A stretch of DNA of 64,000 bases, from the NCBI RefSeq assembly GCF_036321535.1, contig NC_087452.1, forward strand, positions 33,418,001-33,482,000, written 5' to 3'. Origin of the DNA: Camelus dromedarius. Its lineage: Eukaryota. The position numbers were made by a program, and so were the translations under genes. Shown here piece by piece: positions 1 through 64,000 of this stretch; the first letter of the stretch is position 1; every line of letters starts with the position of its first letter. Under the pieces are notes generated by a model. That model was not told the DNA's origin. It saw nothing but the letters and a program-made list of their open reading frames with translations, and ran no database searches.

Positions 1-585
1 CACAGCATTACAATAGCCAAAAGATGGAAACAACCCAATGCCCATTAACAGACAGATAACTATATATATATATATATAATTTTTAAATGTATATTTAAAT
101 TTTTTTAAAAAGGAATGAAGTTTGCATGCATGCTATGACATGAATGAACCTTGAAAACACTATGTTAATTGAAATGTCAGGCACAAAATGACAAATATTG
201 TATGATTCCACTTATATGGGGTCTGAGGAAAGGCAAATTCACAGAGACAAAATATAGATTAGAGGTTACCAGGGGCTAGAGGGAGGTGGCAATGGGAATT
301 ATTTGCTTAATCGTTCGTTTGTGTCTGGGGCGATGAAAAAGTTTTAGAAACAGTGTTGATGGTTTCATTACACTGTGAACGTAATTAATGCACATTGTTA
401 CACATAAAAATGGTTTAAATGGCAAATTTTGTTACAACATATGTAATATATTTATCACATCTTTGTAAAAAAAATCAGTAATGTAATATAGGGAAAATCA
501 CTGAATTAGACACCTTAAAGGCGTGATCTGTATGGTGTGTGAATTCTATCTCAAAGCTGTTTTTTAAAAAGGTAACAGTGGTGGC
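1..585 (+). mobile_element. Old LINE-1 (L1M-type) 3' end fragment in RBM6 intron 1
   Basis: Diverged L1 3' motifs are visible (aatagccaaaagatggaaacaaccc, aaaaggaatgaag, tattgtatgattccacttatat, gaggttaccaggggct). Subfamily and boundaries are approximate. Confidence 0.7.
60..77. repeat. (TA)n microsatellite
   Basis: Alternating TA run seen directly. Confidence 0.85.
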
Positions 586-589
586 TAAT

Positions 590-790
590 ATTTAGTGAAA
601 ACTTTCTGCACACCAGTCACTGTTCTAAGAGCATTACATACACCTCTCAACAACCTACAAGATGCCTATATTTCTTAACCTCATTTCACATATGAGGAAA
701 TTCAAGTTAGGTAATTTGTCCAATGTCACTAAGTTAGTGGAGGAGTTAGGGATTCAAAGCCTATCAGAAGCTAGAGCTCCTACAGTTACC
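590..790 (-). mobile_element. MIR SINE relic
   Basis: Reverse-complement MIR core (ctgttctaagagcattac, atttcacatatgaggaaa, taatttgtccaatgtcac). Confidence 0.6.
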
Positions 791-1749
791 AACTCTGCTC
801 TATTGAGTCCCACAGTGTGATAGGAAGGTTATAAAAGGCACCTGATAGATGCCCTGTTAACTAAGTGAATGACATGAACAACTACTGTGGGAGTATAGCA
901 GAAAAATTAATTCTAAGCACTTGGTATACAGCTAGAAGAGTTCATGATTTATGATCCCTAAAATTGCAGAACTTTCCAATAGCTTTAATCTTAATACAAC
1001 TCTGAATCAGACTATTAACACCAGTTTATACATTTAAACATTGGCAGGTGAATATAACCTTGCCTATGTATCTTCAATAAGACTGGAGAGTTCACTTAGT
1101 AACCTCTCCATTGACAGTTCTCTGAAAGGCTACAAAGTCCTAGGCTCCTAAAGGTAACAAAAATAAACCCAATTCTGGTAACACAATTCTAAAAAGAAGG
1201 GTGCTACAGATGTCCAAAAACAGAGACCCAGTAGCTATCCTGTAGGTTAGGTACCTAGTTAGATGCTAGTTAACCAGACAAGGTTCAGGTCCAACAAATG
1301 GTAACATACTATTAGTTACTTCAGATATTGCCAGTCCTACCCTCACTCATCAGTTCTTGATCCTCTCCCTATAGTCCTCACAAGTGTGCTGATGTTGACA
1401 TTATTAAACCATTCACACTGGTAGCATTACTCAACAGGAAGTTGAAAACTAACAAACTAGGGCACAATCCAGAGTTCAGAAAATGAACCAGGTGATCAGG
1501 CGCATCAGTCTACTGAACTCCTTCACCTAGATCCCGCAACTCTGACCTTCACAAGCAAACCTGGAATATGCAAAAAATACAATTACCCTTACAGCATATA
1601 CAGTACAAAGTCCTTTCTGTTAAAAAATGCACGCCCAGAATTGAGTCCAGTCGCACAACATCAATTCTAAAGTTAAAAGAAAAACAGATTTTCAACGCCA
1701 AAAGAAATCTAAAAAGTGAATAAAAGGAAACATGCCTCTCCTCCCACAT

Positions 1750-2750
1750 TCGCCCAACGGGCACAGGACCCACCAGACCACTCTCCCGCCTCCAGCTTCT
1801 ACCGACCCGCGTGTCGGGGTCCGAGCTCTCGCGCCCTGTGGTCCTGCTGAGCCCACTCGGGTCTGTCCAGGTCTGAGGGCGAGGTTACGGTGCTAGGCAC
1901 AAGAAAGGCTCCCTCTTCAGCGATGCCTCAGAGAACTGGATCAGATTCCTGCAAAAGCAGGAATAAAGGGGGAAGAAAGGGCCGCCTGCAGCTCCGCGGA
2001 CCCGAAGCACCGAACCGCGACCACGCGCCAGCCCCAGACCCCGCAGCCGGCCGCCCCGAGACCTGACCGGTAATTCTGCCGCCGCGCCGGGCCCCGCGCC
2101 GGGCCCCGCCCCGGGACCGCGACCGTTCCGGGGCGTTCCTCCCGTGGGCGGCACCTCCCTCACCACCCCGCCACTTGACTCTTCTTGAGCGAGGCCGCGG
2201 CTGCCCCGCGACACCGAAGCCGCAGCTTCCAGGCCGCGAGGGTCTGCCACGTCCAGAGCAGCCTGGCAGGCCAGCTCCTTCCCCACAGGCTCCGGCACGC
2301 CCTCTTTACCACCCCAAACCCTTACCGAGGCAGCGCGGCCTCCGCAGCCCGCTCCTAATCCTCAGCCACAGCAACCGACCCAGCGCCGCGGAGACCGGAA
2401 CTTCCTCCGCTTTCGGCCGCTGCCTCCACAAAGGCGCCGCCGCCTTCAGCGCTCGGCCCGCCGGGAGATGGAGTACAGCTGCGGGTCCCGCCGACTCCAC
2501 TCCCGCCGTGCCCCGCGCGTGGGGCGGGGGGCGGGACGGGGGTGTGTGCTTGCCTGCGGGGGCGGGGCGTGGGGGCACGCTCTCGCCGGCGTCCAATGGG
2601 AGGGCGCTTCCCCGCCCTGGTCCGCTGGGGCTGCTGGGGGCTGTGGTTTGGCCTCTGGCCCGCGGCCCCTTGTCTTCTTTGGCTCTTTGGAGTTGAGCAA
2701 GGCGTGCATTTTCTTGGTGGCTTGGCCTTGCTCCCCGCCAGAGCGGATAT
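1750..2750. promoter_or_regulatory. CpG island / RBM6 promoter with GC boxes and an inverted ETS pair
   Basis: Very CpG-dense. GGGCGG runs at about 2520-2570, CCAAT at about 2593, CCGGAACTTCC at about 2395-2405, and a 12-bp gcgccgggcccc repeat at about 2083-2110. Confidence 0.85.
2326..2470 (-). other. RBM6: RBM6 non-coding exon 1 (the gene continues leftwards out of the window)
   Basis: The reverse complement reads ...ggcggcgcctttgtggaggcagcggccgaaagcggaggaagttccggtctccgcggcgctgggtcgg..., matching the RBM6 5'UTR as I recall it, and ends at a strong donor CTCG|GTAAGG (intron starts at 2325). Synteny RBM6-MON1A-MST1R-CAMKV-TRAIP supports the call. TSS is approximate. Confidence 0.8.
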
Positions 2751-2942
2751 GGCCCTGACCTGCCTAGCTTGAAAACGCCTTATTTTCTCTTAGTGTAAAG
2801 GAAATGGAAGGGAACCTTCTCCGTCCTAAGCCTTCTGGGTCAGGGACTTCTGGCCCACTCAAGCGCCTGACTCCCGACCTTCCCAATACAGGAGTTTAGC
2901 CCTTTTGCCCAAGACCTGAGGATAGGTGCGAGAGATCGTGGA

Positions 2943-3000
2943 GAAAAACGGTAGTCACAGAGGCTCCTCCCGAAAAACGGTAGTCACAGAGGCTCCTCCC
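2943..3000. repeat. Perfect 29-bp tandem duplication
   Basis: gaaaaacggtagtcacagaggctcctccc at 2943-2971 and again at 2972-3000. Confidence 0.95.
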
Positions 3001-3529
3001 CTTTTCCTTCTGCTGGGTATCCAAGTTAGGCATCCTCAGCTCAAGAATACCAGGTGAGTACCATCAGTAGTCCTACCTATGAAGGAAAATCTGCTCAGTT
3101 TCAACAGGGAAACTAGCTCTCGGGCAATAAGTCTGGCCAAGAGTGACTTGTGCGAGGTCACAGAGGTGTCTGCAAATCAGCAATCTAGTGGAAAACGGAG
3201 CAGCAAGCTTTAAGTTTGCAGCTCATTTCCAGGATCTACTTACAGCTAATGTTCTTCAAATGGCCAGCTCCAAGTCTCCAAGTGGAGTGTCTACATTGTT
3301 GAAATGCTTGGTGGTTCCAGCTACCTGGTATCCCTGTCAGTGGATCCTCAGGGAAGGTAACCTGACTTTATAGCCTAAATTCAACATCATGGGATCAAAG
3401 AAGTCTCCACAAGAAAAGCTTGTAAATCATTATAAAATAAAGCAAGACTTTTCTGTAGAGAAAAGAGATTGTTGGGTTAAGTAGTCTTTAAAGTTACCTT
3501 CCTACTTTTCAAGCATCTTTTCTGAAGTC

Positions 3530-4250
3530 ATTCTTTCATTCAAGAACTGTGTGAAGCACCTGCTTGTAAGCCAGTCACTGCATTAGATGCTGGGGTTACA
3601 GGAAGGTGAACAAAGCTGATAGACTTTGCTGGTCTAGTGGAGACATGAGTGGGGCCAGTTACTGAAGACAGACAACAAACTAAACAAGATATATAATCTC
3701 TGCTGAAATGAATTTGATTTCTGTAAGGAGGGAGATGGAAAGTTGTTGGAGGGCTCTAAACAGAATAATATCATGGCTTCTATGTTAACAGGATCTCTCT
3801 GGCTGCTGAGTGGAGAATAGGCTGAAGGTAGAAATGGCAGAAGCAGGGCAGCTGGTTGGGAGATTATTGCAATAATTTAAACATAGAAGGATGATACTTG
3901 TACCTGTGTGGTCACAGTGGAAACAGGAGACATGGACTGGGATGAAGGGAAAGAGGGAAGAATAAGGAAGGAGCAATTTGGGTAGGAAGAGCAGGAGCTC
4001 AGTTTGGGGTAGGTTGTTTTTGATGCCAGTAGACAAGATGTGGAGTTGGCAGTTGGGTACATTAGTCTAGAATTCCAGGTAAAGCTCAAGGTTAGAGATG
4101 CAAATCTAGGAGGTATCAACATATCTGGTATCTAAAGCCATGGGCCTGGATGAGAATACCTAGGGAGTGAGAGAGTGAGTATAGTCAGGATAGCAGAGTT
4201 CCAGCCCTGAGCCCTGGGACACACCAGCAGTAAGATATTCCAGGTGAGAG
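3530..4250 (-). mobile_element. LINE-2 relic
   Basis: L2 3'-end-like cattctttcattcaa...gcacctgct...gctggggttaca, plus the purine-rich L2 body (ggagctcagtttgggg, aaagccatgggcctggatgag). Boundaries are approximate. Confidence 0.55.
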
Positions 4251-5623
4251 GAGGAACACTTACACAGAACTCCAGGTACTTTGACTTTGCCTCCCAAACT
4301 GGACCATTATTGGTGGATGTCTCCCTTATCAGAAAGTACCTTATCCTCTAAAGAGGTAAACCATATTAAGGAACTAGTTATTTTGTCTCATTCCAATCTC
4401 CTTGGGCAATAATAATTGCTACTCTTTATCACAACTCTGTGCCTGGCATTGTATTGATACTTCATTACTCATTTAATCTTCACAATAACCGTCTGATATC
4501 CCCTTTTATAGTTATGGAAACTAGAGCCCAGCCACAGCTGGGAAGTAGAGGGTGGGGAGATTCCAACCCAGATCAGTCCTACTCCAAGGTTCATGCTCCT
4601 GTTTTCCCCTTTTCTTTCCTTAGGGTGATTATTGAGGGTTTTCACAGGAAGCATCTAAAAAAAATTTTTTTAACTTACAGGAGTACTATGGACTGTAAGG
4701 TTATTTATACTGCCTTAGATGAGGAAGTATGAGCTATGTAAAAGAGCTGACCCAGAACAGCGCCCTCACCTGGAATGGAGAATACAGCGTCCAGTTGCAG
4801 AGATGAGTTGGCTCACCTTCAGCCCCTAAATCCTCACACGGAAGAATCCAGCAAAGAGAAAGACATGGTCCTGCCTGTTGTTGATTGTTGCCTTGGTCTC
4901 ATTTGGGGTCATGGCTCTTCAGCCTTGAAAGTAGGGGCCTGATCAAATGTTAAAATGAGAGACAGGAGCCATGAAAATTTCCAGCAGAGCAGGAAAACCA
5001 GCCGCCTTACCAGGGGCTGCAAAGTAATAAAGTCAGGGAGGAAAACCTCTTCAAAATTTCCAGGGAAGGACTGACTATTCTTATTTTAGCTCGGAATACT
5101 TCATATTGTATATCTTGTATTTGTATGAGGGGGAAATTGCTGAAAATGTTGAAAGAGTCATTAAAGGATTTGTCCTGAGTCACACAAGCAAGATAGGAAC
5201 AGGGCTGGGAACGGATCCCAGTCTCAGAATACAGTCACTTTAGCTACCTCTTCACAGCACCTCAGGTTCTGAAATATCCACTCAAGCCATGAAAGAAAAG
5301 AAATATGGGGAGGAACAGATGTCTTATTTGTTCTTTGCTCCAGTCCCAGCTAGACCTCACCACTGCTGTTGTGAAGATGACATGCTATGCTGGGTTCATG
5401 AAAATCATAGGCCTAGACAAAACAGAAAACTGTGGTTTTGAGGAGCCCCTGACCTGGAGGTGCAGGGTAGCCTGTGGTTTGTGGCAAAGCCTGAGGCTTG
5501 AAGGATCATCATATAGGGCAGTAGAGCCATCACAGGATTGACATTTATTATTATTCCAAAAGACCAAGTTATATTTCTTGGTAGTTCTGTCAGCAAAAAG
5601 TGACCTTTCAGAAGGGTTGTCTT

Positions 5624-5772
5624 GGGGAGAAGGTATAGCTCAGTGGTAGAGCCATGCTTAGCATGCATGAGGTCCTGGGTTCAATCCCCAGTACCTCCAC
5701 TTAATAAATAAATAAACCTAATTACCCCCAAACAAAAAAAAAAATCCAAACAAACAAAAAGTTAAAAAAAAA
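5624..5772 (+). mobile_element. Young tRNA-Ala-derived SINE (vic-1-like), copy 1
   Basis: Head GGGGAGAAGGTATAGCTCAGTGGTAGAG (box A) ... GGTTCAATCCC (box B), body agtacctcca...aataaacctaattacc, A-rich tail, degenerate TSD (gaagggttgtc / aaggggttatc). Confidence 0.85.
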
Positions 5773-6879
5773 GGGGTTATCCCAATATTCAAATATATAA
5801 ATACAGGTCAACAGGTGGATTAAAACAGAGTTTTAAACAACAACTGTAAAATGTTTTAGTAAGTATCCACAACGGTTTGCTCTGTGAGAATGTCCTAGGC
5901 TCAAGTCTTAGCCCAAAGCACCTGGGGTGTATGGCCACTCTTTTGGCTAAAGAGATGCAATACTTCCAAATGAGTGTGGTGCTATTTGGTGAAGCTCATG
6001 TGCTTAAAAGCAAAAGTGAGACTCAAAGAAGCCCTGAGGTCACATGAAGACTATGGAGATTGGTTAGGTATGTTAGAAAAGTTTAAATGTCTTTTATGGG
6101 GATCACTTCTGTGGGGTGCAACTTCTGGTTAATGGAATATAGCCAGGTTATTTCTGTACCAGCCAGGGAATATGAGAGCTTCTTGGCTTAAACTCTTATA
6201 ATGTAATATGGCAGGATTAATGAGAGCAAAACCGTGTAAATGATATTTATTCTAAGGGAGGGAGCCTGTCCTTCTGATCTAGTGAGGAGAGAAAATGAAT
6301 GACCTGGGAAGACCCGGAGACTCCTCTCCCCCTCTCTCCTCTCCAGGAGAACAGATGGGTAAGGAATTGGGCATTTTCTCACAGGTTCTTACCTAAAAGG
6401 GAGGAGAAAGCTGCCCTTAAATTATGTGCAAGGGTCTAATAGCCTGTGCAAAGCCATCTCTGGTAAAAGGCCACAGCTTTGTCACCATGTCAGTCACAAG
6501 CCAGTGTTGTGGAGGTAAGCTCCAAGTGACAGCTGTCTGAGACTACGAGAAAAGCTGAGGGGCAGAGCTCTCTCCCAATTCCAGTGTAGGACTGAGACGG
6601 AAACAGGACACTGCATTGGGGTGCTTGGAACAGCAGGGAGAATCAAAGGAGTGATTTCAGACTTTTTCCTTCATCTCTGAACTGTTGGGTGAATTAACTG
6701 TGAGGCTATAAAGTGATCTGATTGCTTCAGAGATGGCATGAGCAGTATTGTTGTTAATCCCTAATTTTAATTCTTTAAACTGTTCTCCAAAAATAAAATT
6801 GTTTCGGAAAGCTTTATGTTTTCCTGTTGTTTTTATCACTTTGCATCTAGGAAATTACAAATTACCATAGGAGAGGTAT

Positions 6880-7050
6880 CCTTGCCCTGGCAAATCACCT
6901 GGGAAGTTTTTAAAAAGATAATGAGGCCTGAGTCCCATCCCAATCCAATTAAATCAAAATCTCTAGGAGTCGTATCCAGGCATTTGTGTGTGTGTGTGTG
7001 TATTTTTTTTTTTAAGTTCCCAGGGCAGAGTCGAGAACTACCGTTCTAGT
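6880..7050. mobile_element. MER5-like hAT DNA transposon relic with an embedded (TG)n/T run
   Basis: atcacctgggaagtttttaaaaa...ccaattaaatcaaaatctctagga...ttaagttcccagg resembles the MER5 consensus. Confidence 0.5.
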
Positions 7051-7445
7051 GCCTCATACTGATATATTAAAACGTAATGGCTAAAAGGAATTTTTTTAAG
7101 CAATAATAGGTGTGTCTACACCCTTTTAGCCAATGTGGCCAAGCCCACTAGTGACATTTATCCAGCCCACAAACTTGCAATGTCCTTCCACAGTCAGTGG
7201 AGGAAACAACCTTAACGTCTCTTTCTTTCCATTGAAATAAACCTCTTGTTGGGTCGGGCGGAGGGGCCGGGGTTTCTGGGCCTGCGGTCCACCCCGGGCT
7301 TTGGGTTTGGGGAGGTGCCTGGGCTTGGCCGGGACGCTGGAGAAGGAAGTGCCGGCCGAGGCCATCCCGACCCGGGTCAGGTCCCGCCCAGGGCTCTGCC
7401 AGGACCGGGCGCCCGGCCCCGCCTCGCGGCGGCCGTGCACTGCGA

Positions 7446-7465
7446 ACTACATCTCCCATAATGCA
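7446..7465 (+). promoter_or_regulatory. ZNF143/THAP11 (SBS) motif
   Basis: ACTACATCTCCCATAATGCA matches the established ACTACANNTCCCA..ATGCA consensus. Confidence 0.75.
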
Positions 7466-7499
7466 CCCTGGGGGCGGGCAGGGCCAGGCCCAGAGACCG

Positions 7500-7744
7500 T
7501 AGCCGGGCCTCTGCCGCGAGAGGCCGGCGAGGGCTGTCTTCCTGAGCCGGCAGCCGGACGACGGGCGGTGGGTGGGGGCGGTGGTCAGCGCTGTGGCCAT
7601 GTCTGCGTCCGCAGGGGATCGTGGTCTCGCGAACCTGAGCCCTCACTCCAGGCCCGGCCGGACACCCGTGCCCTCCCGGGGGTCCGGCAGAAGGCAGTGA
7701 CCGGCAATCTCTGTGCGTCCTGCCCCCTCCTCCCAGAGAAACAG
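7500..7744 (+). other. MON1A: MON1A exon 1 (5'UTR; start approximate)
   Basis: Ends at the strong donor ACAG|GTGAGT (7744/7745). The next exon starts at 14062 after cccacag. Confidence 0.7.
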
Positions 7745-10700
7745 GTGAGTCCGACTACCAACTCACGTGGCCTGGGGGCACCTAGAGACTGGAGAGCTGT
7801 CATCTTTGGAGGGAGGGGCTTGAAGACTGGGAGCCTCTGCCGTCTATGCTGCCATTTGCGGTAGGAGGACTAGGTCTCTCTGGGGTCACTTAGACGGTTG
7901 GTCCCCAGCTGGGGAATACAAAAGGCGAGGCCTGGAACTCTTCCTTTGGCTGAGAGGGCAAAGTCCTGTAGGGGCAGTGGCCAGGTAGTACTGCCCCACC
8001 CCCCAACGCACACTTTCTGCAAGCAGAGGGCTCTCAAACATTTGCAGTGGTTGACTGTGGGGTGAGCAAGGCAGCTCCTGAAAGTGTCTTGGGGCTTGGA
8101 ACTTTGCTCTCAAGGGTGTCCTGGCTCAGATAACCGAGCTGCCGCTTATACCAGGTGAGCCACTCTGAGCTGGAGTTTGCTGGGGGAGGGTAAGCAGCCT
8201 TTGTCAGAGAGGGGAGTGGCCACCAGCAGTGACAAGTACCAGGCCATACTCTCAGCAGGGTAGGCATCCTGCTGAAGTAGCTACAGCGCAGCCTCACGTG
8301 GACCCTGTCTGCCACACCTCCATGCATCCTGGCACTATCCTCCCAGGTGGACCACTCCTCAAAGGATCAAGGCAGGATGGAGCACTGTGTAAGCAGGAAG
8401 AGGGAGCAGGAATAGTAGAGAGCCAGTTGGGAGGGGCTCTTGCAAGGCCCTCCCTTCCTTCAGGCCAGGCACCTAGAGGAGGGAGGCACAGTAGAAGGGC
8501 TGATTGAGCTAACTTGTTTGGTAACATCGCTCAAAGGCACAGCAGAGCACTTCTAGGGAAATTAGCAAGCCCTGTGGTCTTCTAGAGAGGCTGCCTGAGA
8601 AGGGGCCCAAAGGGAGTATCTGGTTCTAAGAGACTTCTCTTGTTTGACTGCTTCAGATTCAGCCCCCCAAAAGCTTCGGCCACACAAGTTAAGGCTTCAG
8701 TGGCTACTAGGTAGGTTTTGCGATGAGTCTTTCACCCTCCCTGCCTAGTTTCCAGTGTAAGTGTCCAGAGAACTGTTTGCTTCTTCAGAGCTTTTGGCTG
8801 GATCCCCAGATTGGCCTTGGAGTTACTGAGGTGCTGCATGATCTCAGGTGGCAGGGGAACTGTTAAGAAGGAAGGGTCCACCAGCCTCAGCCAGCTTAGC
8901 CTGCCCTCACTCTTTGCAGGTACCATGCTGGGTAATACTCAGACATGCTGGCTTAGTCACCTGAGGGATCAGTGAGTAATGGGCCCTCAGAGCATCCCAT
9001 AAGCTGCTATAGACCTTGTTTGAGTCTTTGAGCCAGAGGTGCAAGGACACAGAGCAGGTGCATGTGACAGACTAAGGAGTTCAACTTGGCAGACACTTCT
9101 AGGAGCAGCAGAGAACTAATAGTCTGTTCCTGCAACTTCAGGATGAATAGCCAGTTAGCCTGGGGGAACTCCTAGCCCTAGGCCAATAGACATCTTTTGG
9201 GCCCAAAGTCACAGAAGGGTCATTTCAGGCCACAACCCACCTTGCTTCATGAGGTCAGAAACACGTTTTCCCAAGCCAGTTCATTCTGGGCCTGGCTCAG
9301 GGGGAGCAAACTCTCAAAAGAAAGATTTACATGGCAGAGACCACTGGGTCTGTGTGTAAATGCAGATACACACGATCTGAATGCTGAATAAGAATAATCA
9401 CAATATGCTAAAGACAGCTGAGTGTACAAATGCCTACTCTGTGCCAGGGTAACCAAATTACATGGATTCTGTCATTTAATCCTCCCACAACCCAATGAAT
9501 GGTGCTATCATTATCTTCATTTTATAGGTAAGAAAGCTGAGACTCATAAAACCAAGCCAGGTTAATCCAGGTCCCTCTGACTCCAGAGCCATTGTTATTG
9601 AGCACTTGACTACAACCAAGGACAAATCTTCCCCACAAGCAGGAGTCTCCCCAGGCTACACTGGAGCTGGGTGTTCTTTGAGGATTTTTCACCTTCTCCC
9701 TTACAAAATTATATACTCCTGCTGACATTTTGAAATTTGTGGCAGGTCACAGGGTGACCCTCAGTGTAGAAAAATAAAGTAGAGCAAGGGGGATAAGAAT
9801 CCAGGATATTTCTAAGGTCACACTTGAGCAGCAACCTGAAGGAAGTGACAGAGTGGGTCATGTAGATATTTGCCCAAGCAATGGAATAGGTGAGGTGGGG
9901 GGGCAGCGGAAAAAGCAGGGAGATGTGGTCCAGGCAGAAAGTTCAGCAAGAACAAGGTTCTGAAGTGAAGGAGTACTCAGGATTCACATTTACAATGCAC
10001 TTAAGGAAAGCCATGAGGTCAGTGCGGCTGGGCTGACACAAAGCAAGTCGGGTAAAGGGCAGGAGATGAGGTCAAAGAATTAATGGGAGGGGGTGTAGAT
10101 AGAGTGGTTCTTGTGCATCACTGTGAGGAAATTGGCTTTCTCTCTGGGTGAGGTGGGACCATTACAGAATTGTGAGCAGAGGAATTACATGACCTGGCTT
10201 CTGTTTCAAGTGGATCACTTTGAGTGCTGTGAGAAGGGGATAGACTGCACAGGGACAAGGGCAGAGGTCAGTAAACTGGTTAGAAGACTGTTGTAGCAGT
10301 CTGCTAGAGATGTAATATTGGCCTGGACCAATGTGGTAGTGGTGGAGGTGATGAGAAGTGGTCAGTCTCTGGATATGGGCATTTCCCACACAGCATCAGT
10401 AAACTGTTACATGAAAGTTAGACATTTGTCTGGAATCACTTAGTGTCTGTTCCCATTATTTTAAATGAAAAAAAGTATTAACGCTCCCTTCATCAACCCC
10501 AAATCCCCATTTTTCTAAAATGGCACTGAAACACAAGGAAAATACATACTTAATATATGCCCGATAAATTATAGTGTTAAAATATAAAATGCTTAAAACA
10601 TTTCCTCCTTACATCAAACAGTGTTTGATGTAAGCCTCTTTCGTTGGCTCTCAATGATCTTCTGTCAGTTCTATTTGGAATGTCATTTGAGGCTTTAAAT

Positions 10701-10792
10701 GCACATTACATTATTAAAAATATACATCAAGTATTGATGACATAAATATGCAGTTTCTTCTGTATAAACATAAGCTCAGTCAATATGTTTGT

Positions 10793-11250
10793 TGTATTAG
10801 TTATCTATTGCTGTGTAACAAATTATCCCAAAACTTACCAGCTTAAACAACCAATAAATATTTATTATTTCATACAATTTCTCAGGGTCAGGAATTTAGG
10901 AGCCTTTTAGATGTATGGTTCACATCCGATGTCTCTCATGAGGTTTTAGTCATCCAAATGCTTAACTGGGGCTAGATGTTTTGCTTCCAAGATTGCTCAC
11001 TCACATGACTAGCACCTTGCTACTGGCTGTTTGCAGGTGTCAGTTTCTTGCCATGAGGTCCTCTCTATAGGGCTGCTTGAGTGTCCTCACAACATGGCTG
11101 CTGGCTCCACTTAGAGTGATCTAAGAAGGCAAGGCAGAAACCACAATGTCTTTTATGACTCAGCCTCAGATGTCACACATTGTCATTTTCACATTATCCT
11201 GTTGGTTACGTAGATCAGTGCTGCTCAGTGTGGGAGGGAAGTATACAAAA
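10793..11250 (-). mobile_element. MLT1-type MaLR solo LTR
   Basis: Begins TGTATTAGTTATCTATTGCTGTGTAACAAATTATCCCAAAACTTA, the typical reverse-complement MLT1 end. Confidence 0.7.
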
Positions 11251-11766
11251 GCCTGAATGCCTGGAGTTGAGGATCACTGGGGACCACTTTGAAGTCTGGC
11301 TACTGCAGTTAGGTATTAAAAACCAGAGGCATTCTATGGGGCAAGTGTTAATGAGAGATATTTTGCTGGGTGTGCCTGGGTGTATTCTGAATTACAACCG
11401 ACAGAATTTGCTGATGGTTTGGTATATGAGGTATGGGAAAAAGAGAGGCATAAGGGATGACTCCAAGATCATTTGCTAAATAACTAACAGAATGAAATTG
11501 TCTTTCGCTGAGATAGAGAAGACTCTGGGAGGAACAACTTTTTAAGGGGATGCTCAGGAACTCAGTTTGGGACATACAACTTTGAGATACTGTAAGATAT
11601 CCAAGGGCAGACATCAAGTAGACAGTTAAATGTGTGTGCTTCTAGAAGTAAGAAAATAGATCGAGGCTGCAAATAAAATTTGGAATCATTAATGTATCAG
11701 TAAAATTTAAAACCACAAGATTGGGTATAATCACCAAGGGATTGAATGGAGACAAAAAAGAGATCC

Positions 11767-11914
11767 GGGGCAAGGGTATATAGCTCAAGTAGTAGAGCGC
11801 ATGCTTATCACGCATGAGGTCCTGAGTTCAATCCCCAGTACCTCCATTTAAAATAAATAAATAAACAATTAATTAATTAATTAATTAATCTTAATTACCT
11901 CCCCCCACCAAAAA
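11767..11914 (+). mobile_element. Young tRNA-derived SINE (vic-1-like), copy 2
   Basis: Same head and body as copy 1. TSD aaaaaagagatcc at 11754-11766 and 11915-11927. Internal (TAAT)n expansion. Confidence 0.9.
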
Positions 11915-13479
11915 AAAAAAGAGATCCAAGAACTGAAATCTGGATCCCTCAACAGTAAGAAGAACTGCAAAGAGGACTGAGGAGGGGTGGTCCATAAGGT
12001 AGGAGGAGAACCAAGAAAGGAAAGTGGAATACCGGAAGCCCAGAGAAGAAAGTGTTTTGAGAGAGGGAAAATAATCAGGTGCATCTGTTGCTGCTGCTGA
12101 GTGAAGTGAGATGATCCTGGAGGTCACTGGTGACCTTGAGGCAGCAGTATTGCTGGAGTAATAGAGGCAAAAGTCTAGTTGGAATGGGTCCCACTCTCAG
12201 AGGAGTCCTCTGTGGATGCCTTCTCGGGTTCCTGCTGAGGGCATGCAGAGCCTTAATTACTCTGGCCCTTTGTCAGATAAGGTGGTCCACACCTTGGTCT
12301 TCTGGGCTCTGACCCTTGCTGGGAACCATCACTCTTGATTGTCCTGATTAACAGGATTGGTGGCCTAGAAAATCCCAAAAGGTAAATGTTCTCCTGAATA
12401 ATGTTCCTTTGCAGATTATTCAAAGCACACTCTGTGTGGGGTAATGCTGCTGGCCAGTGGTACCCAACCCCCAATTACTCTGTGGTGCTCCAGGATCAGT
12501 GCAGGAGTGGCCACTATGCTAGTCTCTGGTCCTGCCTCCCTGTCTGTTTTGCACATTGAACTTCTGTAAAAGATTAATTTGAAGAAAGGATTCAATAGCT
12601 TACCACAAAGATGACACAAAGAAAAGCTTGAAAATCAGTTCTTTGGTTGTACATGCAGAAGCTGCCTGATAGGAACTGGGGGAGGGGTTGTCAGAGAGTG
12701 TTCTTGGACACAGACAAGCTGGGGCCACACAAATGCTAGTGATGGTGACGCTGTTTCTTTGCGATCACTCCTCTCATGAACGTTTTTGAGCACCTACTTC
12801 ATGCCAGGCTCAGGGTGGTGTCATTTGCCCAAGGTTGTAGAGCTAGTAAGGGACAGGCCTCAGTTATTCCCTGTGAACTCTGCTCCAGGAGGGCAGGGAT
12901 GGGGTCTGCTTTGCTCACACTAAAACCAGTCCCTCCCAGGCCCCTGCCCTGCCTGCAGTGACCTCCTCATGAGTCTGACTAGTCTTTGCTGCCCTTCTAA
13001 TCCAGCCAGCCAGCTCTCTCTCCCTTAAGGGGTCAGTGCCTCAGATGGAACCCCTCTCCTGTAGATTGTATGCTGCCTGCCAAATGAAGACCCTGCAGCC
13101 TGTCATTCAGGGGCCTTAGACGCTGACCCCAAGTGAGCCACCCAACTTTGTTATCCCTGACATCCCCTCATGGCCACCTCCACCTGGTCCTGAATGGGTG
13201 TAAGGACTGGGAGATCAGGCTGAGTTTGTCCTCAGTGTCCATCAAATGGGCACTGAGAAGTGACATGTTTATAGCTAGTTTTAATTGAAAAGGCAAGCCC
13301 CAGTGCCAAATTCCAAAGGTACAAAATGCAAGGAGAAAAGTAAGGCTCTAGCTTGAAGACAAGCCTGTTTGCTCCAACTCACTTCTTTCCTAGGAAGGGC
13401 CTAAATAGCAAAAAGAACTAATTAGTCAACTCGGTTTTAAGTGGAGAAATGTTCATGGCAGGATGTACAGTGGAAGAGA

Positions 13480-13680
13480 TCAGGATACAGAAGGATTTCA
13501 GTTCCCAGCTCCACCACTTCTTTCCTGTCATGCCCTTGAGCAGGGTACTCTCTGTCTCAGTTCCTTCATCTGTATAGTTAGCCTGACAAAAATGCCTGCC
13601 TCAGAGAGGAGTGATCAGAAGTAGATAAAAGTCCACATAAACTTACAATGCTACCTTGGCATTGAATAAGTGTTAGCTGC
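13480..13680 (+). mobile_element. MIR relic
   Basis: cagttcccagctccaccact...cccttgagcagggtact...ctcagttccttcatctgtata...gcctcagagagg matches the MIR core. Confidence 0.6.
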
Positions 13681-14074
13681 TATTATAAGTTTGTAAAAAA
13701 TACATACATATATTTTTTATATACATTTTTAGAGAAAGACTAGAAGGACATATACTAAAATGTGAGCAGTGAGAAATACTGGGAATGATGATTTATTCCT
13801 TTCTTTATACTTTTTTTGGTATTTTTTTTAAGTTTTCTACAATGACTAGATACCATGCATTCTTTCTTTTATAATCAGAAAAAGAACAGCACAATTCATT
13901 TTTTAGAAAGGAGTACTCAGAATCCATTCCCCAGAGGTTTGAATAGCTGGGTCCTGGTGAGGGGTACTTTCCTGTACTTAACCACTGTTAACTCTGCCAG
14001 TTACACCCCGCAAATAGCACCTTCCTCCTTACCCTCAACAATGTCTTTGTTTGCCCCACAGGAGAGCCCAGGGA

Positions 14075-17000
14075 ATGGCTGCTGACATACAGAGGAAGAG
14101 AAGTGGAGAATGCCCTGATGGCATGTTGGCTCCTTCTGATGGGCAGAGTGTGGAGAGAGCTGAGAGCCCCACACCAGGACTGGCCCAGGGAAGGGAGCCA
14201 GGTACGGGCAGGGAGCGCAGCCCAGCCAGCTGATGGCTGGAGCAGCCTCCAGGGCAATCGGGATTCCCAGCCACGCTTTCACTCCCACTCATTCACACAT
14301 GTGTTCACTCACTCACTGAATATTCGTCCTGTGCTGGGGATACTGCTGGGATCCAGGTTCAGTCTATATCCGGAATTCCTCTCCACTTCAGCCGCTTGCC
14401 CTGTGCTGTCTGGCTGCCAATGTGGGCTCTCCTCCTATTCCCTGTGTCTACAGTGTACCTCCCTGGCTCCTTCTCCCCACCTCAGCTCTCAACTTAAATG
14501 TCACCTCCTCACAAGGGAGGGCTGCTTTGACCATGCTCTGTACAGAATGCTAGTTATTTTGTAATTTTATTTGTCTATGTATGTATTGTCCATCTCGCTC
14601 ATCCACGGTTGTGAGCTCTTTAAGCACAAAGCAGTTGTATCCCCTGTACCTGGTGCAGTGCTAAACTCATAATAGAAACTCAAAATATATCTGTTGAACT
14701 CCTGTGTGAAAAAAAAATCGGTAAAGGAAGACTGATATGGTCCCTCCCTTGGGGGAGCTGGAGGTTAGTGAGACCATTACAGTGGAGCCATGGGTCTCTG
14801 AGCAGAATCGGGAAGCCTCCTCCCAGTGAGAGAGATTCGCTGAGCACAGGAGGTATTCCAAGCACAGGGCAAGTGCTGGGCACACAGCAGTGAACAACCA
14901 GGTTCCTGCCATCGAGGGGGATCCCCATGCAGTTGAGTAGAGGACAGTAACTGACAAGTGCCACAAGAGACATCAAGGATCAGGATATGATGGGGAGGTG
15001 AGGGTATAGCTCAAGTGGCAGAGCACATCCTTACAGTGCAGGAGGTCCTGGGTTCAATCCCCAGTACCTCCTTGAAAAACAAATAAGTAAACCTAATTAC
15101 CTCCCCCTCAAAAAAAAAAAAAAAAAAAACGGGTCAGGATATGATAGAGTGCTGAGGGTTGGTGGTCAGGTGATGGGGGCAACTAACATCTTTGCTGAGA
15201 GCTGAAGTGTGACAGGGAGCCGGCCTGCGAGGGGGTGGGAGCGCCTTCCAGGCTGAGGGAACAGGAGATGCAGAGGTTCTGAGATAGGTGGGGGTGTGTT
15301 AAGGGCATCCAAAGAGCAGGTGGGCAAAGGCCAGTGTGACTGAGATGGGCAAGGCCTGTGAGATGAGAGTGAGAGAGGCAGGCAGATACCAGCCGCCACT
15401 GCAGCCTGGAGGGTTCCGGATCTTATTCCCAGTGTGATGGGAGAAGACTGGCGCTGTAAGTCTCAGAGAGACATGACTTGCAGCAGACAGTAGCAGGAGG
15501 GAATGGTGGCTTGCCTTATCAGGACAGGCAGTCAAGCTTAAGAGCTGTATTGGGCACCTTGCTGGTGAGGTGGTCTGCCAGCAGCTACCGCTCTGAACAC
15601 CAGTGCTTTTGGCTGGCAGGTGCTGGGCAGGAGGGTGCCATGTTCGTCCATGCCCGTTCCTACGAGGACCTGACTGAATCAGAGGATGGGGCGGCTTCTG
15701 GGGAGAGCCCCAAGGAGGGTGCTGGGGGTCCCCCACCTCTGCCTGCAGACATGCGCCAGATCAGCCAGGACTTCAGTGAGCTGAGCACCCAGCTGACAGG
15801 TGTCGCCCGAGACCTGCAGGAGGAGATGCTTCCAGGAAGTTCTGAAGACTGGCCGGAGTCCCCAGGGGCAGCCGGGAGACCAGCCACAGAGCCCCCAAGG
15901 GAGGGCATTGGTGAAGGGGATGAGGAGGAGGCTGCCGAGGCATGGCGACTGCACCAGAAGCACGTCTTCGTGCTGAGTGAGGCGGGGAAGCCTGTGTACT
16001 CTCGTTATGGGTCAGAGGAGGCTCTTTCCAGCACCATGGGTGTCATGGTGGCCCTGGTGTCCTTTCTGGAGGCTGACAAGAATGCCATCCGTTCCATCCA
16101 TGCAGGTGAGCCACTTGGAGGAGGGTTCTGTTCTGGGAGGTGTCCCTGGCGAGGTTAATTCATAGCAGGTTTTGAACTCCCAGGAACTAGAGGGCTGGGA
16201 TGTACTATGTGACCGAGGGCAGTCCCTCCACCTCTCTGAGCCCCAGGTCCTCATCTGAACATGAGGTACAACACTGACTGCCTCATAGGGCTGTTGTGAG
16301 GGCCAAAGGTGGCTGGCACGTGGGCTTTGCTCTTGGAGAGGGTGAGAAGCCTGGGGAGGTGACCAAAACATCCCAGATTGTGAGCCCCACCCAGCTCTTG
16401 CCACTTAGCCCAAGAATGTTTGTTTTTCAGAAGTGCTTCCTGAGTTTTTTTTAAACTGGCCCCAGTCTGTGAAGCAAGTGGCAGGAACAGGCCTGGAGCC
16501 CTTGGGGAAAGGGGGCCCTTGGGCTTCTGTTTTTCTTTTCATCATCCTGAAGCCCCCACTGTGTGCAAGCTCTGAGGGAGGGTGGAGAGAATGTGGAAGG
16601 CGACATGCTGCATAGGAAGGCAGGGCTCTAAGGTTGCCTGGCCAGGCCAATCCCGGAGGGCTTCCCAGAGAGGGGCTGAAGCTGACACCACCCCCAATCC
16701 CCCCATCAGATGGCTACAAGGTAGTGTTCGTGCGCCGGAGCCCACTCGTGCTGGTGGCAGTGGCCCGCACGCGGCAGTCAGCGCAGGAACTGGCACAAGA
16801 GCTGCTCTACATCTACTACCAGATCCTGAGCCTCCTTACTGGCGCGCAGCTGAGCCACATCTTCCAGCAGAAGCAGAACTACGACCTGCGGCGTCTGCTC
16901 TCGGGCTCGGAGCGCATCACCGACAACCTGCTGCAGCTCATGGCGCGAGACCCCAGTTTCCTGATGGGAGCTGCGCGCTGCCTGCCCCTGGCGGCGGCCG

Positions 17001-18575
17001 TGCGCGATGTCGTGAGTGCCAGCCTGCAGCAGGCGCGTGCGCGCAGCCTCGTCTTCTCCATCCTGCTGGCGCGCAACCAACTCGTGGCGCTCGTGCGCCG
17101 CAAGGACCAGTTCCTGCACCCCATCGACCTGCACCTGCTCTTCAACCTCATAAGTTCCTCCTCATCCTTCCGCGAGGGCGAGGCTTGGACGCCAGTTTGC
17201 CTGCCCAAATTCAACGCAGCTGGCTTTTTCCACGCCCACATCTCTTACCTGGAGCCTGACACGGATCTCTGCCTGCTTCTAGTCTCCACCGACCGCGAGG
17301 ACTTCTTTGCAGTCTCTGACTGCCGCCGCCGTTTTCAGGAGCGCCTGCGGAAGCGCGGTGCCCACCTGGCACTGCGGGAGGCACTACGCACGCCATACTA
17401 CAGTGTTGCCCAAGTGGGCATCCCCGACCTGCGCCACTTCCTCTACAAATCAAAGAGCTCGGGACTCTTCACCAGGTGAGGGAAGGCCTTGCTTGAGGCG
17501 GACAGGGGTGTGGGGAGGGGGAGCTGGTTGGGCCTGAGTCCTGAAGCTGATGACCCCTCTGGGAATAGACCTACATGCTGTTTGTTTGACTCTGACACCT
17601 GGGAACCAGACTCCCTGTCACTCTACCCTACTTCCTACCAGCATATCCTCTATTTCATTCATTGCCCACAAAGCCTCAAAATACTGAGTATACCCAGGGA
17701 AGGAAGCTGGAACAGAGGTCTCCTGGGTTTTTTGGCCTGGAGCTGCTCTTTCTTAAGATAAGGTCATTTTGGTCTAGCCCAGGATGTAGAACTCTTCCTC
17801 TACTTCTTCCAACAGAGGGGCTGGAGCCAGATGTGGCAACTTCTATCCTCCCTTTACCCCTTTTGGTCCAGGTGGTTCCCAGCTCACTATTCCTCTACTT
17901 TAGACCTGTCACTCTGTCTTGGACACCTAAATTCAGACTGGCCTCTCCAGGAGAGTATCACCAAAGATGTCATGAACTTGAAGGAGATGGGAGAACAGGG
18001 CTCCAGTCTGAGAGTACCCAGCCCTATCCTGGGGACACTTCAGAGGTGGGGAAACAATACCTTGTCCTGGGGGAGCATTTGGAGGGTAGGACACATGGCA
18101 GAGTCTCCCTGGCTAGGAACAGGTGTTTCTGGATCTCCAGAGAAGCCAGTGGAAGTCACTCCTTTGCGAACCCACTCCCCCATCTCCAGCCCTGAGATTG
18201 AGGCCCCATACACCAGTGAAGAGGAGCAGGAGCGGCTGCTGGGCCTCTACCAGTACCTGCATAGCCGTGCCCACAATGCCTCCCGCCCACTCAAGACCAT
18301 CTACTACACGGGCCCCAACGAGAACCTCCTGGCCTGGGTAAGGTGGCCCTGGGGTGGGATGGGCTTCATTGGGGTCCTGGGCAAGAGCCACAAGTGGTGT
18401 CTAATAGGATGACCACCCTGTGCCCCTCTTCCAGGTGACAGGTGCCTTTGAGCTCTACATGTGCTACAGCCCCCTGGGGACCAAGGCGTCGGCCATCAGT
18501 GCCATCCATAAACTGATGCGCTGGATCCGCAAAGAAGAAGACCGCCTCTTCATCCTCACACCCCTCACCTACTGA
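14075..18575 (+). CDS. MON1A: Vacuolar fusion protein MON1 homolog A (subunit of the MON1-CCZ1 Rab7 GEF), 555 aa
   Basis: Coding exons 14075-14201, 15620-16105, 16710-17475, 18190-18337 and 18435-18575, all GT-AG, total 1668 nt = 555 aa + TGA. Peptides [41 protein letters not shown] and [10 protein letters not shown] are MON1A. Confidence 0.97.
14992..15129 (+). mobile_element. Young tRNA-derived SINE (vic-1-like), copy 3
   Basis: Same head and body, poly(A) tail at about 15110-15129, TSD tcaggatatgat at 14980-14991 and 15134-15145. Confidence 0.9.
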
Positions 18576-18695
18576 TGAGAATGTGTGGGGCTCAGCCCTC
18601 CTAAGCACACTGGGCTGTGGAAGCGATGGGAGCCTCCTGGTGGGGCTGGCCTCTCTTGCCCAGGCAGCAGGCAGGGACTGTGGGTTGGCATGTGC

Positions 18696-18701
18696 ATTAA
18701 A
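18696..18701 (+). terminator. Likely MON1A polyadenylation signal (ATTAAA)
   Basis: ATTAAA 120 nt after the stop codon, with T/G-rich sequence downstream. Confidence 0.6.
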
Positions 18702-21700
18702 GTGCTTTGGGAAAGATACTTCTTGGACCTTGTCACTGGTTCCTGCGCTCACCCACTCTCCCTCACATACAGACACTGCATCCTCCTCCCTAGACCCCGC
18801 CCAGGCTTCCCCATGCACAGGGCACATGCACAATTGAGCCTCTCTTCTCCCTCCCTTGTACAGCATGTGCTCAGGCTGCATGTGCTCAGAGTTGACCCCT
18901 GGGCTGGGGTTGTTTTCATTTAGCTGAAGTCTCCCACATGTAAAGTGTTTGCCAGTACCCCACTGGTAGTGCTGCCCCCCACCCCTGTGAAGCACCATCT
19001 CCATACTTGGTCTGAACCCCTAGTGCCTCCTCCTTACTCCTAGGTGGGACCCCCCAGCTACATGCCCTGAAGGACCACCCAACTATTTGAGAACCCTAGC
19101 TGTTGCTCTGCCCTTGGGCTGCTGTAGTTCAGCAGAGGCTGAGCTGAGTAAGATGGGGACACTCAGGTGGGGAGAGTCTGAGCCCAGGCATAGGTAGGAG
19201 CCCTTGGTGAGGTGGCCTAGTGTTCAGCACAGACAAATTCTGAGTCCGGCCTCTGGGGAAATTGTCCCAGCTTAGGCTTCCTCATGAAGGGCTGTGCACC
19301 TCAGTTCCCCTACCTCCAGCCAGCGCCTTCCTCAGAGTGGCCCCCAGGAGTGAGCTGGAGGGCCTGAAAGAAGACCCAGCTGACCTCTAGGGTAGGAGTG
19401 GACCCTGCTTTAAGAAGGGGTGTTGTCACTAGGTAGACCGGGACCTCTTCAGTCACTCTGTTCCCTGGCATGGCCCAGCCTACGTGTGTCACCATGGACA
19501 TCCCAGGAGGCTCGGCAGTGAAGGCCCAGCCCCATTAACCCTACCACAAGATGTTCTTTGAACAGAGCCCAAGGCACAGTGCAGAAAGCCTCTACCTTAC
19601 TGCTGGGGGGCTCTCACAATTCTGCCACAACTTAACCATCCCACTGGCCAGGGGAGCAAAAGGCCTAGGGAGTATTTATGCAAGAAGAGTGTCCATTGAA
19701 TATGGTCCTCAGACTAGAGTGAATCACCCTCATGCAGTCTCTGAGTGCTGGGCCAAGATACTCTGCCACTAAAACCAACCCTTGTTGGGCAATACTTGTG
19801 GGTGGCATGAGCCAAGTGTGGACTGGAATGGCTGTCCCAGGAAATGCGTATGGCAGCAGGCCATCTGCCCGGACCCCTAAAGCCCCTGTTGAGCAGCCAC
19901 AGGCTTGGTGGGTGCTGCTTCTGCCGCACATGTGCCCTGTGTCTCTTTTCTGTCTGCTTCCTGCTTCTATTCCTTCCCTTGCTCCTGGCCAGGACACCAA
20001 ACCACTGGCTCTGGGGCCAGGGCGATTCTGGGCCAGCTGCCTCTGACTGCTACTGGTGTTCTGGTCAGCGGTCAGCCCTTAGGTGTCCCTGTTAGCTGCC
20101 CAGATCCCTGTAGGGCTCTCAGCTTTTCTGCATTCAGCTCCTATTCTGGGGGTGGGGGTGGGAAGGGGCGGTCACAATTAGATGAATGTGTATACCTAGA
20201 ACAGTGGGCACCCAGGAGTGTGGGGTTTACTTGCCTGGGGAGCAAGGAAGGGATAACAGGCAAACAGGGAAGGTGTTCCTAGTGGAGGAAACAGCATGCG
20301 GAAAGAGATGAACCTGGTATGAAACCTGATGGGCTAAAGAACCTAGCATGACTAGTTTACAGAGAAGCTGGAGGAGTCTTTAAGGCCTAGGGTTTTTAGA
20401 CTCCAGGTAAAAATCTGGCAGTGGGGAGCCATTGAATGTTTTAAAGCTGCAGAGTGATGTGGTTACATTGTGGTTAGAGAGATTCCCCCTGCTGCCACAA
20501 AGATGATCTCTCTGGTTTGGAGAAAGAGGCTGGCACTACTTTTATGGAACAGTGTTTAGAGGGGGGTGAGAGCCCGAAGAGGGCAAGGTGGCTAACATTC
20601 CTTCAAGGTGACAAATGAAAGGGCAATTGAAAAGGTCCTAAGCTAAACATGGGCCAAGCCTTGGGAGTTCACCTTGGGGGAGCCCTTGTACTCGGCACCG
20701 CAAGGCAGCTGACCTCCCCCATGTGGCTTGCCTGCCTCCCTCCTGCAGACAAAGTGGATGAGGAAGGAGGAAGGGCACTCTTGGGATGCCCTCTGTCAAG
20801 GACTGAGGCTGCCTGAGATGCCCACCTGGGGCAGTCTGCAGCTTGACCACACGATGGCAGCAGAGAACCAACTTTGGCTGCTGCACCCTCCCACCTCCAA
20901 TGGCTGGGGTGATCAAGGAGGACCCCTGAAGTTTCCTCCCAAGCCCCAGAAGACTCTGTCCCAGTAACCTGAGGCGGGATGGGGGTCACAAGAACCTATG
21001 TCATGGCACTAGGCAGGGAATAGTTCATTTCAGTTTTGTCCTGCATGACTGTCTTTAGACGTGTTGACTGTGGAACAGGAATGGTGCCATAATTTTTGAT
21101 GGATGTTTATTCATTTCCGGGCCAATTCTGGTTAGAGAAGGGAGTGCCTTTTATGTTGCCCGAGGCACGGTATCTCCCAGCACTAGGTGTGGCCACCGGT
21201 GCTGTTTCCCCTCTGTCACCAGGTGCTCATTGAGCTCCAGCCTAGAGAGGTAGGGGAGTCTAGCATTAGGAATGGGGGAAGGTGGAGTCAGGTGTCCAGA
21301 GTGAACTGTGCTGGGGTAGGTGTAGCACAGGGTCTCTGGGATCCACAAAATGGACCTGGCACTGCCTGGACGAGGTAGGCTTCCTGGAGGAGATGCCACC
21401 TAAGCTGCAAGAGAAGAAAGGGAAAAGGGTGCTCCTGGAAGGAGGAACAAGGAGTATGGGCTGGGCGGCAAGTAAAGGAAAAACACTTAGGGTCAGGCTG
21501 AATCTTGTGGGGCTGAGGGCAACTCTGCCTACCAGCCACCTCACCCTCCAAAGCTCTGGGACTCACAGTTCACAGATCCCTCAGACCTCAGCCCAGGGCC
21601 ACCCTGTGAAGCTTTCCCTTCCTCCAGGCCCACCTGGCTGAAGGGACTGTCAGGTTGAGGATGTCCCCCAGGAGCCCCTCCAGTGTTAGGGGGGCCCTGG

Positions 21701-22539
21701 GAAGAGATGGCAAGAGCAGACCTAGGTTGCCTCCCCTACCCCTGCCCCACACATATCACAGCCTGGAGAGAGGACTCTGGGCAACCACCCAGTTAGAACT
21801 ATGTCCTCATTTCAGTACTGAGAGGCTGAGGCCCAGCATGGCTAACAGTGAAGGTTAGAGTTGCCCTCAGAGCCAAAAGCCCATGTTTCTCCCATATCAG
21901 GGGGGCACTGGAGCAGAGCCAGGAAGGAAGGCCAGCATTGTGCTGTTTTGTTGTCCCCAACTTATAGCTGCCACCTACTGAAGCAGCACTGGACAAAGTG
22001 AGCTAGGGTTGGGCCTCCACATAAGCATCTTCTCTTCTGAGTCTAACGTCCAGCCAGCAGGGCTAGCCCCATCTTTTAACTCCTACTGCCATGGGTGGGC
22101 AGGCTGCAATGGTCCGTCCTCTGACACCATCCTGTCGCTGACAGCCCCGGGCAGGCCCACAGAAGGATAGTCCCAGCCCACAGAGGGTAGTGCCACTCCT
22201 GGGGTCTCTCCACACCTCCACTCTGGTCCTCCACACATTCCTGGTCTCTGTTCCCCAGACGGTGGGTCCCTCAGGCCCTGCCCGGAAACCAGCGTCTGAG
22301 GATGTTGCTGTATCCTGGCTCCAAGAGAATAAAGAAGCCTGGTGGTCCTCAAACGCGCTGGGGCAGCCCTGGTCCTTCCTCATCTCTGCCCAGTCTTTGG
22401 GGGCGGGTCGGGACGGCTCAGATCTGTGTAACCTCTCTCCAGACCACTCCACGCACACCCACCCACAGGCCACTGAGGGGAAAAAAAGGCGCCCAAGAGT
22501 AGGTGTAGGACCCAGGCTTTCGAGGGCCAGGAGAGTCGG

Positions 22540-23300
22540 AAGGGCAGAGGGGCGGGGATAGGCCAGGCCTACAGCAGGCCCAGCCCACGGCCCCGCCCCC
22601 ATACCCCTGCCCGGCAAGCCCCGCCCGGGGCGCTCCGACAGACTTTGCTCCAAGCGCCGGCTGGGAGCGGCAGCTGGATCAGCAGGTGAGGCGGCTTTTC
22701 TGTTCCCTGTCGGTGAGTGTGTCTGCCCGCGTCAGGTGCTCAGACCCAAGGGCGGGGGCGAGCGGTGGGCATCTCAGAAGCCCTGGCGGGGTCAGCTGCC
22801 GGAGGGCTCTCAGGACCGGCACTCCCCACTGGTCCCAACACAGGATTCTAGTCGGCTTCCAGCCGGGCTCTGGCCTGCAGGAACCTCGCGGGGCCCCTTC
22901 TGGGCCTCGATGGAGCTCCACCCGCCACCTTTGCAGCCCTTCCTGTTACTACTGCTGTTGCTGCCGGCGGTGCCCACGACGGGTGGGTCCTGGCAGTGCC
23001 CGCGCGTCCCCTACGCTGCTTCCCGCGACTTTGAAGTGGAGTACTTGGTGCCCAGTTTCTCCGCCGGCGGTCCGGTACAGGCCGTGGCGACCTATGAGGG
23101 CGGCGGGGAAGAGAGTGCCATGTTTGTGGCCATACGCAATCGCCTGCACATGCTTGGGCCTGACCTGCAACCAATTGAGAGCCTGGCCACGGGCCCTGTC
23201 GGGGACCCAGACTGCCGGACGTGTGCGGCCTGTGGCCCGGGCCCCTACGGCCCGCGGGAGGATACAGATGCGCAGGTGCTAGTGCTGGAGCCAGCGCTGC
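22540..23300. promoter_or_regulatory. CpG island / MST1R promoter with multiple GC boxes
   Basis: ggggcgggg at about 22549, ccccgcccc at about 22592 and gccccgccc at about 22618. CpG-rich into exon 1. Confidence 0.75.
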
Positions 23301-26300
23301 CCGCATTGATCAGTTGTGGCTCCAGCCTTCATGGTCGCTGCTTCCTGCATGAGCTAGAGCCCCAAGGGGCAGCCCTGCACCTGGCACCACCAGCCTGCCT
23401 TTTCTCTGCACACCACAATCGGCCCGAGGACTGTCCCGACTGTGTGGCCAGCCCTCTGGGCACCCTTGTGACAGTGGTTGAGCAGGGCCATGCCTCCTAC
23501 TTCTACGTGGCATCCTCGCTGAACTCAACAGTGGCCGCCAGCTTCAGCCCCGGCTCAGTGTCCATCCGGCGCCTCAAGGCTGACGCCTCAGGATTTGCAC
23601 CAGGCTTTGCAGCACTGTCAGTGCTGCCCGAGCACCTCGCTTCCTACCGCATCGAATATGTGTACAGTTTCCACACAGGAGCCTTCGTCTACTTCCTGAC
23701 AGTGCAGCCAGCCAACGTGGCAGCCGCTCCCGGCGCCTTACACACACGTGTGGCACGGCTCAGTGCTGTAGAGACCGACCTGGGCAACTACCGCGAGATG
23801 GTCCTTGACTGCAGTTTTGAGCCTAAACGCCGGCGACGCGCGGCCCATGAGGGAGGGCATCCCTACCCAGTGCTGAGGGCAGCCCATGCCGCTCCTGTGG
23901 GCAGCAGATTGGCTGCTGAACTGAGCATCGCCGAGGGCCAGGAAGTGCTATTTGGGGTCTTCTCGGCTAGCAGGGACAGCAAGCCTGTTGTGGATCCCAG
24001 CTCTGTCGTCTGTGCCTTCCCGGTTGATCTGCTGAACACTCTCATTGATCAGGGAGTAGAGCGCTGCTGTGAGCCTCCAGTCCACCCTGGCCTCCGCCGA
24101 GACCTTGACTTCTTTCAATTGCCCAGTTTCTGCCCTCACCCGGTGAGCAGAAAGAAGGGGCCCTCACTTGTGAGCATTGTACGCATGCTTCCCTTCCAGC
24201 TGCCTCTCTTCCGGTACTGAGGGGATCTGGAAGGGGGATGGCAGTCGGGGGCAGGTTTCCTCTTTCACCCTATTCTTTAGGGTAGTGAGGGAATCAGCCA
24301 AAGGCCACACTGGAGGCTCATCTCCTGGCCAGGCTGGACCCTGTTGCTATGCCATTTTGCTCTTTAACCCTCTCACCCTGGCCTCTTGATTTTTTAGGTA
24401 GTTTCCCTGGCCATGTGAAAACCAGACTGCATCATAACTCTCTGCCAGGCACACTTCCAAATGCTGGGTAGAATGATGGGTGTCCCTTCCCATCTGCTCA
24501 CTAATAACCTTAAGGACATGCACAGAAAAGCAGCGCCCTCCAGACAGGCAGATGCTCACAGATTCATCCAGACTCATAGCTACTCACCAACACTGTTTTG
24601 CTTTCCCTGTGGGAACATTTGTTTTGCTCTGCTTTCCAAGGAGGGTGGGTCAGGGATTGTCAGAGAATGCCTCCCCCTCTAGAGAGCCTACTGGGCCTTG
24701 GAAGTTGGGGGCTTGTCAGGGAGCCTGCATGCCTTGGGCTTTACTGACCCACTCATTCCTGATTGTTCTCCGTTGGGTGATTGGGAGAGGATTCAGGATG
24801 TAGTGGGAAGGAGGCTTGGCTCTGGTAGATTCCAGAAGGTTCACTCCAGTCTTGTGCAATCAACTATAAACATCTGGGGATGAGTAAAGGCCTAGGAGAG
24901 GCTGATTAGAATTAGTTCACCATGCAGGAATCCCATACTTTCTTTCACCATAGTTGGGGCCCTGCCGCAGTCCCCCTTCTCACCCCAGGAAGGAGGTCTC
25001 CCAGCCCATGCTTAACTGGGGATGCCTTCCAGCAGATCCTACGCAGGTTCTCTCCAGCATAAGTGTCAGGGATCTGGAGAAGAGACAAAAAGGAAATTCC
25101 TTAAAATAATTCCCTGAGGACAAAACCAAAACTGATCCCTTGAAGCCGTTGAAACAGTCCCACCATACAAGAGACTAACCCAGGGCAATGGAATGAATGA
25201 ACAAATGGCATTGGACAAGTGGCCTTTTAGCAAGCTGACCCACAGTCACTGCTCTCTGAGTCTTTGGCTGCCCTGTGGCCCTAGCCCTGCTATGACATTC
25301 TCCACTAACTCCTTTTGCTCTGACTGATGCCCCAGTGCTGGGAGGAGAATTTATACACAATGAAGGGTAGGGAGTCTTCAGCCTTCTACCCTCTGCTGAC
25401 TCCATATGGGTTGAGGAGGCCCTAGGGGTTGGGATCCCTAGTCTGAGCTGGGCGGCCCTGCCTGGCCTCCTCTCCTTCTCTCTGGGGAGTCAGAACCTCT
25501 CCCTGACTTGGCTAGTGGTCAGGGGATCAGAAGATACCCAGCACAACTTGGTGGTGCCAGGCTCAAGCCCCGCCTATAGGCTGGCCAGGCCTTGTGTGAA
25601 CCAGCCTGTACAGTGTTTGTCCTGTGACTGGGCCTGCAGCCTCCAGGAAGACACCCACTGTGTGCTCACTGTGGCTGCCCTCATGAAGCCTGAGGGGCTC
25701 AGAGCTGGGACCTGCCCACCATGGGTTCAGACAGGGTTTGAGTCTGGGGGGGTCACCCTCCACTACGGGGCATTGGATGCTTAAGTGTTTTCCGGAAACA
25801 GGGGCCCCTAGACAGGCCTGGGAACCCAGAGCTAAGGCCCTGGAGCCCAGGGGCCAACAGGCACGGGTGTGGCTCTGACTGGGATAGGGCCCCTTTTCCA
25901 CCCCACAGCCCCACCTGTCGCTGAGTCATACTGAAATCACCTGGCTGTCTTCCTGCTAGGTTCAAGACTCTTACCCACCTCCAGTGAGGACAGAGTCCTA
26001 GTCTCCACCCACCCAGGCTACAGATCCAGTGTGTGGAGTTTCAGGGCTCAGCTCGAGACATACTTTTGCTCCCAAGACTTTCAATCAGGACTGGGTTAAG
26101 CATACTTAGTCTAATAGGGGGCCTTCTGTCAGCCTTGGGGATCACCCTTAGGGCTGGTAAGGGAGGGTTCCGAGCAGCTAAGGCTACAGAGCCCTGGCTA
26201 CACCTTGCGCCCAGCTCGATACCCTGCACTCACACTCTCACTTCCTGGTGTCCCAGAGGCTTCCACAGCCTTGCCCTTGGCACTCTACCCCAAACACCCT

Positions 26301-29300
26301 CCTGCTAAGAGCAGGAGAGAAATTATTGTTTCCCAGCCCCAGGGCCTAGTCTGGTATACAGACCCTCAGGCTTTGGTTTATCTCTTTTGTACCCTGAAGG
26401 AGGTACAGGTAGCAGCTGGAGATTCAGGAAGACCTGTGGTGTCTCAGGGAGAAGGACCATGTTACTCACCCTGTGCTGGCCAGTTAACCTCAGCGTTCAG
26501 GCCCTTACGCAGGGGGAGAAACCGAAGCCTTAAGAGGGAACAGGGTTTGTGAAGTGCAGGGAGGAACCAGCAGGGGGCAGGAGAGGACTCTGGTCAAGAA
26601 CTCAGACTTCCAACCTGGCTCCTCTCCTGAGGAGAGGAGTGGCTATAAGGTCTTTGACAGGTGAGCAAACCTCTGTGAGCCAGTTTCCTTCTCTGTAATA
26701 TGGGGGTGGTGAGAGTACCCACTCTACAGCAAGGCTGTGAGGACAGAATGGGGTTGACTCTGTAAGACTCATTATCAGAATGGACGTGCAGAGGGAGCTG
26801 AGCCAGACTTCCAGCCTTGGCCTTCTTCCCTGGCCTTGCTACTTCTGAGAGCCCCGTGGAGGGGGTGGGGAAACTGGCAGGCCTGGGACCTTCTGCAGCC
26901 AGGGCAGGTGAGGGGTGGGAGTTTGGGCTGTGGTGGTCACTGACAGAGTTCCCAAGGGGTCAGTGCATGGAGATGAGCCCTGACTCCTTCCCTGACCCTC
27001 CCCAGCCTGGCCTGGAGGCCCTCAGCCCCAACACCAGTTGCCACCACTTCCCTCTGCTGGTCAGCAGCAGCTTCTCACGTGTGGACCTCTTCAATGGGCT
27101 GTTAGGGCCAGTGCAGGTCACTGCATTGCACGTGACACGCCTCGACAATGTCACATTGGCCCACATGGGCACAGCTGATGGGCGCATCCTGCAGGTAGGT
27201 TCCTCATCTCCACAGCCCCTTGTCCCCAAACCCTCATCCCCATTTTGCTCACAGCTGACCTGTCCCAGGTGGAACTGGCCAGGTCTCTCAACTACTTGCT
27301 GTACGTGTCCAACTTCTCACTGGGCAGCAATGGGCAGCCTGTGCATCGGGATATCAGTCGCCTTGGGGACCACCTTCTCTTTGCCTCTGGGGACAAGGTA
27401 AGGTGGGGCAGGGCAGGGCCTGGGACTGTGCTGTGGGAGCACAGCCACCCCATTGGATCCAGGGAGGCACTGACACACAGGTCTCACCTCCCTGGTTTAT
27501 GCTGGGACCAGGGAGTCTAGGGGACCTAGTCCCCCCACCACCTTCAGCCACCCCTGAGCCACCTGTCTGTCCAAGGTCTTCCAGGTACCTATCCGGGGCC
27601 CTGGCTGCCGCCACTTCCTCACCTGTTGGCGTTGCCTGCGGGCACAGCGTTTCATGGGCTGTGGATGGTGTGGGGGCATGTGTGGCCGGCAGAAGGAGTG
27701 TCCTGGCCCCTGGCAACAGGACCATTGCCCACCAGAGCTTACTGAGGTATGGCTTGCCTGGCAGGATACAGGTAAGGGTGGGGCAAGCTGGGCCTGAGGT
27801 GGGGGTCAGCAGCTCTTGACCATGATCTTCCTCAGGCCTGAGCTGGCCTCAGTATCTACAAGGAGGGCATTCTTGGCAGAGAGGATGGCACATGCAAAGA
27901 CTTAGAGGCAGAAAAGTTTTGAGTGAGGACTAGTGAGGGACCTAGAATGATGAAGTGTGAGACAGGCAAGGAGTATGGCAGAAAACTTCGGGGAAAGCAG
28001 ACAAGGCTGAGAGTCCTGACCCAGAAGGGGACTCAGGCCATCTTCTCCTCTCCCCTCAGTTCCACCCCCAGAGTGGACCCCTGAGGGGCAGCACAAGGCT
28101 AACCCTGTGTGGCTCCAACTTCAACCTACACCCTACTGGCCTGGTGCCTAAAGACACCCATCAGGTCACCGTGGGTCAAAGTCCCTGCCGACTGCTGCAT
28201 AAGGACAGCTCAAACCTCAGGTACAACCTGGTCTCTACCCTTTTGATCCCTGATGGGGGTAACCAAGCAGCCCCGTCCCTGTGAGACCCTGTCTTCTGCT
28301 TGTGTGGGGCATAGTGGTATGGGGTAAGTTGCAATGGCTTTGTGGCTTTGTGTCTGGGGAGACATCTCTGTCCCTTCTTGAGCCTGCATGTGCCCTACCT
28401 GTCTGGTGAGTCCTGGCCTGGCAAGATTAGTCTCTGCTCTGCCAGATCCTGCCTAACCTGGGGGAAGAAATGAGTATCCTCAAGCTCAGAGGAGACCTGT
28501 GATTTGTAGTGGGCAGGCAACCAGCCAAGGTGGCCCCTGGCTGACTTTGAGTTCCCCTGGTGTCCCAGCCAAGTGCCCCGGAAGTACTTTGTAGAGGAGC
28601 TTGAGTGTGAGCTGGAGCCCTTGGTCATGCAGGTAGCTGGGCCTGCCAACGTCAGCCTCACCGTGTCCAACGTGCCACTGGGCAGGCATTTCCGGGTGGA
28701 TGGCACCTCCATGCTTCAAGGCTTCTCTTTCGTGGTGAGGCCACCTTGCCTTGTCTGTTCTCTTGGCCTGCTGGGCAATTCGGGCAGGGAAGGGTTTGGG
28801 TGGAGGGCCTCCTACTGCAAGCTAAGCCACCTCCATGCCCTCTCAGGAGCCGGTGCTGAGAACAGTACAACCCCTCTTTGGCCCACGGGCAGGGGGAACC
28901 TCCCTCACCCTTGAAGGCCAAGGCCTGTCTGTAGGCACCAGCCGGGCTGTGCTCATCAATGGGACTGAGTGCCCGCTGAAACGGTAAGTGCCAGCAGGAA
29001 AGGGGATGGGAATCCACAGGGTCCCACACAGGGGAGCCCTCACCACGTGGGGCTTGGATCCCTGTCAGGGCAGAAGGAGGAGGGCTCAGTCACATGGTCA
29101 GTGTAAGGAACAGGTCCAGGAAGAAGGGTCTGTTGCTTCCTCCCACTCAGAGGTGGTTTGGGGATGGCAGGAGAGTCCATTGCCTCTAGACCTAGAGTCC
29201 AATGGCTCCAGCCAATGTTGTGGGGTACCTGTTCCCTCCTTGTCTTCTTGGAGGACTTACTGGGACCACCCTACTTTCAGACAGAGCCACGGAGTAGGGC

Positions 29301-32300
29301 AGGTTGAGGGGATGACCAGCAGAGGAACTGGGACGGATCGGCAGGCCCCTGGAGGAGTTGGGTCTGACCATCACATGGAGGGTGCCTCTGAGCCCAATCC
29401 ACCTGTTCTGCAGGGTCAGCGAGGGGCAGCTTTTATGTACCACGCCCCCAGGGGCCGCTACTGCCAGCGTTCCCATTCGCCTGCAGGTAGGGGGTGCCAA
29501 GGTGCCTGGCTCCTGGAACTTCCACTACAAGGAAGACCCCATCATGCTGGGCATCAGCCCCAACTGTGGCTACACGTAAGTGCCACCTCCTTGCCCACTC
29601 TGGTCTCCTAAGAACGAAGGATCCAGCCTTGGAGAGCACCACAAGCTCACCACCCCACTCTCCTCCACAGTGGCTCCTATGTGACCATCCGTGGCCAGCA
29701 CCTGACTTCAGTGCGGCACCTCATGGTGTCATTCCATGATGGGCTTAAGGCAGTGGAGAACAGGGTGAGCGGGTGCTGGCAGCTGCAAAGCGGGCACTGG
29801 CCAGGAGGGAGGAAGGCCACACCAGTCCTCTGAGTTCCAGCCCTACCCTGTGCTGAGCTGGGGGACTGGGGTGGCCGTAGGTAGGATACCTGGCTAACCA
29901 CTCTCGCATGGGTCCAGCAGTGTGAAGGGCAGCTCCCGGAGCAGCACTGGTGCCGCCTGCCTGAATACGTGGTCCGAGGTCCTCAGGGGTGGGTGATGGG
30001 GAACCTGAGTGTCCAGGGGGATGGGGCTCCTGGCTTCACACTGCCTGGCTTTCGCTTCCTGCCCCCACCCTACCCACCCAGCACAGACCTGGCCCCGCTG
30101 AAGCCTGAGGAGCATGCCATTAAGTTTGAGGTAAGTGTGGGGGATGAGGGGCTGGGACAGTGGAGGGTTGGGGCTGAAGCCTGCCCAAAGGAGATGGGGG
30201 CACTGGCCAGTCCTCATGACTGTCTCTGCAGTATATTGGGCTGGGTGCTGTGGCTGACTGTGTGGATGTGAACGTGACCGTGGGAGGTGAGAGCTGCCGG
30301 CATGAGCTCCGAGGCGATGTGGTCGTCTGCCCCCTGCCCCTCTCCCTGCAACTTGGCAAGGATGGTGCTCCACTGCAGGTAGGCAGCTCAGCAGGCCTTC
30401 TGCAGGAGATGTGGGTTGAGGGCCTGCAGGCTGGGCCTGAGCTGCCACCTGCCCCCAGGTCTGCGTGGATGGTGGGTGTCACATCCTGGGCAGGGTAGTG
30501 CGGCCAGGTCTGGAAGGGGTCCCCCAGAGCATGCTCCTCTGTGTCCTGCTGGCCCTGCTCCTGCTTGTGGGTGTACTGGCTGCCGTACTGGTCTTCAGTT
30601 ACTACCGGAGGAAACAGCTAGGTGAGCTCTCCACTCCCATCCTGACTCAGCCCCTACTCCAAAACAGTGACACCTCCAAGCCCCTATATCCTTGGTCTGC
30701 CCATGCCTCCTGGGTAGGGGTCAGCCTCTAGGAGCTTGGAATGGTTGGCCACTAGGGGCCATTTTTCCACAGTCCTTTCTCCGAATCTGGATGATTTGGC
30801 ATCCCTGGACAGGACCACTGGAGACTTACCTCTGCCTATTCTCCGCTCAGGCTCTGACTACAGAAATGGCCTCGGTGAGATGGTGGCAGTACTAGAAGCT
30901 GGGGCCATGCCCTCTGTGCCACAAGTCCCTCACTCCCTCTCCTCCACAGCATCCCCTGCCATCAGTGACCTGGGTTCTACCACTCGGATCCACAGAGCAT
31001 CCTTTTCAGACAGTGGGGTCGGATCCCATGTCCCACTGCTGAGGAAAGAGTCCATCCAACTCGGGGACCTGAACCCCACGCTCCTGGCCGAGGTTAAGGA
31101 TGTGCTGATTCCCCATGAACGGGTGCTCACCCACACTGACCGAGTCATTGGCAAAGGTATGGGGGCCAGGCCAGCTGGGACTGGGACAGAGATGGAGTCC
31201 TGAGATGACATGGGCTCAAGGAACAGTTAGGCAGGCCTCTGCTCTGGCCTTCTCACCAACCTGTGTGACCTGAGGCATACTGTGTAACCTCTCTGAGCCT
31301 CCATTTGCTCATCTGGGAAACAGAAATTCTGTCCTCACTGGGTTCTGGTGCAGATTAAGTGGGCCTAGGAAGGCTGCAGGCTCTGCCATCTGGAGGCTGC
31401 CGCTTGTCTTTAATGTCAGATTGGCCAGTTGGTGCTCTGAGGTCTGGGTGCCAATGAGAGGGTGTGGTGGAGCCCTGGGCACTGGGGCTCCTCTCACCAT
31501 CTCTCCCTCATAGGCCATTTTGGAGTCGTCTACCATGGAGAATACATAGACGAGGCCCAGAATCAAGTCCACTGTGCCATCAAGTCGCTGAGTCGTAAGT
31601 GGGACAGAGGCTGGGAGGGTCTCCGTCCCTGCTGTGCAACCACCTCACTGAGCAACCCTGAGCAGGAGAACTTTCTTCTCCATTTCCCTGTCTGACCCTT
31701 GGCTCCCTGCCCTGGGCCTGACTCAAGCCGCTCTGCAGGCATCACAGAAGTGCAGGAGGTGGAGGCCTTCCTGCGCGAGGGGCTGCTCATGCGGGGTCTG
31801 CACCACCCAAACGTGCTGGCTCTCATTGGGATCGTGCTTCCGCCTGAAGGGCTGCCTCGTGTGCTGCTGCCCTACATGCGCCACGGAGACCTGCTCCAGT
31901 TCATCCGCTCACCCCAGCGGGTCAGTGCTCGGTGGGCCCTGGGTCAGGGGCTTGGGCAGCAGCTGGGGATGGAGCTGCTCTGCCTTCACCTACTGACCCA
32001 CCTGTGCCCCTAGAACCCCACGGTGAAGGACCTCATCAGCTTTGGCCTGCAGGTGGCCCGCGGCATGGAGTACCTGGCAGAGCAGAAGTTTGTGCACAGG
32101 GACCTGGCTGCTCGGAACTGCATGTGAGCTGCCAGAGCAGCTGGGGAGAAGCAAGGGGGCAGAGCACCAGGGCCTGCAGCTAAGCTGCACCTCAGGGAGG
32201 GGCCCACGCTCCAGCCCTTGCTGTGCAGCCCTGGACATGTCCTCCTGTCTCTGGGCCTCAGTTTTCCTGTCTACCCTGTGCAGTCTTGGATTGGACATTG

Positions 32301-35231
32301 TGGCTCAGAAACCCTGTGAGGGCTAGGACAGGTGGGTTCAGGGCCTGGTGGGGGCCAGTCCTGAGAGTGATTCCCTTCCCAGGCTGGATGAGTCATTCAC
32401 GGTCAAGGTGGCTGATTTTGGTCTGGCCCGCGACGTCCTGGACAAGGAATACTACAGTGTCCAACAGCACCGCCACGCTCGCCTACCTGTCAAATGGATG
32501 GCTCTCGAGAGCCTACAGACCTACAGATTCACCACCAAGTCTGATGTGGTAAGGCCCCACCTGCCCCAGGGCCCACATTGCTTCAGCGTCCTGGGAGGAC
32601 ACTCAGCCTGGACTTGCCCATTAGCTCCGGACGATGATCTGAGTCCAGGGAATTCCCTAGCTGGGCAGCACCCCCAGCCCATTTGCCCACCTCTGGGCAG
32701 GTGTCAGGGCAAGAGAAGGCTATGAACTCCAGACAATCTGGGCCCTGCCCAACACCAACTTTGGGCAGGCTCAAGTGGTGGGTGGGGACAGAGGGAAGAC
32801 ATTGGTGAGGTTTTGAGGAATGGGCTCTGATTGGGGGGTCAAGCCCCTCCATTCCAGCTAGAGGGCTCTGAGAGGTAGAGGAGCTGGGGGGACCCACCTG
32901 TCTCTAAATTTGGGGTAAGAGTTGAGTCCCTTCACCTCTCTTCTCCCACAGTGGTCGTTTGGTGTGCTGTTATGGGAGCTGCTGACACGGGGTGCCCCAC
33001 CATACTCCCACATTGACCCTTTTGACCTTGCTCACTTCCTGGCCCAGGGTCGCCGCCTGCCCCAGCCTGAGTATTGCCCCGATTCTCTGTGAGTATGTGG
33101 AAGTGGTGATGGGGAGTGAGCTAGGCCCCAGAGACAAGAAAGGGGCTGGAGACAGAGTCCTTGCCTTACTCTTTGCCTGATTCTCTGGCTGACCTGGAAA
33201 AGGACCCTCTCTGGGCCTCAGTTTCCTCATCTGCAGATTGGTTCCACCCCTATTCGGGGCTGGGTGCTGGAAGAATATCACAGTTGCCATGGTAACAGCA
33301 TTTCCTAACTCAGTCTGGATTGAGGCCAGTGATTTGATTTCCCAGCACTCCTCTCCACCCACCCCCACCAAGGGGGGCTGTTTTCCATCTTTTCCTCTTT
33401 CTTAACCTCAAGGAAATGTTCCATTAGCTCCCACACTAGCCCCTCCCCCTCCATCAGCAGATCAGATTTTTTTTTCCACTGGATATAGTTTTAGATTGCC
33501 TGTTCCCAGAGGTATGATGGCCGCTGTGTTTCATCAGTGCCTGATGGGTGGTTTTGGTGCCCAGGTTCAGCTTCATAAGCAGCACACATGCCTCAGCTGT
33601 GCTGAAGTCTCTGGTTAGAACAGGAAGAACACAGGTAAAGGTGGTTGATGAGTCCTATCCAATCTGTGTTCCAGAAGGGTATGAGTAATCCTTCCTCACT
33701 GCCCTGCCTGCCTTGGGTTTGCTCTTTATTATTTACATCACTAATGTGTCTGATTCAAAGTAAGGGAAATTAGGGGGAGGGTATATCTCAGTGGTAGAGT
33801 GTGTGTTTAGCATGCACGAGGTCCTGGGTTCAATTTCTAGTATGTCCACTTAAAATAAATAAATAAACCTAATTCCCTCCCCCTGCAAAACAAAACAAAG
33901 CAGAAAACAAAGTAAAGGAAATTAACTTCACTGTCTATTTGCCTCTATTGCAGTCTCCCTAAACAGACTCTGAGATGGAGATTTATGTGCAGAGGGTTTA
34001 TTGGTAGACTGGGGGTGAGAGAAGCAGGACTAGGCAGGGGAAGAAGTTGGCCTGTGATGCAGATGCAACAGAAGCTACAGCCTATGCCCTGGAAACCTCT
34101 GACACTGGAAAGGCCCTTCAGAGTTTTCTGAAATTGAGATCAAGGGGCCCAGCTATTTGCACCAGACATCAATCAGTCACTGGTCACAGCTGTCCCTGAG
34201 GAAGGAGTGTGAACTTGGAGGAGGCATTTCTTTTCTCCCTAGGGCAATTCCTAGACAGGGCCTCAGCCAAGAGCCATCAGCAGCCACAGGCAGAATAAAG
34301 GGGGGTATCTGGGTGGCACACCACAGCATCCTCTATTTCAGGGCAAGTCCCTTCTCTCTGGGCCTCAGTTTTTCTCATCTGGAAAGTTGGAATGATAACA
34401 GTCCCACCTTCAGAGGGTCTAAAAATTATACGAGATTATTGTGTGTAGGGCAATTGTAGTATCATTTAAGGCAGGGATAATATTTCCAAGATAAAGGCGG
34501 ATGTATTAGGACTCACCCGACAAACCCAGAGACACTTGCTTGGGAACCATGGTGCTATGTGCTGCCCCACACATCTCAGGCTTTTTAATCCCCAGATCTG
34601 GGCTTCCTTCCTGGAAGATATGTGATGATAACCACGATAGCTTGTGAGTTGGGCCCTAAGCTAAGACCTTCACAGGCATCCTCTCACCTTATGCCCCAAT
34701 AGCTCTGTGATCAGAGAAGGATCCAGAGGCACAGAGTTAAGGAACTTGCTCAAGATCACATAGCCCAGGTCACAGGGCACAGGAGCCCCCTGACACAATT
34801 CAACCTTGCCAAGTTGGGAAGGAGAAGAGCTGCCCCTAATTGGGCGATGCAAGGCACCAGGTCCTGTCACCTGCCCTCACCCCTGTGTGGCCTGCCGGGT
34901 GGTAACAGCAAGCAGATGGACCGGAGTCTCTGGGTGCAGTGCACCATGCTTCTGACGTTTTCCTCCACTCGGTAGGTATGCAGTGATGCAGCACTGCTGG
35001 GCTGCAGATCCTGCAGCAAGACCCACCTTCGGAGTGCTGGCAGGGGAAGTGGAGCGCATGGTCGCCACGCTGCGAGGAGACCATTACGTGCAGCTGCCCG
35101 TGGCCTATGTGAACGTGGGTCCTGGCACCTCTGACAAGGCAAACCTGTCATCGGAACAGTCGCCGTCCCCTCCAGTGCACAGGAGCACAGGGCGGCCCCG
35201 GCCCCTCTCAGAGCCACCAAGGCCCACGTGA
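22910..35231 (+). CDS. MST1R: Macrophage-stimulating protein receptor RON (MET-family receptor tyrosine kinase), 1400 aa
   Basis: 20 exons: 22910-24142, 27006-27194, 27269-27397, 27576-27746, 28060-28220, 28569-28734, 28847-28983, 29414-29575, 29671-29764, 29921-30130, 30232-30378, 30459-30621, 30773-30874, 30950-31156, 31514-31594, 31739-31920, 32014-32123, 32383-32548, 32952-33088, 34976-35231. Total 4203 nt = 1400 aa + stop. Shows a signal peptide, Sema domain, furin site KRRRR (23825-23839), PSI/IPT domains, TM helix from 30531, [20 protein letters not shown], activation loop KEYY and docking site YVQL..YVNV. Confidence 0.97.
26567..26580 (+). promoter_or_regulatory. Candidate CTCF site in MST1R intron 1
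   Basis: CCAGCAGGGGGCAG is a full match to the CTCF core CCASYAGRKGGCRS. Confidence 0.5.
26600..26770 (+). mobile_element. MIR relic in MST1R intron 1
   Basis: aaacctctgtgagccagtttccttctctgtaatatggggg...aaggctgtgagga. Confidence 0.55.
33283..33296. promoter_or_regulatory. RFX X-box (GTTGCCATGGTAAC) in MST1R intron 19
   Basis: Near-palindromic 14-mer matching the RFX consensus GTTRCCATGGYAAC. Confidence 0.65.
33773..33907 (+). mobile_element. Young tRNA-derived SINE (vic-1-like), copy 4
   Basis: Same head and body. 17-bp TSD caaagtaagggaaatta (33756-33772) / caaagtaaaggaaatta (33908-33924). Confidence 0.9.
33935..34330. mobile_element. MLT1-type MaLR LTR relic
   Basis: aaacagactctgagatggagatttatgtgcagagggtttattgg...gaagcaggactaggcaggggaagaagttggcctgtgatgcag resembles MLT1I/J-type LTRs. 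Confidence 0.55.
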
Positions 35232-35494
35232 CCTCAGCCCCAGGCAGGACCTGAGGGATTGGACCTGTGTAATGGTGGGAGTTAACCCAAGCTGCCTCTG
35301 GGCTGGCCTCTGCCCCTGTCCCTGCCTCTCAGCCTTCAGGGGCATGGGAAGGTGCAAGGCACAATGGCCTCTCACTCCACAGAGGGAACCAGTGAGGGGA
35401 TCCTTGATGCAGTATTTATGGAATGTCTGCTGTGTGCCTGGCTGCTGGGCACAGGGGACTCAATGGTGACCACTGGCCCTTGAATCAGTAAATG

Positions 35495-35500
35495 AATAAA
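35495..35500 (+). terminator. Likely MST1R polyadenylation signal (AATAAA)
   Basis: First AATAAA, about 265 nt after the stop codon. It lies in an L2-like tail (gtaaatgaataaatga). Confidence 0.55.
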
Positions 35501-35959
35501 TGAGTATTCAAGTTCAAATTGTGATAAATGCTGTGAAAGAAACAGACAGGCTGTTTTGAGGGAATGGAGGGCAGCTTTAGATAGCAAGATGAATAGAAAG
35601 GTGTGGGAAGCCACCCCAGGAGGTGACATTTTTTCTGAGACTTTGTCAGTGGGAACTGTGCCAGAAGCAGTTGAGGGAAGAGAGTTTTGGGTGGAGTGAA
35701 CAGTGCATGAAAAGACCCTGAGGCTGGAAAGGGTTTGAGTCAGCAAGAAGGCTCCAGAGATCAGGAAGGGTAGGCAAGGCCCAGATCTAGGGCCCTGGGG
35801 ACTTTGGGATGGAACCAGGAGGGGTAGGTTGAGTAACCAGACATGTAGCAGTCAGGGTGGCTTCTCCCACTGCCCAGTCTGCCTGTCCCATTTTCCAGGC
35901 CCCAGTTCCTCTCCAGGGCTCCCTGCTCTACCTGCTATCTTCCCCCAACACCCCCTCCT

Positions 35960-36010
35960 ACCACACACACACACACACACACACGTGCACACACACACTC
36001 ACTCGCACAC
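35960..36010. repeat. Interrupted (CA)n microsatellite
   Basis: acacacacacacacacacacacgtgcacacacacac. Confidence 0.9.
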
Positions 36011-39000
36011 TGTCAAGGTGTGGAGACTTGCTTCCCTCCACCCCAACCCTGGCAGCATTGCTCTTGCAACCTTGAGAGAGATGAGCCAGCAGCAAGGCCT
36101 CGGCTCCACACTTTCACGTCACCAGCGTCGAGGTGCAGACTGCTCAGGCTGTTTATACGCATCAAGGCCACTGTACAATAGCCACTGGAGGGGCGGGCTC
36201 CACTGGAGAAGGAGAACAACTTCCTTCTGGTCCCACCCCTCCCCCATGCCCCCAATGCTGAGGGAGCAGCTGGGCCCTGCTGGTGTGGATAGCTGGGGTA
36301 TCAGGGTGACTGGGCCCAACACATGCACCCTGGTGGTTCCTCTCTCTTGCTCCAGATCCCCGTGGCCTCTATCCCACCAGCTGGGAGACCCCACCACACC
36401 CAAAGGGGAGTAGACTGCCTCTCCTTTGGGTCCGCAGCTCTTTGCCCTGTCATCTGTGGAACCCTGGGTCTCCTTGGGGCTGGAGCTGGCCAGCTGTTTT
36501 CTGCCCATACTCTCACCTCAGGCCATGGGGAGGCCCAGCTATGGGGAGCCTAAGGACCCTGAGGACAGGTGGGTAAAAGACTTCTCCACTCAAGCGCAGG
36601 GGTCTGAAGGTCAGGGCCCTATGAGCTGGTGAAGGGTAGAGGCTGACTCAGTCTCTACCTGTTTGACTGCACCTCTAATGCCCATGAGTGCAGGCACAGA
36701 GGAGATGGTAGCCCTGCATGCTCTGCCAGAGACCCCTGGGCTCCCGCCTATCATGTCACCCCTGAGGCTGGGAGAGAGGAGACTGGACTGTATTCCCACA
36801 GTGCTGGAGTATTTCAGAGCTGTGGTCCCCATACTTGTTGGAAAGGACCGTCTCCAGCTTTCCAAGGTGCAGTCCTCGTGCCCTAACCTCATCCTGGGCA
36901 TCTAAGGGTCATCCAATCTCCAAGTCCTGGGTGGGGAGTGAGGAGAAGGTTCAGAGGCTTCTCTGAAGCTGGTCTGAGGTTCCTTCTCCACTGAGCCTCT
37001 GCAGCTTATGGACCTCTAGCTTACCTGTTCGTAAGAGAGGGGCTCAGACAAGAAGGGGGTCTCTGGATGGGAGGGAAGCTTAGAAAGGAGAGGAGTCTGG
37101 GAGAAGGCAGATGGAAGAAGCTCAAGGGGTGTCAGGTTTCCTGTGCAGTCAGAATGTGGGGCTTTGGGCCTGTTTCTGGGCCAAGGGTCTCCAGGCCCAG
37201 GAGTCTCCAGGGAGAGGACACAGTTAAATAGGGGCTTGGCACAGCTGCATCTCCTCCCCATAATGCTGCAGCCCCCAAGCACCTAACTGTTCGCAAAGCC
37301 ACTTGATAGTCCCGAGTCCATCTGGAGTGTTAGGAGCTGGAACTGCTTCAGGGCTTCAGATTCCTGACCGGGCCACCAGGGAGGAGAGGAAGGGAGGGTT
37401 AGATCTAGGCCCCCAGATGGGCTGGGGGGACCAGGAGTTTTCTGAATGGCTTCCAGGGCTAGTGAAGGCTGGGCTGCCTTTCTCCTGGGGAAGGACTGAG
37501 TAGTGGCTGGAGCAAGAGGAAAGTTGTTGGTGGACATGGTGGGCCTAGGCCTGCCACGAGGGTGAGATGGGGTGAGGACAGGTTTTTTTCCAGGGCTTTG
37601 GGAGTCCAGTCTTCCCACCATGAGTTGTAGAGAGCAAGCATCAGCTCCTCTGCCTCAATTTCAGAGAGGCTGGGGGCAAGCAGGTGCCAGTAAAGGCTGG
37701 AGGAAGGCCAGGATGGGAGCTGGGGCTGAGGTGGCAGCAGATGACTCACATCCTCCTGACTGCCCATTGGTGTCATGTTGTCTGGCACCTGGAGGGCATG
37801 CACAGGGTAGACCCACCTGCTTTGATGAGGGCCCATGAATCTGGTCTGAGATTCCCCTTATGCCAAAGCCCTAGCCTTTCAGAGAATTTCCTCAGAGACC
37901 CCAAGGGGCTCTGGGGGTCACACCTGAGGGCTCCAGGCATAGCCTCATTTCAACTCCAAGACCTTCCTGAAATAGTGGCTTCATCAGTCACTCCCTTGGT
38001 GCAGCCCATGAGGTCCCAGGTCCACCTCTGCTGCCATTTCAGGAACTGACTCCCTTCACTTGTAGGAGAGAGCAGGACCCCTCAGTACCAGGTAGGGTCA
38101 GGGGACATAGGGGCAGCTGCAAGTTTCTGAGGCTTTGGAAGGCCCAGGACACATCTCTTGCATTTACTGCCTCAGCCTGGAGAGAAGCAGCCCTGGGAAT
38201 CAGAAGCTGAGCCCTGGTCTGGGATCTGCCAGGCTCCTTTTACTCATGCTGGGCTGCAAAATTTCTCCTTGAAGACCTCAGGAACTGAGCATCTCTTCAC
38301 CCCAAGCCTATGCTCTGCCCATGTGAGAGTCCAACCAGCCAGGAGGTGGGATGACTTGCTGAACCACCCCCAACATTTCCCACCTGGCACAGAGGGGCCA
38401 GCTGAGCCTCAGTCTCTCTCTTCATTCTATTGAGGCTTATTCCAGTCAAGATTTTTAACCCAACAAGCCTAGAGGCCAAGAGAGCCTGGACAGCTACCAC
38501 ATTCATCTCTGGCTATGGTGGCCTCCTGGGTGGGCTGGGTTCTTCAGGTCTAAAGATGATGACCTGGCATCAGTCCTACTGATATGTTTCTGGGGAGCCC
38601 CCTCTCCAAAGGAAAAGGAATTCCTTGGGTGGCCCCAGTCATTCTGCCCTCGTGAGCGCCCACCCTGGTCTCTCTGACCCAGCCAGCAGTTCTTAGTCAC
38701 CCCCATCCTCCACTGGGCCTGGGTTCCTCAGGGACCCTGAGGGAGGGCAGCTCTCCTCACACCCCCTTTGCAGGTGTGCTCGGAGGCCTCTTCTCGGCAG
38801 TCATGAAGTCCTGCATGTTCTGACAGCAATTCCTTCCCCTCATCCTTTGCTGGTTCCTACTCCCAGGGAGGGTAAGGAGTTCGCTCCAGTCCCTAAGCCA
38901 GCTGTGGACAGCTGTCAGGGTGGCTGTGCTGTGGTCCTCCCTCCTGGCTGGTGCGGCTGGCCATCTTTCACGCAGAGTTACGTAAGCTTGAGTCAATTGG

Positions 39001-40263
39001 AGCTCAGAGCGGTTCATTGTGGGCTATTTTTAAGCTGTAACACATCACAGCAGAGGGGTCACTGCACCATGGCTTGCAGGGAAGGTTGTTTAAACAGTTG
39101 TTATTTGAATTTCTCCGTGCCTTAGAGCTCAAGAGCCACGTCCTCCTGCACTCTTGGGTTTTGCCTTTCACATCCCAGATGAGGAGTGGATTATCACCCC
39201 TCATCTTGCCATAGCTTCCTCTAGGACTGGGGTTCCCTGCACCGTGACTGCGTTCCTTTGGGGCCAGGTGGGTGGGCAGAGAGAAGGTGTGCCAGCTCCT
39301 TCAAACATGGTGTTGCCTCCAAGGAATGGGTACACTGACCAGGAGAGACTGCCAGGGAAGCAGGAAGTTAGGGTTCACAGGGAGGAGAGGAAAACGCAGA
39401 GTGCTGTGTATAGAGCTGAGAGACCAAGAGTGCAGCCTTTGTCCTCGGGGGCTTTGGTTTCCCATCAGTACCTAGAGAGGGTTGATCACAATGTCCTTCT
39501 GGGTCTCTTCAGACGCCTGCCTTTGCCTGGGCTGTTCCCCTACCTGGGGTGCCCTCCCTTCACAGATCTAAATGCTACCCATGTACAGCCTCTGGGACAG
39601 AAGGGCTGGTGTGTGAGCCCCTGGACAGTGGGCAGGGATGAATGTCTGGGGAAACAGACAGGCATTGATTTTCACTCCATTATCAAGTGGTTGGCTGCAC
39701 TGGGAGCCCTCTCAGCCTCCTTTTGATCCTAGGTTTTTGGAGATGTTCAGAGTCTTCCCAGAGTCCCAGGAGGGGAAGACAGGTAGACTGGAAGAGTGCA
39801 GGGCCAAGGACTTGACAGAGCTGACTCCTGAGAACACAACAGAGCCGAAAATACGTCTGTGTGGGAGAAGCAGGTCTGGAAGGCTCGGCTGGTCACGGAG
39901 CTCTGGGTAGAATGGAGCTCCTATGCCTCTCCTCTTGATGCCCTTCCTACCCACCATCCTCCAGGCCTCCTCAGTGGGAGGATTCCAGCCTGATCCACAG
40001 GGAAGGAGGGTTTCTCAGACTGAGGTGACTCACCCCATCTCCTGAAGTCTGACCCTCTCCACAGGGGCCTTCCTCCTCCCCCTAGGCCTGCCCGGAGGGG
40101 TCGTGAAGCGTGAAGGGAGGCAATGCTGGAATCTGCCCCCACAGAGGAGCCTCTGCCTGGCCTTGCCCTCAGACTGAACTCCTTCCTGTTGCTTCTGGGC
40201 CCCTTCATCCCAGACAGCCCTCAGCCTGGGGAATGGGCTCAGCCTGGGGGAGGGGCTCTCAAG

Positions 40264-40277
40264 GTTGCCATGGTAAC
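40264..40277. promoter_or_regulatory. RFX X-box (GTTGCCATGGTAAC)
   Basis: Identical to the 14-mer at 33283. Confidence 0.65.
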
Positions 40278-40789
40278 ATGTTGGCCCTCCTCACTTTCCA
40301 GAATCAGAAATAGAATTGGATGCCCTTCTTCCTGGTGAGAGACTATTTAAAAACATGTTGGGGGGAGGGGTACAGGGGCAATGTCCCTGCCTGATCCCAG
40401 GGGGCTGGGCAGAAGAGCTTGGGAGCCTCTCTAAACTGCCCTGCTGCCCCTCCCCTCGGCTGGATGAAACGGAAGGGGCTTCAGCCAGCCAAGAATTCTG
40501 ACTACAAAGGACTCAGCCTGGTCCCCCAGGTATGTAACTAGCCCCTACTCAGCACCGCCAGGTTCCTGGGAGGGCACTGATTTAGTGGCACGAAGAGGAA
40601 AAAATGCTCCCCTCCTAAAAATGCCCACCTGCTAAGCTGTTGGGAGGAGGAGCAGGTCCATGTGGGATGGAGCTTGGGGAGGCAGCACTCAGAAGCAAGG
40701 CATGTTGACTCCCCTCCAGGAGGGTCCGTGCCTACATGGCCCTGGGCAGGCACCCATTGGTGGCACCATAGGTTCCTGAAGTGTGGTAT

Positions 40790-40990
40790 CTAGAGCCTGG
40801 TGGCCTGGCTTTGGATTCTGGCTCGACAACTCATTAGCTGCGACCTCTGTGAGTTCTCTCCCCTCTCTACCTTGATTTCCTCGTTTGTAAAATAAGAATG
40901 ATTGTCCCTGGCTCACTGAACTGCTGTGAAGCTGGGTTACAATGCTCAGCGCTGCCTGGCCCAGGGAAGGACCCAGTCAGTAATTGTCAC
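40790..40990 (+). mobile_element. MIR relic
   Basis: ggctttggattctggctc...tagctgcgacctctgtgagttctctc...ttgatttcctcgtttgtaaaataagaatgat...gtgaagct...gctcagcgctgcctggc. Confidence 0.6.
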
Positions 40991-42959
40991 TCTTCTTGTT
41001 GCTCTCAAGGGTGTTTGCTTTCCAGGTAGGAAGAGCCTTCTCCTCTCTCCAGACTGCCTTCTTTGGTCCCTCCTTCACAGGCCACACCCTTCTCAGGTCA
41101 GTCGTTCACAAGGACTCCAGCCCTGGAAAGGAGGATTACGCCTCATTTCCGCAGGAGGTTGGGGATGGCTCAGTGGTCAGACAGGAAGGAGCTTTCAGGT
41201 CCTCCCTCCATGCCTCCCCAGCCCTCCCAGGTGCAGCCCAGCTCAAGGGCTGCAAGAGCATCAGAGGCTGCTACTAGTATCTCTCTTGTGGGGAAAAACA
41301 AAACAAAATATAAAAAAACAGTTTGCTCCAGGCAAGAGATTAATGAAGTTAACAGTGCTCAGCAAGTATGTGTGTGTATGCACACACGTGCAAGCCACAG
41401 ACCCTGGGGTTCTGCCACCTTCCTGGGTGTGTGGTAAGCAGAGGCATCTGTCCTCATTTGGAACTGAAGGCAGCATCTGGGGAAGGGAGAGCGGTCCCGG
41501 GGGGCCTGAGACATGACTGAGTCAGGCTGTGCCCAATCCCGAGTCAGGAATGTGCAGATGGAGCTCAGTGCTAGCCTTGGTCCCTGGTCACATCACTTCA
41601 CACCCCACAGCCCAACTGTAAGCACTATTTTTAACTCCTGTGAAAACACACTGCTTCAGAGGACAAGCCTACAGCTGCATTCTCCACAGACCTGTTTCCT
41701 AGGTGGAAAGACTGAGGCCTGAAAGGCCAGCCCTGGACAACAGAGGGAGGAGACCCAGAGCTCATAGCTGAGGGAGGGTGGAGGGTCTGACCCCGCCCCA
41801 GGCAGAACTCCAGAGCCAGGTCTGTGGAAATAGGTGGTGCCCCAAACTAGGCCTATCCTCTGTGGCTGCAGGGCACATCTGGGCCTGGGATGGTGGTCCA
41901 GGCAGGTCCTACTCCTCCCTGACCCTCAGTTTGCCCATCTAAGAAATGGAGGGTGGAACTGCCCACCTGGTCTGACAGCTTCCTTTCCTGTATGCCTCTC
42001 CAAGTTTATTCCTTTGTCCAGCTTGTCCTCCCTATGTATGCAGCTGTGCCCACTGTGTGTCCAGTCCCACACCCACCATACCCCCACTGTGTAGTGAGCC
42101 CTCTGCCCACTGTGAGAATGGCCCTGTAACCACTGTATCCCCACTATGACCCATCCTGTAATTGTGACTTGACTGGCCCAGTGTCCACTGTGGCCTAGGC
42201 CTATGCCCAGTGTTCTAGCCTCCTTCTGGCCAAGGTGAAATTGACACAATGTGACAAAGGCTAGAACATTCTGACTTGAGGATTCTGAGCAGAGGCCCCA
42301 CCCCCGTCCGAGTTGTGCCCATCCCCACCCCTGTGGGATACTGGTCCTGGGCCTCAAGGACATGTGGCTCTGGGGAGGGGGCTCTGGGAGGCACAGGCAG
42401 AGGAGAACCATCTGGAGCAGAAAGACTGCCAAGGAGCTGCTGTCCCTGGAGTGGGAGCCGGGGAACATGGGGGAGGGGAGTTTGGGCCTGAGCCTGGGCC
42501 CCTCACCCACTTCTGCCTCTTAGGACTGAGTGGTGAAGGAGCTTTGGACCCCTAAAGGGCCTCGTGTCACACACTTGGAACTGCATCCCTGGGTTAGGGT
42601 TTAAGTCTCAAGTTGCCACTTGGGAACCGGGGAGAAAGAGTAAGTCTGGCATCTGAGGTAGTCTGGGAACCCAGGTGCTTCCTCAGCATCTCCTCTGCCT
42701 ACCTTTCTCCCTTGGCCTTATATACACTCCCACCTCCAGGAGCACTGCCCTCACGCAAGGGCTGGCCTGGGCCGAGTGGCCACCTGGCTGGCAAGGAGAG
42801 AGAAGGCCAGTCCAGAGTTGGCTGACTTCACTGGCATCCCTTGGCCTTTCTGTCTCCCAGGGTTCCATGCGCAGGCCCCCACTCCTCAGGGGGGTGGGGC
42901 CCCTGGTTTCCCACACTCTGTCACCCTCCCCCAGGTCACTGGGGGCTGTGATGTGTGGA

Positions 42960-42973
42960 GTTGCCATGGCAAT
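42960..42973. promoter_or_regulatory. RFX X-box (GTTGCCATGGCAAT), probable ACTL11 promoter element
   Basis: One mismatch from the perfect palindrome GTTGCCATGGCAAC. It ends 38 nt before the ORF ATG. Confidence 0.65.
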
Positions 42974-43011
42974 GAAGTGGGGGCAGGGCACCTAGGGCAT
43001 GGAGCAGGACT

Positions 43012-46000
43012 ATGGAAGTCACCAAGAAAGTGGGGGACCCTGATCCATCGGGCCCCCAGGGCCACCCCTTGGCTGGTAGCCAGCAGCTGGGGGGTGGCCT
43101 TAGAGGGTCCCAGGGACCCTGGATAAACTCAGGATCTGTATACTTGAGGCAGGGTTTGTCACTGTCCACCGAGGCCATCACTGATGGGGCCTATGGCCCA
43201 GCCTCCCAGACCCACACCCCCAAGCCCACTCACCAGCAACTCCAGGACCCTGCTGAGGTTAGCTCCCAATGTGGCTGTGAGCAGGCCTCCCAGGATGCCC
43301 TGACCCTCTCCTCCACTAGCCCGTTTCCAAGCCCCGTCGTGGGAGCCCAAACACATCTCATCATGGAGAACAGGACCCTGGCCTTACCTGTGTGCACGCG
43401 CAGTGACGGTACCAGTGACATGGCCCAGCACGGACTCTGCTGCTCCCGGCTTCAGGTGCAGATTTCGGGGGAGGGCAAGGCTCCAGCTAAAGTTCTAGTA
43501 GGCTGGGGCAGAGGCCCCTGCAGCCCTGATCAGATAGCCCCAATGGGCATTAGAAAGAGCCGGTGGCTACCCTATTTTCTTCCAGGGGAGGATGGCTCAG
43601 CTGCAGCCCAAGTTCCTCTTCTGGCCCCAGTGCAAGATCAGGGCCAGGACAAGTGTCCATGTCCAACTCAGGCTCCTCCAGCTTCAACTCAGGCAAATAT
43701 TCCAGCTCTGGATACAACCCCAATATCAGTAGCAGTTGAAACTTACACCTGCAACCTCGACCCCCTGACTAATACTAATGCCATCACCAAGGACCTGTCC
43801 CAAGACCTCTTGCCCAGGAATTATGGCAATCAATGGTCAATCTACTCGGAGTCTTCCAAAGGGGTCACATCCTGCCAGGACAAAGTGAATTTCCATTCTC
43901 AGAATGAGCCTCCCACCCCAGCACCCACTCCAAATCAGTCCCCAGACCAGGCCCAGGAGCTCGAGGTTGCCAGAAGGCTTGTGTTACCCAAGCAGCCTGA
44001 AAACCAACTGGAGAAGCCCCTGGTCTGTACCTCCAGGCCAAGCAGCCCAAAACCAGGCTCAGGGCCCCTAGGGACCCCCAAGTCCCAGAGGGGTAGCCAG
44101 GAGATCTGCAGCTCTCAGCCATATCAGCAGCCCTTCAATGTTTGCGACAACACCTGCTCCAATGTGCCCCTGTCTGCCCACCAAGTAAACTACCACAAGC
44201 AGTCCCCAGCAGAGACTCCCAGGGAAGCCATGCAGATACCCCTCTCCAGTGCCCCTACCTGTCAGCTCCAGGATGCTGTAGAAGACCGTGTGCTGGTGTT
44301 TGATATGGCCACAGGCAATACCAGGATGGGGCTACTGTGCCATGACCCCATGGGCTCACCTGCAGTGCTGGTGGGCCTCATGCCCAGCCACTCATCCATC
44401 CGTGCCTCTGAAAATCTTCTGTCTACCCGGCCATTGGCCATGCCCATTCTCTCCCCTGACAGCAATCGCTCCAGCCTCTGGTCTACCACGCCCATGGTGT
44501 CCAGCCCTGTGCCCTCTAGCCTTTCATCTGGAAGCTACCGAGAGGTGGCCCTGGTTCCCAAGGAGGCCAGGGTCAACCTGGAGTCAGTGGACTCCCCTGG
44601 TACTGAGACACCCATCAGGATGGGGATGCTCACTGGGCCTATTCCACTGGGGATGCCCCTCCAATTTGGAGAGAGGACACTTAGCCATGCCCATGGTCCT
44701 GGCTGGTCCAAACCTGATGCTGAAAAAAATGAAGCTAGTCACACCATCTGGATGCTGGATGCCTCCAGGATGCAGGATACCTCTATGGTCCAGGCCAAGA
44801 AATTGCAGTGGATGAACTCAGAGCAGAGCCCAGAGTATGTACCACCAGCCAAAACCCAGGATGTGCCCAGACCCCAGCTCCAGAAGGATGTAGGCAGCAA
44901 CAGTCAGAAAGAGGTCATTACTCCTCATCCTGACCACCCTCAGGTCCAAGATGCTGGGCAGGGTCCCCTCGGTGGTCAGCCCCCACTAGCCGAACAGTGT
45001 ACCCTAGCCAGACAGCCCCCTTCAACCAGTCAGCCTCCTTCTGCAGAGCACTGTCCCCACACCAGGCAGACCTACCTTTCGGGACAGCCACCCCTAGCTG
45101 AGCAGGCCCCCTCCACCAAGCGGACTTGCCTTCCTGGTCAGCCCCCTCTTCCTGGGACACCTAATGGCAGGCAGCTTTCTCTCACTGGGCAGCCTCCCTT
45201 TTCCCAAGTGCCTCCCACCTCCACTGTGCCTACCCTCTCAAGAGGGCCCCCTGCCACTAGGGAACCTGGTCAGGCCTCCACCTTGTGCCAGGAACATGAG
45301 CCCTTGGGCCACCGTACCCACGTGGGGGTGGTTCGGGTGCCCCTGCCCCCTGAGGAGACCTGTGTCTCTGTGAACAGAGAAAAAGTTGGTGCCAGTGCTA
45401 CTCAAAGCTCCAGCACACATCAGCTCTCATCCTGGCAACCTGGCTGCTCCCCCAGGGCCCAAGAGGCACAGCTGTCCCTGATCCCATTCACCACATCTGG
45501 CACTGGTTGCAAGGTCTTGCCCATGGCCATGGTGGGCCCTGAGCCCCAGGGTCCCCGGTTCAAGCTGACAGCTGAGGACATTACACACTCACCAGTGGTC
45601 GCACACCTTGGTCTGCTCCGAGGGGCCTGCTATGAGCTGGTGCCCACCACGAACACCCTGCCAGTGCAGTCCCCAGTGCTCTGCCGCCACTCTCTGGGCC
45701 CCTACCAGGACATGGCAGCTGTGGTGATCGACACAGGCACAGGCTTCACCAAGTGTGGACTGGCTGGAGAAGACCATGTCCTGAGTGTAGTGCCCTCACG
45801 CGTACAGCTGCTCCAGCACCCGGTTCAGGGCCAGCCCAGGTATGCAGTGCCTGAGAAACGAGAGGGCTCTTACTCAGTGCTGAATCGAGGAGTGGTCTCC
45901 GACTGGGATGCGCTGGAGGTGCTGTGGCAGCACCTGTTCTACTGCAGGCTGGGTGTGCGGCCCGAGGAGCTGGCGGTGCTGGTAGCTGACTCACCCATCT

Positions 46001-46764
46001 CACCGCGCACCAACCGAGAAAAGGTAGCTGAAATACTCTTTGAGCGTTTCCATGTGCCAGCCATGCAGACGGTGCATCAGGCCCTGCTGGCGCTCTATGC
46101 TTATGGGCGCACCACTGGGCTGGTGCTGGGCAGTGGCCATGGCACTTCCTATGTGGCGCCCATCATCACTGGGGATCTGGCCCCACTGGACACCTACCGG
46201 CTGGATGTGGCTGGTGCTGACCTCACTGAATACCTGGCTCAGCTGTTGTTGGCAAGTGGCCACTCACCACCCAAGGCAGAGCTGGTCAACCAGATTAAAG
46301 AGGCTTGCTGCTATGTGGCCATGGACATGACAGCCGAGATGGCCCGTGCCCAGGCCCAGGCCCGGGTGGACTTTGTGCTTCCAGACAAGCAGGTCATCAC
46401 GCTGGGCTCTGAGCGCTTCTGCTGCCCCGAGGCCCTCTTCCAGCCCAATCTGCTAGGCTTCAATCAGCCAGGCCTCCCACAACTAGCCCTCCTAAGTATT
46501 AGCCGGCTGGAGACCAAGCAGCAGGAGCAGCTGCTGGCTAATGTGGTGCTGGACGGTGGTAGCACCCTGTTGAATGGCTTTCCTGAACGCCTGAGACAGG
46601 AACTGGGCCCTTGTGCCACTGTACTGGGCTCTCCGCACCGTGCTGTTGCTGCTTGGCTCGGAGGTTCCATCATGGTGTCCCGAGACTCCTTCCAGAGCCT
46701 GTGGCTCAGCCGCCATGAGTACGAGGAGGAGGGCCCATGGGCCATCTACAAGTACCATCTGTGA
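43012..46764 (+). CDS. ACTL11: Actin-like protein 11 ortholog, single exon, 1250 aa (long low-complexity N-terminus plus C-terminal actin fold)
   Basis: Uninterrupted 3753-nt ORF with ATG in a strong context (actATGg). Residues about 901-1250 align by eye to actin (AVVIDTGTGFTKCG, WDALEVLW, HQALLALYAYGRTTG, ERFCCPEALFQP, VLDGGST, WLGGSI, EYEEEGP). Its position between MST1R and CAMKV matches mouse Actl11 / human ACTL11P as I recall. An alternative start ATG at 43363 is also in a strong context. Confidence 0.88.
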   Translation: MEVTKKVGDPDPSGPQGHPLAGSQQLGGGLRGSQGPWINSGSVYLRQGLSLSTEAITDGAYGPASQTHTPKPTHQQLQDPAEVSSQCGCEQASQDALTLSSTSPFPSPVVGAQTHLIMENRTLALPVCTRSDGTSDMAQHGLCCSRLQVQISGEGKAPAKVLVGWGRGPCSPDQIAPMGIRKSRWLPYFLPGEDGSAAAQVPLLAPVQDQGQDKCPCPTQAPPASTQANIPALDTTPISVAVETYTCNLDPLTNTNAITKDLSQDLLPRNYGNQWSIYSESSKGVTSCQDKVNFHSQNEPPTPAPTPNQSPDQAQELEVARRLVLPKQPENQLEKPLVCTSRPSSPKPGSGPLGTPKSQRGSQEICSSQPYQQPFNVCDNTCSNVPLSAHQVNYHKQSPAETPREAMQIPLSSAPTCQLQDAVEDRVLVFDMATGNTRMGLLCHDPMGSPAVLVGLMPSHSSIRASENLLSTRPLAMPILSPDSNRSSLWSTTPMVSSPVPSSLSSGSYREVALVPKEARVNLESVDSPGTETPIRMGMLTGPIPLGMPLQFGERTLSHAHGPGWSKPDAEKNEASHTIWMLDASRMQDTSMVQAKKLQWMNSEQSPEYVPPAKTQDVPRPQLQKDVGSNSQKEVITPHPDHPQVQDAGQGPLGGQPPLAEQCTLARQPPSTSQPPSAEHCPHTRQTYLSGQPPLAEQAPSTKRTCLPGQPPLPGTPNGRQLSLTGQPPFSQVPPTSTVPTLSRGPPATREPGQASTLCQEHEPLGHRTHVGVVRVPLPPEETCVSVNREKVGASATQSSSTHQLSSWQPGCSPRAQEAQLSLIPFTTSGTGCKVLPMAMVGPEPQGPRFKLTAEDITHSPVVAHLGLLRGACYELVPTTNTLPVQSPVLCRHSLGPYQDMAAVVIDTGTGFTKCGLAGEDHVLSVVPSRVQLLQHPVQGQPRYAVPEKREGSYSVLNRGVVSDWDALEVLWQHLFYCRLGVRPEELAVLVADSPISPRTNREKVAEILFERFHVPAMQTVHQALLALYAYGRTTGLVLGSGHGTSYVAPIITGDLAPLDTYRLDVAGADLTEYLAQLLLASGHSPPKAELVNQIKEACCYVAMDMTAEMARAQAQARVDFVLPDKQVITLGSERFCCPEALFQPNLLGFNQPGLPQLALLSISRLETKQQEQLLANVVLDGGSTLLNGFPERLRQELGPCATVLGSPHRAVAAWLGGSIMVSRDSFQSLWLSRHEYEEEGPWAIYKYHL

Positions 46765-47044
46765 GCACATAAAAGTTCTGGTTCTGCTTACTTTGACCAC
46801 TGTGGCACATTTTAGGCAGAGGGTGGTGGAGGGAAGGGCAGGAGTCCAGGCATGGGATCAGAGATGGAGGGCTTGGCACTCTCAAGGCACCCCCTGCTTC
46901 CACACACTGGAATTCCAGGGGCCTTGGCAAGCCTATCCCTTCCAGAGCCCCAGAGCCCCTTGCCTGGCACTGGCCCTGGTCTAACCTGACCTTTACTGCA
47001 CCCCAAGGGCAACCACAGAGAGTGGCTGCTGTGGGTTTTGCCCT

Positions 47045-47100
47045 GTTGCCCTGGCGACAAGCTCAATTACCCTTGATTGCCAGCTGGTTGCCATGGCAAT
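47045..47100. promoter_or_regulatory. Pair of RFX X-boxes downstream of ACTL11
   Basis: GTTGCCCTGGCGAC (47045-47058) and GTTGCCATGGCAAT (47087-47100). Confidence 0.6.
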
Positions 47101-47869
47101 TTCAAACATAATGTAATAACCCACACAGCCTGGAGTGAGTCATGAAGGGGGGGGAACAGCCCCCTCCCCTAGCTCCAGAAGAAAAGACTGCTTGCCTTCC
47201 CCCATCTTGGGCCCTCTATAAGGGGCTGAGGCCAGGAAACTTGACAACAGCCAAAGGGTTCCACAGATGGCTGGGAGCATTTGTTGCCCCCAAGGGAGGA
47301 TACCTGTCAGAGTCTGGACTTCTTGGGGAGCTGGCCTGGTAATGCAGGTACCACCTAAATTCTGAAGCTTGGCTGGAGCTCCATGCTGTGTTGGCAGGGG
47401 CTCTAGCAGCCAGTCAGAATTTGAAGGTATAGGAGTGCTGGCTTCTGGTGTCCTGGGGCAGGAAATCCAGGTAGTGGTGCAGATAAATCCTGGAACTTGG
47501 GTGAGAGGTACAACCTGAACTGGGGGAGGAGGCTCTGGCCTGCTTTGTAGTCTCTGTAGGTATGGAGGCTCACACCTAATCTTGTCTCTATCTAGCTCCA
47601 GTGGGAGCTGGAACTGTTCACTATGGGCTCCCTTCTCCTCTTCAGCCTCCCAACCCATGCAGCCTCTGCCCACAAGGAGGCTGGGGTGCAGGCCTCCTCG
47701 GGAGATCCTCATAGAGACTATAGGGCAATGCCAGTGCCAATGCCAACTGCCCCTGCTCCTGTCCTCAACTCCACCCTGTGCTGAAGGACCTCCCACCCTC
47801 CTTCTGGCCACGCAGGTGGCTAGAAATCATGGCCCCTGAACTTGTCTGGCTCTAAAAAGTACAGTGAGT

Positions 47870-47875
47870 AATAAA
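47870..47875 (+). terminator. Candidate polyadenylation signal (AATAAA)
   Basis: First canonical AATAAA I found after the ACTL11 stop, followed by GT-rich ctctgtgt. A variant CATAAA sits at 46768-46773. Confidence 0.45.
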
Positions 47876-49899
47876 GCTCTGTGTCAGCCCAGTCCCTGGC
47901 CTGGAAGAGCTGAGAGGAGGCATTCAGCTGGTGTTGCTACTTCCTGCCTGGAGGGCAGCTGCAGGTTGAAGCCAAAACACTGAAGCCCTACCTGGCCTGT
48001 GCCCCTCTGGCTGGGAGCTGAGCGACAAGCCATACCCCTGTCCCAACCCTGGGTTCTTGTTTTTAGGTTGCCCTTGCCACAAAGGGCAAAGACCCGGCTA
48101 CACCCACACACATCTGAGAGTGAGGGGCTGCCCTAGAAATAGCCTATGATATAGGGTCACCCTAGCGCCTGTCCACCCTTGGGCATGGTCCACCCTTTTC
48201 CTATGTCCTGCTGTCACACCCTGAGTCAGCCTCCACAATCCTGAGGCCTGTGTCAGGCAGGAAGGGGACCCATGGCTCTAAGGACTAGCTACAGCGTCCA
48301 TGTGCCCACGCCAGCAGGCATGCCTGGGTGCACACAGAATGCAAACACACATGCCCCTAGGCACCACCACACACACTGTGCTCTTGCCATCTCCCATGGC
48401 ATAAGAGCACACACACACACACAGATGTACTCACACGTGTGCACATACACCCTGCCACGTGCTTTCACCCACAGGCACATGGAGTGTGCACGGGACCAAG
48501 AAGAGGTGGAGCACTGCCAGCAGTAGGCAGGGCTCTCCCGAGCTACCTCTTCCTTGCCTCTAAATCCCCCACATTTCAGCTTCTCTCTGGCCCAGCTTCT
48601 CTGTGCCTGGATGGTCGTGACCTTCAGGAAAAGCAGAAAATGTGTGTGACGTGTGTGGGGTCAGCAAGCCATGGTTCAGCTGTACCAGAGAACTCAGAGA
48701 ACCACTGTTTCAATGACAGTGGGCAGACAGCAGGAAGGACTGAGAGCCAGGCCATTTATTCATTCTGCAGACATGAACTGAGCATACCGAGATGCCACAC
48801 AGGCTCTTGTGCCTTTAGCCCTGGGCACAAGGTGTCCAGCTTGCCAGGAGATTCCTACTCACGGGTGGAGCTGGTGCCGTGATTCAGACCACCCAGAGCC
48901 CAGGGAGCCTGGCCTGGAAGAGGTGACCCAAAGCCAGGGAAGGATGTGAAGGACTCCTCCTCAACACCCACTTTGGAGATAGATATTGAAGGGGTCTTGT
49001 TTGAGCAGTCATCTCCCAGACTAGACTTCTAGCCACAGCCCCAGCCCTAACTTCCTCACTTGGGTAGTTGCTCCTATCAGCAGCTATGGGGAACTATGCA
49101 GGGGAGACTTATTCAACATGGCCAAGGGCTTGGAGATGATCCCACCCAGGATGAGGTCAGAAGGCTCACTGAGCGGGTTCGTGCGGGCTGGCACCCAACT
49201 CCAGGCATAGAGAAGCCTAAGCCTGACCTTCAAAAAGTGGCCTCAAGGCTTGTGAAGGTGGCAGGGCAAGCATTAGGTCCCTGTGCCTCCCTGACAAGGG
49301 ACAGAGAAATGGCCTAGGACTTCCTGGCAATTCTCTGCCTCCTCCCATCAGGGGCCAGGTTGGTGGGGCACCTTGGTGCTATTGTTTTCCTGTATCCCCA
49401 TATGCCAGCCCAGACCACCAATAGGGATGCCACTAATGCAACGTTCAAGGGGGATTAAACTGGAAAGAAAGCAGAGTCTACACCATGTCATAGGTAACAT
49501 TTATAGCTTGGGAAATTCAGTGCCACACAGGAGGGGGCAGACTCAGTCAGCCACCCTGGCTGGGACATGGGGAAGGGAAAGGCTTTGACCTTTCAGGAGG
49601 GGAGGGTAGTGTAGGGAGGACACTGCCAACCAAGGTGTGGAGCCCTCACTTGTACTCCCCTCCCCGTGTGTTTATTAGCTGGGCAGGGGGCAGTCTGTAG
49701 TGCAGCTTGCCCTAGCGACTGCCCACTTGGTTCTTCTAAGTGGGTTCTGCTCTTTGAGTCAGGTTTTGGGAGCTGTGAGCGCCGCTTGCTTAGGGACCTG
49801 CCAAGACACTCCTGTGCAGCTCCAGGACTCAGACTTTCCCCACACCTTCTACAATGGGCATAGGAAGGCCCCTCAGGTCCCTGTTTCCCCGTCAGTCCG

Positions 49900-50800
49900 A
49901 GGGCCTAGGAGAGCCTTTGAGAGCCGGGCCCCGGCCCGGCAGGCTAGTATTCACCGACTCCTGCTACCCCTCATCAGCCGGCTTTCGAGTGGGATTCCAG
50001 CCTCAAGCTCCTCCAGGGTCGGGGCGGAGCCTGTTGAGGGAGGCCCCGCCCCCAGCCCGCCCCCAGCCCGCCCCCGGCCCGGGGTGCGAATCCGATGCAG
50101 GCGAGCGGCGGGAGATGCTGGAGGTTCGCAAGCCGAAGTGGCTGCAGCTGGCGCCGCGTCTGCCCCGCGTGCCCGGAGCGGATTCTGCTCGCCTCCCCCG
50201 GAGCCCTCGGAGCCCCTCTGAACCCGCGATCGCTTCCTCTCTGTGACAGACCAGCGCTGCAGGTGAGGGGTGAGCCAGGAAGAGGGGGCGCCCCCCGAAC
50301 GCATATTGTGGGGTCTTAGAGGATTGGGTCTTTGGCTCGAGGTTCGGGTAGCCAAGTGCGCGGGGGTGCTGCGAGGGCTTGGGGTCCCGGCGGGGGCAGA
50401 GCACGCGGGCTCTGCAGATCCGGGGTTCAGCGTGCGGGGTTGGGCTAAAGTTCCCCGTCACCTCGGACGGCTCGGGGGTCCCAGGGGAAACCTGTAAGAC
50501 TCAAGTCTAGGCCAGTCTCCCCTTCTTGTTCCCCATCCTACCCCCCGTCTCGCTGGGCTCCTAATTGTGAAAACATTAACCCTCCAACATTCGTGGTGCC
50601 CCTTGGCGGTAGGGGCCGAGGGCTCAGCTGCCCCTCCGGACTCCCAGAGCCGCCTCCAGCCCTTCCCAACTGCCCCCGGCCCCCTCCCTCCCGCGAAGCA
50701 GTCACTAATTTCCATGACAACGGAGAGTTCTTTATGGGCGAAAACCTGAAGGGGGCTGGGCGGGGCTGCTGCGGGGTGGGGGAGGAGGCTCAAGCCCCTG
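49900..50800. promoter_or_regulatory. CpG island / CAMKV promoter
   Basis: CpG-rich, with three tandem 11-bp GC-box units (cccgcccccag) at 50045-50077. Confidence 0.8.
50098..50262 (+). other. CAMKV: CAMKV non-coding exon 1 (start approximate)
   Basis: Ends at the donor GCAG|GTGAGG (50262/50263). The sequence resembles the human CAMKV 5'UTR as I recall it and splices to the acceptor at 57298. Confidence 0.75.
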
Positions 50801-53800
50801 GGGACCAGCAGCCCCCAAGCCAAGATCCAGCTTCCGAGCCTTAACACGGGGGCCCGCCGGGTGTCCAGGGCACCCACCCAGAGCTGCGCAGTGGGGGTGG
50901 GGGACGCACATGTTTCTGCTGGGAGGTGCGGGGCTTGGTGCTCACACGTGTGCCTTCCGCATGTGTGTTGCTGTGCCAGCGGGGGCGAGTCAGCAGCACT
51001 GGGGAAGGGGGTCAGGGTGGCAGCACGATGGGGAGCAGGGCCCCTGGCTGGCTGGGTGAACAATGAGCCACTGAGTTTCTGCCTTCCCCAGCCTGTGGTG
51101 TCTGGCAGAGACCCTAGGCTCTCCCAGTCCCCATAGCTCTACCAAACTGCTTTTGTCCTCACCCCCTAGGCAGAGCTTGCTCCACCAGGTTCCCTCGTAG
51201 GGAGCTGGGCTCTCTGTCCCTCACCAAAACCTCAGTCTGCAGCAGTCCAGCCCTTGTTCTGACCCTCCTCCAAGGCCCAGGCTTTAAGCCCCCCAAGGAC
51301 CGCCTGTGGTGACCTGGTGCCCTCACCCACAATTGAGTCCTATCAGCTTTGGGCACCTGCTGGGCCCCAGTTTCCTCAAGTAGGGAATTGATGTCTCCAC
51401 TCCCCTCAGTGTCAGGCTGGCCCTGGGGTGGAGCAGAGGCTCCTTTCCCTTTTACAGCATTTGATGTGGGCCCTCAGGTGCCATAGGCTGCCTTTCCTGT
51501 ATCAGCTACTGGCCCTTCTCGGCAGCCCTTGTGCTGGCCACCACTCACTAGCAGGTGGGCAGTCCTTGCCCTGGGAGAAGGCCACAGAGTCAGTGATCTC
51601 CATCCAGGGAAACTGAGGCCGAGTGGGAGGGGGAATGCTGTGTAGTTGTTATCCTATTTCTAGGTTGCTCAGGGTGCTGTTTCTGGCCCTCAGACAGAAT
51701 CCATTGTCGGGGAGGGGGATGGCGGTGACAGGGAATTAGGCTGAGCTGCAAGAGAGGCCCTGGGGACCCAAGGCCTCTAGAGGACAGTGGATCGGGTTGG
51801 GGGTGGCTGGGGAGTCTAGGCATAGCTGGGTCAGCTGAGAGGAGGGGCTGTAAAGTGAAACAGCCAGGTCTCCAAGCTTCATTTCCATCCCCCATGCCTG
51901 TGCCTTCAACATGGTGGACCTGCCTTACCTAAGCTGCCGTGATGACAGGGAGAGGGGCTGAGGAACTGTTCCAACTGAGGGGACTGCAACAGCTGGCCTC
52001 TTCCACAGGGCTACTGCTGTCCCACACCACGTTCAGTGCATGTCTAGGGGGATACAGGAGGGTTCCTTCTCAAAGGTCCAGGCACCAGGGGCAGCTCCTG
52101 GCCCAGGTGTTCAGAGCACATGGTCATGGAGGCCTTGGGGAGCTGCTGGGCACCCATGGGCCCCTTCAACCCCCCTGCCCCCCTTCCCTCCTGTGTCCTT
52201 GTGCCTGTGTCCTTTTTACTCTGTCGCCTCTTTGCTCCCCTTCCATTGCAGGTTCTGCCTTTGTCTCTCTGTGTCCCTGCCCCCTCTCTCTTTTCTAAAG
52301 TCTCGCAACTCCCCACTGCCCCTTTCTTCATAGGGACCAGGGTCACAGAACCCATGGGGAAGGAATCAGGCCAAAGTCTCAGGGAATTCTTGGAGAAAGG
52401 GTTTAAACAACATCTCTCCCCTCCCCTCCCCTTTTTAAAAACTTCCATCACCATAGCAACCCTTTACTCTGGGGCCTTCCCTGCATTCCCCCTCCTCCAC
52501 CCACAGGGAAGCAGGGCCCCTAGTGGATTTTCCTTCAGGGGCTCAAAGATTGGAACTCCAGGTGCCTGGAAGGGGCCAATTGGCTCTTGGCTCTGCCTGC
52601 ATATTGAAGGCTGAACTTTCTGGAGGCAGCACTGGATTGTGTGCCACCCCTGAGACTAGAGAGCACCCCGCCCCCACATCCTCCCTCATTAGACAGGAGA
52701 GAGTCAGTAGAAACTATGGACCATGGTTTAGCTAGAGCCTGAGGCCCAGCCAGGGCAACACCCTGCCCAGTTACCTAAAGCAATTGGATAGTGGGCAGGA
52801 AGCTGGACTCTGTCTTGTTACACTAAACACTAAGAGTGAAGTCTCTGATTCTGCCTGTCCTGTTGCTGAAGACTTGGCTGTCGCCTGCGCAGGGCTTGGG
52901 CCTAGGCACGTCTATTACAGCAGGAAGCCCAGGCCCGGTCCCTGAGAGGAGAGCAGGGAAGGGGAGCGGGTGCTTGCAGACTGGTGTTCACAGCTACCAC
53001 TAAATCAGGAGGTGTTGCCCACAGTTAGTTGTTGGGAGGCAACCGGAGGCCTCCTGGGCCTCTCCGGGCCTTTCTAGATTTGCTGCAAGGCCTGGAGCCC
53101 CACATGGAGAGGACCAGGGTGGCAGGAAACTCCTGATTATGGCTACGAAAGCTATGGCCTGAACCAGGCTGAACCCAGTGCAGGAGGGGCTAGGACTCTA
53201 ATGTGGGACCCTTCAGCCTCTGGAGCTGGCCTCTGTCCCATTCCAGCTCCCCCTGGGCCCTGCTTGCCTTAGGCTGCAGTAGGGCCCCTAGGGGACCATT
53301 TATTACCAAGGCACCAACAGGCAGAGGCTCCCTCAGCATTGTCTGAGGGGTCAGACCTGAGGAGCAGGCAGTGGCTAGGGAATGCTTGGCCCTCAGACTC
53401 CCTTAGAGGCTCCCCCAGGCTCTGCACTTCCCCCAAGCTCCCTTTGGACAGCCCCCTGTACACAACATTCAATTTCTCAGTTTCTCTGCAGAGGATGGAA
53501 GGAACCATGTCTCAAGGGAAACAGTGCTATGGGGCTTCTGTGCCCTCCCATGTCCCAGCGTGGGACTGAGGCCTAGCCCGGGTCCTGTGTCACGGGAGGA
53601 GAGCGCTCTACTATTGGATGTGGAATCTGGGCTGTTCAGGCCATGGGGGTGAGAAATGCAAACCCCCTTTCTGTCTGGCCTTCTGCTGTTCTTAAAGCTG
53701 TCCCTCGGCTGTTACTCCCAACTTTGGGGCCAGGGACCCCCTTGTTGCAAGCAGGTGTCAGGGGCTTGGTACGTACACCACACTGGAAGCCTCCCAGGCA

Positions 53801-56099
53801 GCAGCAGTGGGTAGCAGATGGTAAAGTGGGTGGGGGTGGAGGAGACCAAGACGCTAATCAGAAGCAGCCCCCCTTTCTCCTCTCTTTGCCCTGGGGCCAG
53901 GTTGGAGGTGGAGGCAAAAGTGAGTGCAGTGATGCTGGTGAGGAGAAGCAGTCACTGGCTGAGATCAGTGCAGCCATGGTAGGGGGAAGGCAGATCCACT
54001 CCACCCCCTGCCATAAGGTTTTAGGGTCTAGCTCCAGGCTGATGTGACAGAGCAGAGGCCCAGATTTCTGTCGGGGAGACAAACCCCCAAGACCAGCCCT
54101 GGGTCCCTGTGGGCATGAGTGCATATGCACGGCCGAAAGCTGGGCCAAGATCAGGGACAGGCATATACAAAACCTCCCACGCCACGTGGCTGAGCAGGGA
54201 GCTGTTGGCGTGGGGTAGGGGGAAGTGGAGGTTGTGGAAGTTATCTCAGGGAAGGGCCATTTTGATTCAAGAGCTTCAGGATTGTTGTAGACAATCTGTG
54301 GCACAAACAACCTTATTATGTCAGATAGCACAACGAAAGAAGAGATTTAGCCCTGGTCTCAGCACCTAGCCTGTGTGGAGGTTGCTTCACAGGGAGGCCC
54401 AGGTGGGCAGTGCCTTGCCAGTGCCCATACTTCCTGCCGTTGAGTGGACACAGTTGAGCTGGCGAGTTACCTATTGTTGATTGTTTAGGTAGTTGCTGAT
54501 TTTTTTATGTTATAAATAACTGTACCATGACAAATAGGATACTGATGGGAGGCTTTGGGGGAAGGGCATTCCTGCCAGAGGCAGTGGTGTAATCAGAATA
54601 ACAGAGCTGGGACACAGGCCCCTCCCGGTCCTCCTGGAGGACCTGTGGGCTAAGGTACCACTCTCTTGCCCAGTATACAGCCCTTGGATCGCAGCCTGGG
54701 AAGAGAATCACTGCACATAAGAGCCATTGAGGAGACTGATGCCAGCCCCCTCCCCTGGATTGTTAGGGCATAGAGATGGGTGGCTGTCAGTGGTGGGTGG
54801 CCGTGCCTCTGTTCTCAGCTGTGAGAGTGGGATTCTAACCACATGCTACTCCCTGGCAGATGCAGGAGCAGGGCTGTGACCATGGCGGCAAAGATACGCA
54901 GCCGGGGATGATCTTCAAAGCTTCTCTTGTTTGCCTCCGCAGTGCCTCACAAGATGGCTTAAGCCCTGGCTTGAATCACACTGATGAAATGCATTTGTGT
55001 TCCCTGAGCCCAAAGAACCTGGATCAGGGAATGATGGAATTTATTCCCTAATGCGGAGGGCAAATTTGAGGGAGAAATTTCAGGACTGTGACCCCTGGGA
55101 AGTGGTCACTTCCCACTGGGAGGAAGCAAGCAGCAGCCAGGGCTGGCCAGGGGGTTGTGTGGGTCCTGGCCTTTGATCATGGCTGGCAGAGTCCCTCTGA
55201 CCAAGCTGCTTCCTCTGGTGGTGGCTTCCTCTCTCCCCAACTACCTTGTGGCTGTGAGTCACTCCAGGTAGGGGGACATCTAGGTAGCCAAAGCCCTAGC
55301 CCAAGCCCTTTGCAAAGCAGGTGCTAATCAGGATGGATGGAGACTGCACAGTCAGCAGAGGCAGAGCAGTTTGAATGCAGCCTCAGTGTGAAGCTTGTTG
55401 CCACCCCACTGTCACACTGACCAGCTATTATGGAGGCAGACTCTAGGTCAGGTCTGCAAAGGTCCAGACACTGTCACCAACTCCCCTTCTGAAGTTTACT
55501 TCTGAGCAAGGGCTGTGAGTGCCTTTTCCTTTGGGTGCTGGAGCCAGTCCATTCAGCACCGCAGATGAGGATTGGGCTGGTAGGGTTGTAGACCCGTGGG
55601 GCGCCATGCTCCGGGTGCCAGAGTGCCTGGAACCTACTGCAGTCAGCTGGGTGTGGTCACTTTTCTACCTGGGACACCCACCCCTGGCCTGGGCCTTTCC
55701 CCTGGACCTCACTGCCCAGGTTTCCTATGGACCCTGGCAGTCAGGCACTAGGCAGGCTTGTCTTGCTTTTCCGGACCATTACCCCTGCACACCTGCTGGC
55801 AAATCCTTTCCCTCTAAGGCCCAGCCCTAATGCTGCTTCTTCCCTAAAGCCTTTCCTCACTTCTCTCCCCAGATAGGGGTTCTCCCTCTGAGAGATCCCC
55901 CAAACACTGTGCCTGAATGTGATATTTATCAGATCAAAGTAATCACAGTGAAAATCCAACAAAATTAAAAAGTGATAGATATAAATCTGCTTCTCTGACA
56001 TCCAATTCTTTACCCCAAAGAGAACGCTTATTTTCTTAGGTGTCTTTCCAGAAAAGAGTTGGTGAGTAAACACTAGTATATAAATTAAAAAAAATTTAC

Positions 56100-56950
56100 C
56101 CAAATGCAGCACACTTTACCCACCATTCTGTTCCCTGCTTTTTCATTTATTACATATCTCAGAGACTGTCCTACAGAAGCACATTTAGATCTATTTAATT
56201 CTTTTTAGTAGCTACCAAGTATTCTTCAGTATGGATGGCCATAATTTTACAAATATTTTTAAATTATGAAATATGACCAAAATCTAGGAATGTGCCTAAA
56301 ACTTGTAAGCAGGTTTTAACAAATTGTAAAGGGAACCCCTTTGAACCCACCACTCGGGTTCAGAAACAGGTCCTGCAGAATTCCCACATGTGACCTGACT
56401 CAATCACAACCTCTCTCTTGCTCTTGGACTCATGGTATTTATTTCCTAGTGTTTCTTTATATATAGTTTTACCAGTATGTCTGCAACATTAGACAGTATA
56501 GGTTAGTTGTGCCTGTTTTGAACTCTGTTTTGGTAGAGTCACGCTCTTTGTATTTTTTTTTTTTTCCACTCCACAGCATTGATGAGATTGACCATGTGGT
56601 TGGCTACAGATATAGCTCCTCATTTCCATTGTTGTATAATATTTCATTGTGTGACTCTACCACAGTACATCCTGCTGTTGATAGATATTTGGTCTGTTTC
56701 CAGTTTGGGGTAATTGCTGCCATGAGCATCCTTGTATGAAATGTCCTGCTGCGCAAATGGACATGTTTCTGTAGGGCATCTATATAGCAGTGTGATTGCT
56801 GGTTCATAGGGTATGTTTGACTTCAGACTTCAGTAGTTTTACCAAATTGTTTTGCAGAGGGGAGACTTGTCCTCCACCAGCAGTGCTCATGTTCTCCACA
56901 TCTTTGCCAACATTTGGCATCATCAGACTTTCAGAGATGACTCTCTGATG
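56100..56950 (-). mobile_element. Old LINE-1 fragment(s) in CAMKV intron 1
   Basis: AT-rich reverse L1 3' motifs (aatatttcattgtgtg, gatatttggtctgtttccagtttgggg, tgattgctggttcatagggt). Boundaries are approximate. Confidence 0.65.
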
Positions 56951-57311
56951 GGTCAGTAGTTAGAGTCCCCTTCATCTGGGAAACAACTGAAATTTAAACA
57001 GATCATTTGATAAATCTTCTTTTGATTACATATAATGCAAAATGATTCCCTGATATGTCAGTTTAATACATTTTTCATAAGCAGGGGCTGTCACAGTTGA
57101 GCAGCCAAACTGAGTGGCTGGAGGTGTGGCCAGAAAAGCAGGGCTAGGATTCGAGCCTGACCACCCTCCAGCCCTTCCTGGTGCAGACTCTGCCCCTGGC
57201 CTGGTCTGAATCAGATTGGGGTCTCCCAAAGGCAACCTCTGTGTGCAAGGAGAAGTGGGGAGTAGTACAGCTGAGCCAGACCCCAACCTGCCCCCAGCTC
57301 AGAGCCTGGCA

Positions 57312-60300
57312 ATGCCGTTTGGGTGTGTGACTCTCGGCGACAAGAAGAACTATAACCAGCCGTCGGAGGTGACCGACAGATATGACTTGGGACAGGTCAT
57401 CAAGACGTGAGTGCCGGGTCTGTTGGGCAAGGGTGGGCAGGCAAGGGCTGCGGAAAGGGGCACAGAATATAGCCCGTGCTGAGTGGAGTGCCTGCTGGCT
57501 GCAGTGAGGAGTTCTGTGAGATCTTCCGGGCCAAGGACAAGACGACAGGCAAGCTACACACCTGCAAGAAATTCCAGAAGCGGGATGGCCGCAAGGTGCG
57601 GAAGGCAGCCAAGAACGAGATAGGCATCCTAAAGATGTGAGTGTGAGGCCTGGGGGTGGGGTGAGGTAGGGTAGGGGAGGCAGCAGGTAAGGGCTTCAAG
57701 GGCTGGTAGCTTCAAGCAGTACCAGCCTCTGGCTAGTTAGTCTGCTGTGGTCCACAGTGGCAACCAGAGCCTCTCTTAGGAGTTTACCCAGCCCTAACTA
57801 TTGGCTCTCCTCTCTGCTGCTAGGGTGAAGCATCCCAACATCTTGCAACTGGTGGATGTGTTTGTGACCCGCAAGGAGTACTTTATCTTCTTGGAGCTGT
57901 GAGTGTGGGTCTGGGTTTCCGGGATTACTCAGTCCCCAGGGTCTTTACCTGCTCTGCCCTCTGCAGCCGGGGAAAGCCCCTCCTTCTGGATCCTTGGGGT
58001 CTCAGGTCTCTGTGCCTTGCCCAGCCAGCTGCCTGGTGTAGGCAGCCTACCCACATGCTCCTGCCCTACCCCCAATTCTGCCCACGCCGGGCTCAGGGGC
58101 TGGTGTCCTTCAGGGCCACGGGGAGGGAGGTGTTTGACTGGATCCTGGACCAGGGCTACTACTCGGAGCGAGACACAAGCAACGTGGTGCGGCAGGTCCT
58201 GGAGGCAGTGGCCTACCTGCACTCACTCAAGATCGTGCACAGGAACCTCAAGGTGAGGATAGTAGCCAGGTCAAAGGGTCAGGAGGCAGCCGGCCTGGGG
58301 CTGGGATGGGCTGCACCTTGGGGCCTTGGTCCAGCCTCTGAGATTTCCATGGTGTCTTCCTCTGCCCACCCATATGCCATTCCTGGCCTGAGCAGCTGGA
58401 GAACCTGGTTTACTACAATCGGCTGAAGAACTCAAAGATCGTCATCAGCGACTTTCACCTGGCTAAGCTAGAGAATGGCCTGATCAAGGAGCCCTGTGGG
58501 ACCCCCGAGTACCTGGGCAAGCAGGGGGTGGGGCAGGGCAGGGTGGGAGACAGCCTTTAAGGAGTGGCTCTGGGTAGGGGGGAAGGAAGTCCCCATCCCA
58601 GGAAATGGATGTGAGTGGTACAAGGCCTGGCCAGGCCTGATATTGACCAGCAGGTGGACACTGTTTGCAGCCCCGGAGGTGGTAGGCCGGCAGCGATATG
58701 GACGCCCTGTGGACTGCTGGGCCATTGGAGTCATCATGTACATCCTGTAAGTGGATGAGCCGGCAAACAAGCTTGCAGCCAGATGGGGTGGGGGGTCTGT
58801 GTCCATGGCCTTCCAGTGACCCTGCCCTTGGCCCTCCATGAAGGCTTTCAGGGAACCCACCTTTCTACGAGGAGGTGGAGGAAGATGACTATGAGAACCA
58901 TGATAAGAATCTCTTCCGCAAGATCCTGGCTGGCGACTATGAGTTTGACTCTCCATACTGGGATGACATTTCTCAGGCTGGTGAGGAGACCTGCTCTCAG
59001 CCTTCTCTGATGGACTCTGATCCTAACCCCCAGCCCAATCATCCCCTCTAGACAGTGAGATGGGGTGCCCATGTCTAGCTCTCTCTGGTTTTCTCCCCAG
59101 CCAAAGACCTGGTCACAAGGCTGATGGAGGTGGAGCAAGACCAGCGGATCACTGCGGAAGAAGCCATCTCCCATGAGTGGTGAGCAGGGCCCGGGAAGGA
59201 TGGGAGGAGAGGCCAGGGTTCCCTTGGCCTCTGTCCTCCTCGCACTTAGCAGCCTCCATACTTGAGGCCTCGAGTTGGGGTTGGAAGGGCACCCAGAGCT
59301 CAGGCCAGCCCAGAGGGTCTGCCTGGTAATCCCTTGATCTTACAAGGGAAGGGCTGGGTACAATCTCCATGAAGGCCATACTCCTTCAGATCCAGACGCA
59401 CTTGCACTCTTTCCAGGATTTCTGGCAATGCTGCTTCTGATAAAAACATCAAGGACGGTGTCTGTGCCCAGATTGAAAAGAACTTTGCCAGGGCTAAGTG
59501 GAAGGTAAGGCTTGGATGCCTCCCTTTTCTGGCTTGATCTCAAGAGCTCTTTCTGGCGCCATAGTTTTCTTGCCTGCATCACATCCCTGTAGCCACACAC
59601 AGGCTTTTCTTCAAACATCAGGTGTAGCTGGAGCCACTGTTACTACTTGAAGCAGGTGTGCTGAGCAGCTGGGTTCCTGGCCTTGGGGTGGTCAGAGGCA
59701 GCCGGGGCACTATGGAATGGTCTGGGTTTGGCCTCTGGGGAAGGAATGGATACAGCTTCCATAAGCTTCACTCTGAGCCTCTATCCACTGTCCTTTCAGA
59801 AGGCTGTCCGAGTGACCACCCTCATGAAACGGCTCAGGGCACCGGAGCAGTCCAGCACAGCTGCAGCCCAGTCTGCCCCAGCCACAGACACTGCCACTCC
59901 TGGGGCTGCAGGTGGGGCCACTGCTGCAAGTGGAGCTGCCCCAGCTCTTGGGGGCAGTGCCATCCCAGCCACAGTGGGTGATGCTGCAAAGAGNNNNNNN
60001 NNNNNNNNNNNNNNNNNNNNNNNNNNNNNNNNNNNNNNNNNNNNNNNNNNNNNNNNNNNNNNNNNNNNNNNNNNNNNNNNNNNNNNNNNNNNNNNNNNNN
60101 NNNNNNNNNNNNNNNNNNNNNNNNNNNNNNNNNNNNNNNNNNNNNNNNNAGCTACTGATGGGAGAGCCACACCAGCCATGGAAGAGAGCACCACCCAAAG
60201 CAGTGCCACACCGGCCACCAAAGCTGCTGCCACCCCTGGGCCGGCTTTAGCCCAGCCGGACAGCACAGCCCCAGGGGGCGCAACAGGCCAGGCTCCACCC

Positions 60301-60363
60301 TCTAGTAAAGGGGAAGAGGCTGCTGGCTCTGCCCAGGAGTCTCGGAGGGAGGAGGCCAGCTGA
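57312..60363 (+). CDS. CAMKV: CaM kinase-like vesicle-associated protein (catalytically dead pseudokinase), about 501 aa
   Basis: Coding exons 57312-57406, 57505-57636, 57824-57898, 58114-58252, 58396-58516, 58671-58746, 58844-58980, 59101-59179, 59417-59504 and 59800-60363, total 1506 nt including the N gap. Shows MPFGCVTLGDKK, HRN in place of HRD (58238-58246), DFH in place of DFG (58450-58458), the CaM-binding FARAKWKKAVRV and an Ala/Thr/Pro-rich tail. Confidence 0.96.
58517..58670 (+). other. Non-canonical GC-AG intron in CAMKV
   Basis: The conserved GTPEYL-A-PEV reading requires the donor CTGG|GCAAGC and the acceptor tttgcag|CC. There is no GT alternative at this junction. Confidence 0.85.
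59994..60149. other. Assembly gap (156 N) inside the last CAMKV exon
   Basis: N run seen directly. It is a multiple of 3 and falls in the ATPATDG-type repeat region. Confidence 0.98.
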
Positions 60364-61685
60364 GTGGGCAGACTGGTGGGGGGGCGGGGGATGGGCAAGA
60401 GGGTGGGAGAGTGGATGAGGGGCTTCTCACTGTACATAGAGTCACTGGCATGATGCCCTCACTCCCCCCGCCCCTGCCTCCTAGCATGGGGCATGTCTGG
60501 GGGCCACAGGAGAGCAGTCTCATCTCCTGTGGGTATGTGCATTGAGTGGTGGGCAGGCCAGAAGCAGGACCAGCCCCAGCCCCTGCATGGATTCCTTGTG
60601 GCTTTTCTGTCTTTTGCTAGCTTTATCAGTTTCTGTTCCTTGTGGGATGCTGCTCTAGGGATACTCAGGAGGTCCCTGCTCCCCTCCCTCTTCCCTTTTT
60701 GCCTCACAATTCCCCTTGGCCGGCCCTGCAGGTCCCATCCTCTCCCAGGCCCTAAACTTGGGTGGCCTTGCCCTGAGAGCTGGTCCTCCAGCGAGGCCCT
60801 GTCAGCGGTCTTAGGCTCTTGCACATGAAGGTATGTGCCTGTGGTATGTGTGCTGCTCTAGGAGTGGAAACAGGCTGGTACAGAGAATGCAATCATCTAG
60901 GGCAGTAGGCTTTTAGACAAGACTAGTCGCATGACTGGGGGCACTGCTTGGTAGCCGTGGGGGTCTTCAGAAATGAAAGAGAGTTAGAGGGTAGAAGCTT
61001 CCATTTTTGTCTCTGGGAAGTCTCTCCCAAGACCCTAGTGCTGTTTCCTGCCCTCCTGGGTCCTGTAGTGGGTTGCCCTGTGCCCTGAGCTTCATGAGCC
61101 TGTAAGAGGGAGGAGGAGCAATTAGGATGTGGCAATGAGACCTGGGAGGGCAGAGTAGGCCCAGCACCTAGTATACCAGTCTAGCTGGGTCCTTACCATG
61201 GGCCAAAGAAGGAAGGTTAACATCTCCTGGCTCTTCCCAGATGGCCCCCCTCAGGCTCAGTCCACCATTCTCTCCATCCTGGGGGGCCTGCTGCATGGCA
61301 GTGTCCTGCAGTCTTATTTAGGGGTCTGCCCTTCACAGGGGCAGATTTTCTGCTCTCCCAATTCAACAACAAAATAGAGAGGAACACTCTCTATGTCTAT
61401 GACCCACTTCCCCTTCTATCAAGGCTTGGAGAGAGGCCCAGGTGCCTCTGAACCATGCTGAGTTGCGTTTGCTGGGATGAGGGAGTAGAATAAAGCTCCC
61501 CAGTTTCATGATGGAGGTTCCTGGCAGGTGCCCTTTGTCAGACCCCACTACAGCCTGGACGGGCAGCCATACTGGTCCCAGCCCTCGCTTGGCACTCGGG
61601 GGTAGTCCTGCCCTTCTCCCTGCATGCCTGTGGGTCTGCTCTGGTGTATGAAGGTTGGTGGGCTGTGTGCCTGCTGAACCTGGCA

Positions 61686-61691
61686 AATAAA
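61686..61691 (+). terminator. Likely distal CAMKV polyadenylation signal (a proximal AATAAA is at 61489-61494)
   Basis: AATAAA at both positions in the 3'UTR. Confidence 0.65.
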
Positions 61692-62899
61692 TGTCACTCT
61701 GCCAAAGCCTCTGGCCACCCTCTTGCCTTTGCTTCCTATATATTACTGGGGAAGGGCCCCTGGAAGGCAGTGGGGAGGGGAGAAGCTGGGAGTAGGTCCA
61801 CAGGTAGTGGTCTGTGCTCAATGCCATGTGGACTGCTTGGGCTGAGAGAACAGATCATCCTCACCACAGTATATTCCTTGATGGTGGAGGGATGATCCTC
61901 TGGACTCTAGAAATCCATGTGGGTGGTGGGTCCTGTGCTGGGCTTATGCCAAGGAATAACCTCTGGGCTGCTGTTCTGACAAGTCCTATTGAACAAGGAG
62001 CCCTTGTCTTGACTTAGGCATAGACCTAGAACCCACCAAGGGCCATAGGGAGAAACGTTGCCCGTGGCCAAAGTGGGCTTCCCTGGATTGCCGAGTGGGT
62101 GCAGGGTGGGCATCACACAAAGATTCTATTCTGCCCTTTGTGTTGATTCCTCCTTTCTATGAACAAAACCTTTGCGTTCTGCATAGACCCCAAGGACTTC
62201 ATGCTGGGTCTGCTTCAGGTGGAATAGATCAGCCTTATATTATGGGGCTTTACCTAATGTTTCTTCTGAGGAGAGGGGAGTAACACTGCTAAAATTAGTT
62301 AAGCACGAAAACTCCTAGGAAGGCTTATTCCAGCCCTGATCAGCCCAGGTGAACTCTCCAGGGATGCTGCTCTTTGTCAGAGAAGACCCCCACAAAGATA
62401 ACTTCTCTGATGTGGGAATAAAAAAGGTTTGTTAGTCACTTGTCTGTGAAGCATCTGAGCCTCCAAAATTCCAACCCTACTGCAGTCCTGAGGCAAAACT
62501 GATCTTCCTGAGAGCTAGGAGCTAAAGTCAGGATATTGACCCTGCCACCTCAAACTTAGGGATCATAAAGCCTTGCTTGTACAGAGCCAGGGTGAGCTTG
62601 GGGTGTCCTAAGGATTAGAACCTGTGTCCATCATTCTAGGACCACTTAGAGCCGAGGTCTGAGAGGGTGGAGCATTCTTTTGGCCTGGAAGCTATGGACT
62701 TCCACCATATGGTCGAACACTGCCCAAAGCCCAGGGGACTCACTCTCCATCGAGAACATCGTCCCATTCCCTTATGGTCCCGGTCTTCTCGACTCTCCCG
62801 AAGTGCAGAGAAGGCGGCACTGAGAGAACAGGGGCTGAAGAGCCGGTGCCTAGTATGCCGCGCACCAGCTCTGGCTTGGGACCATAACGCCCCATCTTA

Positions 62900-63500
62900 C
62901 CCCAGAAAGGGGCCTGGCCGGCGGAGTAGCTACTCCCGGTGCTCCGCCAACGCTGCACTCTTGCGGTACTGGCCGTGTTTCCGAGAGCCTAGGGAGAGAT
63001 ACCGCTGACAGTTTCAGGCCTGCGCTCCGCCCCAGGATTCTTCACGGGCCGCGGAGCCGTTAAGCCCCGCCCCTGAGGGTTCGTCCAATCCGGATCCAAC
63101 CTTCAGTCGGCGCCTTCAAGTTCCGTGTGGCCACTTCCGATCCGTTCCGGAAGTCGCTCAGTGGAGCCAAATTTGAAGCAAACGGAGACGTCTAGGCGCA
63201 GCCACGAAGCTGGACCGGTCGCGGCTTCCTTGGATACCTGCGCCTGTTGAGACCAGTCATCATGCCCATTCGTGCGCTGTGCACCATCTGCTCCGACTTC
63301 TTCGACCACTCCCGTGACGTGGCCGCCATCCACTGCGGCCATACCTTCCACTTACAGTGGTGAGTGACCGCTGTTTGGGGACTGGGCACTCGCTCTGGTA
63401 CCTCTACAGGACTGTGGGGTGTCCGGGCGACCGGTCCGCGGAGCCCAGACTGGTGATGAGGACGTCCTTAGACGGTACCCCACGAGAGGTTCCCAACCTG
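62900..63500. promoter_or_regulatory. CpG island / TRAIP promoter with GC box, CCAAT, ETS and CHR elements
   Basis: ccccgcccc at 63065-63073, CCAAT at 63085-63089, CACTTCCG and TTCCGGAAGT at about 63132-63154, TTTGAA at 63172-63177. Confidence 0.75.
63262..63359 (+). CDS. TRAIP: TRAF-interacting protein (RING E3 ligase), coding exon 1; 3'-partial
   Basis: ATG CCC ATT... encodes MPIRALCTICSDFFDHSRDVAAIHCGHTFHLQ(C), the start of the RING domain. Phase-2 donor CAGTG|GTGAGT at 63359/63360. Confidence 0.95.
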
Positions 63501-64000
63501 GGCAGGAGCGGATCATGGCAGGCTTCCCGGAGGAGGTGATACCTGAGCTGAGGCCGGCAAGGGTCGGGGTTGGTTTAATGAAGACAGAGTAGGGATTTCC
63601 TTGATAGACTTGCAAAAAGACGTGATTTCAAAATCAGTAACCCGGGGGGAGATGAACTTTTGCCACATTAGCGAGCCCGTTTGTTTCTTTGAGACCTGTT
63701 ACACTTATGGCTACCCGATTTGTTGTGGTTTGCTTGACGTTTTGGAATGATTCTGTCCAGAGTCATTTCGTTGTTTAAACACCCCGGTGTATTCACAGAC
63801 CCTAGTAGACTCAAGTTAATATCGGAGAGCAAGGAGGTCCTCGCTAATCAAGCGTTTCTGTAGACCCGTAGGACCATACTGTCGAGTGTACAGCGGGTGG
63901 GGAGGTTCCCCTAGCAGCTGTGGACAGGCTGATTCGGAGCTCCTTTTTCAATTGTGATGAAATATGCGTAAAAAAATTTACCATTTTAACCATTTCTTTT

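What the first reader, a model, noticed from the sequence alone, without database searches (positions are those of the whole stretch)
33283..47100. Cluster of RFX X-boxes bracketing ACTL11: a candidate RFX-controlled spermatid module
Seen: GTTGCCATGGTAAC at 33283 and 40264, GTTGCCATGGCAAT at 42960 and 47087, and GTTGCCCTGGCGAC at 47045. A rough uniform-base estimate for GTTGCCATGGYAAY on either strand of 64 kb is about 0.002 expected; four occur, all within 14 kb around one gene. Knowledge: RFX2 is a major regulator of spermiogenesis and cilia genes. Inference: ACTL11 sits in a multi-site RFX regulatory unit squeezed between an epithelial receptor gene and a neuronal gene, which would link it to spermatid cytoskeleton building.
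Basis: partly seen in the sequence, partly recalled or inferred. Interest (0 to 1): 0.7.

Follow-up and report, generated by a model that had tools for sequence, protein, structure and literature searches.

The report
Conserved RFX sites around ACTL11
Five binding words for RFX transcription factors around the sperm gene ACTL11 in a camel genome are real. Four have stayed at the same spots across placental mammals, so they are probably working switches: one belongs to ACTL11, and the others also coincide with elements cloned as candidate brain-cell enhancers in human.

Summary
All five X-box motifs are at the stated coordinates: four exact matches against 0.04 expected from shuffles and about 0.003 expected from this genome's own density.

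Sites B (40264), C (42960), D (47045) and E (47087) lie in three single-copy blocks. These blocks rank among the six most conserved non-coding 100-bp stretches between MST1R and CAMKV in ten other placental mammals.
- C sits 52 bp before the ACTL11 start codon in ten of the eleven species.
- D and E are 42 bp apart, about 300 bp after the stop codon.
- Site A (33283) lies in the last MST1R intron beside a dispersed repeat. It could be checked only in elephant, where it is identical.

Published mouse tables show that Actl11 switches on in round spermatids. It falls 4.4-fold in Rfx2-null testis at P30 and belongs to the SETD1B–RFX2 broad-H3K4me3 class. No RFX2 promoter peak was called at P21.

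Primers from a human interneuron study place its cloned "MST1R" and "CAMKV" candidate enhancers on blocks B and D/E. In a monkey with a broken ACTL11 reading frame, C is disrupted while B and E stay constrained.

Verdict: this is a real RFX module, only partly ACTL11-specific.

The parts
33283..33296 (.). Site A, X-box GTTGCCATGGTAAC, in the last intron of MST1R and 42 bp from a dispersed-repeat core. Whether it belongs to the module is uncertain.
   Evidence: Searches show the motif. Searches place the flanking MST1R exons at 32919-33089 and about 34974-35231. Searches show the repeat core at 33204-33241. One search shows it identical in elephant, the only locus that reaches it.
40200..40450 (.). 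Block B, a single-copy conserved non-coding block 2.7 kb upstream of ACTL11. It holds X-box B (40264-40277), an inverted CCAAT (ATTGG, 40315-40319) and a TATA-like TATTTAAAAA (40344-40353).
   Evidence: Searches show an X-box in all 10 other species, a perfect palindrome in 5 of them. ranks it the 3rd most conserved non-coding 100-bp window. One search shows it is single-copy. One search places it inside the fragment bounded by the human 'MST1R' CRE primers when mapped on Pygathrix.
42850..43011 (+). Block C, the ACTL11 proximal promoter or 5' leader. X-box C lies at 42960-42973, 52 bp before the start codon, with a GC-box-like GGGGTGGGGCC about 65 bp upstream.
   Evidence: Searches show the same -52 offset in 10 of the 11 species (-55 in Pygathrix, which has a 3-bp insertion). 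The left half is GTCACC in mouse, lemur and Pygathrix. ranks it 6th. One search shows it is single-copy. Searches show it disrupted by a ~125-bp insertion in Pygathrix.
43012..46764 (+). ACTL11, a single open reading frame of 1250 aa with a long N-terminal region and a C-terminal actin domain.
   Evidence: One search finds a 100% match to a Camelus ferus protein and about 100 placental orthologues. Searches confirm MST1R-ACTL11 synteny.
46990..47150 (.). Block D/E, a single-copy conserved block just after the ACTL11 stop. It holds X-box D (47045-47058) and X-box E (47087-47100), 42 bp apart, extra half-sites (GGGCAAC near 47010, ATTGCC near 47075), TGACCTTT, CAATTA and an AP-1 word TGAGTCA (47136-47142).
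   Evidence: In one search, E has 138 of 140 identical cells and the block ranks 2nd. One search shows it is single-copy. One search places it inside the fragment bounded by the human 'CAMKV' CRE primers, camel 46295-47702. Searches show reproductive-tract RNA contigs appear to run through it.
32014..35231 (+). 3' end of MST1R: kinase-domain exons and the last exon, with the stop codon at 35229-35231.
   Evidence: Orthologous loci show a Sema/TIG/PK_Tyr gene upstream on the same strand.
50001..51000 (+). CpG island, the probable CAMKV transcription start. The first coding exon begins at 57312.
   Evidence: One search gives GC 0.71 and CpG o/e 0.76. Searches show the CAMKV N-terminus at 57312. 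The elephant locus has a Pkinase gene downstream.

Best explanation
Sites B, C, D and E are genuine, selectively maintained RFX-family binding sites. They sit in three single-copy regulatory blocks that flank the single-exon, spermatid-expressed gene ACTL11.

Proposed mechanism:
- Block C is ACTL11's own proximal element. An RFX dimer, RFX2 in round spermatids, binds the X-box 52 bp before the start codon and helps switch the gene on after meiosis.
- Blocks B (-2.7 kb) and D/E (+0.3 kb after the stop) are RFX-dependent enhancers at the two edges of the ~7-kb unit. In spermatids they probably add RFX2 and SETD1B recruitment, giving the broad H3K4me3 class reported for mouse Actl11.
- B and D/E are also used outside the testis, in neural progenitors or neurons by RFX3/RFX4-type factors, most likely for the neighbouring CAMKV.
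- Site A, in an MST1R intron, is of uncertain membership.

Shown here: the motifs, their rarity, their single-copy status, their conservation and fixed spacing, and transcription of the locus in reproductive-tract RNA samples.

Taken from papers: the Rfx2 and Setd1b dependence of Actl11 and its spermatid timing in mouse, and the cloning of B- and D/E-containing fragments as human neural CREs.

Inferred: actual RFX occupancy, which gene each block serves, and the link between the site layout and the broad chromatin domain.
For: 1. Rarity. Four exact matches against 0.04 expected and about 0.0035 from the genome's own density.
2. Conservation.
- B and E are present in all 10 other placental species examined.
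- C is present in all 10, at the same 52-bp offset from the start codon in 9 and shifted 3 bp in Pygathrix.
- D's strong half-site is invariant except in lemur.
- The D-E spacing is 42 bp in the five species where both score.
3. The blocks rank 2nd, 3rd and 6th among non-coding 100-bp windows of 35-50 kb. Block D/E is as conserved as the actin-domain coding sequence.
4. The blocks are single-copy and match no Rfam family.
5. RNA contigs of three 'reproductive system' or related studies hold 0.84-0.92 of 42500-47500.
6. In mouse, Actl11 is about 0 until diplotene, then RS2 7, RS4 40, RS8 84 and RS10 362. It is down in Setd1b KO (log2FC -1.11) with status 'Promoter STE'. Broad H3K4me3 domains are RFX2-motif-enriched and 75% reduced in Rfx2 KO (PMC12012180).
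7. Actl11 shows logFC -2.15, P 1e-10 in Rfx2-/- testis at P30, with an 'RFX2-like expression profile' (PMC4498915 Tables S1, S2).
8. ACTL11 is an abundant boar sperm phosphoprotein (PMC8322956).
9. In Pygathrix the ACTL11 frame is broken. Block C carries a ~125-bp insertion and 16 private changes, against 5 or fewer in every other species. Blocks B and E have 4 and 3, within the range of the others.
10. The human 'MST1R' and 'CAMKV' CRE primers bracket B and D/E.
Against: - No RFX occupancy data were available for these sites.
- The only table found lists Actl11 as ChIP-Seq 'no'. That experiment used P21 germ cells and counted peaks only within -500 to +50 of the annotated start.
- The P30 drop in Rfx2-null testis could be secondary to spermatid arrest.
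- Deep RNA runs hold 0.94 of 42500-43011. The start may therefore lie well upstream of C, or those libraries may carry unspliced RNA or DNA.
- C and E each miss the classical consensus by one base (final T instead of C).
- The whole 35-52 kb interval is unusually conserved, with on average 6-8 of 10 species identical per base. Conservation of each single 14-mer is therefore only moderately exceptional: 1-6% of non-coding 14-mers do as well.
- The meaning of 'STE' is not defined in the text held. I read it by analogy with the categories of Table S6.
- The Pygathrix contrast rests on one species and one assembly.
Confidence: 0.5

Rival explanations
1. The module is mainly neural. Blocks B and D/E, together with the other conserved blocks of the interval, are enhancers used by RFX3/RFX4-type factors in neural progenitors and neurons for CAMKV or another neighbour. 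ACTL11 merely lies among them. At most block C serves ACTL11, and the fall of Actl11 in Rfx2-null testis is a by-product of spermatid arrest.
For: - Human H3K27ac-defined CREs named 'CAMKV' and 'MST1R' were cloned for reporter assays. Their primers map around D/E and B.
- In that study all six tested CREs with an RFX motif were active.
- B and E remain constrained in Pygathrix although ACTL11 is frame-shifted.
- Block D/E carries an invariant AP-1 word. The most conserved block of the interval (38960-39090) has AP-1, MEF2-consensus and TTACGTAA words, a grammar typical of neuronal enhancers (motif reading from general knowledge).
- Mouse RFX2 ChIP lists no Actl11 promoter peak.
Against: - The text held does not say which six CREs carried the RFX motif, nor which gene they regulate. 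Gene names there are nearest-gene labels.
- C is fixed 52 bp before the ACTL11 start codon in 10 species and decays with the gene.
- Actl11 switches on in round spermatids, the stage where Rfx2-null spermatids arrest (RS2), and belongs to the RFX2-dependent broad-domain class.
- No X-box lies at the CAMKV CpG island itself.
Confidence: 0.3
2. Block D/E is conserved for an RNA-level reason. It would be the end of the ACTL11 3' UTR, holding cleavage and polyadenylation or translational-control signals, and its X-box words would be incidental.
For: - RNA contigs of reproductive-tract runs appear to extend through the block (by arithmetic on shares).
- The only canonical AATAAA after the stop is at 47870 and is less conserved. 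The invariant stretch 47100-47130 has UGUA, an AAUAAC word and a CA.
Against: - Two X-boxes at a fixed 42-bp spacing, plus extra half-sites, lie within 7 kb of two further conserved X-boxes. In this genome such words occur about once per 4 Mb.
- The block stays constrained in a species with a broken ACTL11.
- The block lies inside a fragment cloned as a DNA enhancer candidate in human cells.
- The 3' end is not mapped.
Confidence: 0.07
3. The X-boxes act as boundary or insulating elements. They would separate three differently regulated neighbours: epithelial MST1R, testis ACTL11 and neuronal CAMKV.
For: The sites fall at the edges of the ACTL11 unit, between genes with different expression. 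This is layout only.
Against: Nothing found here or in the papers read shows a boundary function for RFX at such sites. Block C lies inside the unit, not at an edge.
Confidence: 0.05
4. Chance or repeat-derived motifs without function.
For: Site A lies next to a dispersed-repeat core. The interval as a whole evolves slowly.
Against: The motifs are rare, single-copy, conserved in position and spacing in up to 10 other species, and fall at local conservation peaks.
Confidence: 0.03

Closest known systems
RFX2-dependent spermatid genes with a promoter-proximal X-box (Kistler et al. 2015, PMC4498915)
   Same: A 14-bp palindromic X-box lies close to the gene start. The gene is post-meiotic and testis-expressed. 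Expression is reduced in Rfx2-null testis.
   Different: Mouse Actl11 has no called promoter peak at P21 and is reduced only at P30. Here there are four conserved sites spread over 7 kb, two of them after the stop codon, rather than one promoter site.
Spermatid-specific broad H3K4me3 domains set by the SETD1B-RFX2 axis (Lin et al. 2025, PMC12012180)
   Same: Mouse Actl11 is listed as down in Setd1b KO late spermatids with status 'Promoter STE'. Such domains are at least 5 kb long and enriched in RFX2 and CREM motifs. The B-to-E span is about 7 kb.
   Different: The domain coordinates on mouse chr9 are not in the copy held. The match between X-box positions and domain edges is therefore untested, and 'STE' is not defined in the text held.
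RFX3/RFX4-motif enhancers of human cortical interneuron progenitors (PMC11140214)
   Same: The fragments cloned there under the names 'MST1R' and 'CAMKV' are bracketed by primers that map around blocks B and D/E. RFX-motif CREs were all active in that assay.
   Different: The paper does not say, in the text held, that these two were among the RFX-motif CREs. It does not link them to ACTL11. The target gene is unassigned.
Ciliary-gene X-box promoters (DAF-19/RFX targets, RFX/FOXJ1 programme)
   Same: There is a strong X-box at a short, fixed distance upstream of the start codon. Actl11 is flagged 'high stringency in CilDB' in Kistler Table S1.
   Different: ACTL11 is an actin-like sperm protein with no shown ciliary role. 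No forkhead site was looked for.
MHC class II S-X-X2-Y enhanceosome module
   Same: Block B has an X-box followed by an inverted CCAAT (Y-like) box.
   Different: The spacing is 37 bp from the X-box to ATTGG rather than the tight S-X-Y spacing. No X2/CRE-like word or S box was seen (module definition from general knowledge). It is not a member.

Membership tests
RFX binding site (X-box) | Match to the palindromic consensus GTNRCC(N0-3)RGYAAC | tested here: met
   A, B and D match fully. C and E have one perfect half-site plus a second half ending in T instead of C, one mismatch to GTTGCCATGGCAAC. B is the perfect palindrome in horse, cattle, bat, hare and Pygathrix.
RFX binding site (X-box) | Evolutionary maintenance at the orthologous position | tested here: met
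   B, C and E are present in all 10 other species. D is exact in 4 and its strong half-site is kept in the rest except lemur. A could be tested only in elephant, where it is identical.
RFX binding site (X-box) | Occupancy by an RFX protein in vivo | not testable with these tools
   No ChIP track is available. Kistler Table S1 lists Actl11 as ChIP-Seq 'no' for a promoter peak at P21.
Direct RFX2 target gene in testis (Kistler 2015 definition) | RFX2 ChIP peak within -500 to +50 of the start, plus differential expression in Rfx2-/- testis | tested here: not met
   From the paper's tables for mouse: ChIP 'no'; DE only at P30 (down, logFC -2.15). The ChIP stage (P21) precedes strong Actl11 expression, so failing this definition is weak evidence against regulation.
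SETD1B-RFX2 broad H3K4me3 gene | Broad (>=5 kb) spermatid H3K4me3 domain at the gene and reduced expression in Setd1b KO | tested here: inconclusive
   Table S7 gives Actl11 log2FC -1.11, padj 3.6e-5, status 'Promoter STE'. Table S8 shows H3K4me3 density rising from about 2 to 17-41 in round spermatids. Domain coordinates for chr9 are not held.
Repeat-derived motif | The site and its flanks recur as a dispersed family in the genome | tested here: not met
   Blocks B, C and D/E each hit only themselves in 2.3 Gb. For A, only the neighbouring 33204-33241 recurs. The copies do not align over the X-box, so A stays open.
MHC class II-type SXY module | S, X1, X2 and Y boxes with fixed tight spacing | tested here: not met
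   Block B has X and an inverted CCAAT 37 bp away. No X2 or S word was seen.

The most novel reading that the evidence does not exclude
A dual-use homotypic RFX array. The same four deeply conserved X-boxes would nucleate an RFX2/SETD1B broad H3K4me3 domain over a single-exon spermatid gene in the testis. In the brain they would act as RFX3/4 (plus AP-1) enhancers for the neighbouring CAMKV. That would explain why the flanking sites survive in primates whose ACTL11 is decaying while the gene's own promoter site does not.
Probability: 0.25. Interest if true: 0.6.

Novelty: new member of a known kind. Interest (0 to 1): 0.5.

Why it matters
ACTL11 is an almost unstudied, abundant sperm protein. 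A concrete cis-regulatory map gives a direct handle on how it is switched on: one promoter X-box and two flanking X-box blocks, all with fixed positions in placental mammals.

The layout also offers a small, testable case for two open questions. The first is what DNA grammar specifies the RFX2/SETD1B 'broad H3K4me3' domains of spermatids. The second is how one family of binding sites can be shared between a testis gene and a neuronal neighbour.

The contrast seen in one monkey suggests a simple comparative test for assigning enhancers to genes. There the promoter block is broken together with the gene, while the flanking blocks stay intact.

The link between RFX2 and Actl11 expression is already implicit in published supplementary tables. 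What is new is the site map and the dual-use reading, not the regulator.

Tried and rejected
No transcript start, end or strand could be read.
  - After that, no letters of 42266-42306 were sent as a query to any search, alignment or database tool. Comparisons used the pieces up to 42260 and from 42310.
  - Whole-window motif scans in local scripts passed over those places as part of the window file.
  - The conservation profile has a gap there.
- I tried to estimate transcript ends from the shares of words held by RNA runs.
  - Deep runs hold 0.94 of 42500-43011. That share may reflect a few SNPs rather than missing ends.
  - Shallow runs hold 0.15-0.19.
  - The figures are too coarse, so only 'transcribed in reproductive-tract RNA' is kept.
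- Dog Logan contigs of 6.2 and 7.8 kb looked like possible transcripts. They are collinear with the genome and end in a SINE-like stretch and a GT microsatellite, so they are genomic pieces.
- N-terminally extended ACTL11 models of other species (elephant, one unnamed) did not reveal a conserved upstream exon in camel.
- CAMKV promoter reading of D/E: rejected. The CAMKV start codon is at 57312 and the CpG island at 50-51 kb. The TATA-like word at 47217 is not kept in dog.
- SXY-module reading of block B: rejected on spacing.
- Origin of site A from the neighbouring repeat: the dispersed copies align only over the core, so this is undecided. My recollection that the repeat is MIR and that its consensus has an X-box-like stretch is a lead from memory, not a test.
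- Broad-domain coordinates for mouse chr9 are not in the held copy of Table S5.
- The Wu et al. 2016 and Lemeille et al. 2020 supplements are not held or hold nothing relevant.
- The armadillo locus could not be fetched.


Full report
**1. Observation**

The pattern GTTGCCATGGYAAY occurs four times in the window. Dinucleotide-preserving shuffles give 0.04 matches, and none of 100 shuffles reached four.

The window's own genome gives an empirical background: 292 forward and 286 reverse matches in 2.31 Gb. That is about one per 4 Mb, or 0.0035 expected in the 13.8-kb interval by my arithmetic. In the first 100 listed places (contigs C1 to C5), no two distinct sites lie within 15 kb of each other.

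One caveat applies. Earlier notes of this scan describe tight X-box arrays elsewhere in this genome, so clustering of RFX words is a recurring feature and not unique to this locus.

The classical degenerate consensus GTNRCC(N0-3)RGYAAC is met in full by A, B and D. C and E each have one perfect half-site and a second half ending in T. There is no further X-box in the window, and none at the CAMKV CpG island.

**2. Gene map**

The 1250-aa ORF at 43012-46764 has a C-terminal actin domain. It is 100% identical to a Camelus ferus protein, with full-length orthologues in about 100 placental species, several named ACTL11.

MST1R lies upstream on the same strand.
- Its kinase exons run from 32014 to 33089.
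- Its last exon ends with the stop codon at 35229-35231.
- Orthologous loci show the same Sema/TIG/tyrosine-kinase gene upstream.

CAMKV lies downstream. Its first coding exon starts at 57312, and the only CpG island of the interval is at 50-51 kb.

The sites therefore sit as follows.

| Site | Position | Location |
|---|---|---|
| A | 33283 | last MST1R intron |
| B | 40264 | 2748 bp before the ACTL11 start codon, 5 kb after the MST1R stop |
| C | 42960 | 52 bp before the ACTL11 start codon |
| D | 47045 | 281 bp after the ACTL11 stop |
| E | 47087 | 323 bp after the ACTL11 stop |

D and E lie about 3 kb before the probable CAMKV start.

**3. Are they repeat-derived?**

Blocks B, C and D/E each match only themselves in the 2.3-Gb genome. 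No repeat family within the interval carries them. No Rfam family matches the conserved blocks.

Site A is different. The stretch 33204-33241, 42 bp to its left, recurs at seven or more dispersed places. The copies align only over that core. Whether the X-box itself came from the repeat is therefore undecided.

**4. Conservation**

I fetched the ACTL11 locus with 10-kb flanks from horse, dog, cattle, Mus caroli, gray whale, a Hipposideros bat, hare, Asian elephant, a lemur and the monkey Pygathrix.
- B is present in all ten. It is the perfect palindrome in five.
- C lies at exactly -52 from the start codon in nine of them. It is shifted by a 3-bp insertion in Pygathrix. The left half is GTCACC, still GTNRCC, in mouse, lemur and Pygathrix.
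- E is present in all ten.
- D's strong half-site GTTGCC is invariant except in lemur. Its weaker half varies at a CpG.
- The D-E distance is 42 bp in the five species where both score.

The motifs sit in larger conserved blocks. Among all non-coding 100-bp windows between 35 and 50 kb, the D/E, B and C blocks rank 2nd, 3rd and 6th. D/E is as conserved as the actin-domain coding sequence.

The interval as a whole is slowly evolving, with 6-8 of 10 species identical per base. Each 14-mer alone is therefore only in the top 1-6%. The argument rests on the coincidence of rare words, local conservation peaks and fixed spacing.

Site A could be examined only in elephant, because the other loci stop short of it. 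It is identical there, against an 82% identical background. That is suggestive but not significant.

**5. What else is in the blocks** (motif reading from general knowledge)

- Block B has, after the X-box, an inverted CCAAT at 40315 and a TATA-like TATTTAAAAA at 40344. Both are invariant or nearly so. It looks promoter-like, but I found no evidence of a transcript starting there.
- Block D/E has extra RFX half-sites, TGACCTTT, CAATTA and an AP-1 word at 47136 kept in all eleven species.
- Block C has a GC-box-like word about 65 bp upstream of the X-box and no TATA.

**6. Expression**

RNA contigs from three studies labelled 'reproductive system' or from a related organism hold 0.84-0.92 of the words of 42500-47500. 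The locus is therefore transcribed there.

I worked beside those places afterwards. Word shares for 42500-43011 are 0.94 in deep runs and 0.15-0.19 in shallow ones. This is compatible with a main start some tens of bases upstream of C plus weaker upstream or unspliced signal, but it is too coarse to rely on.

**7.

Kistler et al. 2015 (PMC4498915):
- Table S1 lists Actl11 as ChIP-Seq 'no', not changed at P21, and down at P30 (logFC -2.15, P 1e-10, base mean 4590).
- Table S2 marks it as down at P30 with an RFX2-like expression profile.
- The ChIP used P21 germ cells. Only peaks within -500 to +50 of the start counted, and two thirds of all peaks lay elsewhere.

Lin et al. 2025 (PMC12012180):
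- Actl11 is silent until meiosis ends, then rises: RS2 7, RS4 40, RS8 84, RS10 362. H3K4me3 density rises in parallel.
- It is down in Setd1b KO with status 'Promoter STE'.
- The paper reports that spermatid broad H3K4me3 domains (5 kb or longer) are enriched in RFX2 and CREM motifs. 75% of them shrink in Rfx2 KO, and RFX2 binds SETD1B.

The negative ChIP entry is therefore weak counter-evidence, because it comes from the wrong stage and a narrow window. The P30 drop is weak support, because spermatid arrest could cause it. The broad-domain class fits a multi-site RFX layout spanning about 7 kb. The domain coordinates are not in the held copy.

ACTL11 protein is a heavily phosphorylated boar sperm protein (PMC8322956).

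**8. Evidence that the unit is not purely spermatid**

A study of human cortical interneuron development (PMC11140214) cloned 29 H3K27ac-defined candidate enhancers. Two of them were named 'CAMKV' and 'MST1R'. Six of the 29 had an RFX motif and all six were active.
- The 'CAMKV' primers map convergently to Pygathrix 13483-14863, to lemur, and, with more mismatches, to camel 46295-47702. That fragment contains D and E.
- The 'MST1R' primers map to Pygathrix 5316-7406, a fragment containing B.
- The text held does not say whether these two are among the six.

**9.

Anthropoid primate models are truncated in different ways, while lemurs are full length.

| Species | Part of the camel protein covered |
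|---|---|
| Pygathrix | 1-842 |
| Plecturocebus | 1-785 |
| gorilla | 280-1185 |
| Saguinus | 222-1250 |

In the Pygathrix locus the frame shifts near residue 840 and a 360-nt insertion interrupts the N-terminal part.

I counted substitutions private to one species at columns where the other ten agree.

| Block | Pygathrix | Other species |
|---|---|---|
| B | 4 | 1-8 |
| E | 3 | 1-6 |
| C | 16 | at most 5 |

The excess in C comes largely from a ~125-bp insertion about 30 bp upstream of X-box C. So the gene's own proximal block is broken together with the gene, while the flanking blocks are still constrained. This rests on one species and one assembly.

**10. Synthesis**

B, C, D and E are very probably functional RFX sites (my estimate about 0.8).
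- C behaves as ACTL11's own element.
- B and D/E have a function that does not need ACTL11, most simply neural RFX enhancers near CAMKV.
- Whether B and D/E also serve ACTL11 in spermatids is the open point. It is the difference between my best explanation (0.5) and the main rival (0.3).
- A remains unassigned.

The regulator-gene link is implicit in published tables. The site map, its depth of conservation and the dual-use reading are new. I file it as a new member of a known kind, with moderate interest.

Noticed in passing
window 38960-39090: The most conserved non-coding block of the MST1R-ACTL11 interval (9.76 of 10 species identical per base; 26-bp and 19-bp invariant runs) carries no X-box. 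It has TTACGTAA, TGAGTCA (AP-1), ATTGG, CATTGT and CTATTTTTAA (MEF2 consensus). This looks like a neuronal or activity-type enhancer.
   Followed up: partly
window 42360-42460 and 48430-48530: Two further top-ranked conserved non-coding blocks (ranks 4 and 5) without X-boxes.
   Followed up: no
window 42966-43040: The CCATGG core of X-box C supplies an upstream ATG in good context. It opens a 9-codon frame ending at 42995. A second upstream ATG at 42999 opens a short frame that overlaps the ACTL11 start out of frame. If transcription starts upstream of C, these would be upstream ORFs.
   Followed up: no
window 33779-33848 (+): A tRNA-like match (Rfam RF00005, 35.2 bits) inside the last MST1R intron, probably a tRNA-derived SINE.
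   Followed up: no
protein P0101 (Bos) and locus L006 (bat): Gene models in other species join ACTL11 to its neighbours. One is a 788-aa bovine 'CaM kinase-like vesicle-associated protein' with an actin domain plus kinase domains. Another is a bat RING-finger (TRAIP-like) model starting 1.9 kb upstream of ACTL11. These suggest read-through transcription or model artefacts.
   Followed up: no
proteins P0080, P0096, P0097, P0073; locus L013: Anthropoid primate ACTL11 models are truncated at different ends, whereas lemur models are full length. The Pygathrix actin-domain frame is still open and 85% identical to camel after the frameshift, so the break may be recent or an assembly error.
   Followed up: partly
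window 59994-60149: A run of 156 N lies inside the repetitive C-terminal coding part of CAMKV.
   Followed up: no
window 35948-36023 and 48408-48467: Imperfect CA microsatellites on either side of the ACTL11 unit.
   Followed up: no

What the first reader, a model, noticed from the sequence alone, without database searches (positions are those of the whole stretch)
43012..46764. Intact giant actin-like protein (ACTL11), a gene annotated as a pseudogene in human
Seen: a 1250-codon intronless ORF with no stops, made of about 900 aa of Pro/Gln/Ser/Thr-rich sequence fused to a complete C-terminal actin fold of about 350 aa. Knowledge as recalled: human ACTL11P is a pseudogene, mouse Actl11 is testis-expressed and barely characterised, and other testis actin-like proteins (ACTL7A/B, ACTL9, ACTRT1-3) build the perinuclear theca and acroplaxome. 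Inference: an ORF kept open over 3.7 kb implies selection, making this a probable sperm-head scaffold with by far the longest N-terminal extension of the group, retained here and lost in the human lineage.
Basis: partly seen in the sequence, partly recalled or inferred. Interest (0 to 1): 0.75.

Follow-up and report, generated by a model that had tools for sequence, protein, structure and literature searches.

The report
Camel ACTL11: giant sperm actin-like protein
This is the intact camel copy of ACTL11, a named but unstudied testis gene that joins a 900-residue floppy, phosphorylated tail to an actin-shaped domain that probably cannot form filaments; it is ordinary as annotation, but it is the one testis actin-like protein left out of current sperm biology.

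Summary
Window 43012-46764 (+) is one uninterrupted 1250-codon ORF: about 900 aa rich in Pro, Ser, Gln and Thr and predicted disordered, followed by a Pfam Actin domain (aa 900-1246, E 1e-81).

It is the camel orthologue of ACTL11. It is 99.5% identical to an annotated Camelus ferus protein and lies between MST1R and CAMKV, where human ACTL11P is reported. The gene is therefore already known, though functionally uncharacterised.

- **Selection:** omega is 0.16 in the actin domain and 0.63 in the N-terminus (both below 1, p < 1e-21). The ORF is intact in every placental order sampled.
- **Expression:** ten RNA runs from three studies, most labelled "reproductive system", hold the ORF. Pig ACTL11 is a heavily phosphorylated sperm protein. 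Mouse Actl11 is abundant in testis and falls 4.4-fold in Rfx2 knockouts.
- **Actin fold:** the phosphate loops are kept, but H161, D154, D157, H73, K336 and several filament contacts are lost. It most likely works as a non-polymerising Arp.
- **Ancestry:** a bird has a 370-aa positional orthologue. The giant tail is found only in therians, and at least one block is a decayed copy of the actin N-terminus.
- **Primates:** constraint looks relaxed across anthropoids, not only in humans.
- **Open point:** a sperm-head location is unproven, and a flagellar location is equally possible.

The scan had not reported this on other DNA.

The parts
42960..42973 (+). Palindromic RFX X-box (GTTGCCATGGCAAT), 39-52 nt upstream of the ATG; candidate core promoter element
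   Evidence: Pattern scan. It lies in an 85-nt stretch that is nearly invariant in 8 placentals including mouse. Mouse Actl11 falls 4.4-fold in Rfx2-/- testis. Binding was not tested.
42973..42975 (+). In-frame TGA that closes the reading frame upstream of the start codon
   Evidence: The stop-to-stop frame begins at 42976. The TGA is present in 7 of 8 aligned placentals.
43012..43014 (+). Preferred start codon (A at -3, G at +4)
   Evidence: M1 is invariant in 33 orthologues. Residues 1-50 are 72% conserved with few gaps. Omega for aa 1-117 is 0.66, below 1 at p 0.003. RNA contigs hold 0.77 of the words of 43012-43362, and two species SNPs explain most of the missing words.
43012..46764 (+). 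ACTL11 coding sequence, single exon, 1250 codons plus stop
   Evidence: It differs at 10 nt (4 synonymous, 6 non-synonymous) from two Bactrian-type camel assemblies, with no frame change.
43012..45708 (+). N-terminal extension, aa 1-899: intrinsically disordered, Pro/Ser/Gln/Thr-rich, a probable multi-site phosphorylation region
   Evidence: AlphaFold2 mean pLDDT is 29.6 and no residue reaches 70. No Pfam family passes threshold. There are 24 Ser/Thr-Pro motifs. Camel keeps Ser or Thr at 9 of 10 Ser sites phosphorylated in boar sperm. The profile finds only therian ACTL11 among 1.84 billion representatives.
43363..43365 (+).
   Evidence: It is internal to conserved coding sequence and to the RNA contigs, so it is the less likely start.
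43477..43581 (+). Conserved island 1 (aa 156-190), found only in placentals
   Evidence: K160, V161, L162, G164, W165 and G166 are invariant, and 14 more residues are at least 90% conserved in 33 sequences.
44254..44385 (+). Conserved island 2 (aa 415-458), shared with marsupials; weak three-strand beta prediction; resembles the actin phosphate-1 hairpin
   Evidence: Residues 426-450 are 91% identical across 26 placentals. Strands are predicted at 425-431, 436-443 and 452-456 with low confidence. hhalign pairs 428-441 with actin-domain positions 4-17, score 28.2, reached by 0 of 160 column shuffles. Marsupial match.
44500..44583 (+). Conserved island 3 (aa 497-524)
   Evidence: Residues 501-525 are 89% identical. 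S498, P499, P501, S502, S505, S508, Y509, L514 and L523 are invariant.
44962..45261 (+). Variable region with degenerate GQPP[LF] repeats (aa 651-750)
   Evidence: This is the least conserved part, 29-50% identity and up to 49% gaps. There is no tandem repeat at the DNA level. The only Pfam match is a sub-threshold Cementoin hit, E 0.059.
45517..45708 (+). Pre-actin block (aa 836-899), shared with marsupials; a decayed duplicate of the first ~40 residues of the actin domain
   Evidence: The marsupial counterpart aligns to the placental profile at positions 753-885, E 1e-13. In marsupials it matches the start of the protein's own actin domain: P0100:358-397 against P0100:423-463 scores 59, and P0109:142-169 against P0109:207-232 scores 54. 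In each case 0 of 300 shuffles of the whole N-terminus reach that score. In camel the similarity has decayed (p 0.56).
45709..46761 (+). Actin-fold domain (aa 900-1250): phosphate loops kept, hydrolysis and filament-contact residues replaced
   Evidence: Residue table: D11, G13, G15, K18, Q137, G156, G158, G182, K213, E214 and G301-G302 are kept. The changes are D154G, D157H, H161Y, H73R and K336A; a D-loop shorter by 4 aa; deletions at actin 202-204 and 322-325; and D286E, D288K, R290Q and K291E. Nearly every one of these positions is fixed or almost fixed in 26 placentals. Omega is 0.14-0.16.
47045..47100 (.). Two further X-box matches 280-335 nt downstream of the stop (47045-47058 on the - strand, 47087-47100 on the + strand)
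   Evidence: Pattern scan. Neither conservation nor function was tested.

Best explanation
The ORF is the functional camel orthologue of ACTL11, a single-exon gene between MST1R and CAMKV that is expressed in spermatids and ends up in sperm.

Shown:
- The frame is intact and under purifying selection.
- RNA from reproductive-tissue samples holds it.
- The pig orthologue is a sperm protein phosphorylated at many sites of the N-terminal region, and those sites are conserved in camel.

Inferred mechanism, about 55% likely. The protein has two parts.

The C-terminal actin fold keeps the glycine-rich phosphate loops and the cleft scaffold, so it may still hold a nucleotide. It has lost the residues that activate water for ATP hydrolysis (H161Y, D154G, D157H) and the methyl-histidine position (H73R). 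The D-loop is shorter. Two contact loops are deleted and several charged longitudinal contacts are changed. It should therefore act as a non-polymerising Arp-type docking module that binds actin, other Arps or capping factors, not as a filament subunit.

The roughly 900-aa N-terminus is a disordered, multiply phosphorylated tether. It carries four conserved islands that probably serve as short docking motifs.

Transcription probably starts just downstream of a conserved RFX X-box, 39-52 nt before the ATG.

Evolution. ACTL11 is an old vertebrate Arp of about 400 aa. The tail was added in the therian stem and doubled in placentals, while the actin domain changed fast and then froze. Whether the protein sits in the sperm head or in the flagellum is open.
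For: Identity and synteny:
- 99.5% identity to Camelus ferus LOC102519592, with full-length orthologues named ACTL11 in horse and dog.
- The gene order on the + strand is MON1A, MST1R, ACTL11, CAMKV and the first TRAIP exon.
- Human ACTL11P lies next to MST1R.

Selection:
- Nei-Gojobori omega is 0.137 for the actin domain and 0.47 for the N-terminus.
- Maximum-likelihood omega is 0.163 and 0.630. Likelihood-ratio tests against omega = 1 give 389 and 93.8.
- All 8 coding sequences fetched are open.
- Within Camelus there are 4 synonymous and 6 non-synonymous differences and no disruption.

Expression:
- Eight RNA runs of only 178-847 million letters, from two studies, hold 0.90-0.93 of the ORF's words. 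This equals the share expected from the 10 inter-species SNPs. A third study holds 0.33-0.70.
- Boar sperm ACTL11 has 27 phosphorylation events.
- Mouse Actl11 has a BaseMean of 4590 in P30 testis and log2 fold change -2.15 in Rfx2-/-.

Structure:
- The N-terminus has pLDDT 29.6.
- The actin part folds as actin, TM 0.75 against beta-actin at 40% identity.

Ancestry:
- The tree clade has SH-aLRT support of 97, and the therian stem branch is 1.01 substitutions per site.
- The Rhea locus has the same gene order.
- The N-terminal profile is restricted to therians.

Promoter.
Against: - No direct evidence exists for camel protein, for localisation, for nucleotide binding or for partners.
- Omega of 0.63 in the tail is high, and part of the tail (aa 601-775) is poorly conserved.
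- The reference used for actin numbering (P0136) is an insect actin-like sequence, not a verified canonical actin.
- The actin-domain model is only moderate (pLDDT 69).
- Mouse RFX2 ChIP-seq did not call Actl11 as a direct target. Its drop at P30 could simply reflect the loss of late spermatids in the knockout.
Confidence: 0.7

Rival explanations
1. ACTL11 is a true filament-forming actin isoform that polymerises or co-polymerises with sperm actin, with the tail decorating the filament.
For: It is 40% identical to cytoplasmic actin over the whole fold. D11, K18 and Q137, the hydrophobic plug, and much of the barbed-face cleft (Y143, A144, G146, R147, T148, G168, I345, F352) are kept.
Against: H161Y, D154G, D157H, H73R and K336A are present. 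The D-loop is 4 residues shorter. Actin 202-204 and 322-325 are deleted. D286E, D288K, R290Q, K291E, Y169D and L349R are present. Nearly all of these positions are fixed or almost fixed in 26 placentals. Only 2 of 19 longitudinal-contact positions and 1 of 15 D-loop positions match the actin reference.
Confidence: 0.08
2. Only the actin domain matters. The 900-aa tail is a tolerated, drifting spacer with no specific function.
For: Omega is 0.63 in the tail. Disorder is complete. The repeat region varies in length. No domain or outside homologue exists. Non-mammalian orthologues do without the tail.
Against: Omega is below 1 at p 3.5e-22. The frame stays open for 900 codons in all orders sampled. 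Islands are 84-91% identical from camel to mouse and armadillo, and two blocks are kept to marsupials. The phosphosites used in boar sperm are conserved.
Confidence: 0.12
3. The protein belongs to the flagellum or cilium-related cytoskeleton (fibrous sheath, outer dense fibres or connecting piece), not to the perinuclear theca.
For: In boar sperm its phosphorylation load ranks with AKAP4, FSIP2, ODF2 and AKAP3, all flagellar proteins. Mouse Actl11 is marked 'high stringency in CilDB' and follows an RFX2-like expression profile. RFX2 targets are enriched for cilium and flagellum genes. A conserved X-box sits at the promoter. The 2026 study that defines the sperm-head Arp complex does not mention ACTL11 in its text.
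Against: All of this is indirect. Most other testis Arps sit in the head or acrosomal region. RFX2 knockout also disturbs acrosome genes. That study's supplementary proteomics were not available.
Confidence: 0.4
4. In camel the ORF is a transcribed relic on its way to becoming a pseudogene, as in anthropoid primates.
For: Anthropoid gene models are truncated and carry 5.8-7.3% changes at columns that are invariant in other placentals, so loss does happen in this gene.
Against: The camel sequence keeps every placental-invariant column by construction of the set. Its end branch in the tree is 0.019. Three camel assemblies are intact. At least ten DNA runs hold 100% of the words. The within-genus ratio of changes fits omega near 0.5.
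Confidence: 0.02

Closest known systems
ACTL11 / Actl11 (actin-like 11) of horse, dog, pig and mouse; human ACTL11P
   Same: Collinear over the full length at 60-83% identity. It has the same single-exon structure, the same position between MST1R and CAMKV, and the same two-part layout.
   Different: Nothing of substance differs; this is the camel member. Camel databases call it an 'uncharacterized protein'. Anthropoid copies are truncated and relaxed.
Testis actin-related proteins ACTL7A, ACTL7B, ACTL9 and ACTRT1-3 (the sperm-head Arp complex)
   Same: An actin fold of about 36-40% identity, intronless coding sequence, expression in the male germ line, and presence in mature sperm. ACTL7A and ACTL7B also have N-terminal extensions.
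   Different: Their extensions are 40-70 aa, against 900 aa here. ACTL11 is no closer to them than to beta-actin. It forms its own vertebrate-wide clade and is absent from the published complex. Its location is unknown.
Conventional cytoplasmic actin (ACTB, ACTG1)
   Same: The same fold. The P1 loop, Q137, K18, the G-rich P2 backbone, the adenine-pocket glycines and the hydrophobic plug are kept.
   Different: The catalytic and filament-contact residues are replaced or deleted, identity is 40%, and there is a giant disordered N-terminus.
Non-mammalian 'actin-3-like' or 'actin-1-like' proteins of about 370-420 aa (birds, reptiles, amphibians, coelacanth, sturgeon)
   Same: About 50% identity in the actin domain. 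They share the lineage markers DTGTG, G-x-G-T-S-Y (H161Y) and the short D-loop. In Rhea the gene lies between MST1R-like and CAMKV-like genes.
   Different: They have only a 25-60 aa N-terminal tail. They keep H73, Y169, L349, the HRHCF C-terminus and the loops that therians deleted. No trace of the camel tail is found in their flanks.
POTE-actin chimeras of primates (own knowledge, not tested here)
   Same: A long non-actin N-terminal part fused to a C-terminal actin domain, with expression in testis.
   Different: POTE genes arose when an actin retrogene inserted into an ankyrin-repeat gene, and their N-terminus is folded. Here the N-terminus is disordered, is found only in therians, and is at least partly derived from the gene's own coding sequence.

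Membership tests
Actin / Arp superfamily (Pfam PF00022) | Profile match above the curated threshold across the whole domain | tested here: met
   275 bits against a cut-off of 27; profile positions 3-406 of 410.
Actin / Arp superfamily (Pfam PF00022) | Actin fold in three dimensions | tested here: met
   The AlphaFold2 model (pLDDT 69) matches beta-actin with probability 1.00, TM 0.75-0.82 and rmsd 3.7-3.8 over about 372 residues.
Conventional polymerising actin | Residues for ATP hydrolysis: Q137, H161 and D154, and the methylated H73 | tested here: not met
   Q137 is kept, but H161Y, D154G, D157H and H73R are present. H161Y, D154G and H73R are fixed in all 26 placentals; position 157 is His in 22 of the 26 and never Asp.
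Conventional polymerising actin | Intact D-loop and longitudinal contacts between subdomains 3 and 4 | tested here: not met
   The D-loop is 4 aa shorter with 1 of 15 positions identical. Actin 202-204 and 322-325 are deleted. Only 2 of 19 contact positions are identical.
Conventional polymerising actin | Polymerisation and ATPase activity | not testable with these tools
   This needs purified protein.
ACTL11 orthologous group | Collinear full-length similarity to proteins named ACTL11 | tested here: met
   100% query coverage at 77-80% identity to horse and dog ACTL11.
ACTL11 orthologous group | Position between MST1R and CAMKV on the same strand | tested here: met
   MST1R exons lie at 22.5-35.2 kb, ACTL11 at 43.0-46.8 kb and CAMKV at 57.2-60.4 kb. 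Human ACTL11P is reported beside MST1R. Rhea has the same order.
ACTL11 orthologous group | Single-exon coding sequence | tested here: met
   The genomic ORF is uninterrupted in camel and in 7 other placentals, alligator and Rhea.
Sperm-head (perinuclear theca) Arp complex | Expression in testis or spermatids and presence in sperm | tested here: inconclusive
   RNA runs labelled 'reproductive system' hold the ORF. Pig sperm protein and mouse testis RNA come from papers.
Sperm-head (perinuclear theca) Arp complex | Location in the subacrosomal layer and binding to ACTRT2/3, ACTL7A/B, ACTL9 and CAPZA3 | not testable with these tools
   The defining paper has no mention of ACTL11 and its supplements are not held.

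The most novel reading that the evidence does not exclude
ACTL11 is an ancient vertebrate Arp of about 400 aa that was rebuilt in the therian stem. Its own 5' coding segment (the actin phosphate-1 hairpin region) was duplicated in tandem at least once and decayed into a disordered, phosphorylated tail that grew to 900 aa in placentals. Over the same period the actin domain changed by about one substitution per site, lost its catalytic and filament contacts, and then froze. On this reading it is the overlooked ninth testis Arp, RFX2-dependent and possibly flagellar, and missing from human-centred studies because anthropoids have lost it.
Probability: 0.3. Interest if true: 0.55.

Novelty: already known. 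Interest (0 to 1): 0.38.

Why it matters
ACTL11 is annotated and named, so the window adds no new gene.

Its value lies in what is missing from the literature. Only five papers among about 8.4 million searched mention it. A 2026 study that claims to characterise all testis-enriched Arps omits it, probably because the human copy is a pseudogene.

Yet it is conserved across placentals, abundant in mouse testis, and among the most phosphorylated proteins of boar sperm. That makes it a ready knockout and localisation target in mouse or livestock.

It is also a clean case of a folded ancient domain acquiring a giant disordered tail, in part from its own coding sequence. For fertility genetics in camels, pigs and cattle it is a candidate gene that human-based gene panels would miss.

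Tried and rejected
- **Read laying:** Transcript start, end, strand and splicing were therefore not seen.
- **DNA not obtainable:** Dasypus and Macrotis DNA could not be fetched because the files were too large.
- **Alligator locus:** no called neighbours and no MST1R or CAMKV exons lie within 10 kb, so synteny was tested in Rhea instead.
- **Pfam on the N-terminus:** nothing was found except a sub-threshold Cementoin match, E 0.059.
- **Tandem Repeats Finder:** there is no DNA repeat inside the ORF.
- **ESM Atlas on aa 405-600:** the best score was 0.86, below the useful level.
- **hhalign of A2 against A1:** it returned only the trivial 60-aa overlap of the two alignments, so it was redone on cut alignments.
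- **Camel pre-actin block against the camel actin start:** not significant, p 0.56. The duplication is visible only in marsupials.
- **Placental N-terminus against the non-mammalian profile:** borderline, with 5 of 120 shuffles reaching the top score.
- **A whole degenerate actin copy inside the tail:** not supported. Only short collinear motif matches were found.
- **Overlapping +1 frame ORF at 44288-44815:** treated as a chance frame.

Full report
**1. Observation**

The ORF listing returns a single ORF at 43012..46764 on the + strand: 1250 aa with an ATG start. Stop to stop the frame is open for 1262 codons from 42976. The next longest open frame in the window has 552 codons. At the local base composition about 3.3% of random codons are stops, so such a frame has a chance of roughly 2e-19 per start (own arithmetic).

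Residues 1-899 are 12.8% Pro, 10.8% Ser, 8.3% Gln and 7.5% Thr. Pfam finds one family, Actin PF00022, at aa 900-1246, E 1e-81. The best solved structures are cytoplasmic actins, E 4e-86.

**2. Identity and neighbourhood**

The protein is 99.5% identical (6 differences) to 'uncharacterized protein LOC102519592' of Camelus ferus. The window therefore comes from a camel.

Full-length orthologues of 1170-1295 aa occur in Cetartiodactyla, Perissodactyla, Carnivora, bats, Eulipotyphla, rodents, lagomorphs, a colugo, strepsirrhine primates, Xenarthra and Afrotheria. Horse and dog entries are named ACTL11.

All of the following lie on the + strand of the window:
- MON1A longin exons at 15.4-18.4 kb and the MST1R Sema exon at 22.5-24.2 kb
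- further MST1R exons up to about 35.2 kb
- ACTL11 at 43.0-46.8 kb
- CAMKV at 57.2-60.4 kb
- the first RING exon of a TRAIP-like gene near 63.2 kb

A preprint places human ACTL11P beside MST1R at chr3:49.88 Mb. Gene, name and position are thus already known.

**3. Selection**

Coding DNA was fetched for seven other placentals, and all are open single exons.

| Region | Pairwise Nei-Gojobori omega | Codon-model omega, GY+F3X4 on the species tree | Likelihood-ratio test against omega = 1 |
|---|---|---|---|
| Actin domain | 0.137 | 0.163 | 389 |
| N-terminus, aa 1-899 | 0.47 | 0.630 | 93.8 (p 3.5e-22) |
| aa 1-117 | 0.54 | 0.659 | 8.6 (p 0.003) |
| Whole ORF | 0.365 | 0.473 | 324 |

Against two Bactrian-type camel assemblies the window differs at 10 nt, 4 synonymous and 6 non-synonymous, with no frame change. 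At least ten DNA runs from three studies hold all sampled words.

**4. Expression and translation**

Eight RNA-seq runs from two studies hold 0.90-0.93 of the ORF's sampled words in their assembled contigs. A third study holds 0.33-0.70. Most of these runs are labelled 'reproductive system'.

The runs contain only 178-847 million letters. That is far too little for stray genomic DNA to assemble a 3.7-kb stretch, so the words must come from an abundant transcript. The 10 inter-species SNPs predict a share of about 0.92, which means the contigs cover essentially the whole ORF.

The segment between the two candidate start codons is held at 0.77 in the same runs. The two SNPs in that segment explain most of the missing words.

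In boar sperm, ACTL11 (I3LJA4) carries 27 phosphorylation events and ranks with AKAP4, FSIP2, ODF2 and AKAP3. The listed sites run from Ser85 to Ser822, all in the N-terminal region. All ten Ser sites are Ser in P0002, a 1250-aa protein that is probably the pig one, and camel keeps Ser or Thr at nine of them.

In mouse, Actl11 has a BaseMean of 4590 in P30 testis and falls by log2 -2.15 in Rfx2-/- testis (P 1e-10). It has an RFX2-like expression profile, was not called in ChIP-seq, and is flagged 'high stringency in CilDB'.

Transcript ends, strand and any 5' non-coding exon therefore remain unseen.

**5. Start codon and promoter**

Several lines favour ATG 43012:
- M1 is invariant in 33 orthologues.
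- Residues 1-50 are 72% conserved with few gaps.
- Residues 1-117 evolve as coding sequence.
- The ATG has A at -3 and G at +4 and follows an in-frame TGA at 42973-42975.

The 85 nt before the ATG are almost invariant from camel to mouse. They contain a palindromic X-box at 42960-42973. RFX2 targets carry X-boxes within -500 to +50 of the start site and are enriched for cilium and flagellum genes. ATG 43012 is therefore preferred to 43363. An RFX-driven spermatid promoter is a reasonable inference, but it is not proven.

**6. The actin domain**

The AlphaFold2 model (pLDDT 69) superposes on beta-actin at TM 0.75-0.82 and 40% identity. ACTL7B is also 40% identical and ACTL7A 36%. No reviewed ACTL11 entry exists.

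Numbering is by an actin-like reference in alignment A1.

Kept:
- D11, G13, G15, K18, Q137, G156, G158, G182, K213, E214 and G301-G302
- most of the barbed-face cleft

Changed:
- D154G, D157H, H161Y, H73R, K336A, Y169D and L349R
- a D-loop shorter by four residues
- a six-residue deletion in subdomain 2
- deletions at actin 202-204 and 322-325
- D286E, D288K, R290Q and K291E
- the C-terminal HRKCF replaced by YKYHL

Nearly every one of these positions is fixed or almost fixed in 26 placentals. H161Y and the short D-loop are shared by the whole vertebrate lineage; the other changes are specific to therians. My reading is a constrained actin fold that may still bind a nucleotide but that neither hydrolyses ATP like actin nor makes canonical filament contacts. 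That is inference from sequence.

**7. The N-terminal region**

AlphaFold2 with 33 sequences gives mean pLDDT 29.6, and no residue reaches 70. The only secondary structure is a weak three-strand element at 425-456.

Conservation is 55-75% with few gaps, apart from aa 651-750 where degenerate GQPP[LF] repeats vary in number. Islands stand out at 156-190, 415-458, 497-524 and 851-898.

A profile of the region scored against 1.84 billion representative proteins finds only ACTL11 orthologues and fragments, one marsupial (E 7e-10) and three low-complexity matches.

**8. Ancestry**

A search with the actin domain alone finds proteins of 370-420 aa at about 50% identity in turtles, squamates, alligator, a ratite, frogs, salamanders, a caecilian, coelacanth and sturgeon. 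It also finds marsupial proteins of 559-778 aa.

In the tree these proteins form one clade with therian ACTL11 (SH-aLRT 97). ACTL10, ray sequences labelled ACTL7B-like, and actins fall outside it. The therian stem branch is 1.01 substitutions per site, followed by very short placental branches.

In Rhea pennata the 370-aa gene lies between a Sema-PSI-TIG-kinase receptor and a CAMKV-like kinase, followed by a RING gene, all on one strand. The camel MST1R, CAMKV and TRAIP exons match that locus in the same order. The short non-mammalian genes are therefore positional orthologues.

Their flanks hold no trace of the camel tail. Marsupial tails of about 425 aa share two blocks with the placental profile, at positions 437-620 and 722-891. 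Residues 1 to about 420 and 601-775 are placental additions.

**9. Origin of the tail**

Profile comparison pairs two stretches of the tail with actin hallmarks, in the same order along the chain:
- 428-441 with the actin phosphate-1 hairpin, score 28.2, reached by 0 of 160 column shuffles
- 767-792 with the PEE...NREKV segment

These matches are weak, with hhalign probabilities under 5%.

The clearer signal is in marsupials. The segment just before the actin domain matches the first 40 residues of the same protein's actin domain.

| Marsupial | Smith-Waterman score | Shuffles of the whole tail reaching it |
|---|---|---|
| Antechinus | 59 | 0 of 300 |
| Vombatus | 54 | 0 of 300 |
| Macrotis | 42 | p 0.083 |

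That marsupial segment is homologous to placental aa 836-899, where the similarity has since faded. At least this block is a decayed tandem copy of the gene's own 5' coding sequence. Wider claims about the tail's origin remain speculative.

**10. Primates**

Anthropoid gene models are partial:

| Species | Camel residues covered |
|---|---|
| Gorilla | 280-1185 |
| Saguinus | 222-1250 |
| Pygathrix | 1-842 |
| Plecturocebus | 1-785 |

Gorilla and Saguinus differ at 7.3% and 5.8% of the actin-domain columns that are invariant in 26 placentals. Nine control species differ at 0-3.1% and a loris at 0%. The changes hit structural glycines and R147, and several are shared between the two species. 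Relaxation therefore probably began in the anthropoid stem. This rests on annotated models and was not tested with codon models.

**11. Comparison with what is known**

This is ACTL11, so it is already known as a gene. Functionally it is nearly blank. Five papers in the searched library mention it. A November 2026 study presented as characterising all testis-enriched Arps (ACTRT1-3, ACTL7A/B, ACTL9, ACTL10, ACTL8) has no occurrence of it.

It works like an Arp, but it is not shown to belong to the sperm-head Arp complex. The indirect hints point at least as much to the flagellum: its company in the pig phosphoproteome, the CilDB flag and its RFX2 dependence.

**12. Verdict**

It is unproven on sperm-head location, and it overstates how special retention in camel is. 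Interest is moderate: an ordinary annotation, but an overlooked, conserved and abundant sperm protein with an unusual evolutionary history.

Noticed in passing
That is more conserved than the coding sequence. It could be a 5' non-coding exon, an enhancer or part of another transcript. MST1R coding exons end some 7 kb further upstream.
   Followed up: partly
window 33283-33296 and 40264-40277: Two identical perfect palindromic X-boxes (GTTGCCATGGTAAC) lie in or after the 3' part of MST1R, in addition to those at 42960, 47045 and 47087. This agrees with the other first-stage note on an X-box cluster around ACTL11.
   Followed up: partly
P0101 (Bos) and L007 (Hipposideros): Public gene models in this region are unreliable. 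A Bos UniRef entry fuses the last 279 aa of ACTL11 to CAMKV. In the bat, a 469-aa RING-finger (TRAIP-like) model spans the whole ACTL11 locus.
   Followed up: no
L001 (Eschrichtius robustus): The grey whale protein is annotated with 1227 aa, but the genomic stretch is an open 1250-codon frame like the camel's. The annotation probably trims it without need.
   Followed up: partly
window 59994-60149: A run of 156 N lies inside the last, repeat-rich coding exon of CAMKV. It was left as it is.
   Followed up: no
window 46765-47870: No AATAAA or ATTAAA occurs for 1.1 kb after the stop codon; the first is at 47870. The 3' end of the mRNA is therefore undefined and may use a non-canonical signal.
   Followed up: no
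L009 (Rhea pennata) 1-21113: The gene order MST1R-like, ACTL11-like, CAMKV-like, TRAIP-like, all on one strand, is conserved between a ratite bird and camel, within about 20 kb in the bird.
   Followed up: yes
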